Below, piece by piece: positions 1-64,000 of a stretch of DNA of 64,000 bases. Each line of letters begins with the position of its first letter. The first letter of the stretch is position 1. A program made the translations under genes and the position numbers. Below the pieces are notes generated by a model. That model worked only from the letters and a program-made list of their open reading frames with translations. It ran no database searches and was not told the origin of the DNA. The DNA comes from Gammaproteobacteria bacterium (GTDB lineage: Bacteria; Pseudomonadota; Gammaproteobacteria; UBA4575): assembly GCA_965243395.1 (NCBI GenBank), contig CBDEUS010000001.1, positions 256,001 through 320,000 of the forward strand, written 5' to 3'.

Positions 1-168
1 AATGAGGAAGAATGTGTGAAGGAAAGGGAATTTATTATGGTTTCATCGGCTTTTTTATACATGTCGGTACGCACAGCTTGACCATAGGGTAACCAAGCGT
101 AAACAATTGAATTTTAATAGAATAATGATTGTTCAAAAATCTTAAGCGATTTCAATTAGGGAAAATTC

Positions 169-591
169 GTGTCCGTATTAGAGACTATTATCGGTAAGAG
201 GAAACCGAAGTTTGATTCTTATGAAGTCATCTTAGACTTGCTGCAAAAATTTATGATTGAGAGTAAATCTCAAGCATCAATGCGCAGCTTCACACCACCT
301 CAACAAGTAATGTTGACCATGTACACTTTTGGTGCACTTACATTTTTATCAGAGTTTAATGAAGTTCCAGAAGCAGAACATATTTTTGTTTTGGACGCAT
401 ATCTACAACGCCAGGGTTTAACGGATAAACAATCAGTAGCCGAAGCAAGAACTATAGTTGAGCAAGCTAAAGATTCCAGTATGCAATGGGGTGTTGAAAT
501 AGGTTATAACGCTGCAATGTACTGGCATAAAGATAAAGATACAAATGCTCCGAAAGCACTTGCACGTCTTTTAAAAACGACTCGAAAATAA
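169..591 (+). CDS. hypothetical protein
   Basis: 140-aa ORF with GTG start; no motif recognised. Confidence 0.6.
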   Translation: MSVLETIIGKRKPKFDSYEVILDLLQKFMIESKSQASMRSFTPPQQVMLTMYTFGALTFLSEFNEVPEAEHIFVLDAYLQRQGLTDKQSVAEARTIVEQAKDSSMQWGVEIGYNAAMYWHKDKDTNAPKALARLLKTTRK

Positions 592-610
592 AATAAAGTT
601 TTATAGTGGT

Positions 611-1303
611 TTACCCACCACTTTTGATTGCAAGGTTTGCTACCGCATTACGCAATTTGTCAGCATGTGAGTTGGTTGCGGATCCCTCAATGAGAATTTC
701 TCGTGGAGATGTTTGATCTCCATAGTAATCATGATTCCAGTCGTTACGTGTTTTGAGTACTGCGCCTTCTATATTGATGCCGCCATATATGCCTTTGGTT
801 CTTGAGAACGCAAGAATATCTGCGGTTTGTGCTTTTGCTCCAGCACCAATCGGACCTGCAGCAATGCTGACATCTCCTCCAAGTTTGAAGGATGATGTAA
901 GTAAAGCGTCTACACCTTTATCGGTCATAATCATGAGTATTATTTCCGATACCTCAACTCCAATTTGAAAACCTACGGTACCAGAACCCATGGTGTAAAA
1001 TGCTGGATCGCTCCAGATGTTGCCATCTCCTTTTACTAATAGAACACCGCTCCCACCAGAACCACCAAAGATAAGCCCTCCTTTTACTAATGAGGGAACA
1101 ATCAAAACACCTTTTGCTTTGCTCATATTGTCACGAAACCACGTCATATCCGGGTCAATGGTAAACGTATTTACTGATTCAGCAGCAGCATCAACTAGTG
1201 CTTCTGCTGTTGCAGTGGATGCATGTAATTGTGAGGAAGAAACAAATAGAAAACATGTAAATACGATTATTGTTGTGAAATATTTACGAGCAATCTTATT
1301 CAT
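611..1303 (-). CDS. lipid-binding SYLF (Ysc84-like) domain exported protein
   Basis: AKGVLIVPSLVKGGLIFGGSGGSG and FSRTKGIYGGINIEGAV motifs; signal peptide from ATG 1303. Confidence 0.85.
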   Translation of the reverse strand: MNKIARKYFTTIIVFTCFLFVSSSQLHASTATAEALVDAAAESVNTFTIDPDMTWFRDNMSKAKGVLIVPSLVKGGLIFGGSGGSGVLLVKGDGNIWSDPAFYTMGSGTVGFQIGVEVSEIILMIMTDKGVDALLTSSFKLGGDVSIAAGPIGAGAKAQTADILAFSRTKGIYGGINIEGAVLKTRNDWNHDYYGDQTSPREILIEGSATNSHADKLRNAVANLAIKSGG

Positions 1304-1393
1304 TTGAATGTCCTTTATATTAGGAGAGTAATTGGTGTGAATTATAACCTTAAACCACAGTAAAGCGATAAAGTTCAATTTTTTTGATTAAGT

Positions 1394-2146
1394 TTACAAT
1401 TCTCTTATGTAACGCATTGCCCAACATGCAATATTTTGGGAGATATATTCTGCATCAGCTTTTTTGGATACTAAATGATCAGTTTCATCTAGCGAGATAA
1501 AACTTTTAGGGTGTTTAGCTTCCATGAAAATTTTAGCCGCTTCGTCGATTGAAACGATATCATCAAATGGCGAATGAAAAATAAGAATAGGTTTGTTTAA
1601 TTTTTTAATAAATTGTTTTTCGTCATAGCTTTTTAGGTCCTGAATATATTCTTTGGTAAGTCTAAAGGGCCGATCAAAAATACTTACATCATCAAAACCC
1701 TGTTTTAAAATTTTAGGAATATGTTGTTCAAAGTGATCAAGAACATGTGCAGGTCGACTTGGAGAAGCAATTGTAGTTACTGCCTGAATTTCATCTAATT
1801 CACAAGCGGCCGCTGTAGCAGCGATACCACCCAGGCTGTGTCCTATAAGCAGCTTGGGCTTTTGGTAATTCTTCGTTAAAAAATCTACAGCCGCTTTAAT
1901 ATCATTAATATTGCTGGAGAAATCTGTACTAGAAAAATCTCCCTGGCTTTTCCCTAGTCCGGTAAAATCAAAACGTAATACTTGTATATCTTGTTTGGCT
2001 AGCGCTTTACATATGCGGTAGCTTGACGAGTGGTCTTTTGAGCATGTAAAGCAATGGGTATAAATGGCTTGTACTCTCGGCATTTCAACTTCATCGATAA
2101 CTCCTGCAAGGATTTCGCCGCGATTATTTGAAAATGTAACATCCAT
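1394..2146 (-). CDS. alpha/beta hydrolase (OsmC-associated hydrolase type, no OsmC domain)
   Basis: HCFTCSKD, LRFDFTGLG, GHSLGG nucleophile elbow, AKHPKSFISLD. Confidence 0.85.
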   Translation of the reverse strand: MDVTFSNNRGEILAGVIDEVEMPRVQAIYTHCFTCSKDHSSSYRICKALAKQDIQVLRFDFTGLGKSQGDFSSTDFSSNINDIKAAVDFLTKNYQKPKLLIGHSLGGIAATAAACELDEIQAVTTIASPSRPAHVLDHFEQHIPKILKQGFDDVSIFDRPFRLTKEYIQDLKSYDEKQFIKKLNKPILIFHSPFDDIVSIDEAAKIFMEAKHPKSFISLDETDHLVSKKADAEYISQNIACWAMRYIREL

Positions 2147-2288
2147 GTATTAATTTTCGACTTTTCAATTTGGGAAGGAACATTTTGCTATGAGTTAAAC
2201 TTTCTTCTATATTCACCGTCAATTCTACATCTTTGCTTGATTAAGTCTATTATTCGATATGTTTGGTTCTTAGAAACTGGAGGAACAA

Positions 2289-2648
2289 ATGAAAACTATT
2301 TTTTTCGCTATTTTGGTAATTATGTTTTTAGTTACACCTGTGCATGCAACGGTGTATCACTTTTTTAATGGAGAAGGTATAACAGAAGCGGCTTTGGAAT
2401 GGGAAAATGCACAATCAAACTCCAAGGAAGCAAATTTACTATTGGTTTCGGAATATGTGGGCTATGTGGGTGCACTATTTGATCATTTATCTGAAAAGCA
2501 ACATATTTGTGTACCAGATGAAATTACTAAAAATGATGTTTTACAAGTTGTAGCTGATTATTTGAAATATACGAGTAAAGGTAAAAAAAATGCTGGTTCA
2601 GTTCAGGTAGAAGATGCACTTTACAAGCAGTATACCTGTAAGAAATAG
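2289..2648 (+). CDS. exported Rap1a/Tai-like immunity family protein
   Basis: signal peptide; GYVGALFD...ICVP...VVADYL...C-terminal Cys pattern. Confidence 0.6.
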   Translation: MKTIFFAILVIMFLVTPVHATVYHFFNGEGITEAALEWENAQSNSKEANLLLVSEYVGYVGALFDHLSEKQHICVPDEITKNDVLQVVADYLKYTSKGKKNAGSVQVEDALYKQYTCKK

Positions 2649-2698
2649 AATTATTGTTCAAACAATTATATATAGCGGTTAGAAATGAGGAGTTGGTA

Positions 2699-3502
2699 AT
2701 GAAATATTTAAGTATATTTTTCATTTTAGTCTTTTTTGTGTTGGACGTATATGCAAAAGAGGCAACTGAATCGAACATCATTACACATGAGATTGAGTAT
2801 GAAGTTGAGAATACAAAGTTAACAGGGTATTTAGCTTTTGATGTATCAACAAAAGATAAACGCCCTGGTGTACTCGTTGTGCATGAATGGTGGGGTCATA
2901 ATCAATACGCAAGAAATCGCGCAGAAATGCTAGCAAAACTAGGTTATGTGGCATTCGCCGTCGATATGTATGGTGATGGCAAGTTAGCACAGCATCCTGA
3001 TGATGCCGGTAAATTTATGAAAGAAGTAACCAGTAATATGCCATTAGCGGAAAAACGAATGGCGGCTGCACTCGATGTATTAAATGAACAAGCATTAACA
3101 GATACTTCAAAAACTGCTGCAATCGGTTATTGTTTTGGTGGAGCAATGGTATTGCATCTTGCACGTATTGGTACTGATATTGATGGCGTTGTTAGCTTTC
3201 ATGGTAGTTTGGGAACAGGAAGCCCAGCGCAAAAAGATACTGTCATAGCGAAAGTATTAGTATTGCATGGCGATGCAGATCCATTTATCCCGAAAGAACA
3301 AGTCGATGCATTTAAGGAAGAGATGCAGAACGCTGGTGTGAGGTATGAATTTGTTGGTTATCCAAATGTGAAACATAGTTTTACTAACCCACAGGCTGAT
3401 GAATTCAGCGAGAAGTTTGATTTACCAGCTTTAGAATATAACCAACATGCCGATGAAGATTCATGGCGGCGTATGCAAGCTTTTTTTGAGCAAATTTTTT
3501 AA
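2699..3502 (+). CDS. dienelactone hydrolase family protein, exported
   Basis: PGVLVVHEWWG, GYCFGG, HSFTNP; signal peptide; GAGGAG RBS before ATG 2699. Confidence 0.9.
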   Translation: MKYLSIFFILVFFVLDVYAKEATESNIITHEIEYEVENTKLTGYLAFDVSTKDKRPGVLVVHEWWGHNQYARNRAEMLAKLGYVAFAVDMYGDGKLAQHPDDAGKFMKEVTSNMPLAEKRMAAALDVLNEQALTDTSKTAAIGYCFGGAMVLHLARIGTDIDGVVSFHGSLGTGSPAQKDTVIAKVLVLHGDADPFIPKEQVDAFKEEMQNAGVRYEFVGYPNVKHSFTNPQADEFSEKFDLPALEYNQHADEDSWRRMQAFFEQIF

Positions 3503-3554
3503 CTAATTTAATTTAAATGTAAAAATTCGTTACTTTAATAAAGTATGTCTGCAT

Positions 3555-3584
3555 AAAAAAAGCCCCTGGAAAGGGGCTTTTTTT
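3555..3584. terminator. bidirectional intrinsic terminator
   Basis: A-run, AGCCCCT-GGAA-AGGGGCT hairpin, T-run, between convergent genes. Confidence 0.9.
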
Positions 3585-3603
3585 ATTATAAAAATTAATT
3601 AGC

Positions 3604-5361
3604 TCAGGCAGCTTTACTTTGTAAAGCGTCTGTAATTTTTGCTAATTCATCTTTCAAGGTTTGTGGTGTACGGGCACCAAACTCATCAAGATACTCGCTA
3701 ATAGCTTGAACTTCATCTTGCCATTGAGCAACATTGACACCTAAAAGTGCTTCCATGGTTTCTTTAGAAACGTCGAGGCCTTCTGTGTCAATATCTTCAA
3801 CATTTGGTAGGTAACCGATTGGTGTTTCACGCGCATCTACTTTTCCTTCAACACGATCAAGTATCCAAGAAAGTACACGCATGTTCTCACCAAATCCAGG
3901 CCACATAAATTTGCCATCTTCGTCACGACGGAACCAATTGCAATGGAAAATTTTAGGTAGTTTGTCAGATTTAGGTCCAAACGTTAACCAATGTGCAAAG
4001 TAGTCTGCAAAGTTATAACCACAGAATGGTTTCATCGCCATAGGGTCGCGTCGAACTTGACCCGCACCGCCAATCGCAGCAGCCGTCATTTCAGAGGCAC
4101 AAGAAGCACCGACTAATACACCATGATCCCAGTCTTTAGCTTCATAAACTAGCGGAGCCAATTCTTTTCTTCGTCCACCAAAAACAATTGCACTGATAGG
4201 TACGCCATCAGGACTATCTGCCATTGGTGAATAAACCGGATTATTTTTTGCGGATACGGTAAATCGACCATTAGGATGTGCTGCTGGCCCCACTTCCGGG
4301 TCATAAGGATTACCTTTCCAGTCAGTCACAGGCTCCATGCCATCATCTTTATCTTCCCACCATGGTTGGTTATCTGCAGTTACACCGGCGTTAGTGAAGA
4401 TTGCATCCGACTTTAAACATTCATAGGCATTTTTGTTGGACCATTCGTTAGTGCCTGGAATCACGCCAAAGTATCCAGACTCAGGGTTGATCGCCCATAA
4501 ACGACCATCTTCACGTAAATGTAACCAGCAAATGTCATCGCCTACTGTTGTCACTTTCCAGCCTTTGTACTGTTCTGGTGGTATTAACATTGCAAGGTTT
4601 GTTTTTCCGCATGCAGAAGGGAATGCGCATGCAACGTAATGAGTTTCACCTTCAGGACTTTCAAGACCCATAATTAACATATGCTCTGCAAGCCATCCTT
4701 CTGTTCTAGCTTGCCAGCTAGCAATGCGAAGAGCGTGACACTTCTTACCAAGAAGTGCGTTACCACCGTAACCGGAACCAATACTTCTAATTAGAAGTTG
4801 TTCTGGGAAGTGCATAATGAAACGCTTTTCAGGATCTAGGTCACCTGTTGAATGCACACCTTTTACAAAGGTGCCTTCTTTTTCAATTCTTTTTAAAGCG
4901 GGTGTTCCAATGCGGCACATAATTTTCATATTGGCCACTACGTAAGGGCTGTCTGTAATTTCTACGCCGTTACGTGAAAGTGGAGAATCAATTGGGCCCA
5001 TGCAGTAAGGAATGACATACATGGTGCGGCCCTTCATGCAGCCATCAAACAACTCATCTAATTTTTTAGTTGCTTCTACAGGATCCATCCAGTGGTTATT
5101 TGGACCCGCATCTTCTTCATTTTTTGAACAAACAAAAGTTAAGTGTTCAACACGTGCAACATCAGAAGGGTCTGATCGATGTAAGTAGCAATTAGGGTGA
5201 GTTTCTTCATTGAGTTTAAGCAGCGTTCCGGATTCCAACATCATGTCAACCATACGGTTGTATTCTTCATCGCTGCCGTCACACCAAACAATATTATCGG
5301 GTTTGGTTAGCGCCGCTGTTTCCTCTACCCATTTCGCCAGGGCATCATTCGTCGTACTCAT
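3604..5361 (-). CDS. pckG: phosphoenolpyruvate carboxykinase (GTP)
   Basis: GSGYGGNALLGKKC, FPSACGKTNLAM, VGDDI, RRDPMAMKPF, WPGFGEN. Confidence 0.97.
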   Translation of the reverse strand: MSTTNDALAKWVEETAALTKPDNIVWCDGSDEEYNRMVDMMLESGTLLKLNEETHPNCYLHRSDPSDVARVEHLTFVCSKNEEDAGPNNHWMDPVEATKKLDELFDGCMKGRTMYVIPYCMGPIDSPLSRNGVEITDSPYVVANMKIMCRIGTPALKRIEKEGTFVKGVHSTGDLDPEKRFIMHFPEQLLIRSIGSGYGGNALLGKKCHALRIASWQARTEGWLAEHMLIMGLESPEGETHYVACAFPSACGKTNLAMLIPPEQYKGWKVTTVGDDICWLHLREDGRLWAINPESGYFGVIPGTNEWSNKNAYECLKSDAIFTNAGVTADNQPWWEDKDDGMEPVTDWKGNPYDPEVGPAAHPNGRFTVSAKNNPVYSPMADSPDGVPISAIVFGGRRKELAPLVYEAKDWDHGVLVGASCASEMTAAAIGGAGQVRRDPMAMKPFCGYNFADYFAHWLTFGPKSDKLPKIFHCNWFRRDEDGKFMWPGFGENMRVLSWILDRVEGKVDARETPIGYLPNVEDIDTEGLDVSKETMEALLGVNVAQWQDEVQAISEYLDEFGARTPQTLKDELAKITDALQSKAA

Positions 5362-5583
5362 CAGTAATTCCTTGTTTTAATTGAAAGTTATGTGGCTTGT
5401 TTAGTAAAAATAATTATTATCAACAAGCTAAAAATTCGGAGTTCCCGATTATACATAGCGAAGATGAAGATTTAAGCTTAAGGAAAGAATTATTATGAGG
5501 ATCCTAAGTCTTATATCTCATAATAGGTATAAATTTGTGTTTATTTTTTAGCCAAACACACTAAGCGTATACAAAACATGGAA

Positions 5584-6141
5584 TTAGATCGGTCCGACCA
5601 TAAGAATCATCAATCCGGGCGGGATTTGATCAGATGCTCCATTTTGGCGCGTTTCATCCATTTCAATTGAAAGCGAAAGACCAGAATTTTTACAATTTTC
5701 ACGTAAATTTTGGTTTGAGCTGATGTTACTTTGTTTAGGTAAAGTCATTCCTGCCGCAAGATGTAATTTAGAACTACGCAAGCTTTGATCTTCTAAATAA
5801 ATTTTATATGGAAAGGAATTGTTAGGGAGAGTGGAAGAGAGCTTATCGACTTTTAGCTCATAGGGAACTCCAGCGTTTTGATCAAAACCATGATGCGCAA
5901 TACAAAACGGTTTTGAATTTACAGGTTCTAAAATTTTTGATTGATCCAGCAATAATTCATTTGGACTTTCAGTACTGAGTGTTTGGCTTACATAAACAGA
6001 AATGTCAACGGATGCAGAAGAGGACTTGCCTCTTTTACCTTGGGAAGCAGCTAAAACCGCGTTACTTGTGAACACAAATAGCGATAACAATAAAATAAAT
6101 TTAAATATTAATTTTAAATAAATTTTTTCCGAAGTATCCAT
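5584..6141 (-). CDS. exported protein, possible fimbrial/Csu-like subunit
   Basis: signal peptide, then AASQG..SSSASVDISV beta-strand start; two Cys; lies downstream of c-di-GMP riboswitch. Confidence 0.5.
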   Translation of the reverse strand: MDTSEKIYLKLIFKFILLLSLFVFTSNAVLAASQGKRGKSSSASVDISVYVSQTLSTESPNELLLDQSKILEPVNSKPFCIAHHGFDQNAGVPYELKVDKLSSTLPNNSFPYKIYLEDQSLRSSKLHLAAGMTLPKQSNISSNQNLRENCKNSGLSLSIEMDETRQNGASDQIPPGLMILMVGPI

Positions 6142-6220
6142 CTCACATTTCCAATATGCAAAGTACACAGAAATGTGAGACCACTCGAAGAGATATATTG
6201 AATAACTATCTCGCTGCTTT

Positions 6221-6345
6221 ATTCGGCGGTCCCGCTGCCTTAGATATTTTCATTTGCATGCATAGTTAATACGCCGCTTATAAAAATAACCTTAGGTCGG
6301 TGACTTTGCGTCCCCATCTTTCAATGGGTTTGCCTTTTACATTTC
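6221..6345 (-). ncRNA. c-di-GMP-I (GEMM) riboswitch
   Basis: minus strand reads AAAAGGCAAACCCATTGAAAGATGGGGACGCAAAGTCACCGACCTAAG...TAAGGCAGCGGGACCGCCGA: P2 with GAAA tetraloop, GACGCAAAG junction and CTAAG tetraloop receptor. Confidence 0.9.
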
Positions 6346-6633
6346 TATGTAACGGCACGAACTGAATAAAGTTGATTAATTGTTATTGTTTTAAATAGCG
6401 ATTTAATCATTACACACACAAGTAGTAGCAAACAAGTAACCTTATAATTTGATTAGAGTTACATGATGAATAGTAATGATTTAATAATTAAATCGTTTTT
6501 ACAGTGTGTATAACGAATTAATTTTATTTATGTTTATTTGCTTATATTTTTTACTAAAACTGTGAGCAAATTCCGTTATAGTTGGTAACGTATTGAAAAT
6601 TTTCTTTCAGAATCGTTCAAAAGGAGGATAAAT

Positions 6634-6960
6634 ATGTACAAAAAACTCTGGATTATTTTGTTTGCAGCTACTTTATTAGTGCCATTCAATGCATTAGCAA
6701 GTGGTTCTTCGCATATACATTACAGCTATCATGCAGGCGGGTTTGCAGAGTCAGGTTCGGCAGAGGCTATGGTCGCAGATGTAGTGATAGCAAGACCCAT
6801 AGGTTTAGTGTCCACAATTGTGGGTTCTACTGTGTATGTTGTTTCTTTACCTTTTAGTTTATTAGGTGGTAACGAAAAGCAAGCCAGAGAAAAGTTAGTT
6901 AAAGAACCAACTGCATTTACATTTAAGCGACCTTTGGGGGAATTTCGGAGTTTAGATTGA
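6634..6960 (+). CDS. conserved exported/membrane hypothetical protein
   Basis: AGGAGG RBS; signal peptide; DVVIARPIG...SLPFS...PTAFTFKRPLG. Confidence 0.75.
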   Translation: MYKKLWIILFAATLLVPFNALASGSSHIHYSYHAGGFAESGSAEAMVADVVIARPIGLVSTIVGSTVYVVSLPFSLLGGNEKQAREKLVKEPTAFTFKRPLGEFRSLD

Positions 6961-6979
6961 GCTGAGAAAAATTTATAAA

Positions 6980-8089
6980 CTAAATTGTGCTATGTAATAC
7001 CACTCTATTACGGCCATCTTGCTTAGCTTGATAGAGGGCCTTGTCAGCTTTGCGTAATAATTCGCGACCTAAATCAAATGTATTCATTTTGATATCTGGT
7101 TTTTCGAGTGTGGATACACCGATAGAAACCGTAAGTGAGCAATTTTCTCCATCTACAAAAGTAGTTTCAGAGATACTATGTTGAATTCGTTCTGCCACTT
7201 CTTCTGCATAGTCTTGCCCAGATTGTTCTAGTAAAACAGCAAACTCTTCACCACCATAACGTGCTACTACATCTATATTGCGGAGTTGTGCACGAATTAA
7301 TTCAGCAACTTTAGTTAAGACAACATCTCCAGTTTCGTGTCCAAAGCTGTCATTAACAACTTTGAAGTGATCAATATCGATAAACAAACAGCTAACTGAT
7401 GACTGCAAACGTTGTGCACGGGAAATTTCTTCATTTAAACGTTGATCGAAAAACCTTCGATTATTTACGCCGGTTAAAGCATCCGTTAAACCTGCCTGCT
7501 TAAGTTTTTCTTGCGCAATAGTAGTGTCGAGGCAAGTAGCTAAAACGGCTGCTAAATGTTCGAGAAAATCTGTAGCGTCCTGTTTGTTAAATCTGCGCAG
7601 TTGAAAACTACCCAAGTTAAGACTGCCTAATAACTTATTTTTTCTAAATAACGGCAACAAAGCTACACTGCGCGGATACTTTCGATCACTTAAAAATAAA
7701 TCTTCATGATGATTGATATCAAAAGCGCCCAGTAAGGGCTTTTTATATCGTCCGTAATATTTTTTTAGATTTAAGATATCGCTTGTAAAGATTAATTCAG
7801 GATAGCGGCTGGTGTCTTCGCCCACATCACGTAACAACCTTTTAATGTCTTGGTGTTCATCATGTAAAACGATAGTTAATACATCCCAACCAAAAGTGGA
7901 TTTACTTTTGTGCGCTATTAACTGCATGAGCTCAGCAAGAGAGCTACAGCTCAATAATCTCAATTCTAAGTTTTGAAATTTACGCAAAGTAACTTCGTTT
8001 CTGCGTGCGTCATGCACTAATGACTCAAGTCGATTACGTAATGCGTCAATCTCAGTTAATTCTTCTTCAAGATGAGGGAGCGTAGACAT
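6980..8089 (-). CDS. DUF484/GAF sensor diguanylate cyclase
   Basis: DALTGVNNRR, DIDHFK, RxxD I-site, ARYGGEEF. Confidence 0.92.
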   Translation of the reverse strand: MSTLPHLEEELTEIDALRNRLESLVHDARRNEVTLRKFQNLELRLLSCSSLAELMQLIAHKSKSTFGWDVLTIVLHDEHQDIKRLLRDVGEDTSRYPELIFTSDILNLKKYYGRYKKPLLGAFDINHHEDLFLSDRKYPRSVALLPLFRKNKLLGSLNLGSFQLRRFNKQDATDFLEHLAAVLATCLDTTIAQEKLKQAGLTDALTGVNNRRFFDQRLNEEISRAQRLQSSVSCLFIDIDHFKVVNDSFGHETGDVVLTKVAELIRAQLRNIDVVARYGGEEFAVLLEQSGQDYAEEVAERIQHSISETTFVDGENCSLTVSIGVSTLEKPDIKMNTFDLGRELLRKADKALYQAKQDGRNRVVLHSTI

Positions 8090-10669
8090 TTAATTTACCT
8101 GTTTTAAACCTTCGATTGGAACCGGTGAACCCATTGCAAATCCTTGTGCATAATCCACGCCAAGCTCGCGCAGCATTTCAACTACTTCTTCGCTCTCAGC
8201 ACATTCCGCTATAGTGCCAATCCCCATAATGTGTCCTACCTGATTAATAGCTTCTACCATTGCATGGTCAATCGTGTCATCAATCATGTCATGAACAAAA
8301 CTGCCATCAATTTTTAAATAATCGACAGGGAGATTTTTTAAGTATGTAAACGATGATAAACCGCTACCAAAATCATCTAATGCAAATCGACAACCAATGC
8401 GCTTGAGTTCAAGAATTAATTGGCTAACTTGATCAAGATTGCTAATCGCTGCCGTTTCTGTAATTTCAAAGCAAACGTTTGAAGGTTCAATTTCAGTTTT
8501 ATTTATTTCGCCTTTAATAAAATCTAATAGTGAATCATCGTTTAACGAATTTCCGGACAAGTTTATGGCTATCTGCACTCCTGAATCTTTACCAAATATG
8601 TCGTTGTAGCTTCGAAATGCGGTGCTAATCATCCAACGGTCTAGGCTCGTCATTAATCCATAGCGTTCAGCAGCCGGTATAAAACTTGCTGGCATAATTA
8701 AATCGCCTTTAGGATCTGTTAAACGAATAAGTAATTCATAATGCAAAGATTCCTGGTTCTGAGGTGAGAGGGCAACAATAGGTTGACAATAAATTCGAAA
8801 ACGATCTTCTTGCAGGGCACCGGTAACGCCTGCTGCACGCATCATTTCTGTGTGTCTGCGTGTGAGCTCATCATCTTCCTGTCTATAAATATGTAATTTA
8901 TTACGACCATGATCTTTGGCGGTAAAGCATGCGAGTTCGGCACGGGTTAACATATGTGCAGGATCTTGAGAGTTTTTATCAATCGTAATCAGGCCAATGC
9001 TAAGACCAATTTCAAAATGTTGATCACGCCACTTAAATGTAGCGCTACGAATAGTGTTAATGAGTTCTTGTGCTATGAGCTTGGCTTGATCAACTGTAGT
9101 GTTAACAAGTAACAGTGAAAATTCATCGCCGCCCAAACGAGCAAATATATCTATACTGCGTATATGTTCCTTCATTTGGTCTGCAGCTTGTTTAAGAATA
9201 ATGTCTCCTGCTGTATGCCCAGCTTGAGCATTAATAATCTTGAATTGATTTAGATCCAGGTAACACAATACATGTTGCACATCATGTGTTGCTGCACTTG
9301 AAATCGCTTCTTCCAGTCGGAATTCAAATTCTTGTCTGTTTAACAAGCCAGTTAATGAGTCGTGTGAGGCCTGGTGGCTAATTTCTTGGGTAAGTCGCTT
9401 GGTTTCCGAGGCATCTTTAAAGATGACAACTAATCCACCAGTCTCAAGGTTTAATGAACTGCTGGGTGTGATGGATAATTCAATAGGATGTTCGTTATTA
9501 AATCTATCTAGCAGAACGAGATTATTTTTGGACTCAATAGGTTTGCCTGTATCTAAACAATCTTTGCCTAAGTTTGTTATGCGTTCACGTGTGTTGGCAT
9601 CGATAAGTTTTAGAATACTATCAAGATGATTACCTTTTGCCTCGTAGCTGGGCCAGCCGGTTAAGCCTTCAGCCACAGGATTCATCGATTCGATATTACA
9701 ATTTATATCGGTAGCGACTACTCCATCTTTAAGTAGCTTTAAAGTAATTCGATTACGTTGTTTTTCTTGCTCAAGTTTATTCTCGGTAACAGCTGTTTTG
9801 GTAATATCTTGTAAAATTAAATTAAAGAAATTTTGGTCGTTTTCATTTTCATTATAAGCAGAAACACGAAAAAACTTTATTGTGTTGTCAAGACCAACAA
9901 ACTTAATGTCTGGTACGAGTTCATTGGCATCATCATCACAGGTGTTAATAATATGATGCAGCTTTATGATTTCAGACTGTTCAAAGACTAATGCTAGAGG
10001 TGTTCCTAATGAATCTTGTTCATCTAACCCCAACATCATTGCTGCAGGAGTATTGAGTTCTACAATTGTATCTTCTTCGTCGACACTAAGAAGTCCAATT
10101 GCAGCGACTTCTAAAATGGTATCTAGTTTGTTATCAGAAGTGAATTGATCTTCTATTGAGGTAACTTCCTGTTCAGAAGTTGAAGAAGAATCAAAATCGA
10201 TAAGTTTTTCTTTAGCGAGCTTAGATTCATCTATCGAGTTTTTTAATGCACTGGGTAAAGCCTTGATATTAGCGGTTGACCATACTTCTACATCATTTGC
10301 GAGCGCAGGATTTTTTTTGATGGTTTCATCTATTAAGCTAAATTCAGTTGGCTTACGTAACAAAAATATTTTAATGTTATTGTCATGTTCTAGTATCCAG
10401 TTAATAACATGCAAAGGTTCTTTCATATGATGCCCAAGTACAATCACTCGGCTATCAATATGCCCATCATGTAGAATTTCAGTAAGTTGTTGTTCACTAG
10501 CCAGGTTAGAAATTGCAAGTGGGGGCGGAGTGTGGCGACAAAGATATGTCCACAAATCTTTGCCGACGTTAACAAGAGATACTTTTATAGCCATATTTGA
10601 TAGCTGGCTAGAAGATGTTTGGTTAGCGCTCAATTTGTTTTTGTAGCGTTTGTCGATAGTTCGAATCAC
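8090..10669 (-). CDS. PAS-PAS-GGDEF-EAL c-di-GMP signalling protein
   Basis: HDSLTGLLNR, RLGGDEF, YELLIRL, EITET, DDFGSGLSS; start uncertain (10669 or 10594). Confidence 0.92.
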   Translation of the reverse strand: MIRTIDKRYKNKLSANQTSSSQLSNMAIKVSLVNVGKDLWTYLCRHTPPPLAISNLASEQQLTEILHDGHIDSRVIVLGHHMKEPLHVINWILEHDNNIKIFLLRKPTEFSLIDETIKKNPALANDVEVWSTANIKALPSALKNSIDESKLAKEKLIDFDSSSTSEQEVTSIEDQFTSDNKLDTILEVAAIGLLSVDEEDTIVELNTPAAMMLGLDEQDSLGTPLALVFEQSEIIKLHHIINTCDDDANELVPDIKFVGLDNTIKFFRVSAYNENENDQNFFNLILQDITKTAVTENKLEQEKQRNRITLKLLKDGVVATDINCNIESMNPVAEGLTGWPSYEAKGNHLDSILKLIDANTRERITNLGKDCLDTGKPIESKNNLVLLDRFNNEHPIELSITPSSSLNLETGGLVVIFKDASETKRLTQEISHQASHDSLTGLLNRQEFEFRLEEAISSAATHDVQHVLCYLDLNQFKIINAQAGHTAGDIILKQAADQMKEHIRSIDIFARLGGDEFSLLLVNTTVDQAKLIAQELINTIRSATFKWRDQHFEIGLSIGLITIDKNSQDPAHMLTRAELACFTAKDHGRNKLHIYRQEDDELTRRHTEMMRAAGVTGALQEDRFRIYCQPIVALSPQNQESLHYELLIRLTDPKGDLIMPASFIPAAERYGLMTSLDRWMISTAFRSYNDIFGKDSGVQIAINLSGNSLNDDSLLDFIKGEINKTEIEPSNVCFEITETAAISNLDQVSQLILELKRIGCRFALDDFGSGLSSFTYLKNLPVDYLKIDGSFVHDMIDDTIDHAMVEAINQVGHIMGIGTIAECAESEEVVEMLRELGVDYAQGFAMGSPVPIEGLKQVN

Positions 10670-10672
10670 GAG

Positions 10673-10867
10673 TTATACAGATTCCCTTTTGAACAAGTTG
10701 CTCTGGGAATTAGCTTTTATGTATTGTCGAATCCACTGCCGTACCAAGCGCGAGGCGCTGTCATCCTCCTCTTTAACCTGGCGCATAAATTCATCGCGTA
10801 AATCACGTGAAATTCTGACTTGTAGTAGTGCTGATTCTGAGGGCTTTTTTACATCGGGTGGTGTCAT
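10673..10867 (-). CDS. ribbon-helix-helix (CopG/Arc-like) DNA-binding protein
   Basis: LLQVRISRDLRDEF...SASRLVRQWIRQYI beta-alpha-alpha pattern. Confidence 0.65.
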   Translation of the reverse strand: MTPPDVKKPSESALLQVRISRDLRDEFMRQVKEEDDSASRLVRQWIRQYIKANSQSNLFKRESV

Positions 10868-11080
10868 AGCATTATCATTCGATTATCATGATAATAGTAT
10901 GACAAATTTCACATTACTATACAAAAAAAGTGGTTTGAAAAGTTACTGGAACGTATTGATATATATTGATATATAAAGAGGCATTCCAGGCATTTGTAGC
11001 TAATTTAGCCTCAATACTACGATATAAATAAGTATATTATTAATAACTAATATATAGAAATCTATGCTTGGTATAGCTAG

Positions 11081-11854
11081 TTGTTGATGGAAAATCTGCA
11101 CCGTTTAATCCAAATTATGCAAAAACTGAGAGATCCCGAGACGGGCTGTCCTTGGGATTTACAGCAAACATTTGCTTCCATCCTCCCATATACCCTGGAG
11201 GAGGTTTATGAAGTGGCTGATGCAATTGATGAGCAAGATTTTATACAGCTTGAAAATGAATTGGGTGATTTGTTGTTGCAAATTGTTTATTACACGCAAC
11301 TGGCCGCAGAGCAAAATTTATTTGATTTTGAAGATGTTGCTAAGAGTATCAGCGATAAGTTAGTGCGTCGGCATCCACATGTATTTAATAAAGAAAATAC
11401 AGATCAACACAAAACCTGGGAACAAATTAAGCAACAAGAACGCGTTGAAATATCAAATTCCAAATGTTTATTGAATGATATTCCTAATGCGATGCCTCAA
11501 TTATTACGCGCAAAAATAATTCAAAAAAGAGTTGCTGCAGTTGGATTTGATTGGTCAGAGTTAAATTCTGTAATTGCAAAAGTTGAAGAAGAGTTAAATG
11601 AATTAAGAGAAGTGATTAATTCGGATAATCAACCAGACAAACTAGAAGAAGAATTAGGTGATTTGTTGTTTTCTGTTGTAAATCTGAGTCGTCATATAAA
11701 AGTTAATGCTGAAAATGCGCTGCGTAAAAGTAATAAGAAATTTACAAAACGGTTTCAATATATTGAAGAATGCCTGGAACAAGAAGACAAGAGCATTAAC
11801 GAGTGTTCGTTAGATGAATTAGAAGCTTATTGGCAACAAGCAAAGTCTGAGTAA
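11081..11854 (+). CDS. mazG: nucleoside triphosphate pyrophosphohydrolase MazG
   Basis: LRDPETGCPWD, EEVYEV, ELGDLL twice, RRHPHVF. Confidence 0.95.
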   Translation: MLMENLHRLIQIMQKLRDPETGCPWDLQQTFASILPYTLEEVYEVADAIDEQDFIQLENELGDLLLQIVYYTQLAAEQNLFDFEDVAKSISDKLVRRHPHVFNKENTDQHKTWEQIKQQERVEISNSKCLLNDIPNAMPQLLRAKIIQKRVAAVGFDWSELNSVIAKVEEELNELREVINSDNQPDKLEEELGDLLFSVVNLSRHIKVNAENALRKSNKKFTKRFQYIEECLEQEDKSINECSLDELEAYWQQAKSE

Positions 11855-11907
11855 GAGGCTTCATATAAAAAGCTTTCTCAACCAAACTGCGATTAAATAA
11901 ATCTCCC

Positions 11908-12756
11908 TCAAACAAATCGCATAGAAAAATCTACAGCCTGCACATGTTTAGTGATGGCACCTATGGAAATATAATCCACGCCCGTTTTTGCAACTTCACG
12001 TATATTTTCTAATGTCATATTTCCAGAAGCTTCAAGTTTCTTTTTCCCATCCGTCATAGAAACGGCTGTTTCCATTTCAGCTAATGAAAAATTATCTAAA
12101 AGAATAACATCAGCTTGTGTGTTTAATGCTTCTTTGAGTTGTTCTGTGCTTTCCACTTCTACTTCTAGCTTAAGAGCAGGGTGTTGTTGCTTGGCTGAAT
12201 TTACTGCGTTGGAAACAGAACCTGAAGTGGCGATATGGTTTTCTTTTATTAAAATTGCATCGTATAAACCCATCCGATGATTTTTTCCGCCTCCACAGCG
12301 CACTGCGTATTTTTGTGCATAGCGCATTCCGGGTACAGTTTTACGTGTATCTAGAATTTCCGCACCTGTCCCTGCTATGCGGTCAACATAAGTTTTAGTT
12401 GTTGTTGCTGTGCCGGATAAGGTCTGTAAAAAGTTTAGTGCGGTACGTTCGCCAGTTAAGATTGCTTGTGCGTTTCCGTTAAGTTGGCATACCTTTGCAT
12501 CGACTTCCATAATATCCCCATCATGATAAGTCCACTCTAGGTTAATGTTAGGGTCCAGTTGATGAAATGTTAGCTCGAACCATTTTTGTCCACACAATAC
12601 AGCTTCTTCACGGCAAATTACGATTGCCGAAGCCGTTTCATTATTGCTGAATGAAGCTGCTGTAACATCGCCCGTACCAACATCTTCTTTTAGTGCAATG
12701 CTGACCGATTGGCTGATTTCTTGCAAAGCATCCTTGCTATGGCTGGTTAATTCCAT
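11908..12756 (-). CDS. nadC: quinolinate phosphoribosyltransferase
   Basis: ERTALNF, DTRKT, NHRMGLYD, KENH, EASGN. Confidence 0.96.
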   Translation of the reverse strand: MELTSHSKDALQEISQSVSIALKEDVGTGDVTAASFSNNETASAIVICREEAVLCGQKWFELTFHQLDPNINLEWTYHDGDIMEVDAKVCQLNGNAQAILTGERTALNFLQTLSGTATTTKTYVDRIAGTGAEILDTRKTVPGMRYAQKYAVRCGGGKNHRMGLYDAILIKENHIATSGSVSNAVNSAKQQHPALKLEVEVESTEQLKEALNTQADVILLDNFSLAEMETAVSMTDGKKKLEASGNMTLENIREVAKTGVDYISIGAITKHVQAVDFSMRFV

Positions 12757-12786
12757 TTTTCATTATTATTTTAAGTTGTAAATGAA

Positions 12787-14121
12787 TTAATTTTTATTCA
12801 AATAATCTTTAGTAACTTTAAAGATTACCGGGCTCAATAGTGCGAGCGCGATTAAGTTAGGTATTGCCATAAAGCCATTCATAACATCCGCAAGCAACCA
12901 AACAAAATTGAGTTTAATTAATGCGCCTGTCATCACCGCTACAACCCAAACTATTCTGTAAGGAATTATGATGGCAGTACCGAAAATAAATTCAGCACAG
13001 CGTTCACCGTAGTAACTCCAGCCTAAGAGAGTGGTAAATGCAAAAACGACTAAACCAATGGTGACAATATAATTTCCTCCCGTAATTCCTTGTCCAAATG
13101 CAAGAGTGGAGAGTGAAGCGCCGTTTTCACCGCTTGTCCAAGCGCCCGTTAATATAATAACCAGTGCGGTCATGGTGCATATGATAATAGTGTCAATAAA
13201 AGTTCCCAGCATACCAATCATGCCTTGACGCACGGGATCGTTTGTTTGTGCAGCAGCATGTGCTATAGGAGCGCTGCCTAAACCTGCTTCATTAGAAAAT
13301 ACACCTCGTGCGACACCAAATCGAATCGCTGCCCAAACAGCTGCACCTGCAAACCCACCTGTTGCAGCAGTGCCACTGAATGCGCTAGTAAATATTAGGC
13401 TAAATGCATTTCCAACTTGTCCTATGTTGGCAATAATTACAATTAAAGAACCTACGATATAAGCAACGGCCATAATTGGAACAAGTTTGCCAGCCACTTC
13501 ACCTATACGTTTAACACCACCAATTATCACTAAGCCCACAAGTATTGCTAAAACAATTCCAGTGATCATAGGGTCTATGTTGAAGTTACTTTTCAATGCA
13601 TCGGCGACTGAATTGGATTGCACCATGTTTCCTATTCCAAACGCGGCAATAGTCCCGAACAATGCAAATGAAAATCCTAACCATTTCCAGTTTTCACCTA
13701 AACCATTTTTAATGTAGTACATGGGGCCACCTTGGCGTTTGCCACGCGAATCTACTTCTCTGTATTTCACCGCGAGGACGGCTTCTCCATATTTTGTTGC
13801 CATGCCAAACAAGGCGGTTATCCACATCCAAAAAATTGCGCCAGGACCACCCAAGAAAATAGCAGTTGCTACACCAGCAATATTTCCTGTACCAATTGTT
13901 GCCGAGAGTGCGGTCATTAATGCCTGGAAGGGACTAATGTCACCTTGATCTTTATCTGCTTGCCCGGAAAAAAGTAACTTAAATCCATGACCCAGTTTTC
14001 GCCAAGGCATGAGTTTTAAGCCGATGCTTAAATAAACACCAACACCCAATAGCAGTGCCAACATGATAGGGCCCCAGATGAAACTACTGAGCTGATTTAA
14101 AAGCGACGTAATGGCTTCCAT
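12787..14121 (-). CDS. alanine/glycine:cation symporter (AgcS family)
   Basis: ATIGTGNIAGVA, GGPGAIFWMW, RGVFSNEAGLGSAP. Confidence 0.95.
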   Translation of the reverse strand: MEAITSLLNQLSSFIWGPIMLALLLGVGVYLSIGLKLMPWRKLGHGFKLLFSGQADKDQGDISPFQALMTALSATIGTGNIAGVATAIFLGGPGAIFWMWITALFGMATKYGEAVLAVKYREVDSRGKRQGGPMYYIKNGLGENWKWLGFSFALFGTIAAFGIGNMVQSNSVADALKSNFNIDPMITGIVLAILVGLVIIGGVKRIGEVAGKLVPIMAVAYIVGSLIVIIANIGQVGNAFSLIFTSAFSGTAATGGFAGAAVWAAIRFGVARGVFSNEAGLGSAPIAHAAAQTNDPVRQGMIGMLGTFIDTIIICTMTALVIILTGAWTSGENGASLSTLAFGQGITGGNYIVTIGLVVFAFTTLLGWSYYGERCAEFIFGTAIIIPYRIVWVVAVMTGALIKLNFVWLLADVMNGFMAIPNLIALALLSPVIFKVTKDYLNKN

Positions 14122-14291
14122 TAACTCCTCCCTTCTACAGAGTGTAGAGAATTATTTTTATATTTTAAGTCCTGAAAAGTGATGCTTATTATTCTATTTT
14201 TTACTTTTCATGTAATGAACAATATTGCTCATTTTTGCCATCATTAGACAGTGTACAAGCGCAATGCTACCCTGAATTCAAAGGGATATCT

Positions 14292-15293
14292 ATGGATACG
14301 CCAACCCTCAATAAACGCTTCCATTTGCGGCAATTGTCCTCTCAAGACAATCTAGAAATGCTGCGTCAAGATGTAAAGCTGGGATTAATAGAACGACCAC
14401 GCACTTTACCGCCAAAATATTTTTACGATGAGGCAGGATCTAAACTATTCGATTTGATATGTAAAACTCAAGATTATTATCCCACGCGTACAGAACTGGC
14501 ATTAATACAAAAGCATGCGAATGAAATTGTTGCCTTAGCAAATTCTCATAATTGTGTAGAGCTTGGTGCCGGCACTTCTGCAAAAACTGAAGTATTACTT
14601 TCTGAGATCAGCACTTATTTTAATAAAAGAAAATTTAGTTATGTAAGTATTGATGTTTGTGAAGAAGTATTAGTCGAAACTGCACAGCGCTTATTAAGTA
14701 AATTTGAAAATTTAATTATTCAATCTATAGTTGGAGAATATATTCCTTCTATCCAGGTTTTGCCCAAATTTGATGCTCCGGTTTTGTATACATTTATTGG
14801 CAGCTCAATTGGGAACTTTACAGAGCAAGAATCAATTAAGCTTTTATCTAGCGTAGCGAAAAAAATGACATACGATGACCATTTTTTAATTGGCATGGAT
14901 AGAGTCAAGGATAAAAAAGTTCTTGAACAGGCTTATGATGATAGTGAAGGTGTGACAGCAAAGTTTAACCTAAATGTATTAACGGTTCTTAATAATAGTT
15001 TGGGAGCGGATTTCGATTTGGAGAACTTTTCACATCAAGCTGTTTATAATGAAGATGACGAACAAATTGAAATGTATTTAATTTCAAACTCTGATCAGCA
15101 AGTGCATTTTGTTGACCTAAATGAAACGCTACACTTTGAAAAAGATGAGAAAATTCTTACTGAGATAAGTCGCAAGTACTCAAAAGAATCTATACATAAG
15201 TTATTGGGAAAAAGCGGACTTGTTGAAGTAAAGCATTATGAGCCAGATAACAAATACTTTTCGTTAGTATTGGCCAAGCGAAAAAAAGAATAG
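14292..15293 (+). CDS. egtD: L-histidine N-alpha-methyltransferase
   Basis: LPPKYFYDEAGSKLFD, YYPTRTE, ELGAG, GSSIGNF, AYDD..GVT..FNLN, TEISRKY. Confidence 0.9.
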   Translation: MDTPTLNKRFHLRQLSSQDNLEMLRQDVKLGLIERPRTLPPKYFYDEAGSKLFDLICKTQDYYPTRTELALIQKHANEIVALANSHNCVELGAGTSAKTEVLLSEISTYFNKRKFSYVSIDVCEEVLVETAQRLLSKFENLIIQSIVGEYIPSIQVLPKFDAPVLYTFIGSSIGNFTEQESIKLLSSVAKKMTYDDHFLIGMDRVKDKKVLEQAYDDSEGVTAKFNLNVLTVLNNSLGADFDLENFSHQAVYNEDDEQIEMYLISNSDQQVHFVDLNETLHFEKDEKILTEISRKYSKESIHKLLGKSGLVEVKHYEPDNKYFSLVLAKRKKE

Positions 15294-15301
15294 TTTTTAG
15301 A

Positions 15302-16204
15302 TTAGGCTAGCAAATTTTCCATTAGTGCTTTTTGCGCATGTAAACGATTTTCTGCTTCGTCCCACACTACGCTTTGTGCACCATCTAACACATCCGCTGT
15401 TACTTCTTCTCCACGGTGTGCGGGCAAACAATGCATAAATAACGCATCTTTATTGGCTATGGACAGCAATTCTTTATTTACCTGAAACGCTTGAAATACT
15501 TTTACTCTCTCGTTTTGTTCTTCTTCTTGGCCCATGCTGGCCCATACATCTGTAACCACTAGATCGGCCTGCTCGATAGCCTGTTTAGCGTCATGTGAAA
15601 TTTGAACACAATCGTTTGCATTCTTAACAATTTCTGCATTAGGGCAATAGTTTTGTGGGCAAGCAATGTTGAGTTGAAAGCCAAGTTGTTTTGCAGCGTT
15701 AATATAAGAGTGGCACATGTTGTTTCCATCACCAATCCAGGCGACTTTGGCGCCTTTGATGTCGCCACGGTGCTCAAACCAAGTCTGCATATCAGCCAGT
15801 AGCTGACAAGGATGGTATAAGTCTGTGAGACCATTAATGACGGGTATAGAAGAGTGAGCGGCAAAAATTTCTACATTTTTGTGTTCAAAAGTTCTAATCA
15901 TCACACCATCTACCATTCTTGATAGCACTCTTGCACTGTCTTCAATCGGTTCGCCGCGTCCAAATTGAGTATCTTTTGGAGATAAAAACAAGGCATGACC
16001 ACCTAACTGAACCATACCTGCTTCAAATGAAACCCGTGTTCGTGTGGAAGATTTATCAAAAATCATTGCCAGTGTTTTATTTTGCAAAGGGGTGTGATGT
16101 TCGCCGACCTTGAGCATCTTTTTAAGCTCGATAGCACGTGCTAACAATGCCCGAATTTCATCTGGGCTGTAATCCAGCAATGTTAAAAAATGGCGTGTGT
16201 TCAT
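15302..16204 (-). CDS. argF: ornithine carbamoyltransferase
   Basis: [29 protein letters not shown]. Confidence 0.96.
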
Positions 16205-16212
16205 TAAAATAG

Positions 16213-17403
16213 TTATTTCAAGTCATCAGTGAATGCTTCGATACAATCAACAAGGGTTTCAATCATGTCGTTAGCATTATTTTTATCAAAAATTAACGGG
16301 GGTAATAATCTAATAACACGTTCCGCAGTTACATTTATGAGCAGCTTTTTATTCAAACAATGGTCAACTAATTCTATACAAGGTGTATCCATTTCTATGC
16401 CAATCATCAAACCTTTTCCACGCACTTCTTTTATATGTGCATTTGTTGAAAGTTTATTCTTTAATGTATCAACAATATAGTTTCCGATTAAATTTGCATT
16501 TTCAATTAGATTTTCTTGTTCAATGACGTTAATGGTTTCAAGCGCTGCCCGACATGCTAAGGGGTTACCGCCAAATGTAGACCCATGAGAGCCTGGTGCA
16601 AATAAATCGGCTACATATTTTTTTGCTAAACATGCGCCAATGGGTAGACCATTACCTAGCCCTTTGGCCGTAATAAGTACATCGGGTTGTATTGAATCGT
16701 GTTGAAAGCAGAACCATTTTCCAGTACGACCGTTCCCAGTTTGCACTTCATCCAGCATCAGTAATATTTCATGTTGTTCACATAAGGCTTTTAATTCAGC
16801 AAGGTAAGAAGATGCAGGAATATTAATGCCACCTTCACCTTGAATCGGTTCTACTAAAATTGCAGAAATATTAGTGTGGTTTTTTAATATATTTTTTATT
16901 GCAGATACATCATTGAAAGGTGCTCTTACAAATCCTGGGACAAGTGGTTCAAATCCTGCTTGTACTTTTCTATTACCCGTAGCCGTAAGTGTTGCCATGG
17001 TGCGGCCATGGAAACTATTTTCCATTACAATGATAGTAGGTTCGTTAATTCCTTTATGGTGTCCGTACACTCGAGCAAGTTTAATAGCTGCTTCATTTAC
17101 TTCTGCGCCTGAATTACCAAAGAACGCTGCATCCATGCCGGAGAGTTCACAAAGTTTGTTTCCAAGCATTTCTTGTAATTCAATATGATAAATATTTGAA
17201 GTGTGTGTCAGAGTTGCAGCTTGATCGGAAACGGCATGTGTAATCTTAGGATGAGCGTGGCCCAAACCACACACTGCGATACCTGATAAGGCATCCATGT
17301 ATTTTTCATTATTATCCGAGTACAGCCACACGCCTTCCCCTTTCACAAACGTTACGGGTTTACGCGCATAAGTACTCATCAAGCTATTTGCTGATTTAGG
17401 CAT
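16213..17403 (-). CDS. argD: acetylornithine aminotransferase
   Basis: [35 protein letters not shown]; upstream of argF. Confidence 0.93.
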
Positions 17404-17486
17404 ATCGATTCATATAAATAAAAACGGCAGCCATATAGCTGCCGAAAGCGAGATTATACTGCTGCCTAAAAAATAAGCAAAATATA

Positions 17487-17520
17487 ATAAGCCTGCCCAA
17501 TAGTTATAAGGCAGGCTTAT
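17487..17520 (-). terminator. hairpin downstream of PuuD-like gene
   Basis: ATAAGCCTGCC...GGCAGGCTTAT inverted repeat. Confidence 0.55.
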
Positions 17521-17549
17521 ATAAAGCTTATGCAGTTGTTAGATAACGG

Positions 17550-18131
17550 TTAGAAAAACAATCCGTGTCCTGCCGCAACCATGCACGCAAGCATTGGGAT
17601 AGATAACAAAGTGTTGGTTCGTGATGCCATAAAAGCGATTTTCTTAGCTTTAGCTTTTTCATCATCACTTGCTTCTTTAATGCCAAGCACTTTTTTCTGG
17701 TTTGGCCAAATTAAGCCCCAAACATTTAATAGCATAATGGTGCCTAACCATGCTCCAACGCCGATTACAGTAACACCATTAGTGAAGAAAAAGTTTTCCA
17801 TAATTCCACCTACATAGTGCAAAGCTGCTGCACCGGTTAACCAGGTGACAACTGCACCCCAGCGAAACCAAGCTAGAGCACGTGGTGCTACATATTTTCC
17901 AATAGCAGCAGGTCCAGGTCCGCTACTATCTGCTGTTGCTTCACCCATTGCGGGTACTTGCACAAAATTGAAATAATATAGAAGGCCAATCCAAACAATA
18001 CCTGCTAATACATGGAACCATACAATAAGTGACCAAGTATTTATTGCATTAGGATCAAACGCAAATGCAATGATGATTGCAAGAATAAAGCCCGCAATTA
18101 TTGTGCCAAGGATAGAATTTAAAGGATTCAT
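17550..18131 (-). CDS. urate hydroxylase PuuD-like membrane protein
   Basis: WFHVLAGIVWIGLLYYFNFVQ, NVWGLIWPNQKK, SRTNTLLSIP. Confidence 0.8.
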   Translation of the reverse strand: MNPLNSILGTIIAGFILAIIIAFAFDPNAINTWSLIVWFHVLAGIVWIGLLYYFNFVQVPAMGEATADSSGPGPAAIGKYVAPRALAWFRWGAVVTWLTGAAALHYVGGIMENFFFTNGVTVIGVGAWLGTIMLLNVWGLIWPNQKKVLGIKEASDDEKAKAKKIAFMASRTNTLLSIPMLACMVAAGHGLFF

Positions 18132-18366
18132 AAGACGCGCCTCACTGAAATAAATATCGTTATTATTATGAATGTGCCATATTTGGCTTAATTCTTATAA
18201 GTGATAATTATAACGAACCTGCAAGGCTAACTTAAAGTTTAATTTTAAGTGTATGAATCTTCTCCAATTAATTTATATGTTCTTTAGTAGATATTTGAGT
18301 TGTCATAGGTTGGTCATGGGTATAGGCACCCGTTCGTTTTCATTCAAAAAATTATGATTCAGTAGT

Positions 18367-20154
18367 ATGTGTGGTATTTGTGGCGAATTACGCTTGGATA
18401 ATAAAGCAGCAGATCAGGAAACTATTCAGCGTATGTTAGTGCCTTTGCGGAGGCGTGGTCCAGATAATGAAGGCGTTTTCATTTCTAAGATGATTGGTTT
18501 TGGGCATCGGCGTTTATCAATTATTGATTTGTCGAATAATGCAAACCAGCCTATGCACGATAATGTCCATAACTTAACTATCGTATTCAATGGAACCATT
18601 TATAACTACCCTGAATTACGAGAACAACTTAAACAGAAAGGGCATAAATTTAATTCTACGGGAGATACAGAAGTTATTCTCAAGGCCTATGCCGAATGGG
18701 GGAAAGAAAGTGTAGCCAAATTAATTGGCATGTTTGCATTTGCAATATGGGATGCGAACAAACAAGAAATGTTCTTAGCGCGTGATCGTTTAGGGATCAA
18801 ACCACTTTATTTTTCAAAACATAAAAATTTTTTTCGGTTTGCATCTAATTCGCAAGCATTATTGGCAGCAGGTGACATCAATACAGAATTTGATCCTATT
18901 GGTTTACATCATCATTTAAGTTTACATGCGGTGGTGCCAGCACCTACTACAATCTTAAAAGGTTTGCGCAAGGTGCCGCCCGCGCATTACATGATAATTA
19001 ATTTAAAAGGTGAGGTGATCACGCAACGCTATTGGTACTTAGATGCAAATCAAGTTGATGATCAGCGTAGTGAACAAGATTGGATTGAGGCTATTCAAGC
19101 TTCATTAAACACTGCAGTAGAACGCAGATTAAATATTGCAGATGTCCCGGTTGGTGTGTTGCTGTCCGGAGGTTTAGATTCAAGCCTGCTAGTGGGGTTG
19201 CTTGCTGATTCTGGTGTTGAAAATCTTCAGACTTATTCGGTTGGTTTTGAGGATCAGCCAGAAGAACAGGGCAATGAATTTGAATATTCTGATGCAGTAG
19301 TAGAAAAATTTTCTACTCAGCATCATAAGTTCTATATCAAGAATGGTGATGTATTAAATAGATTGCCTGAAGCCATTGAGCAAATGGCCGAACCTATGGT
19401 GGGCCAGGATGCTATTGCATTTTATTTATTAGCTGAGCAAGTGAGCCAACATATTTCGGTGGTGCAATCAGGTCAGGGGGCGGACGAAGTATTTGGGGGC
19501 TACTTTTGGTATCCGCTGATGCAAGCAGAAAATGATTTTTCGGTGGAAAATTTTGCTAAGCACTATTTTGATCGTGATCATAAAGAAATGTCAGAAGCGC
19601 TTCGTACAGAGTTAATTAGTGAAGACTTTACATCTCAAAAAGTTGCTCAATTATTAGATACTACAAATACTAAAGACTTTTTAGCAGCCGTTTTGCAAAT
19701 GGATATAACTACTTTGATTGTAGACGACCCCGTTAAACGCGTGGATAACATGACAATGGCATATGGTTTGGAAGCACGTGTGCCTTTTTTAGACCATGAA
19801 TTGGTTGAATTAGCAATGCAAATGCCTAACCAGTACAAAACAAGTAGTGGCGGTAAACATATACTTAAAAAGATTGCGCGTGGTTTATTGCCAGATAAAG
19901 TGATCGATCGACGGAAAGGGTATTTTCCGGTGCCCGCACTTAAGTATGTACGCGGTGAATTTTTAGAGTTCATGCGTGATATTTTGAATTCTGATGCATG
20001 TAAAAAACGCAGATTGTTTCAGTCTTCTTACGTGAATAAGTTATTGAATAAACCAGAAGACTATATGACACCACTGCAAGGCAGTAAGCTATGGCACTTG
20101 GCCTTATTAGAGCTATGGTTGCAGCGCAATGTGGATACATCTATTGCTACGTAA
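18367..20154 (+). CDS. AsnB-family amidotransferase, N-acetylglutaminylglutamine amidotransferase-like
   Basis: MCGICGE N-terminus, SGGLDSS, SGQGADE, DDPVKRVDNMTMA, GSKLW. Confidence 0.85.
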   Translation: MCGICGELRLDNKAADQETIQRMLVPLRRRGPDNEGVFISKMIGFGHRRLSIIDLSNNANQPMHDNVHNLTIVFNGTIYNYPELREQLKQKGHKFNSTGDTEVILKAYAEWGKESVAKLIGMFAFAIWDANKQEMFLARDRLGIKPLYFSKHKNFFRFASNSQALLAAGDINTEFDPIGLHHHLSLHAVVPAPTTILKGLRKVPPAHYMIINLKGEVITQRYWYLDANQVDDQRSEQDWIEAIQASLNTAVERRLNIADVPVGVLLSGGLDSSLLVGLLADSGVENLQTYSVGFEDQPEEQGNEFEYSDAVVEKFSTQHHKFYIKNGDVLNRLPEAIEQMAEPMVGQDAIAFYLLAEQVSQHISVVQSGQGADEVFGGYFWYPLMQAENDFSVENFAKHYFDRDHKEMSEALRTELISEDFTSQKVAQLLDTTNTKDFLAAVLQMDITTLIVDDPVKRVDNMTMAYGLEARVPFLDHELVELAMQMPNQYKTSSGGKHILKKIARGLLPDKVIDRRKGYFPVPALKYVRGEFLEFMRDILNSDACKKRRLFQSSYVNKLLNKPEDYMTPLQGSKLWHLALLELWLQRNVDTSIAT

Positions 20155-20208
20155 CAACATCACAGTAAAATATTGCCTAAATCTTTAGATCATTTGGAGC
20201 ATAGTAAA

Positions 20209-20523
20209 ATGGATGTATTGGAACGTATTAAAGAACAAGTGGAGTCGAATTCTGTAATTCTATACATGAAGGGCACACCGCAAATGCCACAGTGTGGTTT
20301 TTCAAGTCGTACTGCAGAAGCATTAAAATCTTGTGGAAAAGAATTTGCGTATGTAAATGTGTTAATGGATCCCGAGATTTTTGAGAACTTGCCAAGATTT
20401 GCAGACTGGCCAACATTCCCTCAGTTGTACATTAATGGTGAGCTCGTTGGAGGATGTGATATTACTCTGGAGTTACATGAAAAAGGTGATTTGCAAAAAA
20501 TGGTCGACGAAGCCTCGGCTTGA
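20209..20523 (+). CDS. grxD: monothiol glutaredoxin Grx4
   Basis: MKGTP..PQCGFS, WPTFPQL, GGCD. Confidence 0.95.
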   Translation: MDVLERIKEQVESNSVILYMKGTPQMPQCGFSSRTAEALKSCGKEFAYVNVLMDPEIFENLPRFADWPTFPQLYINGELVGGCDITLELHEKGDLQKMVDEASA

Positions 20524-20530
20524 ATACAAG

Positions 20531-21160
20531 TTACTCAGAGGCTTTTAGTTCTTTCCATAAATTCATTATTTTACAAAATACATCTGCCGTTTTTTCGGCA
20601 TCATAAATTGCAGAGTGGGCGTTGTTATTATCCCACTCTATTTCTGCTGCCTCTGCAATTCTGGATAATACTGTTTGACCATATGCTAATGCGCCAAGGG
20701 TTACCGTATCTAAACTGCTAAAAGGGTGAAAAGGACTATTTTTAATATTATTGCGTGCAGCAGCAGCGTTGAGAAATCCAAGGTCAAAAAATGCATTGTG
20801 ACCGACAAGTATGGCACGCGTACATTTATTCTCTTTTACATGTTTGCGTATGGGTTTGAAAATTTCAGGTAGTGCTTGTTTTTCATCAAGCGCAATTCTT
20901 AAAGGGTGAAAGGGGTCAATACCATTTATTTCTAAAGAGGCTTGTTCCAGATTTGCACCCTCAAATGGTTTGACATGTGTAGATATAGTTTCTTTTCTAT
21001 ATAGCTCGCCATCTTGATTCATGCTGATGAGCACCGCAGCAATTTCGAGTAATGCATCCGTTTCTGAATTGAAACCTCCAGTTTCAACGTCAATCACTAC
21101 CGGGCAAAATCCACGTAAATGATTGGCGAAAGGGATAAATTCTTGTGCTTCTTCGCTCAC
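20531..21160 (-). CDS. rnt: ribonuclease T
   Basis: [33 protein letters not shown]. Confidence 0.95.
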
Positions 21161-21244
21161 CTAGATTTTCTTTTGCTAGCTAATGAGTACATTCAAGTTA
21201 TAATTCTCATAAATTCAAACTATTCATCTAACAGATTACATACT

Positions 21245-22465
21245 ATGCCATCAGTTCAAAAAGTTGTACTCGCCTATTCGGGTGGTTTAGATACTTCTGT
21301 GATTCTCAAATGGCTGCAAGAAGTCTACAGCTGTGAAGTTGTAACGTTTACAGCCGATATTGGCCAGGGTGAAGAAGTCGAGCCTGCACGTGCAAAAGCA
21401 CAAGCATTAGGGATCAAAGAGATTTTTATCGAAGATCTCACGGAAGAATTTGTAAGTGACTATGTTTTTCCAATGTTTAGAGCAAATACCATATACGAAG
21501 GTGAATATTTGTTAGGCACCTCAATTGCCCGACCTTTAATCGCAAAGCGACTAGTTGAAATTGCGGCCGAAACTGGTGCAGATGCAATTTCTCACGGAGC
21601 AACAGGAAAAGGGAATGATCAGGTTCGTTTTGAGTTAGGTGCTTATGCACTAAATCCGGATATTAAAATTATCGCGCCATGGAGAGAGTGGGATTTAAAC
21701 TCACGCGAAAAGTTACTGGATTATGCGGATAAACATGGAATATCAGTAGAGCAAAAGCGCGGTAAGAAATCGCCATATTCTATGGACGCAAATTTATTAC
21801 ATATTTCATATGAAGGCGGGCCGCTTGAAGACCCATGGAATGAGCCAGAAGAGGATATGTGGAAACTGAGTGTTTCTCCCGAGCAGGCACCCAATGAACC
21901 AGCATATATTGAAATTGGTTTTGAACAAGGTGATGCCGTAAGCATAGAAGGTGAAAAGAAAACACCTGCACAGTTATTAACATTGTTAAACAAGATAGCT
22001 TGTGAGCATGGCGTAGGGCGACAAGACATAGTGGAAAACCGTTATGTAGGGATGAAATCACGTGGATGTTATGAAACACCGGGCGGCACTATTTTGTTGA
22101 AAGCACATCGCGCAATGGAATCTTTAACCATGGATAGAGAGATAGCGCATTTAAAAGATGAGCTCATGCCACGTTACGCTAAGTTAATCTACAACGGTTA
22201 TTGGTGGAGCCCGGAGCGTTTAGCTATGCAACAATGCATTGATGCTACACAAGGGAACGTAACGGGTACTGTACGAGTCAAATTATACAAAGGAAATGTC
22301 ATAGTCGTTGGTCGCAAATCAGACAGTCATAGCTTGTTTGATGCAAATATCGTCACATTTGAGGATGATGAAGGTGCCTATAATCAACAAGATGCCGAGG
22401 GTTTTATTAAATTAAATGCCCTAAGAATGAGAATTGCGGCAAAATCTTCTAGACATCGCGACTAA
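21245..22465 (+). CDS. argG: argininosuccinate synthase
   Basis: [34 protein letters not shown]. Confidence 0.97.
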
Positions 22466-22508
22466 ATCAATTTAAAACAATAACTATTATTATTTGATCT
22501 AACTCATT

Positions 22509-23237
22509 ATGACTAAATATTTTGCAGTTCTCGTACTTATTTCATTGCTTGGCAGTGGTTGCGCAACATCACCGGAATACACGCCCGATGAGCGAGATCC
22601 ATGGCAGGGATTCAATCGTAAAGTCTACAGTTTTAATGATGCATTGGATCGTTCATTTTTAGTACCTGCAGCGGCTAGTTATCGTGCAGTGACTCCTGAC
22701 ATCGCCGAACAAGGCATTAGTAATTTTTTCTCCAATATAGGAGATTTGGGTGTAGCGTTTAACAATACCTTACAGTTTAAGTTTTTAGATGCCGCTTCCG
22801 ATATCGGTCGGATAATCGTGAATTCAACTATTGGCCTATTAGGTTTTATGGATGTTGCCAGTCATATGGGATTAGAAAAACATGATGAAGATTTTGGGCA
22901 AACACTTGGATACTGGGGTATGGATTCTGGACCTTATTTAATGTTGCCATTTTTTGGTCCGAGTAATTTACGTGATGGACCAGGAAAAGTGGTAGACACT
23001 CTCATTTACCCGCCTAATTGGGCAGACATTAAAACTTCAGAACGTAATGGTTTGTTTGCACTCAATCTAATCAATACGCGTGCAGAATTAATGCAGTTGG
23101 AAGAAAAAGCAGGTGACTTAAGTCGTGATCGTTACGTGTTTATTCGTGACGCATATTTGGATCGTCGAGAATTTCTGGTTAATGATGGTGAAATTTCAAC
23201 GGATGATGATCTTTACGAAGAACTCGAAGACGAATAG
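22509..23237 (+). CDS. mlaA: VacJ/MlaA lipoprotein
   Basis: lipobox GSGC; DPWQGFNR, EDFGQTLG, PFFGPSNLRD. Confidence 0.93.
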   Translation: MTKYFAVLVLISLLGSGCATSPEYTPDERDPWQGFNRKVYSFNDALDRSFLVPAAASYRAVTPDIAEQGISNFFSNIGDLGVAFNNTLQFKFLDAASDIGRIIVNSTIGLLGFMDVASHMGLEKHDEDFGQTLGYWGMDSGPYLMLPFFGPSNLRDGPGKVVDTLIYPPNWADIKTSERNGLFALNLINTRAELMQLEEKAGDLSRDRYVFIRDAYLDRREFLVNDGEISTDDDLYEELEDE

Positions 23238-23254
23238 TTGCTAAATAATGCATC

Positions 23255-24058
23255 GTGGGTAAGTGCATCGTCTGCAATAAATCAGCAGGACCCTTTTACT
23301 CTCTACATAAAGTTTGTTTACCTGTTTACCGGGATGCCCAGCAGTGTTTGAAAGCAAAATTATCTAGCTATCTTGAATCTGAAGAAGAGACATCAATAGC
23401 AGATATTAAAACATGTCGACCTTCTGAAGGTTTTTCGGAATATCACTTTAAACAAATATGCATTAAAGCCTGGCAAGAACATGCCAGAAATGTCGTAAGT
23501 CAAAAATCTTTAAATGTCCCTCTAACAAAGAAGCTTTTAAATTTTGCTAATGAGTTTGATATTTATAAAAATGAAACAGAACCTTATCTGATTTCACGCT
23601 TGATGAACATTGAATATTTGCAGGTCTTACAAAATGATCAGTCAATAGAATTTCACTCTAGCTTTGATATGACAGCGATAGAGCTTAATCAGGGTGAGCA
23701 TGCAATTTGGCAATTTGATGAGATAGATAAATCAGAACAGCATCAATATTCACAACAAAAGTCTTCGACGATATTTAATACGCTATTAGACAATTTATTC
23801 ATGAAGTCGCGATATAAACCCTTAGATGTGAAGCTAGAAAAGTCAGGAAAATTATTAATCACTAATCAAGCACTACATTATTTGTTAGATAACTCAGTAA
23901 AAGAAACAAAATTCTCAGATATTCACTCTGTAACGCCTATGAAAAATGGCATAAGAGTTCAAGCAGCAACAAGGAATGCATCACCAGATACCTACATAAC
24001 TGGAGATGGGCGTTTTACATATGCCTTGCTGCAATATGCGCAAGGTAAAGAAATCTAG
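23255..24058 (+). CDS. hypothetical protein (N-terminal CxxC, C-terminal PH-like region)
   Basis: CIVC...HKVC; GKLLITNQ..F..I. Confidence 0.6.
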   Translation: MGKCIVCNKSAGPFYSLHKVCLPVYRDAQQCLKAKLSSYLESEEETSIADIKTCRPSEGFSEYHFKQICIKAWQEHARNVVSQKSLNVPLTKKLLNFANEFDIYKNETEPYLISRLMNIEYLQVLQNDQSIEFHSSFDMTAIELNQGEHAIWQFDEIDKSEQHQYSQQKSSTIFNTLLDNLFMKSRYKPLDVKLEKSGKLLITNQALHYLLDNSVKETKFSDIHSVTPMKNGIRVQAATRNASPDTYITGDGRFTYALLQYAQGKEI

Positions 24059-24064
24059 ATAAGC

Positions 24065-24205
24065 TTAACCGCCAAATAGTTTTTTGAGCCAACCCATGAA
24101 GCCACCACTATCACTACTTTGTGACGATTTTGATTGGGTGGTTCGCCCGTTCTGAGCTTCATAGTGACGGCGTAAAACCGAATCAGTAGGAACTGCGTTA
24201 TCCAT
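24065..24205 (-). CDS. small hypothetical protein (46 aa)
   Basis: GGAG RBS; PTDSVLRRHY; amphipathic GFMGWLKKLFGG tail. Confidence 0.6.
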   Translation of the reverse strand: MDNAVPTDSVLRRHYEAQNGRTTQSKSSQSSDSGGFMGWLKKLFGG

Positions 24206-24450
24206 TTTTTCTCCTTTTGACCTTAGTTGAACAAGGATAGGTATTGTTATAGTTATGGAGACTGCGTGTACCTGGGTACAACTAGCGATTTTGTGCTTTG
24301 TTTGGCAAAGGGTCAACTAAGAATGCAGTACTATGCAAAGAAATTTGGTCTATTTTTGTAGTGGTTAAGTTTTAACTACTTGCTAATAAGCTGGTATTAT
24401 AATCAGGCATAAATTATTAAATAATCATAACGAGTTTAAGGATTTAACGG

Positions 24451-25077
24451 ATGAATAGAAAAGCGCTAGAAGTGCTGGCGGGTGGCAGATATCTCGAAGA
24501 CACGGTTATTCATGACAAGGACCGAGATCCAGAACTTGAAAGCCATGTTCGTAAAATGCTTGAGCTCATAGGTGAAGACCCAACTCGTGAAGGACTATTG
24601 GATACCCCAAAACGCGTTGCTAAAGCGATGCATTTTTTAACGGGGGGATATCAGCTTGGTGTAGAAGATGTTGTTCGTGAAGCATTGTTCGAAGAACAAT
24701 GTGAAGAAATGGTGATTGTTAAGGATGTTGAATTTTATTCTTTATGTGAACATCACATGCTGCCATTTTTTGGTCGTGCACATGTAGGCTATTTGCCAAA
24801 AAATAAAGTCATTGGTTTAAGCAAAATTGCACGTGTTGTGGATGTATTTGCAAGACGTTTACAAGTTCAGGAAAGACTCACTACGCAAATTGCTAGAGGA
24901 TTAATTGACGTATTAGATGCACATGGCGTTGCAGTTGTAATTGAAGCAAGTCACTTCTGTATGGTGATGCGCGGTGTGCAAAAGCAAAATAGTAAAACGG
25001 TTACCAGTTCTATGCTTGGGGCATTCCGGGATGATTCTCGTTCACGCTCAGAATTTATGGAGCATATTCGTGATTAA
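24451..25077 (+). CDS. folE: GTP cyclohydrolase I
   Basis: [47 protein letters not shown]. Confidence 0.97.
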
Positions 25078-25408
25078 CTGATCACATAGATGCGCGATTA
25101 TGACGCTCATCAGGAATGATGCATCCAATAAAAGTTAAGTCGGTTAAAAAAATATTCAGGTTGGAAATTTCAATTCAGATCTCTAAAGTGTTCGCAGTTA
25201 ATTAAATATTTCCATTATGGGAATAATTGCAAATTGTCCAAAGCAGACAAACGGTAGCTTTCAAAAAATTAATTTCACGAATAATGAGAGGTTTACCTCT
25301 CTTTTTTCCACTGCATAGAATCAATGTATAATTTAATCAAGATGAATGGATAAATATCTTTAATTCCCATACGTTAATTAACTAACACTGTACTGAGGTT
25401 TGTCTGCA

Positions 25409-25672
25409 ATGGAACTGCATGGTTGGAATAGTTGTAAACACATAACTCCAGAAATAAAACAGCAACCAAATAATAGAATCGCATCTGATCCTATTTGGTT
25501 ATTACTTGTAGATGGTACCGTTCTAGGTCATACGGTACGGTGTTTTTTAGATAGTAAAACAGAAATATCATGGGGCGGGATTAAAAAAGAGCTTGTTTCA
25601 CATTGGGCTTACAACATTCCTCCACCACTTCCTAATGAATTTACACCTAAAAAAATAAAGAAAACTGTTTAA
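25409..25672 (+). CDS. hypothetical protein, DUF551-like
   Basis: GWNSCKHITP...VSHWAYNIPPP resembles the DUF551 end motifs. Confidence 0.45.
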   Translation: MELHGWNSCKHITPEIKQQPNNRIASDPIWLLLVDGTVLGHTVRCFLDSKTEISWGGIKKELVSHWAYNIPPPLPNEFTPKKIKKTV

Positions 25673-25868
25673 GGTTTGATTGACGAGTGATAAATATAAA
25701 TATTTGGATCTCGCAGACATTGATAAGTTAAACTTAAGCTCAGAAGCGGGGATTAGGACTGTAGAAAAATTATAATTTCTTTGAAGTTTGGGAGAAGTGA
25801 TAATGTTTACTTAAGACTCAAAGTAGACATTTTCTGTAAGTGTTATGCCAACATAATATAGGTGCTTT

Positions 25869-26225
25869 ATGCGAAATATAGTAAATATTGTCGTTGTATA
25901 TATTACAGTCACAACTTTGATTATTGGCCAAACTATGCCAGCTTATGCAGGGCTTGTGGGTACAGATCAAATTTTACTAGAGGAAGTGACAAGTCAGGAT
26001 CGAGAAGTTCTGTATGAAATTTTCAATCGTAGCGATGCTCAGAAATTATTAGAAAAGAGTGGTGTTTCTAATAAACAAGCACATGAGCGAATAGCAGCTC
26101 TTACCGATGAGGAAGTAAGGATGTTCGCACAAAATTTTGAAGAACTTCCAGCAGGCGGTGTAGGCAATGCTGCGGCCATACTAATTTTAGTTTTGCTAAT
26201 AATTGTTCTTGCACTTGGAAATTGA
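25869..26225 (+). CDS. PA2779-family exported protein (copy 1)
   Basis: PAYAGLVGTDQIL, AHERIAALTDEE, LPAGG plus hydrophobic tail. Confidence 0.75.
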   Translation: MRNIVNIVVVYITVTTLIIGQTMPAYAGLVGTDQILLEEVTSQDREVLYEIFNRSDAQKLLEKSGVSNKQAHERIAALTDEEVRMFAQNFEELPAGGVGNAAAILILVLLIIVLALGN

Positions 26226-26394
26226 GAGCATTAGCGGATTTAGACATGTCCGCTCTCGAGCCAAAGTATGAGCACATAGAAGTGCGAACATGATGTACAT
26301 CGTGGACGATGTCTCTGGTTCTGTTCTTAATTAGAATGTCTGCTTTCGGCCCAAAGCGGACATAATTTGGTTTAATAATTCTTGGAATACTCCT

Positions 26395-26967
26395 ATGAAG
26401 CATCATGCCCTTGGTCTAGCGTTAATCTTAATTTTTACGATCCCAAAAATATGTTTAAGTGTAGATCAAGATTTCTATACAAACTTACGGTTAGAATTTT
26501 CTCAACGTGAAAATTATGATGCACTCTGGCATGTATCCTCGGAGCGGAAAGATATTTTTCAAGCTATTAAAGATAAAAACTATGAACTTACGGCAAGCAA
26601 GTCCAAAGTTTGGTTAGATAAATATCCAATCGATGCTGAAATTCATTATATTGCTGCACTTTCCAACGATAATTTAGGTAATCTTCAAGAATCAACTTAC
26701 CATTATTCGAATTTTTATGGTTTATTGAACTCTTTATTGCAATCAGGTGACGGATTATCATCAGAAACAGCGATACAAGTTATTTCAACAGCAGAGGAAT
26801 ATTTAGTAATCCAATTTATTGGTGGAAAATTTATTGAGCAATCTTTGATTCAAGGTAAATGCACTGCATATGATCAAATGGAGATTGAGATTAATGGCGA
26901 AAAGAGAAAAATGTATTTTGATGTAGCAATTCCTCTAACAGGAAAACCCGCCAAGCTTGATTGCTAA
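26395..26967 (+). CDS. exported DUF4919-like protein (cassette)
   Basis: signal peptide; SGDGLS.ETAIQVISTAEEY, YFDV. Confidence 0.7.
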   Translation: MKHHALGLALILIFTIPKICLSVDQDFYTNLRLEFSQRENYDALWHVSSERKDIFQAIKDKNYELTASKSKVWLDKYPIDAEIHYIAALSNDNLGNLQESTYHYSNFYGLLNSLLQSGDGLSSETAIQVISTAEEYLVIQFIGGKFIEQSLIQGKCTAYDQMEIEINGEKRKMYFDVAIPLTGKPAKLDC

Positions 26968-26981
26968 TTCAATTTTAATAA

Positions 26982-27082
26982 TTGACCGCTTTTGGCCGAA
27001 AGGAGACATAAAATGGTATGCAGTTGGTTGGTATCAACAAATTACAAACTTAAAATGTCCGGTATCGACCCGAAGCGGACAT
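26982..27082 (+). promoter_or_regulatory. 101-bp repeat-linker-repeat unit 1, putative promoter cassette
   Basis: 45-bp linker giving TTGGTA-N17-TAAAAT. Confidence 0.6.
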
Positions 27083-27130
27083 AAACTTGAATCATAATTA
27101 ATCTCTGTAAAGAAATCTGGAAGTTTTAAA

Positions 27131-27514
27131 TTGGCACATAATCTTGAAATAAATAAGCAGAATGCCATTGCATTTTATAAGACTGCCTATAACGGTGAAC
27201 CACGAAAAGCAGTTGAGCAATATGTCGGTGATGAATACATACAACACAATCCTGATGTAAAAGATGGTAAAGAGGGATTTATTGAATACTTTGAAGCAAT
27301 GGCAAGAGAGTATCCAAACAAAAGCATTGAATTTGTTCGCTCAATTGCAGAAGGCAACTTGGTGTCATTACACACTTACCAAACTTGGCCAGGAAATGAT
27401 GAATATGTAACGATGGATTTTTTCAGGTTTGATGATAATGGAAAAATTGTGGAGCATTGGGATTCAGTGCAACAGATACCAAACGAATCAGCGAATGATA
27501 ATAATATGTACTGA
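27131..27514 (+). CDS. SnoaL-like/NTF2-family protein (cassette)
   Basis: YIQHNP.V.DG.EGF, DFFRFDDNGKIVEHWD. Confidence 0.85.
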   Translation: MAHNLEINKQNAIAFYKTAYNGEPRKAVEQYVGDEYIQHNPDVKDGKEGFIEYFEAMAREYPNKSIEFVRSIAEGNLVSLHTYQTWPGNDEYVTMDFFRFDDNGKIVEHWDSVQQIPNESANDNNMY

Positions 27515-27575
27515 TAGTTGTTCTTTTTACATGTCCGTTATCGACCCAAAGCGGACATTTTTACGAAGTATAAAG

Positions 27576-28268
27576 ATGAAAAGTATAAGGAATATTTTAT
27601 ACAGTTTATCAATGGCTTTTGTTGTAAGTTGCGGTACTCCTGGTGTTGTTAATGAAATTAAAGTTGAACCTGTTAAAGAATCTAAGTGGGAGAATACTAG
27701 TTGGTCGCTAAATTTTATGTTTATTTGGCCAGTATATGAGAAAAAAGAACAAACTAATAAGGATTTGAGTGTTAGCGAAACAAATGAAAAAGAATTAGTG
27801 ATACACGGCCCGAAGCCAGCAAGTGAATTTGACCTAAGCGAAAATTTAAAAGCTGGCTTATCACGTTTTAGAGAAGATTTTTTCAATCAGCTGCCAATGA
27901 GTGCATCACTTAAAAAATCAGATGCTGATTACGATGTTGTTATAACTTTTACAATCAAAGACACACGTGGTCCTATTTATGTTGATGAAAAGGATTTAGA
28001 AATTGCAAAAAGAGCAGTAGATATAGATTTACTTACACCTATTGATCTTTTAGTAAAAGCTGACTTTGATGTGCTATATGATTTAACTACAAGCACAGGT
28101 GATGTGTTTCAAAAAAGCTACACTGTAATTGATTCAGTTGATCATCAGGAAAGTAGGTATGGAAGAAAATCAAATAGCCATATAGAACTATTGTCTAAGA
28201 AGATTTTTCGCAATCAAACTTTGAAAACTTCTAATAAATTTCTTGAAGAAGCTGCTAAAAAATTATAA
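27576..28268 (+). CDS. lipoprotein, hypothetical (cassette)
   Basis: MKSIR...FVVSC lipobox; start placed after the repeat. Confidence 0.7.
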   Translation: MKSIRNILYSLSMAFVVSCGTPGVVNEIKVEPVKESKWENTSWSLNFMFIWPVYEKKEQTNKDLSVSETNEKELVIHGPKPASEFDLSENLKAGLSRFREDFFNQLPMSASLKKSDADYDVVITFTIKDTRGPIYVDEKDLEIAKRAVDIDLLTPIDLLVKADFDVLYDLTTSTGDVFQKSYTVIDSVDHQESRYGRKSNSHIELLSKKIFRNQTLKTSNKFLEEAAKKL

Positions 28269-28272
28269 ATAA

Positions 28273-28373
28273 ATGTCCGCTATTGGCCGAAAGTAGTCAT
28301 AAAACAGGATGAACTAGGTTGGAATCAATAAGATGCAATCTTAAAATGTCCGGTAACAAACCATAGCAGACAT
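28273..28373 (+). promoter_or_regulatory. 101-bp repeat-linker-repeat unit 2, putative promoter cassette
   Basis: 45-bp linker giving TTGGAA-N17-TAAAAT. Confidence 0.6.
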
Positions 28374-28407
28374 TGCTTGTTTGCATCTTGTATGAGGTAT
28401 ATTCCAA

Positions 28408-28905
28408 ATGAATAAAGTAATAATACTTACGTTAATTATTTCAATATCGACTCTTTGTTTTGCAGACGAACTTACTCAGGAGAAGAGAGAAGATATTTTG
28501 TATTTATTAGAAAGATCAGGAAGTTTAGATGTTGGGTTAGAACTAGCTACAAATATTACCCAACAATTTAATCAAGTTTTAAGTCAAACAAATAAAGATA
28601 TTCCTAAGAATGTGTTCGTAGTTTTGCAAGAAGAATTAGAAATACTTTTGAAAGAAGAAACAGGCAAAAATGGGGGGCTTACTGATATTTCAATTAATGT
28701 GTATCACGATCACTTTACTCACGATGAAATAAAGCAACTCAATAAGTTCTATGATTCACCTATTGGTCAAAAACTGGCAGCTCGCACGCCCACGATAGCG
28801 AGAGAATCAATGATCGCAAGTCAGAAATGGGCTGAGAACATGCAGCCTTTGCTAGTAGATCGTGCGTTAACTGTTTTACGTTCTCAAGGCTATAATTTTG
28901 AATGA
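28408..28905 (+). CDS. exported DUF2059 protein (cassette)
   Basis: signal peptide; YHDHFTHDEIKQLNKFYDSPIGQK; stop codon lies inside the repeat. Confidence 0.8.
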   Translation: MNKVIILTLIISISTLCFADELTQEKREDILYLLERSGSLDVGLELATNITQQFNQVLSQTNKDIPKNVFVVLQEELEILLKEETGKNGGLTDISINVYHDHFTHDEIKQLNKFYDSPIGQKLAARTPTIARESMIASQKWAENMQPLLVDRALTVLRSQGYNFE

Positions 28906-28935
28906 CCGCTAACGATCCAAAGCGGACACTATTTA

Positions 28936-29247
28936 GTGAAATATCAACTTGTTATTCAATTTCCAGCTGAGTCTCAAAATGACTTCGACAATCTTATCGA
29001 AATTGAGAATGAATTAATAAAAAAGTTAACTGGTGACTCAGAAGTTGATGGGCATGATTTCGGAAGTGGAGAAATGAATATATTCATCTTCACGAATGAG
29101 CCTAATAAAACATTTAGTCATGTCATTACTATGTTAACAAGTAGAGATGAAAATATTTCGAATATGAAAGCTGGCTATAGAGTCATTGAAGATGAGGATT
29201 TCACTGTACTGTGGCCTAATGATCTAACAGAATTTGTAGTACGATGA
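28936..29247 (+). CDS. acidic hypothetical protein (cassette)
   Basis: VDGHDFGSGEMNIFIFT; flanked by repeats; stop inside the repeat. Confidence 0.75.
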   Translation: MKYQLVIQFPAESQNDFDNLIEIENELIKKLTGDSEVDGHDFGSGEMNIFIFTNEPNKTFSHVITMLTSRDENISNMKAGYRVIEDEDFTVLWPNDLTEFVVR

Positions 29248-29303
29248 CCGCTAACGACCCAAAGCGGATATTAGTTAATATTAATATCTAACAAAATACT
29301 ACT

Positions 29304-29645
29304 GTGTCTATTAAATTTCACTTCATGCTTGGATTGATATTATTGGCATTGTATGGATTATTTTTATTTAAAATTGAATCTATTCTTCCGTATTTTTATG
29401 ATGTATTAAGTGGAGATGTGCGCTCCAGTGGCCCTAGATACACCTATTGGGCCATTTGTATAGTTCTTGTTTTACCTTCAGTTTCAGTGTTCTTCTTTCT
29501 TTTTGGAAATAAAGTCAGTGATTGGTTATCTATGTACGTAAGACATGGTGATTTTTATACTAAAGGAGTGATTTATTTATTTGGATACATCAGTCTAATG
29601 TTTTCAGTAATAGTTATATTCTTATTTAAGTTAATAGAATATTAA
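29304..29645 (+). CDS. 3-TM membrane protein (cassette)
   Basis: three hydrophobic segments; flanked by repeats. Confidence 0.65.
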   Translation: MSIKFHFMLGLILLALYGLFLFKIESILPYFYDVLSGDVRSSGPRYTYWAICIVLVLPSVSVFFFLFGNKVSDWLSMYVRHGDFYTKGVIYLFGYISLMFSVIVIFLFKLIEY

Positions 29646-29678
29646 TATCTGCTATTGGTCGAAAGGAGACAAATTTAA

Positions 29679-29834
29679 ATGGCTAAAGATGAATCGTTAG
29701 AAAAGTTTGAAAAAGAATACGAAGAAACTCGTAAGAAAATTGAAGAGATTGAAGATAAGGCGCTTCGGAAAATTAGGAAAAAAGACCGATCAAACAGTAA
29801 CGGTGATAATGGAATTGGTGACCGCCCTGAATGA
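29679..29834 (+). CDS. 51-aa cassette ORF with sigma70 region 4.2-like helix (not in ORF track)
   Basis: MAKDESLEKFEKEYEETRKKIEEIEDKALRKIRKKDRSNSNGDNGIGDRPE; AGGAG RBS in the upstream repeat, TGA in the downstream repeat. Confidence 0.65.
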   Translation: MAKDESLEKFEKEYEETRKKIEEIEDKALRKIRKKDRSNSNGDNGIGDRPE

Positions 29835-29870
29835 CCGCTAATGGCCGAAAGCAGAAATTACACTAAATAA

Positions 29871-30284
29871 ATGTTCAATCTAAAAAATAAAATTTTCTTG
29901 ATTGCTCTGATCGTTGGATTAGTGCTTTTATTAATTGGTTGTTCAAAATCTCATGATCTCGATATAGATAAAATTACCTCAATTACTGTTACCCATCTTG
30001 GTGACAATGATTCATTAAATGATCTGATAGAGTTTTGTGTGGGGACGTCAGAACTATCCAATACTAAGAAATGGCTTAGACACAATAGGGACGATTGGAA
30101 ATCTCACATAGATACAGAACCAGCAGGAAAATTATTAATATCAGGTCACGGATTTAGGCTAAATGTTGGTGATTCGTGGGTGATAATGATTTGTGATCAT
30201 GATGACGGAGAAACTCATCGATTAACAAAAACTATATCTCCTGCGGAATTTAGTTATTTGGATAAATCTGAAAAATTACAATGA
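29871..30284 (+). CDS. lipoprotein, hypothetical (cassette)
   Basis: LLIGC lipobox; stop inside the repeat. Confidence 0.7.
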   Translation: MFNLKNKIFLIALIVGLVLLLIGCSKSHDLDIDKITSITVTHLGDNDSLNDLIEFCVGTSELSNTKKWLRHNRDDWKSHIDTEPAGKLLISGHGFRLNVGDSWVIMICDHDDGETHRLTKTISPAEFSYLDKSEKLQ

Positions 30285-30381
30285 CCGCTTATGGCCGAAA
30301 GCAGTCATAATTTAAGGTGAACTAGGTTGGATTCAATAAAATACCGGCACAAGATGTTTGGCATTGACCCAAAGATGACAT
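30281..30381 (+). promoter_or_regulatory. 101-bp repeat-linker-repeat unit 3 (more degenerate)
   Basis: 45-bp linker aligns without gaps to units 1 and 2; TTGGAT-N17-CAAGAT. Confidence 0.5.
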
Positions 30382-30482
30382 GATTTATGCCATTCAGTAT
30401 TTAGCTGATTGGTTGGAATAAAATTTAGTGCCAATATCATTATCTTCGCACATAGGGGAAATTCACATATCGGGAGTATTCC

Positions 30483-31148
30483 ATGAAAACTAAGTTAGCT
30501 TTTGTAATTGTATTATTACTTGGTGGTTGCCAAACACCAAATGTTCCAGATGATTTTAGCTTTGAGCCAAGCGCTGATAAAAATACAGGAATTATAATTG
30601 GTTCAGTGACTCAAAATAATGATGTTTCGAATGCTACTGTGGCAGATTTCAGAATTGATCATCAATTAAAAAAAGATACAAAACTTTTGTACTCAATGAA
30701 CACTAATGAGCTGTTGGGCGGATTTGCAAATAAGTTTGGATTTGAAGAAGGAAATCTTGGTGGACGTATGTTCGTTGTGGAAGTTGAAGAAGGAGATCAC
30801 CAGTTAGATTACTGGTCGATAAATCACAACAATAACTACCTCATTATTTATCCAAAAGTACCGCCGCCAAAACTTGAATTTAGTTTAGAACATGGACAAA
30901 TTATGTATATTGGTAATTTTCATATAGATATCGTAGCAGAAAAGAATTTTTTAGGCGCGTTATTGCCCCTAGGTGGAGAGCCATCAATAAATAATAAATA
31001 TCCTAGAGATATAGAATTAATATATGAAAAATACCCTCAGCTTAAGGATAAAGAAATAACCATAAATGTCTTACATGAAGGCACATGGATAAACGAGATT
31101 CATGAAGAGGAAGAATTAGAAATACCTACATCCAAAGAACAGTCATGA
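30483..31148 (+). CDS. lipoprotein, hypothetical
   Basis: LLGGC lipobox; GGGAG RBS. Confidence 0.75.
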   Translation: MKTKLAFVIVLLLGGCQTPNVPDDFSFEPSADKNTGIIIGSVTQNNDVSNATVADFRIDHQLKKDTKLLYSMNTNELLGGFANKFGFEEGNLGGRMFVVEVEEGDHQLDYWSINHNNNYLIIYPKVPPPKLEFSLEHGQIMYIGNFHIDIVAEKNFLGALLPLGGEPSINNKYPRDIELIYEKYPQLKDKEITINVLHEGTWINEIHEEEELEIPTSKEQS

Positions 31149-31828
31149 AAAATATCATTATTTTTTTAGCATGTATTTTATTGGTCAAATTCGCTTATGC
31201 AAATGAGTCGAATCGAGATATTCCAGACCCTCAAAAAATTATAGATGCATATAATAATGCCGAGTGCTGCATTTTCATTGATCAACTTAAACCTACAAAG
31301 CTAGATAAACGGACCAGACTAGATTTATATCTCTATGAGTCAAAAAATCTTCTTGAACTATCTACTGGACCAACTTTTGCAGCCCTTGTGGAAATTCCAC
31401 TAAGTAATAAAAAAGAGAGATACGAAGTCGAGACTAACGTTATGCATGTAGGTGATGATTTATATGTATATTTTCCTTATGTAGCATTTTTGAATGATGA
31501 ACTAAAGTTATTAGGCACATCTGATTTCACACATAGTAATTATAGTGGTAAGTCTTTATTTCAACCAACAGGAATTTTGAATTTTAATTTCAATCTTGAT
31601 CCAAATTTAAAAGGCGATGAAGCAGTAAGATATCTCTTAATCTACACACGTAAAAAACATTTTTCACAAAATACTACAGATCAATTGAAAGAAGAATCTC
31701 GAAATGTCAGATTGAAAGAAATATCTCTAGAGTATGCAAACACTGTAAGCGAATACATTCAAAGAGACTTGCTTTATGGATTGCCTGGAGGAAAGGTGAG
31801 CGTATCAAATAAAGGCAAGTTTTTTTAA
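31145..31828 (+). CDS. exported hypothetical protein (weakly MalM-like)
   Basis: signal peptide AYA; ATGA overlap with the upstream gene. Confidence 0.6.
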   Translation: MKNIIIFLACILLVKFAYANESNRDIPDPQKIIDAYNNAECCIFIDQLKPTKLDKRTRLDLYLYESKNLLELSTGPTFAALVEIPLSNKKERYEVETNVMHVGDDLYVYFPYVAFLNDELKLLGTSDFTHSNYSGKSLFQPTGILNFNFNLDPNLKGDEAVRYLLIYTRKKHFSQNTTDQLKEESRNVRLKEISLEYANTVSEYIQRDLLYGLPGGKVSVSNKGKFF

Positions 31829-32025
31829 GTCAATAAATATCTAATTATAATTTGAATTGATTGGCCGCTTACGACCCAAAGCGGACATCCGACTATTGCC
31901 ATTCGAGCTATAAAATTATCCATACACACCATTTTGCTTACATTGAAGAATTGTTGGAGTATGCTGAATTCTCAATAATTTAAAAATAATTAGTATTAAT
32001 AAACTAAATGTCGCAAGGATAAGAT

Positions 32026-32409
32026 ATGCGGGTTCTTCTAAATAAAGTAGTCATATTTTTATTAGCATTAACGCTTTTGATTAGTCAGTCAATGCCAGCC
32101 TATGCGGGTCTTGTAGGCACGAAACAATTAATCGATCAGCAACTCTTAGAATTAGATCGCGAAACATTACTCAATGTTTTTGAACGAGATGAAGCACATT
32201 CACTACTGCAAAAGCACGGAATAACGCATAAGCAGGCACAAGATCGAGTCAATGCAATGACAGATCAGGAGATTTATGTATTTGTCCAGAAGTTTGAGGA
32301 ACAACAAGCTGCAGGAAGCGTTGGTATTGCTGCAGCTGTGTTAATCATAGTTTTACTCTTTATTGTTTTAGACCTGTCCGGAAAAACAGATGTGTACAAA
32401 GGAATTTAA
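32026..32409 (+). CDS. PA2779-family exported protein (copy 2)
   Basis: MPAYAGLVGTKQLI, AQDRVNAMTDQE, LDLSGKTDVY. Confidence 0.8.
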   Translation: MRVLLNKVVIFLLALTLLISQSMPAYAGLVGTKQLIDQQLLELDRETLLNVFERDEAHSLLQKHGITHKQAQDRVNAMTDQEIYVFVQKFEEQQAAGSVGIAAAVLIIVLLFIVLDLSGKTDVYKGI

Positions 32410-32429
32410 TCAAGTTTTAGGAGCTATTC

Positions 32430-33020
32430 ATGCTATTTAACAATTCAAATCGAATACATAAAATATTTATTAGAAGTGTTTTATTAGGTTTGGGGATAAT
32501 TTTAATTAGCACTTCTGTTTATAGTAAACCACCACCTTGGGCACCTGCACATGGTTATCGAGATAAACATGGACATAAATATTATGATCATCATTATGCG
32601 GATGTCATCGGTATTTTTGATGGAAAATGTAAGTACGAGAAAATAGGTACAGTTGTCGGTGGTGCAACGGGTGCTGTTATCGGTTCTAAGGTTGTGGATA
32701 AAGATGATCGAGTAATTGGCGTGATTGCCGGCACGATCATTGGTGCCATTATTGGTAAGACAGTAGGTCGTGTATTAGATGAGCGTGATCGACACTGCAC
32801 TGCACAAGGATTGGAGTATGCTCGAAGTGGCCAATCTATTCACTGGCATAATCCAAATTCGAATATTGATTATGAAGTCACTCCCTTTAGGTTTTATCAA
32901 AGTAATGGTTTGGATTGTCGCATGTTTTCCACCAAAGCTAGGTTAGCCGACGGTAAGACGACGGAGTATGAGAGTGATGCCTGTTTACATGATGATGGCA
33001 TCTGGAGGACTGTGTATTGA
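32430..33020 (+). CDS. glycine-zipper RT0821/Lpp0805-like surface antigen
   Basis: PPPWAPAHGYR, GTVVGGATGAVIG, LDERDRHC, W.NP, AC..DG.W. Confidence 0.8.
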   Translation: MLFNNSNRIHKIFIRSVLLGLGIILISTSVYSKPPPWAPAHGYRDKHGHKYYDHHYADVIGIFDGKCKYEKIGTVVGGATGAVIGSKVVDKDDRVIGVIAGTIIGAIIGKTVGRVLDERDRHCTAQGLEYARSGQSIHWHNPNSNIDYEVTPFRFYQSNGLDCRMFSTKARLADGKTTEYESDACLHDDGIWRTVY

Positions 33021-33237
33021 AATTCATTATGAGTACGTATGAATAATATTCTTACCTATTTCGATACGCGAGAGATAATGATTTCACTCAGAATTTGTTT
33101 TTTAATGGCTTCTATTTAACTTGTAAGCTAATCAAAACCGTTCATCGTAGGATTCGCTCCGAATTTGAGTGAATATTACAAAATAGTCTCAAGAAACAAT
33201 CAACTAGTTAAGTTACAAATATAGTAATGGAATACTA

Positions 33238-33663
33238 ATGAGCAAATTGAATACCGTCATTGAATTAATAAAAAATAAATCTCATTCTCTGACTGGAATA
33301 TTTGAAAAAGGTGTTGATCATTGTCGCCATAAGCTGGATCGTGAATCCACCATTGATCCTGAAGCAAACGAATCGGCATTGACAAAGGCTGTAGATAAAT
33401 GCAGGGAAGAAATAGAAAGATCTGATCAAAAAAATAAAATTCCTTCGCCAAAATATTTTGAACATGTTGCGATGCTTTCTAGACAAACAAGAAATTATCA
33501 AAACGAGATCGCTATTTGTGAATTGTATCTTGAGACACTACAAAAGCATTCATCGAAGTATAAATTTTCAAAAAGGAAAATAGAGAAAGAAATTCGGCCG
33601 CTTTGTGAAACAATGATGATGCGAATACATAATGCAAAAACATTAAGTGAGAAACAAATATAA
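33238..33663 (+). CDS. hypothetical protein
   Basis: 141-aa ORF coupled to the next gene. Confidence 0.55.
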   Translation: MSKLNTVIELIKNKSHSLTGIFEKGVDHCRHKLDRESTIDPEANESALTKAVDKCREEIERSDQKNKIPSPKYFEHVAMLSRQTRNYQNEIAICELYLETLQKHSSKYKFSKRKIEKEIRPLCETMMMRIHNAKTLSEKQI

Positions 33664-33896
33664 TGACACGAAAAATAAAAAAAGAACCTGTTAAAATGCT
33701 TCAAGAGGTTGATACAGAAATGATCCATATAAAAGGGTGGATCGCAGATAAAGAATTTAAAGATAATATTAATAATTCACATCTTACCTATCAGAAGGTT
33801 TACGACTACGCTAAAAAGCTATCACTTGAATGTAAAGTCGCAATTAGATCAGTCGCTGACGGCGACACTCATATCATGAAGGTGTATAAAAAGTAA
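33663..33896 (+). CDS. hypothetical protein
   Basis: 77-aa ORF overlapping the previous stop. Confidence 0.5.
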   Translation: MTRKIKKEPVKMLQEVDTEMIHIKGWIADKEFKDNINNSHLTYQKVYDYAKKLSLECKVAIRSVADGDTHIMKVYKK

Positions 33897-34045
33897 TCCG
33901 AATTGAATTACTATTAATCTCAAACAAATTGTTTGCATTAACAGAATGCTAAAAATTCATTTTATATTTTTATTAAATTAATAAGTTTTTAGCGGGTAAG
34001 GGCCTAATACACAATCCTGAATAATTAGTTAAGTTACGCTCGGTT

Positions 34046-35248
34046 CTATTTGACAACGCTGCCGAGATCGCTTGCCCATTTTATTGCTTGCAGATAAGCT
34101 TTTCGATATTCGCTATGATCGATCAAATGCATAAGTGTATCCCAGTCACCTTGTTCATAATATTTTATATTCTGAAGCACCTCTCCCATTTTTCCAGTAT
34201 GAGATAATAAGGCTAAACTTACTTCTTCTGTTAAAGGTAATGTTTCAAGAATTTCTTCTAGTGACATATCCATTAATGCATCTAAAATAGAGAATAACCC
34301 AACTGAGAAATATTGATCAGAAACTCCATTAGGATCAGATTTCCCAAGAATTTCTGCCATCTTTGCTCTCATCATTCCAGTGAGCATTAGTTCTTTAGGC
34401 TTCTCGTCTGATAAGCGTAACATCAACATTAAACTTGCCCATTTTCTAACTTCATCCGTACCTAGTAATGTTAGAGCATGTTTAATAGATTCAATTTTTA
34501 TACGCAATGCATAAAAGGCTGAATTCATATAACGAAGTAAGTGATAAGCAAGTGTAGGATCACGTCCAATAAGGTTTTCAAGCTCATCAATATTAACGGA
34601 TGGGTTCTGAAGTTCTGAAATTAATTTGAGAACAATCATTCTATTACCTTCAATTCGTTTCCCTATAAACATTTGAGGCTTACAAAAAAAGAAACCTTGA
34701 AAATAATCGAACCCTAGTTCTTTACATTGTTCAAACTTTTCATGAGATTCAACACGTTCAGCTAAAAGCTTTATCTTGTGACTACGCAATACACTAACGT
34801 GCTTCTGTAAGTCAATATCACTTAAAATACTGACATCTAGTTTTACAAATTGAGAAACTTTTAATAAAGGATCGAACTTTGGGGTATAAATAAATTCGTT
34901 CAGTGCAATTTGAAATCCAGCACGTGATAAGTTGCCTAACCCGGCGATTAGTTCATCGTCAATTACATCATTTTCAAGTACCTCTAACACTATCTGCTCA
35001 TGCATTTGTGGCAAGGGTAGCTCACCAATCAAAAACCCACGTGTCATATTTATAAATGCTAGCTTTGTACCTACAATATTTTCTAGACCGATATCTATTA
35101 ATGCACTAATAATGACATCAGTGGTTGCTTCATCACCATCAACAATGTTTGCATTATTTGAAGCTTTTTTACGATACAAAAGCTCATATGCAAATACATT
35201 CAGTTGACGATCATAGATGGGTTGACGTGCAAGAAATATTACTGCCAT
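34046..35248 (-). CDS. EAL-HDOD domain protein (YuxH-like)
   Basis: FLARQPI, YELLYR, LAERVE, YFQGFFF, LLRYMNSA, GLFSILDALM. Confidence 0.9.
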   Translation of the reverse strand: MAVIFLARQPIYDRQLNVFAYELLYRKKASNNANIVDGDEATTDVIISALIDIGLENIVGTKLAFINMTRGFLIGELPLPQMHEQIVLEVLENDVIDDELIAGLGNLSRAGFQIALNEFIYTPKFDPLLKVSQFVKLDVSILSDIDLQKHVSVLRSHKIKLLAERVESHEKFEQCKELGFDYFQGFFFCKPQMFIGKRIEGNRMIVLKLISELQNPSVNIDELENLIGRDPTLAYHLLRYMNSAFYALRIKIESIKHALTLLGTDEVRKWASLMLMLRLSDEKPKELMLTGMMRAKMAEILGKSDPNGVSDQYFSVGLFSILDALMDMSLEEILETLPLTEEVSLALLSHTGKMGEVLQNIKYYEQGDWDTLMHLIDHSEYRKAYLQAIKWASDLGSVVK

Positions 35249-35585
35249 TTTTATTTAGCTTAATAAAGGGTTTAAATTGCAAAATTAGTCACAACTTAAT
35301 AAACGGCATAATATGGATATTCTTTACGTTTTATTTGATTGAAATGAACCCATTCTGACAATTTGGGTATCTGAGCAGTCATTCTCTCGCAGAAGACTTA
35401 ATGAATAAATTATTCTAAGGCGAAAAAACACTTCAAATGCTTATTTCTGAACAATTTTTCAGATTATATTGTAGGCAAAAGTACTCTATTGAAGACTATA
35501 ATAAAGTTGCGAGAGGTATTAGATAGTGAATGACCGCTATTGGCCGAAAGCGGACATAATTAGGAAAAATCTAAAGGAGCTTTAG

Positions 35586-35852
35586 ATGCGTTATATAGCT
35601 GGAGTCTTAATCCCTGTAGTGCTTCAATGTTTGTTTGTATTTATTATTATTGAAATGAACACGGGGAATGGTTCATGGATTGGATTAGGTGCACTGTTAA
35701 TAGGTATGTTTGCAATCCCTGCAACGGCTATTATTAATTTTCTCTATATAAAAACAAATAAAGGCCGAAGCACTGTTTCGCTAATGTCACGGTGTTTTTT
35801 AATCGCAATAATAGCGCCTGTAATAATTCTATTATTATTGCTGGTTGGGTAA
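35586..35852 (+). CDS. small membrane protein (cassette)
   Basis: AAGGAG RBS; three hydrophobic segments. Confidence 0.7.
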   Translation: MRYIAGVLIPVVLQCLFVFIIIEMNTGNGSWIGLGALLIGMFAIPATAIINFLYIKTNKGRSTVSLMSRCFLIAIIAPVIILLLLLVG

Positions 35853-36032
35853 CAATAAATGTCCGCTATTGGCCGTAAGGAGCGAAAACAAGGCCACTGA
35901 GGGAGATATTCAGGTTGGAATCTTTTGAACACATATAAAGTGTAAATTCAGTGGCATTATTTGGAAAAAGAAGAGTGAAACATATTTGAAGAGCATTTTA
36001 CAAAGTGTAACTAATTTATAAAGAGGTTGTGT

Positions 36033-36638
36033 ATGTTTAAATGGAGTTATCTACTTATATTAACATTTATTATTTTAGCTGGTTGTGCATCAACATCAAA
36101 TCAACCAGTCTTTGAATTTGATAGTGGTGATGCAAAAGGTGTATTTGTACCAGTTCGTGTTCACATTAATAGAAATGTACCTGTTGCCCGTTTTTATGAA
36201 TCAAGATTAATCGAAGTTAAAAATACGTTAAAAAGGAGTGGTATGTTTTTAGAGGTAGGATCGCATGTCGATTCTCCTTATGTGTTAGATTTACAGTTAG
36301 AGCGAGGTTCTAATGATAATGCGGTTGATACAACAGCACAGCTACTTTCTGCTGCAACTTTATTTTTACTTCCCTCTAAGGTAAATGGTTATCACATATT
36401 AAAAGCTGACTTATATATCGATGGAAGCTTGCTAAAGAGTTACGAATATAAAGATGAATATGATGAGACTATTAGTATTTATAACTACAATGAGGCTGCC
36501 AGTAATGATGGTGATGAATTTGTCTCCATCCGAAATGTGGTGAATAAACTATTAAAAGGTTTAGATGAAGATGATGTTATTGAAAGATATATCGATAACT
36601 CAAATCAACAAGATACTCCTAAAGAGTATGATATCTAA
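36033..36638 (+). CDS. lipoprotein, hypothetical (cassette)
   Basis: ILAGC lipobox; LSAATLFLLP. Confidence 0.75.
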   Translation: MFKWSYLLILTFIILAGCASTSNQPVFEFDSGDAKGVFVPVRVHINRNVPVARFYESRLIEVKNTLKRSGMFLEVGSHVDSPYVLDLQLERGSNDNAVDTTAQLLSAATLFLLPSKVNGYHILKADLYIDGSLLKSYEYKDEYDETISIYNYNEAASNDGDEFVSIRNVVNKLLKGLDEDDVIERYIDNSNQQDTPKEYDI

Positions 36639-36722
36639 TAAGGTAAAACGTTTGCTATAGACCCAAAGCGGACATGCTAAGCATCATTAATTCATGTATT
36701 GATAAACCTAGAGTAACTTTTT

Positions 36723-37085
36723 ATGGGAAATACCGTTTGGGTGTTAAGCGAAAATAGTGATGAGGATGATTGGGATCACTCATTTATTTTAATAAATGAG
36801 CAGTCACTCGACAAACTCGCAGACCAATTAAGTGTTAAGAAACTAAGTGATTTATACGATCATTCAATTTTGGCAGAAGAATATGGAGAGGATATTGAGC
36901 CAAACTATATAATTCCAGACGATTTAGAATCTGTATTAAATCCTCTGATTACCGCTATTCGTAATGGAGATGCAGGTAAGCTAAATGGTGATACTGAAAT
37001 CATTGAAGAACTTGAAGATTGTTTAGAAAAAGTTTTAAACGCCAAGAGTCGCAGCTCAAAAGTACGACTAGCAATTGTGCCCTAA
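36723..37085 (+). CDS. acidic hypothetical protein (cassette)
   Basis: 120 aa, D/E-rich, flanked by repeats. Confidence 0.7.
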   Translation: MGNTVWVLSENSDEDDWDHSFILINEQSLDKLADQLSVKKLSDLYDHSILAEEYGEDIEPNYIIPDDLESVLNPLITAIRNGDAGKLNGDTEIIEELEDCLEKVLNAKSRSSKVRLAIVP

Positions 37086-37166
37086 TTATCCTTTGCGAAT
37101 GTTCACAATTGACCGTTAAGAGGCATTTAGCGAGAAGCTTTATCGTTCGGAAAATATAAACTAATC

Positions 37167-37400
37167 ATGAAAAAGCTATTTTGTTTTATGTTTATCGGCA
37201 TTGGTGCATTGTTAGTATTTGCAGCAGGTACTATTGGGCTTGGTTTTGGGGCTATATATTTAATGGGTGCAATAGGTACTGGCGGTCGTGAGGGTGTTGG
37301 AGAGCTAGTTACTGTTGTAATGATAGGTGTTGCTGGGTTCGTAGTTGGATATTTTCTGATTCGTATCGGAAGAGGGCTTGGTGTTAGCAATACCCAATGA
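37167..37400 (+). CDS. small 2-TM protein (cassette)
   Basis: Gly-rich hydrophobic helices, flanked by repeats. Confidence 0.6.
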   Translation: MKKLFCFMFIGIGALLVFAAGTIGLGFGAIYLMGAIGTGGREGVGELVTVVMIGVAGFVVGYFLIRIGRGLGVSNTQ

Positions 37401-37493
37401 AGGTGTTTCAAAAAATAATTAATTTCTATTTACGATCAAAGCGGACATTATATTTAATCATTCAGGGCATTTACTTTTAAACTCGATTCTCTA

Positions 37494-38753
37494 CTACGTA
37501 TCTCTTTCAATAATCATAGCTGCCGCCGTCCCACCTGCGCCACAAATACTAATTAAACCTAAGTGCGAATTTCTGCGCTTCATTTCGTTCGCTAATGTGG
37601 TTGTAATGCGAATACCTGTTGCAGAAAAAGGATGACCTATTGCTATTGAGCTACCTAAAGGGTTTAATTTTTCTTGATCGACTTTACCAATAGCTGGCTC
37701 TTTCCAACCTTGTTCCCATGCTTTTAGATTACAAGCAATTTGTCCTGCAAATGCCTCGTGCATTTCAATAATGTCAAAGTCCGATAGTGAAAGTGAATTA
37801 CGTTTTAGTAATCTTGGCACAGCAAGTGCAGGGCCCATTAACAATCCTTCTCTTGGTTCTATGCCAACAAACTCGAAATCTTTTACATATGCGAGAGGTT
37901 CAAAACTTTTGTTTTTCGCATACTGTTCTGACATTAATAGTATAGAGGCTGAACCATCAGTCAGCGGACTAGAATTTCCTGCCGTGATCGTACCTTTTGA
38001 ACTACGATCAAATACTGGTTTAAGTTTGGCAAGCTTATCTATAGTAGTATCAGGACGAATAAATTGATCGGTTTCAATTCCATCCAAAGGATCTATTTCC
38101 TCAAGTAGGCGACCATCTTGACTTGCTTGGTATGCATTCATATGACTTCGGTAGGCAATTTCATCTTGTGCATCTCGAGAAATGTTCCATTCTTTTACCA
38201 TTAGTTCTGTATGTTCACCCATTGACAATCCAGTAGATGGTTCTTTTATACCAGGTGAAGTTGGTTTGAAATGTCGTGGTCGTAATTTTAATAATTGACG
38301 TATACGCTTTGTATTCGTTTTTTCTGAAAATGCATCTAGAAAAATACGACTTGCCGAACGGCTAAATAAAAGCGCCGGATTTGACATCGATTCCACACCT
38401 CCAGCAATACCGGCTTCAGATCTTCCAGTTGATATTGAATCATAAATGGTTCGGATTGCAGAAAGTCCAGTAATGCAATTGTTTGTTATCGTCAATGCCT
38501 GAAGCTGTGCTGGCAGTTTATTAGCTAAAACAATCTCTCTTGCCAGATGGGGGATCCTTGGATCGACAACAACAATGCCGTAAACAAATTCTTGCAAATC
38601 ATCTTTATTGACATTCGTTTTGTTCAGCAGGCCTCGAACAGAATGTCCAGATAGTTCAAGAGCTGTGTAATGTTTGAAAACTGTGCCCGCGCGAACAAAT
38701 GGTGTACGAATACCATCAATAATTGCAACACGCTTTGAAGGATTAATATTCAC
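37494..38753 (-). CDS. acetyl-CoA C-acyltransferase (thiolase, FadI-like)
   Basis: DGIRTPF, NNCITG, TAGNSSPLTDG, HEAFA, GHPFSATG, CGAGG. Confidence 0.9.
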   Translation of the reverse strand: MNINPSKRVAIIDGIRTPFVRAGTVFKHYTALELSGHSVRGLLNKTNVNKDDLQEFVYGIVVVDPRIPHLAREIVLANKLPAQLQALTITNNCITGLSAIRTIYDSISTGRSEAGIAGGVESMSNPALLFSRSASRIFLDAFSEKTNTKRIRQLLKLRPRHFKPTSPGIKEPSTGLSMGEHTELMVKEWNISRDAQDEIAYRSHMNAYQASQDGRLLEEIDPLDGIETDQFIRPDTTIDKLAKLKPVFDRSSKGTITAGNSSPLTDGSASILLMSEQYAKNKSFEPLAYVKDFEFVGIEPREGLLMGPALAVPRLLKRNSLSLSDFDIIEMHEAFAGQIACNLKAWEQGWKEPAIGKVDQEKLNPLGSSIAIGHPFSATGIRITTTLANEMKRRNSHLGLISICGAGGTAAAMIIERDT

Positions 38754-39235
38754 TACTCGCTTCCATCATTAACATTGAAAATCAATCGTATAAAAATCAT
38801 GAAGTGCGTAACTAAAAGAAAAGGTACTAAAAATGTGGGTATGTACCAGTTTGCGCCAAACATTGATATTACCTCTGCGTGACGCAATGCATTTAGTAAA
38901 TCTATGAATCCAACTATATTAAATATCCAAACGATAACCAATGCGAATGGCCATTTATAATAGAGAAAACATAACGCAACGAATGCAAGTATACCTGCTG
39001 CTAAATCGCCGTAGGCAGCTGGAACTGCAAAATTACTGGGCAACGTTTGTAATGAAAGCCCAGGAACAAGAAAGCTCATACCTATATGTCGAAACGTATG
39101 AGGTAGTGTAAGCCAGAATAATGCTGTTTTGAGCGGTTGTTTATTCAGCCAAGGCGAAGCAATCCATTTCATCAGGAAACTGAACACTATTATGCTTAGC
39201 AAAAACTGTAAAAGGAATATTGCTTGTGTGTCCAT
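38753..39235 (-). CDS. membrane hypothetical protein
   Basis: PHTFRHIG, AAYGDL, IPTFLVP.LLVTH; multiple TM segments. Confidence 0.75.
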   Translation of the reverse strand: MDTQAIFLLQFLLSIIVFSFLMKWIASPWLNKQPLKTALFWLTLPHTFRHIGMSFLVPGLSLQTLPSNFAVPAAYGDLAAGILAFVALCFLYYKWPFALVIVWIFNIVGFIDLLNALRHAEVISMFGANWYIPTFLVPFLLVTHFMIFIRLIFNVNDGSE

Positions 39236-39267
39236 CTCGCACCTCTTTTTATTTTAGTGAATTAATT

Positions 39268-39296
39268 AAAAAAAACGGCCTCTTAATCGAGGCCGT
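39268..39296 (-). terminator. intrinsic terminator after the YHS gene
   Basis: ACGGCCTC-loop-GAGGCCGT followed by a T-run on the minus strand. Confidence 0.75.
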
Positions 39297-39313
39297 AATG
39301 AGAGGTCACTTAC

Positions 39314-39769
39314 TTAGAGTGACGCGGGGGATGCATCTTTTATTTTTGGCCATTCCTTGTCCGCCATTTCGATCCTTCCTGGGATATCCTTTTCCCATTC
39401 CTTTTGAATATTCTCATCCAAGTTGAGATAAAGCGTTCCATCAACAATCTTCCATACTGTTGGATCACCTACAAATTTTTTGCCTACAGATACACCATAA
39501 GCACAGTATCCACCATATGCGGGTATGTAATTTTGAGGATTTTTATTAAATGCTTGCATGTTTTCTTTAGTTGAAAACAAATAGGTCACACCTTCATGAT
39601 CTGAAACATAATGCCCATTTCCGCGAACAGGACCTGTTTCACTATGATAGGAAACCAAATCATAACCTTGTACACCAGGTGTACTATTGGTATGAATGTT
39701 AGCTGCTAATGAACTGGTGCTAACACCAGCTAAGAACAATGTTGATATTAAGAAAGTTATTAGTTTCAT
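39314..39769 (-). CDS. exported YHS-domain protein
   Basis: GYDLVSY, YLFST, PAYGGYCAYG, WKIVDGTLYLN; signal peptide. Confidence 0.88.
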   Translation of the reverse strand: MKLITFLISTLFLAGVSTSSLAANIHTNSTPGVQGYDLVSYHSETGPVRGNGHYVSDHEGVTYLFSTKENMQAFNKNPQNYIPAYGGYCAYGVSVGKKFVGDPTVWKIVDGTLYLNLDENIQKEWEKDIPGRIEMADKEWPKIKDASPASL

Positions 39770-39972
39770 TTCTCGCTCCTTTAATAAATTAAATAAAAAT
39801 TTGGCTTTTTTCATAAAGCCCTTCCGTATACATGATCACTATTACTAGCATGATTGCTCCAGTGGTTAATGTTTTAGAAGTCTTATGCATCTCTGTCTCA
39901 TTTATCATGTTTTTCTCACACGTATCTCTTTTTCAATTTTGATTAAGCTACCTATATATTTTTTCTTTTTTA

Positions 39973-40221
39973 TTATTTGACTTTAGTAATCAGCTCTACA
40001 AGTTGTTGGTAGCCTCCGATTAAATCGTTATTAATATAAATTTTTGGTAAATGTTCCTCTTCAAATAAAACTTTATTTTTAAATGTATTTTTTGCTGAAG
40101 AGTTAATATCAATTTCTTCAAATTCAATTCCTTTTAAATGTAATAATGCTCTCGTCGATTCACAGTATGGGCAATCTTTCTTTATATAAATAACTATCTT
40201 GTCTTCTTTGTTAATTGTCAT
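39973..40221 (-). CDS. dithiol glutaredoxin (GrxC-like)
   Basis: CPYC, LPKIYI, IGGY. Confidence 0.8.
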   Translation of the reverse strand: MTINKEDKIVIYIKKDCPYCESTRALLHLKGIEFEEIDINSSAKNTFKNKVLFEEEHLPKIYINNDLIGGYQQLVELITKVK

Positions 40222-40235
40222 TTTTAATATTGATC

Positions 40236-40562
40236 TTATTTTGAAAGTTTACTTTTGCTAATAACCATCGCAATTTCACATTGTTGTCGTTCAGCAAACG
40301 CTACTTCATCAGGGTCTAAATTATTTTCAAAGTTGTATACTCGATCTATAAGCGGAATTACCACGCTTTGTTCTCCATAACTAATACTTTGATCTAAATA
40401 TTTTTTTATTAAGTCATATTCTTTGATTCCATTGTCTCGGTTTTGCGCAACGACATTTGCGGCATTTCCAAGCCACTCACAAAATGTATTGTTAGAGTCT
40501 TGTGCATACGTAGATGCATTCACTACTAATAAAAAAATAATTGTTATTACTCGATGTTTCAT
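40236..40562 (-). CDS. exported hypothetical protein
   Basis: AGGAG RBS; signal peptide; two Cys. Confidence 0.65.
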   Translation of the reverse strand: MKHRVITIIFLLVVNASTYAQDSNNTFCEWLGNAANVVAQNRDNGIKEYDLIKKYLDQSISYGEQSVVIPLIDRVYNFENNLDPDEVAFAERQQCEIAMVISKSKLSK

Positions 40563-40640
40563 TATTTCTCTCCTGTGATAGTTGCTGGTGAACATCCCTG
40601 TTCTATACTCGTCCTTGATCGCTAACGCTAAACACAGCAA

Positions 40641-40868
40641 TTAAGCTTGACCGCTGTAATCTTGCTTAAGCTTGTCGGTATCAACCATGAACTTGCGAGT
40701 TTCAGCATTAAATTTATCAAGAGGACCTTGAGCAACAATTTCTGGTCTGTTGTTGTCGCGAGCTTCATAGTCAGTTGCTTGTGCGGTATCAATTGATAAT
40801 CCACCTTGCGCCCATGCAAAGTTGGTGGCTGCAAGTAATACTGCTGTTAATAGTGCTTTTGCTTTCAT
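40641..40868 (-). CDS. small exported protein
   Basis: AGGAG RBS; signal peptide AWA. Confidence 0.7.
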   Translation of the reverse strand: MKAKALLTAVLLAATNFAWAQGGLSIDTAQATDYEARDNNRPEIVAQGPLDKFNAETRKFMVDTDKLKQDYSGQA

Positions 40869-40936
40869 ATCTAATCTCCTAAAAAAATGTTTAAAAGTTA
40901 AAGAACATCAACATTAATGTTCTTGCTTAGCTATAT

Positions 40937-40953
40937 TGCATACAGTGTGCCAA
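40937..40953 (-). promoter_or_regulatory. sigma54 -24/-12 promoter
   Basis: minus strand TTGGCACACTGTATGCA; divergent from a bEBP gene. Confidence 0.8.
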
Positions 40954-40999
40954 CTTCTCTTTTTCAATAAATTCAAGGAGTTGCAGAAAATTACTGCTT

Positions 41000-41040
41000 A
41001 CGAAATATTGGGATTCCCAAAATATTGGGAATGAAATTTT
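41000..41040. promoter_or_regulatory. putative bEBP upstream activating sequence
   Basis: tandem ACGAAATATTGG / CCAAAATATTGG / ATGAAATTTT. Confidence 0.5.
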
Positions 41041-41127
41041 AAAAATTTGTATAATTTCGTTATCAACTCAAATATTTCCTCTCCTGGGAGATTCTTGAAT
41101 TGAATATAAGAATAATTAGTGATTTAA

Positions 41128-42642
41128 ATGGAGATTTGCTCCATGTCTCAAGCAAAATCTATCGATGTTTATGATGATGAATCTGAAAGATTCATACTTG
41201 AACATGATCTGATACTAGAATCAGCAGGCGAAGGTATTTATGGAATTGATGCACAAGGGCGTGGTCGATTTGTAAATAAATCTGCAAAAGATTTATTGGG
41301 GTGGGATGTTGAAGATTTTAGAAAAACAAATTCCCACGATGCGCACCACCATACTAAAGCTGATGGAACTCCCTATCCAAAGGAAGAGTGCCCAATTTAT
41401 GCTGCACTAAAAGATGGAAAAGTGCATCGATGCGATAATGAAGTCTTTTGGAGTAAAGATGGTAAAGCTGTTCCTGTTGAATACACGAGTACCCCAATAA
41501 TTAAGGAAAATGAAATTATTGGGGCAGTAGTTGTATTTAGAGATATTACGGAACGAAAAAAAATTGCAATTGAGTTAGAAAAAGCGTTTGAGGATATTCA
41601 AAAACTACATATAGCATTAAAAAAAGAGCGCGACTATTTAAGAGAAGAAGTCGAACATACCGTTAAATTTGGGGATATTATTGGCGAGAGTCCTGCTCTA
41701 AAACAAATGTTAGTGCAGATTGAAGCTGTTGCTTCCACGCCTGCTAATGTTTTAATTTACGGAGAGTCAGGTACCGGAAAAGAACTTACCGCACGTGCAA
41801 TACATAACCGTAGTGATCGCTCTAAGAGCCCCCTAATAAAAGTAAATTGTGCATCAATCCCTAAAGATTTATTTGAAAGCGAATTCTTTGGTCATGTTAG
41901 AGGATCGTTTACTGGCGCTCATCGAGATCGTGTTGGACGATTTGAACTCGCTCATGGTGGAACTTTGTTTTTAGATGAAATTGGTGAAATTCCGTTAGAA
42001 CTTCAAAGTAAATTACTTCGTGTCTTACAAGAGAACGAGTTTGAAAGAATTGGTGATGAAAAAACAAGAAAAGCTGATGCTAGAATTATTGCGGCAACTA
42101 ATCGTGACTTACAAAGTGAAGTCGAAAAAGGAAATTTCCGAGAAGACTTGTTTTACCGTTTAAGTGTATTTCCAATAGAGGTGCCTCCTCTGAGAAAACG
42201 ACGTGAAGATATAGTCCCTCTCGCTCTTCATTTTATGAGTAAACAGTGTACAGATATGGGCAAATGCGACTATAAGCTCACCCGTGAGCAAGGACGTTTG
42301 CTCGAGAATTATAGTTGGCCTGGGAATATTCGTGAACTTGAACATGTTATTGCAAGGGCGGCAATTTTATCAAAAGGCAAAAAACTACTATTAGACCCTA
42401 ATTTGTTCAGTCCCAAAGAATCAAAAGTTCATGAAGAAACAATTTCGTCGAAAAAACTTAAAAAGTCAAAGTTTTTGACAGCAGATGAATTTAAGCAAAA
42501 AGAGAAAGAAAATATTATTGCAGCATTAACTGAAAGCAATTGGCGAGTCGCCGGTAAAGCTGGTGCAGCTGAGCTGTTAGGATTGAAGCCAACTACCTTG
42601 GCACATCAGATGAAAAAGCTAAATATTCAAAAACCAGCTTGA
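41128..42642 (+). CDS. PAS-containing sigma54-dependent activator (FhlA/NifA-like)
   Basis: PAS domain, GESGTGKE, GSFTGA, LFLDEIG, WPGNIREL, C-terminal HTH. Confidence 0.93.
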   Translation: MEICSMSQAKSIDVYDDESERFILEHDLILESAGEGIYGIDAQGRGRFVNKSAKDLLGWDVEDFRKTNSHDAHHHTKADGTPYPKEECPIYAALKDGKVHRCDNEVFWSKDGKAVPVEYTSTPIIKENEIIGAVVVFRDITERKKIAIELEKAFEDIQKLHIALKKERDYLREEVEHTVKFGDIIGESPALKQMLVQIEAVASTPANVLIYGESGTGKELTARAIHNRSDRSKSPLIKVNCASIPKDLFESEFFGHVRGSFTGAHRDRVGRFELAHGGTLFLDEIGEIPLELQSKLLRVLQENEFERIGDEKTRKADARIIAATNRDLQSEVEKGNFREDLFYRLSVFPIEVPPLRKRREDIVPLALHFMSKQCTDMGKCDYKLTREQGRLLENYSWPGNIRELEHVIARAAILSKGKKLLLDPNLFSPKESKVHEETISSKKLKKSKFLTADEFKQKEKENIIAALTESNWRVAGKAGAAELLGLKPTTLAHQMKKLNIQKPA

Positions 42643-42723
42643 TAAAATTAAATGACCATAACGACTATCAAACTGCAAAGATATCAAGATTAAATTAACA
42701 AACTGGATTTATTTAAATCATAA

Positions 42724-43380
42724 ATGAATGAAAACCTAGGTAAAGTCATTTCAATTAATGTTGGGCTTCCAACAGAATTTGAATATAAAGGTCGCAAAGC
42801 CAAGAGCGCAATTTGGAAAAATCCGGTTAATGGTAAAGTTTTTGCTCGAGGTATCAATCTCGAAGGTGATGATCAAGCTGATCGGGAAGCTCATGGAGGA
42901 TATGATAAAGCAGTCTATGCTTATGCAAGTGAAGATTTAACATGGTGGGGAAATGAAATTGGACGTGATCTAAAACCTGGTGAGTTAGGGGAAAATTTAA
43001 CATTAAAAGGCATAGCCATTAATGATGCTCTGATTGGAGAACAATGGAAGGTTGGTGAAGTTACATTAGAAGTATCTGAACCGAGAATACCATGTTGGCG
43101 ATTGGGGGTCAGAATGAATGATAAAACCTTTCCGCGAAAATTTACAAAGGCATTAAGACCAGGCGCATACCTAAGAATAGTGCAGGAAGGTTCGCTCGAA
43201 AAAGGAAATTCAGTAGAGGTTATAGAAAAGCCTGATCATGCTTTGAGTATTCGCGATGTGTTTGAGATATATACTCAAACCCACGCAAATGCGAATAGAA
43301 TTCTTGAAGTAACTAAAATGTCAGATGCTTGGAAAAGTTGGGCAAATAAAACAGTACAAAAAAATAAGTTTGATTCCTAA
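42724..43380 (+). CDS. MOSC domain protein (YiiM-like)
   Basis: GDDQAD..HGG.DKAV, GENLT, PRIPC. Confidence 0.9.
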   Translation: MNENLGKVISINVGLPTEFEYKGRKAKSAIWKNPVNGKVFARGINLEGDDQADREAHGGYDKAVYAYASEDLTWWGNEIGRDLKPGELGENLTLKGIAINDALIGEQWKVGEVTLEVSEPRIPCWRLGVRMNDKTFPRKFTKALRPGAYLRIVQEGSLEKGNSVEVIEKPDHALSIRDVFEIYTQTHANANRILEVTKMSDAWKSWANKTVQKNKFDS

Positions 43381-43649
43381 CTAATAATTTGTCAGCAATT
43401 TCTGCTCTTTCGCCGCGCATTTCCGTCGAAGTTGTCTTATTTAAAGTAGTAAACACTAATATATACGCGTCATCCAAGAACGTATCTTATTCGCGCCTGC
43501 ATGTGTTCACATCCCTGCGATCACAAAAAAATACGAATAAAATTACTAGGCGGCTGAAATACTATGCGCTAACGGTAGAGTGTCCTCTGGTATGGGGAAT
43601 TTGTTAGCGTGACAATGTTGGTATCTCAAAGAATGGAGGTTCTGACATT

Positions 43650-43973
43650 ATGAAGTACCTTTCAACTATTTTATTAATTCCATTTTTTTTATTCAGTTCT
43701 AATATCTTTGCTGAAGAAAAGCATGTTTGCACATATGGTGACGCTGTGAGAGTAATTAGCGTTGCGTATGAGGATGATCAAAATCAAGTTCCTTGTGAAG
43801 TGAATTATGACAAGGGAGAAGGTGTGCAAACTTTATGGACCGCAAAATCAGAAATTGGCTATTGCGAAAGCAAGGCGCTTGAACTCATTGAGAAACATGT
43901 GTCTTGGGGTTGGTCTTGTCAAGACAGCGCGCAAGCAGCGAATTCTGTAGATTTAGTTACTGAGTTATATTAA
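43650..43973 (+). CDS. exported Cys-rich hypothetical protein
   Basis: GGAGG RBS; signal peptide; VPCEVNYDK...LW.A..GYCE...GWSC. Confidence 0.75.
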   Translation: MKYLSTILLIPFFLFSSNIFAEEKHVCTYGDAVRVISVAYEDDQNQVPCEVNYDKGEGVQTLWTAKSEIGYCESKALELIEKHVSWGWSCQDSAQAANSVDLVTELY

Positions 43974-43999
43974 ATAGTTTCAGTAAATAACTAAATAAT

Positions 44000-44032
44000 A
44001 AAAAAAGCCCTGCCAAGAAGGCAGGGCTTTTT
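44000..44032. terminator. bidirectional intrinsic terminator
   Basis: AAAAAGCCCTGCC-AAGAA-GGCAGGGCTTTTT. Confidence 0.9.
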
Positions 44033-44075
44033 AAAATTTATCCGTTAATACCTATTAGTTGACGTTAAAATTTAA

Positions 44076-44933
44076 TTAGCCATCAGCAGATTCTGATGGT
44101 TCATCCGAACGAGTAATGGTGGCATTCGCTTCCAATTCATCAACATATTTTTCAACAGATTGGCGCGTGAGATTTTGTTGTATGTTTTGTTTAACGTCTT
44201 CAAAATTTGGTTGATCTGTAGAGCGTTTATCTTCTAGTAATATCACATGCCAGCCGAAACGTGTGTTGACTGCGGTAGTGGAGTAAACACCTTTTTCCAT
44301 TTCTCTTACGGCTTTAGCAAAAGCGGGCACCATGGTTTCCGCTTTGAACCATCCCAGGTCACCACCATTAGGCGCGGATGGTCCTTGTGATTTGGCTTTT
44401 GCTAGTTCTTCAAAGTTTGCACCGGCTTTTAATTCTTCAATTACGGCATTGGCATCTTCTTCAGATTGCAAAAGAATATGTCTTGCCTTGTACTCATTAA
44501 AATCTGAAAGACTTAGCAAACGATCATATTCGGCTTTAAGTTCTTCTTCAGTAAAACTTAAATCTGCAAATTTTTCAGTCATTAAAGTGTTAATTAAAAT
44601 ATTACTTTCTTGACGTTTAATTTGTTCAATAATTTCTGGGCGATCTGCAATGCCAGCATTAACGGCTTCTTGGCGGAGCAATTCTGTTGCTATCAATTCA
44701 TCAGCGATTGCTTTATCAGTAAAATTTGCATCCGGTTGAGATGCGCGTTTTGCTTTAGCGTACGCCTGATATTCGTTATTCGTGATAACTTCATCATTAA
44801 TTTTTGCGAACTCGCCACTGTCATCAGCCGTCATAGTGTCAGAAGACTCTGAGGCTTCCTCTCCTTTACAGCCATAGATAAACCCAAAGCTAAATAGAAC
44901 CAGCAGCAAAGCTGCAATATATTGTTTAAGCAT
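44076..44933 (-). CDS. parvulin-type peptidylprolyl isomerase lipoprotein
   Basis: YKARHIL, GGDLGWF, TRFGWHVI. Confidence 0.92.
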   Translation of the reverse strand: MLKQYIAALLLVLFSFGFIYGCKGEEASESSDTMTADDSGEFAKINDEVITNNEYQAYAKAKRASQPDANFTDKAIADELIATELLRQEAVNAGIADRPEIIEQIKRQESNILINTLMTEKFADLSFTEEELKAEYDRLLSLSDFNEYKARHILLQSEEDANAVIEELKAGANFEELAKAKSQGPSAPNGGDLGWFKAETMVPAFAKAVREMEKGVYSTTAVNTRFGWHVILLEDKRSTDQPNFEDVKQNIQQNLTRQSVEKYVDELEANATITRSDEPSESADG

Positions 44934-44977
44934 AAATGTTTCCTTAGAAGTTGAGAGGGTAAATAATTTAATGAATA

Positions 44978-45277
44978 TTAGGGTAGGACATGCTTAAAAG
45001 GTTTCACAATTACCTTTTCATATACGCCTGCGGCAATATAAGGGTCGTCATCTGCCCAGGCTTGTGCGCTTTCAAGTGAATCAAACTCTGCGACAATTAA
45101 GCTACCCGTAAACCCCGCATCACCAGGATCAGGGCTATCAATGGCTGGGTGAGGTCCGGCAATGATCAATCGGCCTTGGTCTTTGAGATCATTTAAGCGC
45201 GCAATATGTTGTTCACGAACTGATAGACGTTTTTCAAGACTATTTTCTACGTCTTGACTGATGAAAGCATATAACAT
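44978..45277 (-). CDS. yciI: YciI family protein
   Basis: [25 protein letters not shown]. Confidence 0.92.
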
Positions 45278-45382
45278 GGTAAATTTGATTGATTATAGAG
45301 TTTGAGTATAACAATAATTTTCAGATTACAGTGTAAACGAGGCATATGTTGCCTCACGCATTATAATAGCAATTAGATTCTC

Positions 45383-46006
45383 ATGAGCCAGTATTTTGTA
45401 ATTCACCCCGTTACACCGCAGAAGCGTTTAATCCATGGCGCGGTCGAAATAATCGATCAAGGAGGATTGATTGTTTATCCAACCGATTCTTGTTATGCAT
45501 TAGGATGTCACATTGGTGATAAACAAGCTACGCAAAGAATTCGTAAAATCCGAAACGTAGATGATAAACACCACTTCACTTTAGTATGCCGTGATCTTTC
45601 CGAATTATCCAATTATGCTCTTGTTGACAACAGTGCTTATCGACTAATGAAAACTTGCACACCGGGGCCTTATACTTTTTTATTGAAGGCTACACATGAG
45701 GTGCCAAGAAGGTTACAAACACCTAAACGTAAAACGATTGGTTTAAGAGTGCCTGATCACCCCATTGCGTTGGCATTATGTGAAGAACTTGGACAGCCAT
45801 TAATGAGCAGCACGCTGATCTTGCCGGAGCAAGAAGAGCCGTTGTCAGATCCTCAAGAAATGCGCGAGGTGCTGGGTAATCAAGTCGATCTTATAATCGA
45901 TGGAGGTTATTGTGGGATTGAAGCGACAACGGTAATTGATTTAGTAGAAAAAAGTCCAACAATCTTGCGTCAAGGAAAGGGTGATGCAAGTTGGCTGGCA
46001 GAATAA
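45383..46006 (+). CDS. yciO: Sua5/YciO/YrdC family protein
   Basis: YPTDSCYALGC, PGPYTF, RKTIGLRVPD. Confidence 0.9.
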   Translation: MSQYFVIHPVTPQKRLIHGAVEIIDQGGLIVYPTDSCYALGCHIGDKQATQRIRKIRNVDDKHHFTLVCRDLSELSNYALVDNSAYRLMKTCTPGPYTFLLKATHEVPRRLQTPKRKTIGLRVPDHPIALALCEELGQPLMSSTLILPEQEEPLSDPQEMREVLGNQVDLIIDGGYCGIEATTVIDLVEKSPTILRQGKGDASWLAE

Positions 46007-46061
46007 TCTCTCTTTCGAGCATATTACTTCCATAATTCGCTGCGTATAATAGACGCGATTA

Positions 46062-46757
46062 ATGAGCACCATTCAAGCAATTACTATTTGGGCAATACCT
46101 GTTCTTTTTGCAATCACCCTGCATGAGGTTGCCCATGGTTGGGCTGCGAAGCAATTCGGTGATTTCACTGCACAGTCACTTGGTCGTTTGAGTTTAAATC
46201 CTATTAAACATATTGATCCAATTGGTACGATAGCAATCCCTGCAATTTTAATCGCAACTACAGGTTTTGCATTTGGATGGGCAAAGCCTGTGCCAGTTAA
46301 CTTTAGTCTGTTGAATAATCCAAAGAAAGATATGGTATGGGTGGCAGCCGCCGGACCATTTGCTAATTTGATGATGACTGCTTTCTGGGCAGTAATCTTA
46401 ATTACTTTTTTAAGTGCTGCGAACAATAATAATCAATATGCCATATTTTTTGTTTACATGAGTATGGCTGGTATTTTTATAAATTTAATATTAATGGTTT
46501 TAAATTTATTACCTGTTCCACCCTTGGATGGTGGTCGAGTCTTAGCAGGACTTGTGCCAGATAAATTTTCAAATATGCTCGCAAAAATAGAGCCATATGG
46601 TTTATTTATTATGTTTGGTCTATTGTTTGCGGGTTTGCTAAACGCACTCGTATTTACACCTTCTATATTGATTTTATTCTATATTATGTCTGTATTAGGT
46701 ATACAACCTGCAGAATTTATTCCACATCTTGAAATGATTTTAGGTTCTAAAAATTAA
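46062..46757 (+). CDS. site-2 protease (M50)
   Basis: HEVAHG, AAGP.AN, NLLPVPPLDG. Confidence 0.93.
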   Translation: MSTIQAITIWAIPVLFAITLHEVAHGWAAKQFGDFTAQSLGRLSLNPIKHIDPIGTIAIPAILIATTGFAFGWAKPVPVNFSLLNNPKKDMVWVAAAGPFANLMMTAFWAVILITFLSAANNNNQYAIFFVYMSMAGIFINLILMVLNLLPVPPLDGGRVLAGLVPDKFSNMLAKIEPYGLFIMFGLLFAGLLNALVFTPSILILFYIMSVLGIQPAEFIPHLEMILGSKN

Positions 46758-46761
46758 ATAA

Positions 46762-47973
46762 ATGAGTACAAATCCTTCGCAGAATAATCGTGTGCTATCA
46801 GGTATGCGTCCTACGGGTAAATTACATCTTGGTCATTTGCATGGTGTGTTGCATAACTGGTTAGAGCTGCAACATACACATGAATGTTTTTTCTTCGTTG
46901 CTGATTGGCATGCACTAACAACGGAGTATGACAATACACAAATTATTTCAAATAGTGTTACAGAAATGGTGATTGACTGGCTATCTGCAGGCGTTAGCCC
47001 TAGTGCGGCAACGTTGTTTATTCAATCTCATGTTCCAGAGCATGCGGAATTGCATTTATTACTTTCTATGATCACGCCTTTAGGTTGGTTAGAACGTGTA
47101 CCGACATATAAAGATCAACAAGAGAAATTAAAAGAAAAAGATTTAGCAACTTATGGCTTTTTGGGCTATCCACTTTTACAAAGCGCAGATATTTTGGCTT
47201 ATAAGGCAGGTAATGTACCAGTGGGTGAAGATCAGGTTGCGCATGTTGAACTCACGCGTGAAGTGGCGCGTCGTTTTAATTTTATTTATGGCAAAGAACC
47301 CGATTTTGAAGAAAAAGCAAAACTCGCAATCAGTAAAATGGGCAAGAAAAACGCCAAGCTTTATCGGGAGCACCGCAAACGATTTCAAGAGCAGGGTGAT
47401 CCTGAAGCGCTAGAAGTGGCCCAAGCACTATTAGAATCTCAGCAAAATATTTCGATAGGTGATAAAGAACGACTATTTGGATATTTAGAAGGCGAGGGAA
47501 AAATAATTTTACCTGAACCACAAGCGCTGTTAACCAAAGCATCCAAAATGCCTGGTTTAGACGGTCAAAAGATGTCCAAGTCTTATAACAACACCATCTC
47601 GTTACGTGAAGAGGGCAAATCACTCGAGAAAAAAATACGTACCATGCCAACCGACCCTGCGCGTGTGAAGCGAACTGATCCGGGTGATCCTAAAAAATGT
47701 CCAGTATGGCAATTTCATGAGATCTATTCTTCAGAAGATACTCGAAGTTGGGTACAGCAGGGATGTACATCAGCAGGTATTGGATGCATTGAATGTAAAC
47801 AACCCATAATTGATGCCGTTGAGCAAGAGATTCAACCGATACGCGAGCGTGCAATGGAGTATGTTGAAGATGAGTCGACGGTGCAAAGCATTATCAAAGA
47901 AGGTTGTGAAGAGGCAAGAGATGTAGCGCGCGACACGTTAGAAGACGTGAGGGAGGCAGTTGGGTTATCATAG
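46762..47973 (+). CDS. trpS: tryptophan-tRNA ligase
   Basis: SGMRPTGKLHLGH, VPVGEDQ, KMSKS. Confidence 0.97.
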   Translation: MSTNPSQNNRVLSGMRPTGKLHLGHLHGVLHNWLELQHTHECFFFVADWHALTTEYDNTQIISNSVTEMVIDWLSAGVSPSAATLFIQSHVPEHAELHLLLSMITPLGWLERVPTYKDQQEKLKEKDLATYGFLGYPLLQSADILAYKAGNVPVGEDQVAHVELTREVARRFNFIYGKEPDFEEKAKLAISKMGKKNAKLYREHRKRFQEQGDPEALEVAQALLESQQNISIGDKERLFGYLEGEGKIILPEPQALLTKASKMPGLDGQKMSKSYNNTISLREEGKSLEKKIRTMPTDPARVKRTDPGDPKKCPVWQFHEIYSSEDTRSWVQQGCTSAGIGCIECKQPIIDAVEQEIQPIRERAMEYVEDESTVQSIIKEGCEEARDVARDTLEDVREAVGLS

Positions 47974-47989
47974 TCACAGAGGAGAACAA

Positions 47990-48826
47990 GTGGCTGATAC
48001 AGAATCCAATTCGCAGGATAATCTTCAAGGTGAATTACCTTTTGCTGTCGTAAAAGGTGAGCCAATGACGGTCCCGCCTGAGGACCTATATATTCCACCA
48101 GATGCTTTAGAAATTTTTCTTGATGCTTTTGAAGGTCCGCTCGATTTACTTCTTTATTTAATTAAACGTCAAAACTTAGATATTTTAACGTTACCCGTAT
48201 TTCAAATTACTCAGCAATATATGAATTACATTGAGCTGATGAAAGAAATGCGACTTGAGCTTGCAGCTGAGTATTTGGTTATGGCGGCTATGCTGGCTGA
48301 AATTAAATCTCGTTTATTGCTACCACGACCCGTTGAAGATGATGAAGAGGATGATCCTCGCGCAGAATTAATCCGTCGTTTGCAAGAATATGAGCGATTC
48401 AAAAAAGTTGCAGAGGAAATTAATGAAATTCCGCGCATGTACCGAGATATTTTTGGTGTTTCGGTTATTCAGTCGGACTATGAATATGAACGTCCCCAAC
48501 CGACTGTAGATATTAAAGATGTGATTGCTGCCTTTCAGGAAGTCATGCAGCGCGCACAAATGTTTGCCAGTCACCATATCGAACGGGAACCACTTTCCGT
48601 GCGTGAAAGAATGTCGATGGTGCTTACGATGCTAAATGTTGAAGACTTTGTAGAATTTAATCGGTTTTTTAAACCTGAAGAAGGACGAAGCGGTGTCATA
48701 GTCACATTTTTAGCATTGCTGGAATTAATAAAAGAACACGTAATTGAACTGGTTCAGTCTGAACCTTTTGCGCCCATCTATGTGAAACCGGCTGTGAAAG
48801 GCCCAGTAGAGGACGAGGTACTCTAA
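47990..48826 (+). CDS. scpA: segregation and condensation protein A
   Basis: FEGPLDLLLYLI, KSRLLLP; GTG start after GAGGAG. Confidence 0.95.
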   Translation: MADTESNSQDNLQGELPFAVVKGEPMTVPPEDLYIPPDALEIFLDAFEGPLDLLLYLIKRQNLDILTLPVFQITQQYMNYIELMKEMRLELAAEYLVMAAMLAEIKSRLLLPRPVEDDEEDDPRAELIRRLQEYERFKKVAEEINEIPRMYRDIFGVSVIQSDYEYERPQPTVDIKDVIAAFQEVMQRAQMFASHHIEREPLSVRERMSMVLTMLNVEDFVEFNRFFKPEEGRSGVIVTFLALLELIKEHVIELVQSEPFAPIYVKPAVKGPVEDEVL

Positions 48827-48831
48827 TTATT

Positions 48832-49482
48832 ATGAAAGATGATCAACTTAAACAGATAATTGAAGCAGCTTTAATGGCTGCCGATACCGCACTGAATATC
48901 GATCGTTTGTTGCAATTATTTGAGCACGATGAAGATAAACCAACACGTGATCAAGTTAAAAATGTCTTGAAAGTATTACAAGAAGAATGTGAAGGTCGTG
49001 GCGTTGAGTTAAAAAGAATTGCCAGTGGCTATCGTTATCAAACGCGTGTCGATGTGCAACCTTGGGTAGCACGATTATGGCAAGAAAAACCACCACGCTA
49101 TACGCGTGCATTATTGGAAACATTGTCTTTAATAGTATATCGCCAACCGATTACTCGCGGTGAAATTGAAGAGGTTCGTGGCGTGAGTGTTAGTAGCAGT
49201 ATTATCAAAACACTTTTAGAAAGAGAGTGGATAAAAGTTATTGGGCATAAAGAAGTACCGGGTCGTCCTGCACTTTATGCAAGCACAAAAAAATTCCTCG
49301 ATTACTTTAATTTAAAAACCCTTAATGAATTACCCACGCTTGCCGATCTTACCGATTTAGATCAAGAACACCCAGAACTTGATCTTGGTGCGCCGGTAGA
49401 GGAAGACGCACAAGCACAGTTAGGGGTTGTTACAGATGCAGGGGATATTGTTGACGTAGAACCGAACCAGACAAGACACTAA
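48832..49482 (+). CDS. scpB: segregation and condensation protein B
   Basis: LETLSLIVYRQPITRGEIEEVRGV, PGRPALY. Confidence 0.96.
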   Translation: MKDDQLKQIIEAALMAADTALNIDRLLQLFEHDEDKPTRDQVKNVLKVLQEECEGRGVELKRIASGYRYQTRVDVQPWVARLWQEKPPRYTRALLETLSLIVYRQPITRGEIEEVRGVSVSSSIIKTLLEREWIKVIGHKEVPGRPALYASTKKFLDYFNLKTLNELPTLADLTDLDQEHPELDLGAPVEEDAQAQLGVVTDAGDIVDVEPNQTRH

Positions 49483-49535
49483 GATTAAATATTTGACTGC
49501 TAATAGCTTTAGAGCTACTAGCAGTCATTCAACTA

Positions 49536-51560
49536 TCAAAGGCCCAATGAGGCGCCAAATATTATTCCTCTTCCTGGTAACACAACACGATCTTTCGTGA
49601 ATGAAGTATGTTGGCGTGCATCTTCATCCAGCAAGTTTTCACCTTTAACAAATACTTTTATATCTGAGTTTCCGGCATAGAATGTTTTAGAAAGGCTTGC
49701 ATCTAGCATGGTGTAGCTATCCGTATCGGTTTCAAGATCCGCTTCGTTGTTTGAGTCATCTACATAGATAAGATCAATACTTCCGTCCCAAGTATTTCGA
49801 TAAAATTCTAAGCCTAGTCCTACACGTCCCGTAGGAATACGTGGTACATCACCTGCATCACTATCGTCGAATTCTGCTCGTACATAATCACCAAATATGC
49901 GGCCACGTAGATCATATATATTATTACTAACGAGTTGCTTCACAAACTCGGCTTCAATGCCGTAAAACTCTGCATCCTCATTCTCGAAGACACCTAGGAG
50001 TAATTCACCATTCAGGTCAAACACGCCGTCTTCATCAACGCGATCGGCAATACCATCATTATTGGCATCTACACCCGCAAGATAAATAAAATCATCGATA
50101 CGGTTGTAGTAGGTATTTACTGCCCAGCTGTGACTACTTTTATTTTGTTCAAGACCAAGTTCAATACTGTAGGAGGTTTCCTCATCAATATCGGTTGATC
50201 CGATTTCAAACGTCAGGGTAGCTAGGTGAGGGCCGTCAGCATATAACGCAGTTTCTTGTGGTGCACGTTCACTACGTGCAACAAATACATTAAATTGCAT
50301 ATCATTAGCCAATTGGCGTTGCGCACCGAATGAAACTGAGAAAACGCTAAAATCTTCATCATCACCGTTATCAGGATCGAATTCATCGCGATCAAAGCGA
50401 ATCCCCCCTTCCAAATCCCATATTTCACTGTGGTGATGGCTGACTGCAAAGATTCCATATCGTTCCTGATCCAGAGGCTGAATAAAAGCCTCTTCACCCA
50501 CAGCGGCAAACTCGCGATCGTTATACTGCACGCCAAATGCATTTTTCCAATCGTCATTAACGATATGAATAAACTCAAGTCTGGATTCTAGCTCTTCATT
50601 ATCAAATGTCGTGGCAATTTCTCCATCTTCTTCAATTTCAAAATGACGGTAATTATTGTAAGTGGAGCGAAGTGATATTTTTTCAATGTTGCTGAAAGGG
50701 TTGTACAGCTCAGCAAGCATGTCATAGCGATATTGTTTGAGATCGATACGAATATCGCCTTCTTCTGCTCCGGGCACACCAAAATTAGTATCAAAGCGGT
50801 TAAAGGCAATACCGATCATGCCTTGATCCGTAATATAACTTGCACCTAAACCATGGTTGTCGGCTTCTACATCACTGTTGGTTAATTTGCCACGATTTTC
50901 TGGTTCATCATCATTTGCGAATCCATCAATTTCATAATCGTTAGTGTCTCTGGTTAAACCATCAAAATGCCAAGCAAATGAATTATGCGAACCATTAAGT
51001 TCTAACGCCGCTGTTTCACCGTCTGATACCGTGGCATGTTCCACTACAGCGTTTAATTCGAATGGCCTGGTGTTTAAAGACCTTGGAATTCGTTTATTAA
51101 TAATATTCACTACACCACCAATTGCACTTGGACCAAAACGCAAGGTTGCTGGTCCACGGAGGATTTCAACTTGCTTAGCAAAGTAGGGCTCAATTGAAAC
51201 AGGGTGGTCCTCACTTAGACTGGAAACATCTAGTGCACCGATTCCATTTTCAAGTACCCGCACTCGGTTGCTACCTAAACCGCGAATGATTGGTCTACTT
51301 GCGCCAGGCGCAAAGTAAGTAGAGCTCACACCGAGCTCATTTTTAACGGTTTCACCAATTGAGTTGGATAGCTTGCGTTCCAGCTCTTCACCCCTGAGGA
51401 TATCAACGGATTGAGTAAACTCATCCGGTTTTTCGCCGGGAAACCAGCTTGATTCAATTACAATTTCAGGCAAAGTAGATTTTCCTGAAGTAGCTTCATC
51501 ATCTGCATACAAATTGGTGCTTAATAAAAGTAATAAACAAATAGCAATACGTGTGCGCAT
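49536..51560 (-). CDS. TonB-dependent receptor, ZnuD-like
   Basis: GASRPIIRG, EILRGPATL, GPHLAT, beta-barrel C-terminus; Zur-like boxes upstream. Confidence 0.88.
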   Translation of the reverse strand: MRTRIAICLLLLLSTNLYADDEATSGKSTLPEIVIESSWFPGEKPDEFTQSVDILRGEELERKLSNSIGETVKNELGVSSTYFAPGASRPIIRGLGSNRVRVLENGIGALDVSSLSEDHPVSIEPYFAKQVEILRGPATLRFGPSAIGGVVNIINKRIPRSLNTRPFELNAVVEHATVSDGETAALELNGSHNSFAWHFDGLTRDTNDYEIDGFANDDEPENRGKLTNSDVEADNHGLGASYITDQGMIGIAFNRFDTNFGVPGAEEGDIRIDLKQYRYDMLAELYNPFSNIEKISLRSTYNNYRHFEIEEDGEIATTFDNEELESRLEFIHIVNDDWKNAFGVQYNDREFAAVGEEAFIQPLDQERYGIFAVSHHHSEIWDLEGGIRFDRDEFDPDNGDDEDFSVFSVSFGAQRQLANDMQFNVFVARSERAPQETALYADGPHLATLTFEIGSTDIDEETSYSIELGLEQNKSSHSWAVNTYYNRIDDFIYLAGVDANNDGIADRVDEDGVFDLNGELLLGVFENEDAEFYGIEAEFVKQLVSNNIYDLRGRIFGDYVRAEFDDSDAGDVPRIPTGRVGLGLEFYRNTWDGSIDLIYVDDSNNEADLETDTDSYTMLDASLSKTFYAGNSDIKVFVKGENLLDEDARQHTSFTKDRVVLPGRGIIFGASLGL

Positions 51561-51672
51561 TATTTTTCTCCAACACATGTGAAAACTCTATAGAACAGAG
51601 CCATAAAAAATTACAAAATTTAAATGGTGTAAATTTATGAGTTACTTATAGTTAACGTTATATATATACATA

Positions 51673-51707
51673 ATGTTATATTATAACATAGTGTTATATT
51701 ATAACAT
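51673..51707. promoter_or_regulatory. tandem Zur-like boxes
   Basis: ATGTTATATTATAACAT and GTGTTATATTATAACAT; Zur consensus is TGTTATAWTATAACA. Confidence 0.8.
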
Positions 51708-51846
51708 TGCGTAGATCTCTAAATATACCCAATTTGCGCTTACTGGTAATTTCAGTTTTGTATTTCCTGCCCTAGTGCACTCAAGTACTCTATTTATTTG
51801 TCCTTAAATTAGCCGAAATGGCTTATTGCACATAAAATAATCATCC

Positions 51847-52572
51847 ATGTCTGAAAGAATTCAAAAATTTTTGGCCAACCAGGGGGTTGCATCGCGTAGA
51901 GTAATTGAGCGGTGGATTAAAGCGGGAGATATAGTGGTAGATGGCGAGCTTTGTACTTTGGGGCAAAGTATTTCGGGAAAAGAGCGTATCGAAATCCGAG
52001 GTGAGTTGCTTAATTTAAAAGCCGATATTCATAGTCGAGTCATTCTGTATAACAAGCCCACAGGTGAAATTGTTTCACGTTCGGATCCTGAAAATCGGCC
52101 CACCGTTTTTGAAAATTTACCTCGTTTGAAATCTGGCCGTTGGGTTTCAGTCGGGCGGTTGGATGTAAATACTTCTGGACTACTTTTATTTACCACTGAT
52201 GGCGCATTGGCAAATGAACTTATGCATCCACGAAATCAAATTGAACGTGAATATCGTGTACGTGTACAAGGTAAAGTAACAAATGAAATGATGTCCAACC
52301 TTCAAAAAGGTGTTTACTTAGAGGACGGTTTAGCAAAGTTGAAAATTCTCGAAGTGCAAGAAGGCAAGGGTTCCAATACATGGTGTCGTGTTGTGTTAAA
52401 CGAGGGGCGAAACAGAGAAGTGCGTAGAATTTGGGAATCTCAAAACCTACGTGTAAGTCGATTGATACGTACACGGTTCGGTTCAATCGAGCTACCAAGA
52501 GAGTTAAGAATGGGTAAGTATATCGATCTTACGCCGAGTCAATTCCGTACTTTAAAAAACTTAGTTCAGTGA
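51847..52572 (+). CDS. rluB: 23S rRNA pseudouridine synthase RluB
   Basis: S4 domain, VGRLDVNTSGLL, EGRNREVRR; near scpAB. Confidence 0.88.
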   Translation: MSERIQKFLANQGVASRRVIERWIKAGDIVVDGELCTLGQSISGKERIEIRGELLNLKADIHSRVILYNKPTGEIVSRSDPENRPTVFENLPRLKSGRWVSVGRLDVNTSGLLLFTTDGALANELMHPRNQIEREYRVRVQGKVTNEMMSNLQKGVYLEDGLAKLKILEVQEGKGSNTWCRVVLNEGRNREVRRIWESQNLRVSRLIRTRFGSIELPRELRMGKYIDLTPSQFRTLKNLVQ

Positions 52573-52580
52573 TGTAATCA

Positions 52581-53357
52581 TTAACCCGCAAACTCAGGGT
52601 TAAGCTTGTAGTTTGTGCCAGTGGTCCCTTTGCTATCTGGGCCGATAAAATATAAATAGGGCGCAATTACATCTTCTGGTGGGGCAAAGTCTTCAGGATT
52701 AATTCCCGGGAAATTTGTTAAGCGTAATTTTGTTCGTACCGGTGCGGGGTCCACGCCATTTACACGAATAGGTTTATCACTGTCCAGTTCTTTTGCAAGA
52801 ATTTCCATCATTCCAAGTTGTGCAGATTTGGCTACACCGTAAGCGCCCCAATAGGCTTTGGAGCAATCATGTGTGGAAAATACAATGCTTGGATCATCAG
52901 ATAATTCAAGTAATGGAATGCAACACTTTAATAATAAGAAAGGTGCATGTTGATTGATTGTGATTGTTTTCAGCCAAGTATCCAATTGAAAATTCCTAAT
53001 GCCTTGCATAGCTTCTATATAACCCGCATTTAAAACTAATGAATCTATAGCTTTGTTATTTTCAATCAGGTGGTTAGCAAATTTAATATAATCCTGTTCA
53101 CCGGCGGTGCTCAGGTCTAATGAATAGTACTTGTGTTCATGGCCAAATGATTTAGAGAGTTCATCAGTAAGGGAACTTAAACTGCTTTCATTTTTGCCAA
53201 GCAACAAAAGTTCAGCGCCCAGTTCAGCGCATGCATAGGATAATGCTCTACCAATGCCATCCGTCGCACCGGTAATTAAAATAAGTCTGTTTAAAAGACA
53301 GTCTTTTTTTGGCTTGTAAGTATTGAGACTAATGTTTCTATTGATAGGTGTAGACAT
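52581..53357 (-). CDS. YciK-like short-chain dehydrogenase
   Basis: TGATDGIG, AYWGAYGVAK. Confidence 0.85.
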   Translation of the reverse strand: MSTPINRNISLNTYKPKKDCLLNRLILITGATDGIGRALSYACAELGAELLLLGKNESSLSSLTDELSKSFGHEHKYYSLDLSTAGEQDYIKFANHLIENNKAIDSLVLNAGYIEAMQGIRNFQLDTWLKTITINQHAPFLLLKCCIPLLELSDDPSIVFSTHDCSKAYWGAYGVAKSAQLGMMEILAKELDSDKPIRVNGVDPAPVRTKLRLTNFPGINPEDFAPPEDVIAPYLYFIGPDSKGTTGTNYKLNPEFAG

Positions 53358-53425
53358 TTAATAGAACGAAGTTCTATAAAAAATAGAATTGTATATTAAT
53401 TAATGTAGTAATAGAAAATGTTGAA

Positions 53426-54055
53426 TTATTTTCTTGCGCTGATAAATATTCCTCTGCGGAATAAATAACCTAATACTTGGTTTGTACATTCCTCTAATGA
53501 GTTTGTTCCAGTGTCAACAATTAAATCAGCGTTTTCAGGTTCTTCATAAGGCGAGGAAATACCCGTGAAGTCTTTAATTTTGCCTTCACGTGCTTTTTTG
53601 TATAGGCCTTTCACATCTCGTTCTTCGCAGATCTCTAAAGAGCACTTGCAGTACACCTCAATGAAATCATCTTCGCCAATCAATGCTCTAGCATTTTGAC
53701 GGTCTTCCTGAACAGGAGAGATAAATGCGGTGAAAGTAATGAGTCCGGCATCGGCTGTTAGTTTGCACATCTCAGATATACGGCGCAGGTTTTCTTTTCG
53801 ATCTTCTAGAGAGAAACCCAAATCACCACACAATCCGTGTCGCACATTATCCCCGTCAAATACGTAGGTAAGGCAATTCCGGTTGTGTAACTCTTCTTCA
53901 ACAGAATGCGCCAATGTAGACTTTCCAGCCCCCGATAAACCGGTGAACCAAAGTACAACGCCATTGTGTCCAAGAATATTCTCTCTTCTGCCTCGTGTGA
54001 CGGTTGCTTGATGATAAACAACATCAGGACTGATTTTTCTTGCTGAGCTCGACAT
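53426..54055 (-). CDS. cysC: adenylyl-sulfate kinase
   Basis: WFTGLSGAGKST, DGDNVRHGL, RDVKGLY, FTGISSPYE. Confidence 0.96.
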   Translation of the reverse strand: MSSSARKISPDVVYHQATVTRGRRENILGHNGVVLWFTGLSGAGKSTLAHSVEEELHNRNCLTYVFDGDNVRHGLCGDLGFSLEDRKENLRRISEMCKLTADAGLITFTAFISPVQEDRQNARALIGEDDFIEVYCKCSLEICEERDVKGLYKKAREGKIKDFTGISSPYEEPENADLIVDTGTNSLEECTNQVLGYLFRRGIFISARK

Positions 54056-54171
54056 AAAATGAATGCTATTTATTATTCTGAAGGGTGATTATTCTACAAA
54101 TAATTTTGGCAAACTGTTAAATCTGTTTAGTTTCTTAGGGTATTTTTTTAATATTTATTTACTTATATAAC

Positions 54172-55452
54172 TTAATGTTTTATAGAATTTTTTGGTGAAT
54201 TTTCAACAATTTTAAGCTCAGGGATGGTTTTTTTCTTTTCTATGCCAAGCTCAGTAAATTTTCTGGCCCCGCTGAGTACCTGCCGGTCTAATGAGCCGAT
54301 GGCTTTATTGTACTGCTCCACACTTGAATCGAGGTTTTTACCAAGCTTATGTAAATGTTCAGCAAATGTAGCCAGGCGGTGATAGAGGTCTTCGCCCAGC
54401 TCACGAATTTTCTCTGCATTTTCTGCCACAGCGATCTGACGCCAACCAAATGCGACTGCACGCAGTAAGGCGATAATACTGGTTGGGGTAGCAAGGATAA
54501 CTTTATTTTTCAAAGCATCTTCTAATAATTGTGGATCCTGCTCCAAAGCCGCAGAAAGAAATTGTTCGCCCGGAATAAATAACACCACGAAATCAGGCGA
54601 ATTTTTAAACTGATTCCAATATGCTTTACTGGAAAGTTCGCGCATGCGTTCGCGAACATTTCGGGCATGTCGTACTAATGCACTTTCACGTGCATTTTCA
54701 TCAGTTGTTTGGCTGGCGTTTAAGTAGGCATCTAGTGGTGTTTTTGCATCAATTATAAGTTCACGTTTGTCTGGCATGCGTACTACCATGTCAGGGCGCA
54801 TTCGCGAATCGGCATCATCACTTTGTTGTTGTTCGTAAAAATCACAATGATCTACCATGCCTGCAAGCTCGGCGATACGTTTTAATGTGAGTTCTCCCCA
54901 TTGCCCTCGAACTTCGGGGCGCCGTAGCGCTTGCACTAAGTTTTGTGTTTCCAGGCGTAAATCTGACTGTGATTCATTGATAATTTTTAAATGTTGTGAG
55001 AGTGAGCCAAAGGATTCTTTGCGATCTTTTTCAATCGATTGGATTTGCTCTTCAGTTTGCTTAAGTGCTGATTGAATTGGCTGTAAAAGAGTTTCAATTG
55101 ATTTTTCTTTTTTCTCTAAATTTGCCTCAGCTTGAATTTGAAATTGTGAAAGTTTTTCTTTCGCTAAGGCGAGAAAGTTTTCATTATTAAGTTTTAGTGC
55201 TTGTTGGGAAAGGGTAGAGAAAGAGTTTTCTAATTGCTTTCGTGATTCTTCTATGGTTTCAATTTTTTCGAGATAACGCTCTTTTTCTAATTGCAGCTGC
55301 ATGGATAGTTGCTGGGAAATAGATTCTAGTTTTTCTCGCTCCCTGCGAGCACGACTTCGCATGATGAGTGCACCTAATGCAGCACTGAGTAAACATAAAC
55401 TCGCGCATAACAGCACAAATTGCCAAGTGTTTTGAAGTTCTACACTTATCAT
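54172..55452 (-). CDS. rmuC: DNA recombination protein RmuC
   Basis: RGQWGE, RPD, IDAK, PDFVVLFIPGE. Confidence 0.93.
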   Translation of the reverse strand: MISVELQNTWQFVLLCASLCLLSAALGALIMRSRARREREKLESISQQLSMQLQLEKERYLEKIETIEESRKQLENSFSTLSQQALKLNNENFLALAKEKLSQFQIQAEANLEKKEKSIETLLQPIQSALKQTEEQIQSIEKDRKESFGSLSQHLKIINESQSDLRLETQNLVQALRRPEVRGQWGELTLKRIAELAGMVDHCDFYEQQQSDDADSRMRPDMVVRMPDKRELIIDAKTPLDAYLNASQTTDENARESALVRHARNVRERMRELSSKAYWNQFKNSPDFVVLFIPGEQFLSAALEQDPQLLEDALKNKVILATPTSIIALLRAVAFGWRQIAVAENAEKIRELGEDLYHRLATFAEHLHKLGKNLDSSVEQYNKAIGSLDRQVLSGARKFTELGIEKKKTIPELKIVENSPKNSIKH

Positions 55453-55466
55453 GTAGATATTGTCGA

Positions 55467-56153
55467 TCAGCTTTTGCTAAAAAGCCAATCCTTTAAATGT
55501 AGGGCGTGTTGTAAGACGACATCTGATCCCCAGTTTTCGGGATTTTGATTGTCCTGAATATATCCATAGGCTGCCACAGCAGTTTGCATGCCAGCTGCTT
55601 TCCCGGCTTGAACGTCTCTGGGGTCATCGCCCATGTAAACAGTATTTTGCTCGCTGACACCAAGCATATTTGCAGCATGGTATAACTGGTCAGGGTCAGG
55701 TTTTCTGCGTGATAAAGAATCACCACTCACCATGCACACTGCGCGAAAAGCAATACCCAGTTCTTGAACTAATGGTTCTGCAAGCGCACCGGGTTTATTT
55801 GTGACAATTCCCCACGGTATTTCAAACTCGTCAAGTGAATCTAATAATTCATATATACCGGGAAAGAGTTTGGTTTGTTTACATAAATTTTCGGCATAAA
55901 TTTCTAAGAATTCATCACGCAGTTGCATGCTGTGTTGTTCTTCCAGTGGCTCATCAAAACCAAGCTGAATCATGGCGACACTACCGCGAGATGTATGTGG
56001 CCTAACAGACTGATAATCAAGCGTAGGCTTGTTGTATCGTTGAAAAAGAATATTTAACGCATCAGTCATATCCGGAGATGTATCTGCAAGCGTACCATCT
56101 AAATCAAAAAGTACAGCTTGAACACGTGCATTATTTGACATTGAGTTATGCAT
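55467..56153 (-). CDS. HAD phosphatase (phosphoglycolate phosphatase/MupP-like)
   Basis: FDLDGTL, WGIVTNKP, KPDP, MGDD; downstream of ubiG. Confidence 0.88.
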   Translation of the reverse strand: MHNSMSNNARVQAVLFDLDGTLADTSPDMTDALNILFQRYNKPTLDYQSVRPHTSRGSVAMIQLGFDEPLEEQHSMQLRDEFLEIYAENLCKQTKLFPGIYELLDSLDEFEIPWGIVTNKPGALAEPLVQELGIAFRAVCMVSGDSLSRRKPDPDQLYHAANMLGVSEQNTVYMGDDPRDVQAGKAAGMQTAVAAYGYIQDNQNPENWGSDVVLQHALHLKDWLFSKS

Positions 56154-56866
56154 TAATTTTTTTGTGCAAACACAATATAGTTTACGCTGGTATCGGAAGA
56201 TAATTTGTAGACTTTAGTCAAAGGATTGTATGTCATACCAATTATTTCGTTGCTGTGTAATTTAGCTTGACGAATCCAACCGTCCAATTCTGAAGGTCGT
56301 ATTAGTTTTTCGTAATGGTGAGTGCCTCTGGGTAAAAGATTCAGCACATATTCAGCGCCGATAATTGCAAATAAAAAAGATTTTGGGTTGCGGTTAATGG
56401 TTGAGAAAAACACTTTTCCATCAGGTTTGAGTAAATTTGAACATGCTTGAACAATGGCAGCAGGGTCAGGGACATGCTCTAACATTTCCATGCAGGTAAC
56501 CACGTCATAAGTTTGTGGTTCCTGAGTCGCGATCTCTTCAGCAGAGATAGCTTGATAATCAATATCCACGTCAGTTTCTTTTGCATGTATTTTGGCAACA
56601 GCAAGCGGTGCCTCGCCCAAGTCTATCCCTTTTACTATGGCGCCGCGTGTCGCCATTGATTCAGATAGAATGCCGCCCCCACAGCCAATATCTAAAACTT
56701 TTTTCCCAGCGAGCCCCACATGGTTATCAATAAAATCTAGCCGCAAAGGATTAATATCATGAAGAGGTTTAAATTCACTCTCTTTATCCCACCATCGATA
56801 CGCCAAGGCTTCAAACTTTGCGAGTTCTGCTTCGTCAACATTCAAATTTTTTTGTGAGTTGGGCAT
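56153..56866 (-). CDS. ubiG: ubiquinone O-methyltransferase
   Basis: [27 protein letters not shown]. Confidence 0.96.
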
Positions 56867-56873
56867 GTAAGCT

Positions 56874-58199
56874 CTAATTTAAAATTTTTTGATTAAGTTT
56901 TTTTGTTTTTGCTAAAACTTCTTCTTCATCGAGTGTTAATAATTCACGATTACTTAGTAATTGTTTGCCAGCAATCCACACATCTGATACTTGGTTGCGT
57001 TGCGTGGCATAGACTAAATGTCCAATAGGGTCATATATGGGTTGTGCTTCAAGCGTATCAATATCAATCACACACAGGTCGGCAGACTTACCGATTTCTA
57101 AAGAACCTGTCTCTTGTTCTATACCTAAAGCAATGGCTGCATTAATGGTTGCACAGCGTAATGTTTCGTAAGCAGGAAGCGCTGCTGCGTTGTTTGCAAT
57201 ACCCTTTGCCAATAGTGCAGCAGTGTGCATTTCATTTAGCATATCCAAGTCATCATTACTGGCGCAACTATCCGTACCAATTGTGACATTAACATTTTTA
57301 TCTTTGAGTTTTTGTACCGGGCAAAACCCACTCGCTAGTTTTAAATTGGACTGTGGACAATGCACAATATTCGCATTGTTTTCAGCAAGCAGATCTATTT
57401 CATCTTCTTCCAGGTGGGTCATATGCACTGCCACTAAGCTGCTATTTATTAGACCGATATCATGTAGTCGTTGGATGGGTCGTGCATTGTATTGATCCAA
57501 GCTTTGTGAAATTTCATCTTGTGTTTCGTGTAGATGAATATGCACGGGTAATTCTAGTTCGTTGGCTAACACCGCTACGCGCTCTAACGGAGGGTTTGAA
57601 ACCGTGTAAGGCGCATGTGGAGCAAAGGCACATTTTACTAAAGGGTGAGTTTTATATTGATCATGTAAAGCTAAACCCTTTGAAAAATATTCATCGATAT
57701 CTTTTGCATATTGTGTGGGAAAATCTAAAAGGATCATGCCAATATGGGCACGCATTCCTGATTTAGTGACCTCCTGTGCGGAGTTTTCAGCATAAAAGTA
57801 CATGTCATTAAAACAAGTCACACCACCACGCAACATTTCAGCAATGGCAAGCTGTGTGCCTAATTGAACAAATTCTTCATTTACCCATTTTTGTTCGGCA
57901 GGCCAGATATGTTTTTCTAACCATTCCATTAACGGGAGGTCATTCGCTAAACCGCGAAGTAAAGTCATCGCAGCATGAGTATGGGTGTTAATTAAGCCGG
58001 GTATAACTATGTGGTGATCATAATGCGGACTTAAATCACTGGAATATTTCTGTTTAGCCTCTGAGGTAGGCAAAATGTCCAGTATGCGGCCATCCTGAAT
58101 CGCGATGCTGTGATTAATAAGTGCACGCTCGCTTTTGTCTGCACGGCTATTTACTGGGATCAGCGTGCTGCAATGAATCAGGGTTTGGACTTGTTGCAT
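56874..58199 (-). CDS. TRZ/ATZ-family amidohydrolase (MTA/SAH deaminase-like)
   Basis: NTHTH, APHAPYT, HLHET, GTD..SN; divergent from mtnA. Confidence 0.88.
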
Positions 58200-58335
58200 G
58201 TATTTTAATTTAATTTATTGTGGACTTTAACAGATTGTTGTGTAGCAACCTACTTAAAGCAACTATTGTAATATTCAATTCGTACAGGGATGTGCATAAT
58301 CTGTATAAAGTAAATTAAAGCTAGTTAAACTAATA

Positions 58336-59379
58336 ATGAAATCATTAGCGGATCAAGCCATTGCGTGGCAAGACAATCAATTAGTCTTGTTAGATCAGAG
58401 AAAGTTGCCTAAAGATGTGCAATACATCCAGTGTCGAAACGTCAATGATGTTATTCATGCAATCAAAAAAATGGTGGTGCGTGGTGCGCCTGCAATTGGA
58501 GTAACTGCCGCGTATGGGGTGGTATTAGCGGCACGCTTACGTTATCAAGACTCGACAACAAACTGGAAGCAAAACATAGAACAAGACTTAAACGAGTTGT
58601 TGTGTGCTAGACCTACAGCAGTGAATTTGAGATGGGCGATTGAGAATATGCGACAAGAAATAGTTAGATCTGGTTCTGAGGATCCTGAACCCGCCTTGTT
58701 AGCTACCGCAAAACGAATTCACCAAGAGGATGTTCAAGCTAATAAAACCCTGGGTGAACTTGGTGCAAATTTACTCAGTAAGGGTTCTGCTGTGTTAACT
58801 CATTGTAACGCAGGTGCTTTAGCAACCGGCGGTTATGGAACTGCATTAGGTGTTATTCGGAGTGCATATGCAGAAAATAAGATAACAGCCATCTATGCTG
58901 ATGAAACTAGGCCATGGTTTCAGGGTACACGTTTAACAGCTTGGGAACTATTGCAAGACAAAATTCCAGTGACCTTGATTTGTGATAGTGCAGCTGCAAG
59001 TTTAATGCGGCAAAAAAAATTGGCATGGGTGATCGTCGGTGCTGATCGTGTCGCCAGTAATGGTGATGTTGCAAATAAAATTGGTACTTATTCTCTAGCT
59101 GTGATGGCACGTGAACATGGTGTAAATTTTATGGTTGCTGCACCAAGTAGCACTATTGATATGCACGTGAACTCAGGTGATGAAATAGAAATCGAAGAGC
59201 GTGCGCATGAAGAGGTTACATCTATTCAAAATGAGTCAATAAGCCCTGAGCAAGCTCAGGTTTGGAACCCTGTTTTTGATATTACACCCGCTGAATATGT
59301 ATCGGTTTTAGTCACCGAAAAAGGGGTGGTGGAATTACCGAATCGCAGCAAAATAAAGAGTTTGATGAAAAGCAAGTAA
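58336..59379 (+). CDS. mtnA: methylthioribose-1-phosphate isomerase
   Basis: VRGAPAIG, RPTAVNL, THCNAGALAT, ETRP, NKIGTY. Confidence 0.95.
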   Translation: MKSLADQAIAWQDNQLVLLDQRKLPKDVQYIQCRNVNDVIHAIKKMVVRGAPAIGVTAAYGVVLAARLRYQDSTTNWKQNIEQDLNELLCARPTAVNLRWAIENMRQEIVRSGSEDPEPALLATAKRIHQEDVQANKTLGELGANLLSKGSAVLTHCNAGALATGGYGTALGVIRSAYAENKITAIYADETRPWFQGTRLTAWELLQDKIPVTLICDSAAASLMRQKKLAWVIVGADRVASNGDVANKIGTYSLAVMAREHGVNFMVAAPSSTIDMHVNSGDEIEIEERAHEEVTSIQNESISPEQAQVWNPVFDITPAEYVSVLVTEKGVVELPNRSKIKSLMKSK

Positions 59380-59577
59380 ATAGGCGATTTTTTGTCCTTG
59401 CCGAAGGTCAAAATGGAGATTCAAAAATAACCAATTTGATATTTAACGCTTTCAGTTAGTTTTTACATGCCTTTTGCTGCAACCCACTCCCCTAGACTTA
59501 TGTTATAATTTATCGCATTAGAGCGAATATAAATTAACGCACATAGACAGATTTTAACTACACAAATTAGCATTTAG

Positions 59578-62139
59578 ATGGCTGCAATTGCCAAAGAAAT
59601 TCTCCCGGTAAATCTCGAAGACGAAATGCGTCAGTCGTATCTCGATTACGCAATGAGCGTAATCGTTGGACGCGCCTTACCGGATGTACGTGATGGCTTG
59701 AAACCGGTGCACCGGCGTGTGTTGTATGCCATGAATGAGCTAGGTAATGACTGGAACAAGCCATATAAAAAATCTGCACGCGTAGTGGGTGATGTGATTG
59801 GTAAATATCACCCGCATGGAGATACAGCGGTCTACGATACGATCGTACGCATGGCGCAGCCTTTTTCAATGCGCTATATGTTGGTGGATGGCCAAGGCAA
59901 TTTTGGTTCGGTGGATGGTGATGCACCTGCGGCAATGCGGTACACCGAAATCCGCATGGCGAAGATTGCGCATGAGATTGTTGCTGATCTTGAAAAAGAC
60001 ACGGTTGATTTTATTCCTAACTATAACGATGAAGAAACTGAGCCCTCAGTTTTCCCAACGCGTATTCCAAATTTATTGGTCAATGGTTCATCCGGTATTG
60101 CAGTAGGGATGGCAACCAATATTCCGCCTCATAATTTAACTGAAGTAATTAATGCAAGTATTGAATTGATACAAAACCCAGAGGCTGATTACAAAGAATT
60201 GATGCAACATATGCCAGGGCCGGATTTTCCTACCGCAGCATTGATCAATGGCCGCGCAGGAATTATTGAAGCGTATCGAACAGGACGTGGACGCGTGCAC
60301 ATGCGTGCTCGAACACATATCGAACAAGATGAAAAGAGTGGACGCGAGAGAATCGTCGTTACGGAGTTACCCTACCAAGTAAATAAAGCAAACTTGATAA
60401 TAAAAATCGCAGACTTAGTTAAAGAGAAGCGAATTGATGGTATTGCATCAGATGGCTTGCGCGATGAATCCGATAAAGATGGTATGCGCATTGTAGTCGA
60501 ATTACGGCGCGGTGAAGTTAGTGAAGTTATTTTAAATAATCTATACAAACATACTGCGATGCAAAGTGTGTTTGGGATCAATATGGTGGCTTTGGTCGAT
60601 GGTCAGCCACGTTTGTTAAATCTTAAACAAATATTACAAGCTTTTATTCGTCATCGCCGTGATGTCGTTACACGTCGTACGATATTTGAATTAAGAAAAG
60701 CACGTGAGCGTGCGCATATTCTCGAAGGTCAAGCGGTTGCATTAACGAATATTGATGAAATTATCGCGTTAATTAAAAAATCAGAAAGTCCAGCTGTTGC
60801 AAAAGAAAAATTAGTTGCTAAATCTTGGAAGCCGGGTGTGGTGACTAAAATGCTGGATCGTGCAGGGGCAGATGCATCAAAGCCAGAGAACCTAGATCCT
60901 AAATATGGCATGCACAAAGGCGAATATTTGCTTTCGCCTACACAGGCACAGGCCATCCTAGATTTGCGCTTACATCGTCTAACCGGTTTGGAACAAGACA
61001 AAATAGTTAACGATTACAGTGATCTTTTAGAAAAAATTATCGATTTATTGGAAATTTTGCAAGATCCTGAACGTTTGTTGAAAGTAATTCGTGAAGAGTT
61101 GGAAGAAATTCGCGACAACTACGGCGACAAACGCCGAACTGAGATCACTGACGCGCAAGCTGATCTCACAATGGAAGATTTAATTCCTGAGGAAAATGTT
61201 GTCGTGACATTGTCACATGCGGGTTATGCAAAATCGCAGCCATTAGATACATATCGTGCGCAACGGCGGGGCGGACGTGGTAAAGCAGCAACATCTGTTA
61301 AGGCCGAAGATTTTGTTGATCAATTATTTGTTGCTAATACACACGATACAATTTTATGTTTTTCAAGTCGTGGCAAAGTTTATTGGCTAAAAGTTTACGC
61401 ATTACCGCAAGCAGGAAGAACAGCGCGAGGTAAACCGATTGTTAATTTGTTACCTCTTCAAGAAGGTGAGCGCATTAACGTAGTACTTCCGGTAAAAGAA
61501 TATAGCGAAGATGCGTATGTAGTGATGGTTGCAAGTAGTGGTACCGTAAAGAAAACAAAATTAACAGAATTTTCCAGACCACGCGCAAGCGGTATTTTAG
61601 CAGTTGATCTACGAGAAAATGATCGGCTCATTGATGTTGCTATAACAGACGGAAATACGGATTTACTATTAGTAAGTAGTGCGGGCAAAGCTATTAGATT
61701 TACCGAAGATGATGTACGTGCAATGGGTCGCAATGCTACAGGTGTGCGCGGCATTAAATTAGCGGCTGATCAACAAGTAGTATCTTTAATTACCATCAAA
61801 GAAAACATGAGCTCAACGGATGTCCTGGTAGCAACAGAAAATGGTTATGGAAAACGTACAGATATGAGTGAATATCCAGTACAAAAACGTGGTGGGCAAG
61901 GTGTTATCGCTATTCAGACCTCCGGACGTAACGGAAATGTGGTGGGTGCAGTTGCTGTATCCGATGACGATGAGATCATGCTGATTACCGATAGTGGCAC
62001 GTTAGTGAGGACACCTGTTAAAGATGTGTCTCGAATGGGGCGTAATACACAGGGCGTGAGACTAATTCGCCTTTCTGAAGATGAGCGTTTGGTTGAAGTA
62101 GAGCGTATCGAAAATCTTGTACAGCAAGAGAATGAATAA
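59578..62139 (+). CDS. gyrA: DNA gyrase subunit A
   Basis: HPHGD, AAMRYTE, GyrA-box QRRGGRG. Confidence 0.98.
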
Positions 62140-62242
62140 AGCGCTTTTACAATAAATTCTGAATCGCCCACAAATGAAGTTATTTAGAAAACATTCTGAA
62201 TAATCATCATCAACTCTTTTTCCAATATTTTTAGATTCTAGT

Positions 62243-63340
62243 ATGTCTTCTGGTCACCAAGAAATTTTTTATTTTGGTGCAGGCCCTGCGACGTTGCCCC
62301 GCAAAGTCTTGAAGCAGATTAAAGAAGAGTTAGTTGATTATCAAAGTACTGGTTTATCCATATTAGAACATTCACACCGAAGCGAATTGTTCATCGAGTT
62401 GATGGAAAATGCGGAACATGTATTGCGCGAGTTAATGGCCATTACTGAAGATTATTCAGTATTGTTTCTACATGGTGGAGCAACTGCGCAATACTCAATG
62501 TTACCCATAAATTTTTTAGATAAAAATGACATTGCTGACTATATATGTACAGGTCATTGGTCGAGTAAGGCATGTGAAGAAGCCAAGCAGTTTGCACGCA
62601 TAAATGAAATACAAGCACTTGAGCAAAATGAAAAATCGAAAATAAAACCTGTTGAAAAATGGAATTTAAATTCTAATTCTGTTTATTTGCATTATTGTAA
62701 TAATGAAACAATCAATGGTATTTCCTATCCTGAAAGTATAAAACTCGACAGAACTATTGTTTGTGATATGACATCATCTATTTTGACGAGCCAAATGGAT
62801 ATCAATGATTATGATTTAATCTATGCTAGCGCACAAAAAAATTTAGGAATTGCGGGTTTATGCATTGTAATTGTCAGAACTGATTTATTGAATAAAGTTA
62901 AACGCAATGTGCCAAGAGTTTTTAATTATAAATTGTGTTATGAAAATAAATCGTTAGTAAACACGCCACCTATATTTGCAATTTATGTTTTAGGATTAAT
63001 GTTGAATTGGTTAAATGCTCAGGGCGGTGTAAATGAAGTTGATAAGTTGAGAAAACAACACGCCAGTGAGATATACAGTCTTATTGATAGTAGTGAGCTA
63101 TATCAAAATAATGTGGATCTTTCATTTCGTTCAAATGTAAATATTCCATTCACTATTGAAAACGAAAAAGTGCAAGAAGAATTTTTATTACAAGCGGAGA
63201 ATAATAAATTACTTGGTTTACGTGGACATAAGAGTGTGGGTGGTTTACGTATAAGCATATATAACGCTATGCCGATCCAAGGCGTTCAAAAGCTAATAGA
63301 ATTCATGCATGATTTTGAAAAGAATCATGCGAAAAGCTAG
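62243..63340 (+). CDS. serC: phosphoserine aminotransferase
   Basis: FGAGPATLP, SHRS, GGAT.Q, AQKNLG, NTPP, GHKSVGG.R.S.YNA. Confidence 0.93.
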   Translation: MSSGHQEIFYFGAGPATLPRKVLKQIKEELVDYQSTGLSILEHSHRSELFIELMENAEHVLRELMAITEDYSVLFLHGGATAQYSMLPINFLDKNDIADYICTGHWSSKACEEAKQFARINEIQALEQNEKSKIKPVEKWNLNSNSVYLHYCNNETINGISYPESIKLDRTIVCDMTSSILTSQMDINDYDLIYASAQKNLGIAGLCIVIVRTDLLNKVKRNVPRVFNYKLCYENKSLVNTPPIFAIYVLGLMLNWLNAQGGVNEVDKLRKQHASEIYSLIDSSELYQNNVDLSFRSNVNIPFTIENEKVQEEFLLQAENNKLLGLRGHKSVGGLRISIYNAMPIQGVQKLIEFMHDFEKNHAKS

Positions 63341-63347
63341 ATGGTAG

Positions 63348-63605
63348 CTATGCGTAGCGTTGATCGCGTTGGAGTCGGCGATCAAAGTAAACCATGGTTC
63401 CGTCTGAGCATGTCACAGGAAAACTGCAAGAAGTATTTTTTCTGCGCTCGATAGGTTTAGAGTTTTTGCGGTTATTTCTATCTTGCCTAGATCGGGATGA
63501 AAATACGGCATAAATAGACAAAACTGTGATACTAGAAATGAGAATGATTAAGTGAAAGGTTAGTAATAAGTTTACTAATTGCACGGCTGGCTTCTCCCCA
63601 CGCAT
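63348..63605 (-). CDS. possible small membrane protein
   Basis: one TM segment followed by an ERR...DRR basic tail. Confidence 0.35.
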   Translation of the reverse strand: MRGEKPAVQLVNLLLTFHLIILISSITVLSIYAVFSSRSRQDRNNRKNSKPIERRKNTSCSFPVTCSDGTMVYFDRRLQRDQRYA

Positions 63606-63742
63606 AAAATAACGTGATATTGCTGAGCTTTTGTAAATCAGTGTGTTATTAGATATTCAGCAAGTATGATGGGGGAATCATACATAACCTACTGTAAGGT
63701 AACAAGGATTTAAAATTGACGCAGACTAAATAGTTGAAATTT

Positions 63743-64000
63743 TCAGATTTTATAAAATTCTCGATACCACTCAACAAAATTTCTAATACCTGTTTCAACA
63801 CTAGTATTTGGTTTGTAATCAACATCTTGCACCAGTGCTTCGACATCGGCATAAGTATCCGGCACATCACCAGCTTGTAGTGGTAGTAAATTACGTTCTG
63901 CTTTTTTGCCCAGGCAGTCTTCTAAAACTTCTATGTAGCGGCTTAGCTCCACAGGAGCATTGTTGCCAATGTTATAAAGTCGGTAAGGTGCAAAGCTGCT
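63743..64000 (-). CDS. NAD-dependent epimerase (UDP-glucuronate 4-epimerase-like), C-terminal part, runs off the window
   Basis: [34 protein letters not shown]. Confidence 0.88.

What the first reader, a model, noticed from the sequence alone, without database searches (positions are those of the whole stretch)
25803..37448. Integron-like gene-cassette array built on a 28-bp hairpin that is not attC, CRISPR or canonical REP
Seen: about 20 co-oriented 28-bp imperfect palindromes with a 9-bp stem (ATGTCCGCT/AGCGGACAT) and a 10-nt loop (WWYGRCCSAA). Copies start at 25803, 26246, 26336, 26982, 27055, 27531, 28273, 28346, 28902, 29244, 29645, 29831, 30281, 30354, 31861, 35530, 35859, 36648, 37099 and 37421. 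Nearly every coding interval holds one short ORF that is unrelated to its neighbours, lies on the + strand and is tightly fitted between repeats. I found no clear copies in the housekeeping flanks. Known: integron attC sites are about 57-141 bp with RYYYAAC/GTTRRRY cores, CRISPR spacers are about 30-40 bp, and REPs usually carry a GTAG/CGTC end. None of these fits. Inference: a gene-capture or shuffling system whose recombinase acts in trans, since I see no integrase or transposase in the window.
Basis: partly seen in the sequence, partly recalled or inferred. Interest (0 to 1): 0.93.

Follow-up and report, generated by a model that had tools for sequence, protein, structure and literature searches.

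The report
Gene cassettes bounded by 28-bp palindromes
A 28-base palindromic DNA site that comes in two versions brackets dozens of unrelated small genes in this bacterium and in many other Proteobacteria and marks the places where relatives differ in gene content, so it looks like an undescribed integron-like gene-shuffling system whose enzyme is not yet identified.

Summary
The repeat is real. Twelve copies match within 3 mismatches, all on the + strand (chance 0.01).

It is not confined to this array. The genome holds 93 copies at 20 loci, and 64 of 68 neighbouring pairs are co-oriented. The motif also occurs in Alpha-, Beta- and other Gammaproteobacteria and on enterobacterial plasmids.

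There are two subtypes. B follows a stop codon, with a median gap of 5 nt. A lies a median 22 nt before the next start. The commonest unit is A-ORF-B. The 77 adjacent ORFs fall into 76 families.

Relatives carry different cassettes at the same hot spots. Cassettes have moved between arrays, and the homology breaks fall inside the repeat.

It is not an integron, not REP/RAYT and not CRISPR. This genome encodes no plausible recombinase. A Xer-like recombinase family ("IntH") lies beside arrays in some relatives, but that link is unproven.

Best reading, at confidence 0.42: these are orphaned 11-6-11 recombination sites bounding gene cassettes. The main rival is a RAYT-less REP/BIME-like repeat.

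The parts
24451..25077 (+). Left flank: GTP cyclohydrolase I (folE), a core gene
   Evidence: PF01227, E 1.9e-78. Conserved in all 14 congeners searched.
25073..25151 (+). 'X' element: a second, genus-specific palindromic repeat that precedes several arrays
   Evidence: Core at G000:C1:281108, which is window 25108. Found in 12 of 14 congeners and 1 of 26 other relatives. It lies about 80 nt upstream of the first A site of arrays at C1:28674, C1:41292 and C2:247855, and 47 nt upstream at C2:999516.
25400..25672 (+). 90-aa ORF with no Pfam match; it still belongs to the conserved left flank
   Evidence: Homology with G012 runs to 25733. No Pfam family.
25803..25830 (+). Degenerate site (A-like)
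   Evidence: 5 stem mismatches to the consensus, but 9 of 9 positions can pair, with two changes compensated.
25869..26225 (+). Cassette ORF, DUF6627
   Evidence: PF20332, E 4.9e-22. The homologous unit 25853-26266 sits in another array in G012.
26246..26273 (+). Half site (left arm and centre only)
   Evidence: 7 stem mismatches. The homology with G012 ends here.
26336..26363 (+). Site, type B
   Evidence: 1 mismatch; 40.7 bits.
26395..26967 (+). Cassette ORF, DUF4919
   Evidence: PF16266, E 8.5e-14.
26982..27082 (+). Composite junction: B site (26982-27009), 45-nt conserved spacer, A site (27055-27082)
   Evidence: the repeat finder family D4. Spacer conserved genome-wide. Sigma-70-like TTGGTA-17-TAAAAT at 27028-27056.
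27131..27514 (+). Cassette ORF, SnoaL-like
   Evidence: PF12680/PF07366.
27531..27558 (+). Site, type A
   Evidence: 1 mismatch.
27576..28268 (+). Cassette ORF, 230 aa, no Pfam match
28273..28373 (+). Composite junction: B site (28273-28300), spacer, degenerate A site (28346-28373)
   Evidence: Promoter-like TTGGAA-17-TAAAAT at 28319-28347.
28408..28905 (+). Cassette ORF, DUF2059; its TGA stop lies inside the next site
   Evidence: PF09832. Stop at 28903-28905, site starts at 28902.
28902..28929 (+). Site, type A
   Evidence: 2 mismatches.
28936..29247 (+). Cassette ORF, 103 aa; its stop lies inside the next site
29244..29271 (+). Site, type A
   Evidence: 2 mismatches.
29304..29645 (+). Cassette ORF, 113 aa, hydrophobic
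29645..29672 (+). Site, type B, degenerate
   Evidence: 5 stem mismatches; profile hit.
29679..29834 (+). Cassette ORF, 51 aa; its stop lies inside the next site
29831..29858 (+). Site, type B
   Evidence: 3 mismatches.
29871..30284 (+). Cassette ORF, 137 aa; its stop lies inside the next site
30281..30381 (+). Composite junction: B site (30281-30308), spacer, degenerate A site (30354-30381)
30483..31828 (+). Two overlapping ORFs (221 and 227 aa) in one interval
   Evidence: Only a sub-threshold MalM match.
31861..31888 (+). Site, type A
   Evidence: 2 mismatches.
32026..33020 (+). Two-gene unit: DUF6627 and a glycine-zipper/17-kDa lipoprotein
   Evidence: Pfam. The unit 31912-33020 recurs in G003 at 75% identity.
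33238..33896 (+). Two ORFs (141 and 77 aa), no Pfam match
34046..35248 (-). EAL-HDOD gene, conserved across the genus but located in different arrays
   Evidence: PF00563 + PF08668. The block 33958-35550 is 92% identical to G012 C5, where sites flank it on both sides and its neighbours differ.
35530..35557 (+). Site, type B; homology breakpoint
   Evidence: 1 mismatch. The left arm is identical to the G012 orthologue, while the right arm matches at 7 of 11.
35586..35852 (+). Cassette ORF, 88 aa, membrane-like
35859..35886 (+). Site, type B, right arm decayed
36027..36638 (+). Cassette ORF, 203 aa
36648..36675 (+). Site, type A
   Evidence: 3 mismatches.
36723..37085 (+). Cassette ORF, 120 aa. 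In G012 it is a solitary 729-bp insert where this genome is empty
37099..37126 (+). Degenerate site
   Evidence: 7 stem mismatches.
37167..37400 (+). Cassette ORF, 77 aa
   Evidence: The unit 37151-37450 recurs in G002 at 80% identity.
37421..37448 (+). Right-arm-only site at the end of the array
37494..38753 (-). Right flank: thiolase, a core gene
   Evidence: PF00108/PF02803. In G012 this flank adjoins the orthologue of the edge of another array of this genome, C2:543256.

Best explanation
The 28-bp element is a double-stranded recombination site of the simple tyrosine-recombinase type. It has two 11-bp inverted arms around an asymmetric 6-bp centre, and the centre comes in two versions, A (CGACCC-like) and B (TGGCCG-like). 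Single genes or small gene groups sit between such sites. B abuts the stop codon, and A sits just upstream of the next ribosome-binding site and start codon. B-spacer-A junctions carry a promoter-like spacer.

Recombination between like sites in direct repeat would excise, insert and exchange cassettes. That would explain three things:
- arrays are internally co-oriented;
- the same chromosomal hot spots hold different cassettes in different species;
- cassettes are found in different arrays in relatives, with homology breaking inside the site.

The window's genome no longer encodes the enzyme. Its arrays would be orphans, comparable to attC clusters without an integrase. In related genomes a divergent Xer-like recombinase ('IntH', about 378 aa, often next to tRNA-Leu(UAA)) is the best candidate.

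Shown here: the anatomy, the distribution, the variability in repeat-bounded units and the breakpoints inside the site. Inferred: that the breaks come from site-specific rather than homologous recombination, the 11-6-11 reading, and the identity of the enzyme.
For: 1. The site is far above chance and polar. There are 12 matches against 0.01 expected. This genome has 93 copies at 20 loci, and 64 of 68 adjacent pairs are co-oriented. In 119 loci of other taxa, 173 of 197 adjacent pairs are co-oriented.
2. Sequence is conserved but pairing is not. At pair 6-23 the counts are CG 28, CA 22, TG 19, TA 1. At pair 4-25 they are AA 32, TA 28, AT 7. In alphaproteobacterial copies the arms are perfect 11-mers around TGACCC or TGGCCC.
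3. The motif keeps its sequence in genomes from 36% to 68% GC and across classes (reversed-pattern control 0). That implies a sequence-specific protein.
4. There are two subtypes with fixed roles. B lies a median 5 nt after a same-strand stop, and in 10 of 36 cases the TGA is inside the site. A lies a median 22 nt before the next start. ORF-containing intervals are A..B 20, B..B 10, B..A 6 and A..A 5. Short pairs are B then A in 6 of 9.
5. The 77 site-adjacent ORFs fall into 76 families, with a median length of 153 aa. So the arrays did not arise by tandem duplication.
6. At hot spots, five genomes carry five different contents between ubiE and the DUF971-hslU genes. Three of the five have A-ORF-B units. 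The same holds after the response regulator at C1:422916.
7. At least seven blocks lie in different arrays in this genome and in G012. One 1.4-kb block ends inside sites at both ends in both genomes. At 3 of 4 boundaries the arm on the block side matches at 10-11 of 11, against 5-7 of 11 for the outer arm.
8. On a Pantoea plasmid the sites keep one polarity while the genes between them run both ways. This argues for a DNA-level rather than an RNA-level role.
9. IntH: two paralogues bracket an array in G019, and a site abuts the G003 copy. Five of 9 full or near-full copies have a site within 350 nt. IntH or its remnants occur in 8 of 16 repeat-rich genomes of the family and in 1 of 40 others. 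Its catalytic R..HxxR..H..Y residues are invariant in the 3 intact copies. It is Xer-like.
Against: - No candidate enzyme is present in this 100%-complete genome. It has no IntI, Y1 transposase, serine recombinase or IS110. It has only XerC, XerD and three P4-like integrases.
- The genome's own dif candidate is unrelated in sequence to the site.
- IntH is absent from this genome, from 8 of 16 repeat-rich family members, from all 119 loci of other taxa and from 5 distant genomes or plasmids. It therefore cannot be the universal partner.
- IntH's association with repeat-rich genomes is confounded. An unrelated P4-like integrase shows the same skew.
- Nothing shows recent movement. Relocated blocks are 78-92% identical, against 84-88% for the syntenic flanks. 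The only paralogous cassette pair shares no DNA outside the sites.
- Homologous recombination between dispersed repeats would also place breakpoints inside the sites.
- The arm-segregation result rests on 4 boundaries, and one of them is uninformative.
- The single clean filled/empty pair is bounded by X-like sequence and a possible 6-bp duplication, not by two sites.
- One degenerate copy (25803) does show compensated changes.
Confidence: 0.42

Rival explanations
1. A RAYT-less REP/BIME-like family. These would be short extragenic palindromes that pile up in poorly constrained, accessory parts of the genome. They would act structurally as mRNA-end protectors, weak terminators or insulators, or as gyrase or nucleoid-protein sites. 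The repeat-bounded differences between genomes would come from ordinary homologous recombination between dispersed copies.
For: - The copies are extragenic and numerous: 93 here and up to 201 perfect-stem copies in a Pseudolabrys MAG.
- There are two subtypes combined in mosaic junctions with a conserved spacer. As recalled, this resembles the Y/Z REPs and spacers of E. coli BIMEs.
- The copies sit at the 3' ends of genes.
- No enzyme is encoded nearby or in this genome.
- Copies decay, and nothing indicates recent mobility.
Against: - There is no RAYT. Y1_Tnp is present in 1 of 14 congeners although 13 of 14 carry the repeat, and in 1 of 5 distant carriers.
- Doublets are direct, not inverted.
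- Stem changes are not compensated.
- Sequence identity across classes and GC contents needs a specific conserved partner.
- Polarity is independent of gene direction on the Pantoea plasmid.
- Only 2 of the window's sites look like intrinsic terminators.
- Twenty-eight imperfect base pairs are a poor substrate for repeated excision and re-insertion by homologous recombination (inference).
Confidence: 0.3
2. Operator or roadblock sites of a sequence-specific dimeric DNA-binding protein that regulates or silences accessory genes. The A site overlaps the promoter-like spacer and the transcription start. The B site blocks read-through from the gene upstream.
For: - The architecture is an inverted repeat with conserved half-sites and uncompensated changes.
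- The A site begins at the last two bases of a -10-like hexamer in the composite junctions.
- The sequence is conserved across classes.
Against: - This does not explain why homology between genomes breaks inside the sites, or why cassettes differ at fixed hot spots.
- It does not explain the strict polarity within arrays.
- Promoter-like matches are not enriched in the region overall, 44 against 59.5 expected.
- No regulator was identified.
Confidence: 0.1
3. Non-autonomous single-strand transposons. A and B would be left-end and right-end hairpins of IS200/IS605-like cargo elements (palindrome-associated transposable elements), moved by an unrecognised HUH or other single-strand DNA transposase.
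For: - Two related but distinct hairpins on the same strand flank a cargo gene; A..B is the commonest arrangement, 20 of 41 typed intervals.
- About 25 nt of sequence is conserved outside each hairpin: GGAATCAAT... before A and ...AGTAGTAGGTTGG after B.
- Most copies are co-oriented with replication.
Against: - No Y1 transposase is present here or in most carriers.
- Stem pairing is not maintained.
- Many junctions consist of a single site shared by two cassettes.
- Two large arrays (26 copies) point against replication.
Confidence: 0.08

Closest known systems
Integrons and CALINs (attC clusters lacking an integrase)
   Same: - Co-oriented arrays of mostly single, unrelated, small genes separated by one family of imperfect palindromes.
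- Stop codons often lie inside the site.
- Content varies between relatives in site-bounded units.
- Arrays persist without a local integrase.
   Different: - The site is 28 bp, not roughly 57-141 bp, and lacks the RYYYAAC/GTTRRRY cores named in the finding.
- Its sequence is conserved across classes, whereas, as recalled, attC sites conserve structure rather than sequence.
- There are two site subtypes with 5' and 3' roles.
- There are many small arrays (20 loci) rather than one platform.
- There is no IntI. The one congener that has IntI lacks the repeat.
Xer/dif-type simple sites: dif, IMEX attachment sites, pdif modules of Acinetobacter plasmids (recalled)
   Same: - Length of 28 bp and an 11-6-11 layout.
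- Modules of one or a few genes bounded by such sites.
- No dedicated recombinase needs to be encoded by the module.
   Different: - The arms do not resemble this genome's own dif candidate at C1:959290.
- The sites are in direct rather than alternating orientation.
- They are chromosomal arrays with two centre types.
REP/BIME elements with RAYT transposases
   Same: - Short extragenic palindromes downstream of genes.
- Subtypes combined in mosaic junctions with conserved spacers.
- Tens to hundreds of copies.
   Different: - No RAYT.
- No conserved head tetranucleotide in the flanks.
- Direct, not inverted, doublets.
- The copies bracket variable genes rather than sit between conserved ones.
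Heterospecific lox/FRT pairs used for cassette exchange in engineering (recalled)
   Same: Two sites share the same arms but have different asymmetric centres, and they flank a gene. In engineered systems this arrangement gives exchange of the flanked segment.
   Different: That is an artificial arrangement. No natural enzyme has been shown here, and A..B is the commonest arrangement but not the only one.
IS200/IS605 family and palindrome-associated transposable elements
   Same: Same-strand hairpins at both ends of a unit, with conserved sequence beyond each hairpin.
   Different: There is no Y1 transposase, and pairing is not conserved.

Membership tests
Integron | An integron integrase (IntI) in the genome, next to the array | tested here: not met
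   TIGR02249 scores above its cut-off in 6 of 41 relatives (G014, G015, G025, G035, G039, G040). It does not in this genome or in any of the 13 repeat-bearing congeners. No repeat lies within 18-20 kb of IntI in G014 or G015.
Integron | attC sites of about 57-141 bp with paired R and L boxes (RYYYAAC / GTTRRRY, as given in the finding) | tested here: not met
   Many junctions are a single 28-bp element between a stop codon and the next ORF. The cores are absent from the consensus columns.
Integron | A match to the attC covariance model (IntegronFinder) | not testable with these tools
   No attC model was available. Rfam release 15 gave no match at E <= 1 on the array or on 7 other loci.
Integron | A co-oriented array of unrelated, mostly single-gene cassettes | tested here: met
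   64 of 68 adjacent sites are co-oriented. The 77 adjacent ORFs fall into 76 families.
REP/BIME-RAYT | A RAYT (Y1 HUH transposase) that co-occurs with the repeats | tested here: not met
   PF01797 is absent here. It is present in 1 of 14 congeners although 13 of 14 carry the repeat, and in 1 of 5 distant carriers.
REP/BIME-RAYT | Inverted doublets (REPINs) and a conserved head tetranucleotide (recalled definition) | tested here: not met
   Doublets are direct, B then A in 6 of 9. The flanks are A/T-rich with no fixed tetranucleotide.
REP/BIME-RAYT | Numerous extragenic imperfect palindromes downstream of genes | tested here: met
   There are 93 copies, and 67 of 76 strong copies follow a same-strand gene.
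CRISPR | Short repeats separated by non-coding spacers of about 30-40 bp | tested here: not met
   Spacings are 73 to 3669 bp, and the longer ones contain ORFs.
Xer/dif-type site | A 28-bp site with two 11-bp arms and a 6-bp centre | tested here: inconclusive
   The layout fits the column conservation and the perfect 11-mers in alphaproteobacterial copies. Cleavage positions are unknown.
Xer/dif-type site | Arms that resemble the host's dif, so that XerC/XerD can bind | tested here: not met
   A dif candidate at C1:959290, near the GC-skew maximum, has no similarity to the repeat's arms.
IS200/IS605-like (PATE) | A Y1 transposase and structurally conserved end hairpins | tested here: not met
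   Stem changes are uncompensated.
Intrinsic terminator | A G+C-rich stem followed by a T run | tested here: not met
   Only 2 of the terminator-like sites in 25000-38000 coincide with the repeat: 26336, and 30281 on the - strand.

The most novel reading that the evidence does not exclude
Proteobacteria harbour a second, so far unnamed gene-cassette system beside integrons. In it, two heterospecific 28-bp (11-6-11) sites, A and B, bracket single genes. Xer-like tyrosine recombinases (the IntH family in this lineage, other enzymes elsewhere) excise, insert and swap these cassettes at many small chromosomal and plasmid hot spots. The system would extend from this small-genome gammaproteobacterial family to soil Xanthobacteraceae and to Pantoea and Klebsiella plasmids. 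Most present-day arrays, including this one, would be orphans left after loss of the enzyme.
Probability: 0.3. Interest if true: 0.92.

Novelty: new variant of a known kind. Interest (0 to 1): 0.78.

Why it matters
If these are recombination sites, they define a cassette-exchange mechanism that does not depend on integrons and that structures the accessory genome of many Proteobacteria. That includes large plasmids of Pantoea and Klebsiella. There, genes such as a FosA-like fosfomycin-resistance gene lie between sites (description only).

It would give annotators a simple 28-bp marker for variable gene slots. It would also provide a natural pair of heterospecific sites and a new recombinase family to look for.

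If the sites are instead a RAYT-less REP family, the finding still matters. They would be an unusually conserved, cross-class repeat with a strict 5'/3' division of labour around genes. That would call for a conserved host partner.

Tried and rejected
- Rfam: no family matches the repeat on the array or on 7 other loci.
- Classical partners were rejected: IntI, RAYT/Y1_Tnp, serine recombinase and IS110. XerCD was rejected because the dif candidate differs. The genome's P4-like integrase occurs in only 7 of 41 relatives.
- XerC and XerD each lie about 3 kb from a single cassette. I read this as coincidence, because both genes are in conserved core contexts.
- A cis-encoded enzyme in other taxa: I clustered 2673 ORFs from 119 loci. 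This gave only common families (ABC_sub_bind, kinases, ABC ATPases, EAL/GGDEF, LysR, SDR, sulfatase) and no recombinase.
- Tandem duplication as the origin of arrays is rejected.
- A strand bias tied to replication is not strict.
- Plasmid search with the window's own composite junction: no match.
- Viral contigs: 20 hits, mostly near contig ends and probably host flanks. I did not follow them up.
- Sequencing runs: no RNA holder is listed.
- I laid Logan contigs of four DNA runs on 22000-41000. This gave only short, low-depth metagenome contigs. The listed joints have sides of at most 32 nt, which is about the repeat itself, so they are uninformative. The parts without cover say nothing.
- Literature: six searches, by sequence strings and by keywords, returned nothing on this motif. 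I saw only listings and the starts of abstracts and opened no paper. Supplements were not consulted. This is not proof that the element is unpublished.
- I did not run structure prediction, complex prediction, the search for homologous proteins, the search of protein representatives or the protein atlas.

Full report
**1. Observation**

The pattern ATGTCCGCT-N10-AGCGGACAT, allowing up to 3 mismatches, occurs 12 times in the window. All copies are on the + strand and all lie between 26336 and 36675. Shuffles expect 0.01. A profile built from genome-wide copies finds 14 copies in the window.

The flanks are GTP cyclohydrolase I and a thiolase. The intervals hold small + strand ORFs: DUF6627 (twice), DUF4919, SnoaL, DUF2059, a glycine-zipper lipoprotein and many ORFs without a Pfam family. 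There is also one - strand EAL-HDOD gene.

**2. Anatomy**

The laid genome is 2.58 Mb in 2 contigs and 100% complete. It carries 93 copies at E <= 0.05, of which 76 score at least 20 bits. They lie at 20 loci, 14 of them with two or more copies. Within 3 kb, 64 of 68 neighbouring copies share orientation, although whole arrays point either way.

There are two subtypes. Type A has the centre CGACCC (37 copies), type B has TGGCCG (42 copies), and 14 are unclear.

- B lies a median 5 nt after the stop of a same-strand ORF. In 10 of 36 cases the TGA stop is the ATGA at the start of the site.
- A lies a median 22 nt before the next start codon.
- Typed ORF-containing intervals are A..B 20, B..B 10, B..A 6 and A..A 5.
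- Closely spaced pairs are B then A in 6 of 9.
- These pairs have a conserved 45-nt spacer. The spacer contains a sigma-70-like TTGGAA-17-TAAAAT whose last two bases start the A site. Such promoter-like matches are not enriched in the region overall.

Stem positions do not co-vary. Pair 6-23 reads CG 28, CA 22, TG 19 and TA 1. Pair 4-25 reads AA 32, TA 28 and AT 7. Read as double-stranded DNA, the element is two 11-bp inverted arms around an asymmetric 6-bp centre. In alphaproteobacterial copies the 11-mers are perfect.

The 77 site-adjacent ORFs fall into 76 families, with a median of 153 aa.

**3. Distribution**

They came from Pseudolabrys and other Xanthobacteraceae, other Alphaproteobacteria, Beta- and Gammaproteobacteria (Lysobacter, Rhodanobacter, Pseudomonas) and a few other phyla, at 36-68% GC. 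In these loci 173 of 197 neighbouring copies are co-oriented, and B-A pairs recur.

Perfect 7-bp stems spaced by 10 nt number 201 in one Pseudolabrys MAG. They number 48 and 32 in an alpha and a beta MAG, 24 in Lysobacter soli and 8 on a Pantoea plasmid. The reversed control gives 0 everywhere.

In the window's own family a 17-mer occurs in 27 of 56 genomes. It occurs in 13 of 14 congeners but is absent from G014 and rare in the small-genome genera.

A variant occurs on 110 PLSDB plasmids, including 54 from Pantoea and 31 from Klebsiella. On pPV989-508 the sites keep one polarity while they separate genes running both ways.

Cassette content follows the host. In Pseudolabrys the cassettes are paralogous ABC substrate-binding proteins. 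In G019 they encode a metal ATPase, a ligand-gated channel, adenosine deaminase, a sulfatase and a subtilase.

**4. Comparison with relatives**

The closest genome, G012, is about 84-88% identical in syntenic DNA. It shares the left flank up to 25733 and the right flank from 37494, but these two flanks lie on different contigs. After folE, G012 has a different 14-kb array. Its thiolase flank adjoins the orthologue of the edge of another array of this genome.

Between ubiE and the DUF971-hslU genes, five genomes carry five different contents. Three of them have A-ORF-B units, and a B site sits at a fixed 49 nt from DUF971 in three genomes. The slot after the response regulator at C1:422916 behaves in the same way.

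At least seven blocks lie in different arrays in the two genomes. They include the genus-wide EAL-HDOD gene. One 1.4-kb block ends inside sites at both ends in both genomes. At 3 of 4 such boundaries the arm facing the shared block matches at 10-11 of 11, while the outer arm matches at 5-7 of 11. The fourth boundary is uninformative.

There is one clean filled/empty pair. The 120-aa cassette of the window is a 729-bp insert in G012 at a point where this genome is continuous. However, that insert is bounded by X-like sequence and a possible 6-bp duplication, not by two sites.

Relocated blocks are no more similar than the core genome. The only paralogous cassette pair shares no DNA beyond the sites. 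Nothing therefore indicates recent movement.

**5. The enzyme question**

This genome has no IntI, Y1 transposase, serine recombinase or IS110 enzyme. Its tyrosine recombinases are XerD, XerC and three P4-like integrases. Several tests exclude the obvious partners:

- A dif candidate near the skew maximum does not resemble the site.
- The P4-like integrase occurs in only 7 of 41 relatives.
- IntI scores above cut-off in 6 of 41 relatives. Among congeners only the repeat-free G014 has it, and no repeat lies near IntI.
- Y1_Tnp does not track the repeat.
- No recombinase is shared among the 119 loci of other taxa.

One lead emerged. In G019, two paralogous 378-379-aa tyrosine recombinases bracket an array. 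I call this family IntH. It scores weakly on PF00589. Its best but sub-threshold matches are XerA, XerC and XerD models, and its nearest solved relative is an archaeal XerA-like protein. The catalytic residues are invariant in the three intact copies.

Five of 9 full or near-full copies have a site within 350 nt, as does 1 of 7 fragments. Three copies lie beside tRNA-Leu(UAA). In the family, IntH or its remnants occur in 8 of 16 genomes with at least 20 hits of the 17-mer, and in 1 of the other 40. Only G003 and G019 have intact copies.

Against this lead:

- An unrelated integrase shows the same skew towards repeat-rich genomes.
- IntH is missing from this genome.
- It is missing from half of the repeat-rich genomes.
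- It is missing from all distant carriers tested.

**6. Reading**

The cross-class sequence conservation calls for a specific protein that acts on DNA. So do the uncompensated arms, the two centre types, the array polarity that is independent of gene direction, the stop codons inside sites and the homology breaks inside the site.

The layout is that of a simple tyrosine-recombinase site. I therefore favour orphaned recombination sites that bound gene cassettes, at confidence 0.42. Integrons/CALINs and Xer-type modules are the nearest analogues, and the element fails the membership tests of both.

The main rival is a RAYT-less REP/BIME-like repeat whose copies seed homologous rearrangements (0.30). 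Operator or roadblock sites (0.10) and single-strand transposon ends (0.08) follow.

**7. Novelty**

Six literature searches found nothing on the motif. I saw listings only and opened no paper or supplement. Rfam has no family for it. I rate the finding as a new variant of a known kind, namely site-bounded gene cassettes. Interest is high because the element is widespread, reaches enterobacterial plasmids and would make an undescribed cassette system testable.

Noticed in passing
window 25073-25151; also G000:C1:28594, C1:41212, C2:247775, C2:275858, C2:594122, C2:904339, C2:999563: A second repeat family, 'X', about 75 nt long with two small GGGA-loop palindromes. It is specific to the genus: 12 of 14 congeners and 1 of 26 other relatives. 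It sits about 80 nt upstream of the first A site of several arrays, and in inverted pairs around some cassettes.
   Followed up: partly
G000:C1:1272649-1279210 and G000:C2:1292331-1299313: Both contig ends consist of the same 318-bp tandem repeat in opposite orientation. This probably explains why the assembly stays in two contigs.
   Followed up: no
G000:C1:959290-959317: A dif-like site with a perfect XerD-type arm, close to the cumulative GC-skew maximum (about C1:920000). The skew minimum, taken as the origin, is near C2:445000.
   Followed up: partly
G014:C20:40615-41559 (L208) and G015:C29:7056-7997 (L207): True integron integrases score above the TIGR02249 cut-off. G014 is the only member of the genus without the 28-bp repeat and the only one with IntI.
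   Followed up: partly
L176 2460-3599 and 7696-8832 (G019); L184 452-1579 (G003); L198 1666-2802: 'IntH' is a divergent Xer-like tyrosine recombinase family. It lies next to tRNA-Leu(UAA) in 3 loci and is intact in only 2 of 56 family genomes. Elsewhere it occurs as many stop-riddled fragments.
   Followed up: partly
L203 1795-8966 (Pantoea vagans plasmid pPV989-508, NZ_CP028350.1): An enterobacterial variant of the site, often as a pair with a third loop type (ATRAGCGAGA), separates single genes of both orientations. These genes include a FosA-like fosfomycin-resistance gene. Related matches occur in 110 PLSDB plasmids and, as partial matches, in 1364 of 5426 E. coli genomes.
   Followed up: partly
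G000:C2:141264-143608: A dense cluster of about 19 tRNA genes by ARAGORN numbering. It includes several 77-nt tRNA-Leu genes and lies some 12 kb from a P4-like integrase.
   Followed up: no
G000:C1:232100-232177 (L136 4101-4177); L198 1444-1532; L020 3659-3731: Arrays begin within about 0.1-1 kb of the 3' side of tRNA genes in three unrelated genomes: tRNA-Met here, tRNA-Leu in a metagenome contig, and a tRNA in Lysobacter soli.
   Followed up: no
window 25869-26225 and 32026-32409: Two DUF6627 paralogues lie in the same array. Each has an N-terminal hydrophobic segment.
   Followed up: no

Follow-up and report, generated by a model that had tools for sequence, protein, structure and literature searches.

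The three repeat-linker-repeat units in a 64,000-nucleotide stretch of a Gammaproteobacteria bacterium genome (GCA_965243395.1, CBDEUS010000001.1:256001-320000; this whole stretch is called the window) are copies of a genus-wide composite junction element, in which a repeat of flavour A, a linker, and a repeat of flavour B follow one another. Members of this family share one anatomy, a ribosome-binding signature ahead of a TTG codon, and an absence of stops that is specific to the frame opened by that codon. We infer that this short frame is translated and that the unit restarts, or helps, expression of the following gene. Because a promoter leaves both the G-run and the frame-specific absence of stops unexplained, we do not regard the units as gene-less, and read them tentatively, with slightly less than even confidence, as expression adaptors that consist of a G-run and a TTG frame across the hairpin of repeat B, and that may include an overlapping promoter.

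A genus-wide composite junction element

The units lie in an array of small genes, for the most part on the + strand, which is flanked by folE (24451-25077) on one side and a thiolase gene (37494-38753, − strand) on the other (Table 1). When the coordinates were re-read, the layout described in the first-pass annotation (28-nt repeat, exactly 45 nt, 28-nt repeat, at 26982-27082, 28273-28373, and 30281-30381) was confirmed, as were the quoted sequences of the three linkers and their gap-free alignment. It needs three amendments: the repeats on the two sides differ, the left one being of flavour A and the right one of flavour B; the units are not gene-less, as each holds a frame of 15-18 codons that opens at the TTG of the supposed −35 hexamer; and the window contains two more relatives of the units, both decayed, at 35859-35941 and 25159-25187.

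Table 1. The repeat array, the composite units, and related elements, with coordinates counted from the first nucleotide of the window.
Feature	Position	Strand	Details
Array of 19 copies of a 28-nt near-palindromic repeat	25223..37448	+	Every copy on the + strand
Half-linker at the head of the array	25159..25187	+	GGTTGGAA and 21 nt, then a decayed repeat; no A repeat, no preceding Shine-Dalgarno-like run
Unit 1, repeat A	26982..27009	+	
Unit 1, 45-nt linker	27010..27054	+	GGTTGGTA at 27026-27033
Unit 1, repeat B	27055..27082	+	
Unit 1, short ORF	27028..27084	+	TTG start, 18 codons and TAA; crosses repeat B; LVSTNYKLKMSGIDPKRT*
Unit 2, repeat A	28273..28300	+	
Unit 2, 45-nt linker	28301..28345	+	AGGA at 28306-28309; GGTTGGAA at 28317-28324
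Unit 2, repeat B	28346..28373	+	Decayed copy
Unit 2, short ORF	28319..28366	+	TTG start, 15 codons; TAG stop within the decayed B; LESIRCNLKMSGNKP*
Unit 3, repeat A	30281..30308	+	Contains the TGA (30282-30284) that ends the preceding ORF, 29871-30284
Unit 3, 45-nt linker	30309..30353	+	AAGG at 30313-30316; GGTTGGAT at 30325-30332
Unit 3, repeat B	30354..30381	+	Decayed copy
Unit 3, short ORF	30327..30383	+	TTG start, 18 codons and TGA; crosses repeat B; LDSIKYRHKMFGIDPKMT*
Decayed fourth unit	35859..35941	+	A repeat and 55-nt-type linker, without B; GGTTGGAA at 35913-35920

A position-weight scan built from the repeat copies of the window detected 123 copies of the 28-nt repeat in the 2.58-Mb genome versus none in a shuffled genome. 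The centre of the repeat reads TTGGCCGAAAG in flavour A and CGACCCAAAG in flavour B. Fourteen doublets were present in the genome, 11 with a 45-nt linker and three with a 55-nt linker, and the order was A then B in 14/14. Relatives were searched with a pattern anchored solely on the two repeat centres, with the reversed pattern as the control (n = 31 genomes). The pattern matched 15 of the 31 related genomes and the reversed control none; among genomes other than this one, it occurred in 13 of 14 from the same genus, in one of four from other genera of the family, and in none of 12 from other families. The same linker, which the first-pass annotation had proposed to seek in other arrays, thus belongs to a genus-wide family with linkers of 45 or 55 nt. 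More than 100 A-linker-B copies were present across the sequences examined; these copies are paralogues, and their counts are not independent. Decayed copies occur in the window (35859-35941) and in one relative (G012). The decayed unit of the window, which lost B, also lost the open frame, the frame from its TTG being closed by a stop. A layout of A, 40-43 nt, and B with unrelated linkers was seen in distant high-GC Gammaproteobacteria; the layout therefore predates this linker sequence.

At the majority of junctions there is just one 28-nt palindrome. At 43 of 60 repeats other than composite B, a long ORF ends between −30 and +9 from the repeat, and 11 of those 43 ORFs use a TGA inside the repeat. 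The repeats are clustered in cassette arrays and share one orientation within an array, and a second repeat of ~55 nt often stands in inverted copies on either side of an array. In the closest relative, the island is wholly different, with changed cassette content between conserved flanks, and single cassettes reappear in other samples beside different neighbours. The surrounding cassette system, in which 28-nt palindromic repeats delimit the cassettes and an integron integrase is lacking, appears to be undescribed.

A short frame with a ribosome-binding signature

Between the TTG and the end of the linker (27 nt), stop trinucleotides numbered 2, 74, and 77 in frames 0, 1, and 2 of 103 distinct sequences, and 0, 35, and 31 in 45 cluster representatives that differ at ~10 of 21 bases. 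Codons beginning with TA in frame 0 were TAC (43), TAT (11), TAA (1), and TAG (0), whereas TAA occurred 126 times in the other two frames. The frame stays open through B in 44/45 units with 44-49-nt linkers (other frames, 20/45 and 2/45) and in 71/77 units with 50-57-nt linkers (other frames, 9/77 and 11/77). When columns were shuffled within the 55-nt class, 36.7 ± 2.6 open frames were expected compared with 55/57 observed, a value reached in 0 of 2000 shuffles.

Two features are conserved in position relative to the start of B: a G-run at −40 to −35 and the TTG at −27. This Shine-Dalgarno-like run stands 7-9 nt upstream of the TTG. For 112 units, we calculated how well the 15 nt upstream of the TTG pair with a generic anti-Shine-Dalgarno sequence; the mean was −5.8 kcal/mol, and 79% of the units reached −4 or better, whereas random positions gave −1.1 and gene starts, which were assigned crudely, −1.9. 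The run is weak in unit 1 (GGTA), and the three units whose linker is 31 nt long take theirs from the A-repeat arm, with AGGAG or GAAG 8 nt before the TTG. The 55-nt consensus has an in-frame TAA upstream of the TTG, which points to a defined start. Two variants have GTG in place of TTG, and none of more than 100 copies starts with ATG. Constraint on GGTTGGA(A/T) exceeds the demands of coding: the GG upstream of the TTG does not vary, and the synonymous GAG and GAC were never seen at codon 2. Indels of 3 nt, which would leave the frame intact, were not seen between the TTG and B; length varied there in just two units, each 1 nt shorter and with the frame broken.

Across 92 composites, the median distance from the end of B is 11 nt to the stop of the frame and 29 nt to the start of the next gene. 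The distance from the short-ORF stop to the next start was 10 nt or less in 43 of the 92 composites versus 51 of 130 single B repeats, and is not clearly tighter. The genes after the three window units each have their own Shine-Dalgarno sequence, and therefore these three genes do not need coupling.

As an expression adaptor, the element could work as follows. Repeat A would close the upstream cassette, the ORF of which often stops at or within A, and the conserved 3' half of the linker would form a translation unit with repeat B, in the order G-run, 7-9 nt, invariant TTG, nine codons of variable sequence, and B read in its own ATG frame, with the stop codon coming from the 5' leader of the next cassette. 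On read-through transcripts, ribosomes might load at the linker, cross and melt the B hairpin, and terminate a few bases short of the next gene; the stretch of polycistronic RNA would then stay translated and the next start site accessible. The −35/−10-like hexamers on the same bases may add an outward promoter.

Such a role would resemble that of ORF-11, ORF-17, and ORF-18 of the class 1 integron attI1. Passages of PMC8876359 and PMC11511950 describe an ORF-11 that is equipped with a Shine-Dalgarno sequence of its own, extends over the attI1 crossover point, and takes its stop codon from the inserted cassette; it acts through being translated, not via its peptide, and downstream expression in the array is governed by cassette translation. 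Set beside the passages of PMC8876359 on these three ORFs, the units likewise have a short ORF with its own Shine-Dalgarno-like run 7-9 nt before the start, which crosses a recombination-type site and is stopped by the downstream cassette, so that peptide length varies; the act of translation, putative here, would matter and the peptide sequence little. In contrast, ORF-11 is described there as a single copy in attI next to the integrase gene, whereas the units are multi-copy, lie between cassettes, start with TTG, and belong to a system without an integron integrase. A more far-reaching version, which we consider unlikely, takes the units for portable mini-cassettes of expression that combine a ribosome-loading site and a leader ORF with an outward promoter on overlapping bases, in an undescribed system without an integron integrase. 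If so, the only task of the leader ORF would be to carry ribosomes through the next repeat hairpin, and the unit would be a naturally reshuffled modular part that makes any downstream cassette expressible, having arisen independently of the integron Pc/ORF-11 solution.

Alternative explanations

The first-pass annotation took the units for promoter cassettes. Under this explanation, TTGGAA, 17 nt, and TAAAAT or CAAAAT, with the −10 completed by the AT of B, form a sigma-70 promoter module; transcripts would begin in the left arm of B, and every unit would start transcription anew for the cassette that follows, with the short ORF being incidental. The −35-like hexamer and its spacing are kept in nearly all homologous linkers, with TTGGAA, TTGGAT, or TTGGTA at the same place in 41/43 45-nt and 68/69 55-nt linkers (109/112) and an identical distance from this hexamer to B in 116 of 118 motif-bearing units. 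Since TTGGAA and its fixed distance to B are almost invariant, the promoter explanation, for which the evidence is one of motif and context, is not refuted by the comparison that the annotation had proposed. The −10 is kept less uniformly: in the 45-nt class, 42 of 43 linkers combine an A at position 2 with a T at position 6, but the position-2 A is present in 37 and absent in 32 of the 69 55-nt linkers, most of the 32 reading TTTAAT. Of 284 B repeats, 120 are preceded by TTGG(AA/AT/TA) at 21 nt, compared with just 1 of 303 A repeats. Moreover, TTGGAA-N21-B copies with neither repeat A nor a Shine-Dalgarno-like G-run head arrays or precede isolated cassettes (window 25159, C1:900968, C2:247855, and C2:658911; at C1:28644, the same A-less module stands 22 nt, not 21, before the repeat), and the cassette at C2:247904-248470 (+) lies between two − strand genes and thus needs a promoter within 108 nt. 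At position 6 of the −35, A and T are the only bases seen, a limit that coding does not require. Nevertheless, 9-of-12 matches to TTGACA/TATAAT, the score of units 1 and 2 with 17 nt between hexamers, are no commoner in this AT-rich region than in shuffles (44 versus 59.5 ± 7.6), and unit 3 (TTGGAT/CAAGAT), absent from the matches of the scan, scores 6/12 by hand count. Neither the position-4 G of the −35 nor the adjoining invariant GG drifts towards TTGACA, and where an UP element would be A/T-rich, the upstream stretch is rich in G. A promoter also accounts neither for the absence of stops in one frame nor for a correctly spaced Shine-Dalgarno-like run in three linker-length classes. We therefore regard promoter activity of the units as possible rather than proven, and a promoter module with an incidental ORF as rather unlikely. 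Cassette-borne internal promoters are known in chromosomal integrons from passages of PMC8876359; the units resemble them in having promoter-like hexamers inside a same-strand cassette array, by which distal cassettes would not depend on a single leader promoter. In the cases described there, each promoter belongs to the 5' leader of one particular cassette, whereas the putative promoter of the units would be one conserved fixed-length module reused at many junctions.

We also considered that A-linker-B may be a full attC-like recombination site of the cassette machinery, in which a single strand pairs A with B and the linker forms the loop; a recombinase or accessory protein would bind GGTTGGAA at a fixed distance from B, and single 28-nt repeats would be collapsed forms. 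The strict A-then-B order and a 3' half of rigid length are as expected for a site of fixed geometry, GGTTGGA(A/T), which hardly varies at the nucleotide level, would suit a binding site, and the layout with unrelated linkers in distant high-GC Gammaproteobacteria, the wholly different cassette content of the closest relative, and the recurrence of single cassettes beside other neighbours point the same way. Long A:B hairpins form in whole units 1 (−28.6 kcal/mol, z −3.0) and 2 (−22.7 kcal/mol, z −2.3), but unit 3 folds no better than shuffles (z = 0.0), and no compensatory changes were found between the A and B arms, which are nearly invariant. Nor was a recombinase linked to the arrays found. 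The genome has no integron integrase, its five tyrosine recombinases being XerC, XerD, and three phage-type integrases, and homologues of the latter three were not found near arrays in 119 loci. Among 26 genomes of the family, TIGR02249 exceeded its cut-off in just three, with no 28-nt repeats of at least 14 bits in the 12-20 kb examined around each of these three integron integrases, and the Y1/RAYT transposase (PF01797) had no match in the genome, which was scored 100% complete. A DNA site does not explain why stops are absent from one frame, and we find this explanation distinctly doubtful. It is very improbable, in our view, that the units are functionless relics, in which almost all of a cassette gene was deleted and the 5' leader and first codons were fused to the 3' repeat, the remnant then spreading with cassettes or as a MITE-like selfish element. 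The linker does resemble a normal cassette leader (A/T-rich start, Shine-Dalgarno sequence, and start codon), decayed copies exist in the window and in G012, and the B repeats of units 2 and 3 are degenerate. However, one frame is open in more than 100 diverged copies although about half of the 21 nt after TTGGAA differ, which points to purifying selection, and the element is kept, with strictly conserved length, in 13 of 14 other genomes of the genus.

Comparison with other known elements

A search of Rfam 15 gave no matches at E ≤ 1 in window positions 24000-39000, and none of the sequencing runs catalogued as RNA contained the stretch. Integron attC sites, including those of CALIN (attC clusters without an integrase), are imperfect inverted repeats of ~100 nt after the cassette ORF stop, with the core sites R'' (RYYYAAC) and R' (GTTRRRY) at their two ends. 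As in attC arrays, same-strand cassettes have a site directly after the ORF stop, in one orientation per array, are hypervariable between relatives, and allow single-strand folding. The units were not assigned to attC: they have no RYYYAAC/GTTRRRY core sites, and begin with ATGWCC or TTGACC and end with GACAT. In addition, the arm sequence of the 28 nt is conserved here, not structure alone, most junctions are a single palindrome, and the integron integrases of the family are not associated with the 28-nt repeats. Location in an attI/integron platform was likewise rejected, the genome being without an integron integrase and the units lying between cassettes.

BIME-1 elements (RIB/RIP), which are mosaics of REP sequences in enterobacteria, join two REP flavours of alternating orientation by a conserved linker of fixed length, the long linker carrying an IHF site, and stand after gene ends with a size of ~100 nt. 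The units share the two palindrome flavours, the conserved fixed-length linker, the size, and the position after gene ends. However, their repeats are clustered in cassette arrays and all run one way. A REP/BIME identity was rejected, as the genome has no RAYT gene and the exact IHF consensus occurs in 8/43 45-nt and 0/69 55-nt linkers.

Correia elements of Neisseria are scattered MITEs of ~100-150 nt with terminal inverted repeats and a TA target duplication, which can create promoters and affect neighbouring expression. Compared by description, the units are similar in size and in their terminal inverted repeats, but they are junctions of a cassette array rather than scattered MITEs. In pdif modules of Acinetobacter plasmids, genes are bounded by 28-bp XerC/XerD sites of 11-6-11 layout and alternating orientation. 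The bounding of gene modules by 28-bp sites of this layout is common to both, whereas the arrays here are chromosomal and their sites all point one way. The 28-nt repeats were not taken for Xer/dif sites, since the array repeats share one orientation and the sole dif-like site of the genome (C1:959290) is unlike them.

Composite repeat units

The 28-nt repeat is a near-palindrome that occurs in two flavours distinguished by their centres, TTGGCCGAAAG in A and CGACCCAAAG in B. In the window, the copies form an array with folE on one side and a thiolase gene on the other, and the genes that they set apart are small, unrelated and mostly on the + strand. Scanning with a weight matrix derived from these copies, we found 123 across the 2.58-Mb genome and 0 in a shuffled genome, grouped in about 15 clusters, nearly all of which keep a single orientation.

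The window sequence bears out the positions of the three units reported by the first-pass annotation, each a 28-nt repeat, 45 nt and a second 28-nt repeat (see table), as well as the gap-free alignment of their linkers. Among 14 genomic doublets with the unit architecture, in all of which A precedes B, the linker is 45 nt long in 11 and 55 nt long in 3. The array at C1:232-236 kb (C1 and C2 are contigs of this genome) is a regular run of B-gene-A-linker units, and three isolated cassettes in this genome also show the B-gene-A order. At 28902-28905, 29244-29247, 29831-29834 and 30281-30284, the TGA at repeat positions 2-4 (ATGA...) terminates the preceding cassette ORF.

Repeats, composite units and associated motifs (bare coordinates refer to the window)
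Feature	Location	Sequence or remark
Clean copy, one repeat flavour	35530-35557	ATGACCGCTATTGGCCGAAAGCGGACAT
Clean copy, other repeat flavour	27531-27558	ATGTCCGTTATCGACCCAAAGCGGACAT
Repeat array, about 19 copies	25223-37448	+ strand throughout
Unit 1	26982-27082	predicted peptide LVSTNYKLKMSGIDPKRT, then stop
Unit 2	28273-28373	predicted peptide LESIRCNLKMSGNKP, then stop
Unit 3	30281-30381	predicted peptide LDSIKYRHKMFGIDPKMT, then stop
Second repeat family	26265-26317	inverted copy
Second repeat family	25080-25135	weaker copy
Second repeat family, this genome	C1:28564-28607 (-) with 30462-30515 (+)	
Second repeat family, this genome	C1:423420-423499; C2:247742-247788; C2:997730-997784	
Third motif, outside the window	C1:878358-878410, 893528-893580, 902027-902080	

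Proposed translation start and leader ORF

When base conservation was compared over 42 linkers of the 45-nt class and 64 of the 55-nt class, GGTTGGA(A/T) was nearly invariant at -29 to -22 from the start of B. Its distance to B is identical in 116 of 118 units, and the remaining length variation lies entirely upstream of the motif. Of 284 B repeats, 120 have TTGG(AA/AT/TA) 21 nt upstream, as against 1 of 303 A repeats.

Upstream of the TTG in TTGGAA, at a distance of 7-9 nt, the linkers share a conserved G-run (GGGGA, GGGA or AGGA), whose mean pairing energy to a generic anti-Shine-Dalgarno sequence is -5.8 kcal/mol (112 units), compared with -1.1 at random positions. The rarer class with 31-nt linkers has no G-run; there, the AGGAG of the A-repeat arm lies 8 nt before the TTG. 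The TTG frame is in phase with the ATG of repeat B and continues through B, remaining open in 44/45 units with 44-49-nt linkers and 71/77 with 50-57-nt linkers, as against 20/45 and 2/45, and 9/77 and 11/77, for the remaining two frames, although the unit copies are paralogues and these counts are non-independent. Stop trinucleotides number 2, 74 and 77 by frame in 103 distinct 27-nt stretches, and 0, 35 and 31 in 45 cluster representatives, which differ from one another at about half of their 21 variable positions. Of 55 frame-0 codons beginning with TA, 54 are TAC or TAT, whereas TAA is plentiful in the other frames. In the 55-nt class, 55 of 57 frames are open versus 36.7 +/- 2.6 in a column shuffle, a contrast inflated by subfamily structure, and the consensus has an in-frame stop upstream of the TTG.

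The predicted leader peptide is poorly conserved among units. Its ORF takes its stop codon from the sequence after B, at a median of 11 nt downstream, and the next gene starts at a median of 29 nt, with gene starts crudely assigned both for these distances and for the Shine-Dalgarno comparison. The gap between ORF stop and next start gave no sharp signal in composites compared with single B repeats.

The best-supported reading of this evidence, all of it comparative, is that the unit may be an expression adaptor consisting of a translation start and a leader ORF. Ribosomes would start at the linker TTG, be carried by the leader ORF across the B hairpin, and be delivered to the next cassette's leader. 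GGTTGGA(A/T) could have an additional role at the DNA level, either in a -35 element or as the target of a binding protein, because its nucleotides are invariant, ATG never serves as the start, and array-leading copies have no Shine-Dalgarno-like run.

Alternative readings of the unit

The first-pass annotation had taken the units for gene-less promoter cassettes, with a TTGG-type -35, a 17-nt spacer and a -10 ending in the downstream repeat. Hexamers were tallied in 43 + 69 motif-bearing units (linkers <50 nt and >=50 nt, respectively). The -35-like hexamer and its spacing, which the first-pass annotation had wanted checked, are kept among homologous linkers. TTGGAA-N21-B without A also heads arrays and precedes isolated cassettes, one of which is a + strand gene flanked by two - strand genes and requires its own promoter. 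The -10 fared less well, as its key A is present in 42/43 of the 45-nt linkers but in just 37/69 of the 55-nt linkers. Further points against a promoter are that unit 3 matches 6/12 bases, that 9-of-12 matches are no commoner in the region than in shuffles, and that the -35 never drifts to consensus while two adjoining bases are invariant too. A TTGGAA/-10 promoter module may act alongside the proposed leader ORF, but it leaves the ribosome-binding signature and the single open frame unexplained. It is also possible that the unit is a recombination site in which A and B pair into a hairpin and the linker forms the loop. RNAalifold found no conserved structure inside the linker and weak long-range A:B pairs only. 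The arms are nearly invariant, and neither covariation between A and B arms nor an associated recombinase was found to support such a site.

Two other candidates were also tried. As a genome-wide regulatory motif, GGTTGGA(A/T) was uninformative (213 copies versus about 127 expected), and among the 60 places listed, the copies were mostly coding-like (Gly-Trp codons) as judged by eye. An IHF site was rejected as a general linker feature, with exact consensus matches in 8/43 of the 45-nt and 0/69 of the 55-nt linkers. Separately, at 30413-30440 in the window, 30 nt beyond unit 3, there is another TTGGAA, itself following GG; paired with TATCAT across a 16-nt spacer, it scores 9/12, and it lies upstream of a gene starting at 30483.

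Comparison with integrons

Integrons are the textbook example of cassettes that lack promoters and rely on a single platform for their expression. What keeps the distal ones expressed is still debated, and internal promoters, translation of the upstream cassette and ORF-11 coupling have been proposed. If the unit is an expression adaptor, its closest known counterpart is ORF-11/17/18 of the integron attI1 site. This ORF starts behind a Shine-Dalgarno sequence of its own and extends over the crossover point; the inserted cassette provides its stop codon, and it exerts its effect through being translated (PMC8876359). A recent study holds that downstream expression in an array is set by cassette translation and not by distance from Pc (PMC11511950). 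The present system differs from integrons in its 28-nt palindromic boundaries, the many arrays per genome, the lack of a linked integrase, and the reusable fixed-length junction module. Through such a module, a different cassette system would meet the problem of distal expression in another way. Were its proposed translation or transcription borne out, the module would represent convergent evolution of expression adaptors over recombination-type hairpins, and would offer a clean natural system for asking whether ribosome transit over such hairpins controls array polarity.

Distribution

A pattern restricted to the two repeat centres matched in 13 of the genus's 14 other genomes, in one of four further genera of the family and in none of 12 other families; a reversed control pattern gave 0 matches in the same genomes. 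A scan of a genome collection found 45- and 55-nt linkers in many uncultured Gammaproteobacteria and in genomes labelled Thiotrichales, at loci picked by a pattern demanding A then B, so that flavour counts outside this genome are biased and linker content is unbiased. ArgG proved too conserved to assign the present genome to a rank finer than Gammaproteobacteria. High-GC taxa (Dyella, Lysobacter, Noviluteimonas and others) have A, 40-43 nt and B with unrelated linkers, suggesting that the A-B architecture is older than the present linker sequence. The high-GC set (loci L002, L010, L018, L022, L024, L061, L070, L072, L076, L085, L095 and L114) also includes several uncultured Gammaproteobacteria genomes; its linkers typically start with TCA/TCG and end with TGA/TAA, and are thus bracketed by stop codons on both strands.

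Unit 2 had no match in plasmid and phage collections, and Rfam returned no family at E <= 1 for window positions 24000-39000. Repeat strings of 13-14 nt were absent from the searchable literature, the sole match being an unrelated zebrafish paper, and keyword searches on palindromic repeats in cassette arrays of Xer-type or integron-like kind turned up no account of the present system. Apparently, this is a mobile-cassette system undescribed so far, in uncultured marine and sediment Gammaproteobacteria.

Possible cassette exchange and recombinases

Excluding the Bs of composites, a long ORF ends within -30 to +9 of 43 of 60 repeats; the stop is the TGA inside the repeat's ATGA in 11/60, and another 8/60 directly abut a stop codon. 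The closest relative is G012 (locus L124), whose folE is 90% identical; the array flanks align between the two genomes, and the ~17 kb inside them has only repeats in common. This hypervariable island, at about 25800-43488 in the window, takes in the thiolase gene and its neighbours and has other content in G012. Single window cassettes recur at 98-100% identity in contigs of other samples, where the match breaks at repeats and different neighbours follow; one such contig has linker-type sequence before the repeat at 26336, absent there in the window. As these matches come from contigs alone, they are weak evidence; starts, ends and strand cannot be read from them, and window parts uncovered in runs X5-X7 were left out as evidence.

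The end of a response-regulator gene is a recurrent insertion point. Directly after its stop codon, this genome carries B-cassette-A (G000:C1:422917-423419, locus L120) and G012 carries A and a linker without B (locus L138); ten other genomes of the genus have no repeat there.

The genome encodes XerC, XerD and three phage-type integrases, and neither an integron integrase nor a Y1/RAYT transposase was found in it. True integron integrases (TIGR02249 above cut-off) occur in 3 of 26 family genomes (G014:C20, G015:C29 and G040:C9; loci L134-L136), and no 28-nt repeats were found in the 12-20 kb fetched around them, which suggests that classical integrons and the 28-nt repeat system are independent within the family. 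In a tblastn search with the three phage-type integrases as queries, the 119 array loci yielded a single match, in an unrelated chance locus. A Xer/dif-type site was rejected for the repeats, as the dif-like site of the genome is dissimilar to them.

Other repeat families

The second repeat family, whose members measure about 55-80 nt and have two small hairpins, is abundant genus-wide and has 19 copies in this genome, of which 11 are no more than 70 nt away from a 28-nt repeat. It stands in direct orientation after the last A of arrays and inverted 67 nt upstream of the first B, with a GGTTGGAA half-linker between; some arrays are therefore bracketed by terminal inverted elements in a transposon-like manner. 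The third motif, likewise conserved and about 45 nt long, has a GGGTG..CACCC hairpin and follows three terminal A repeats.
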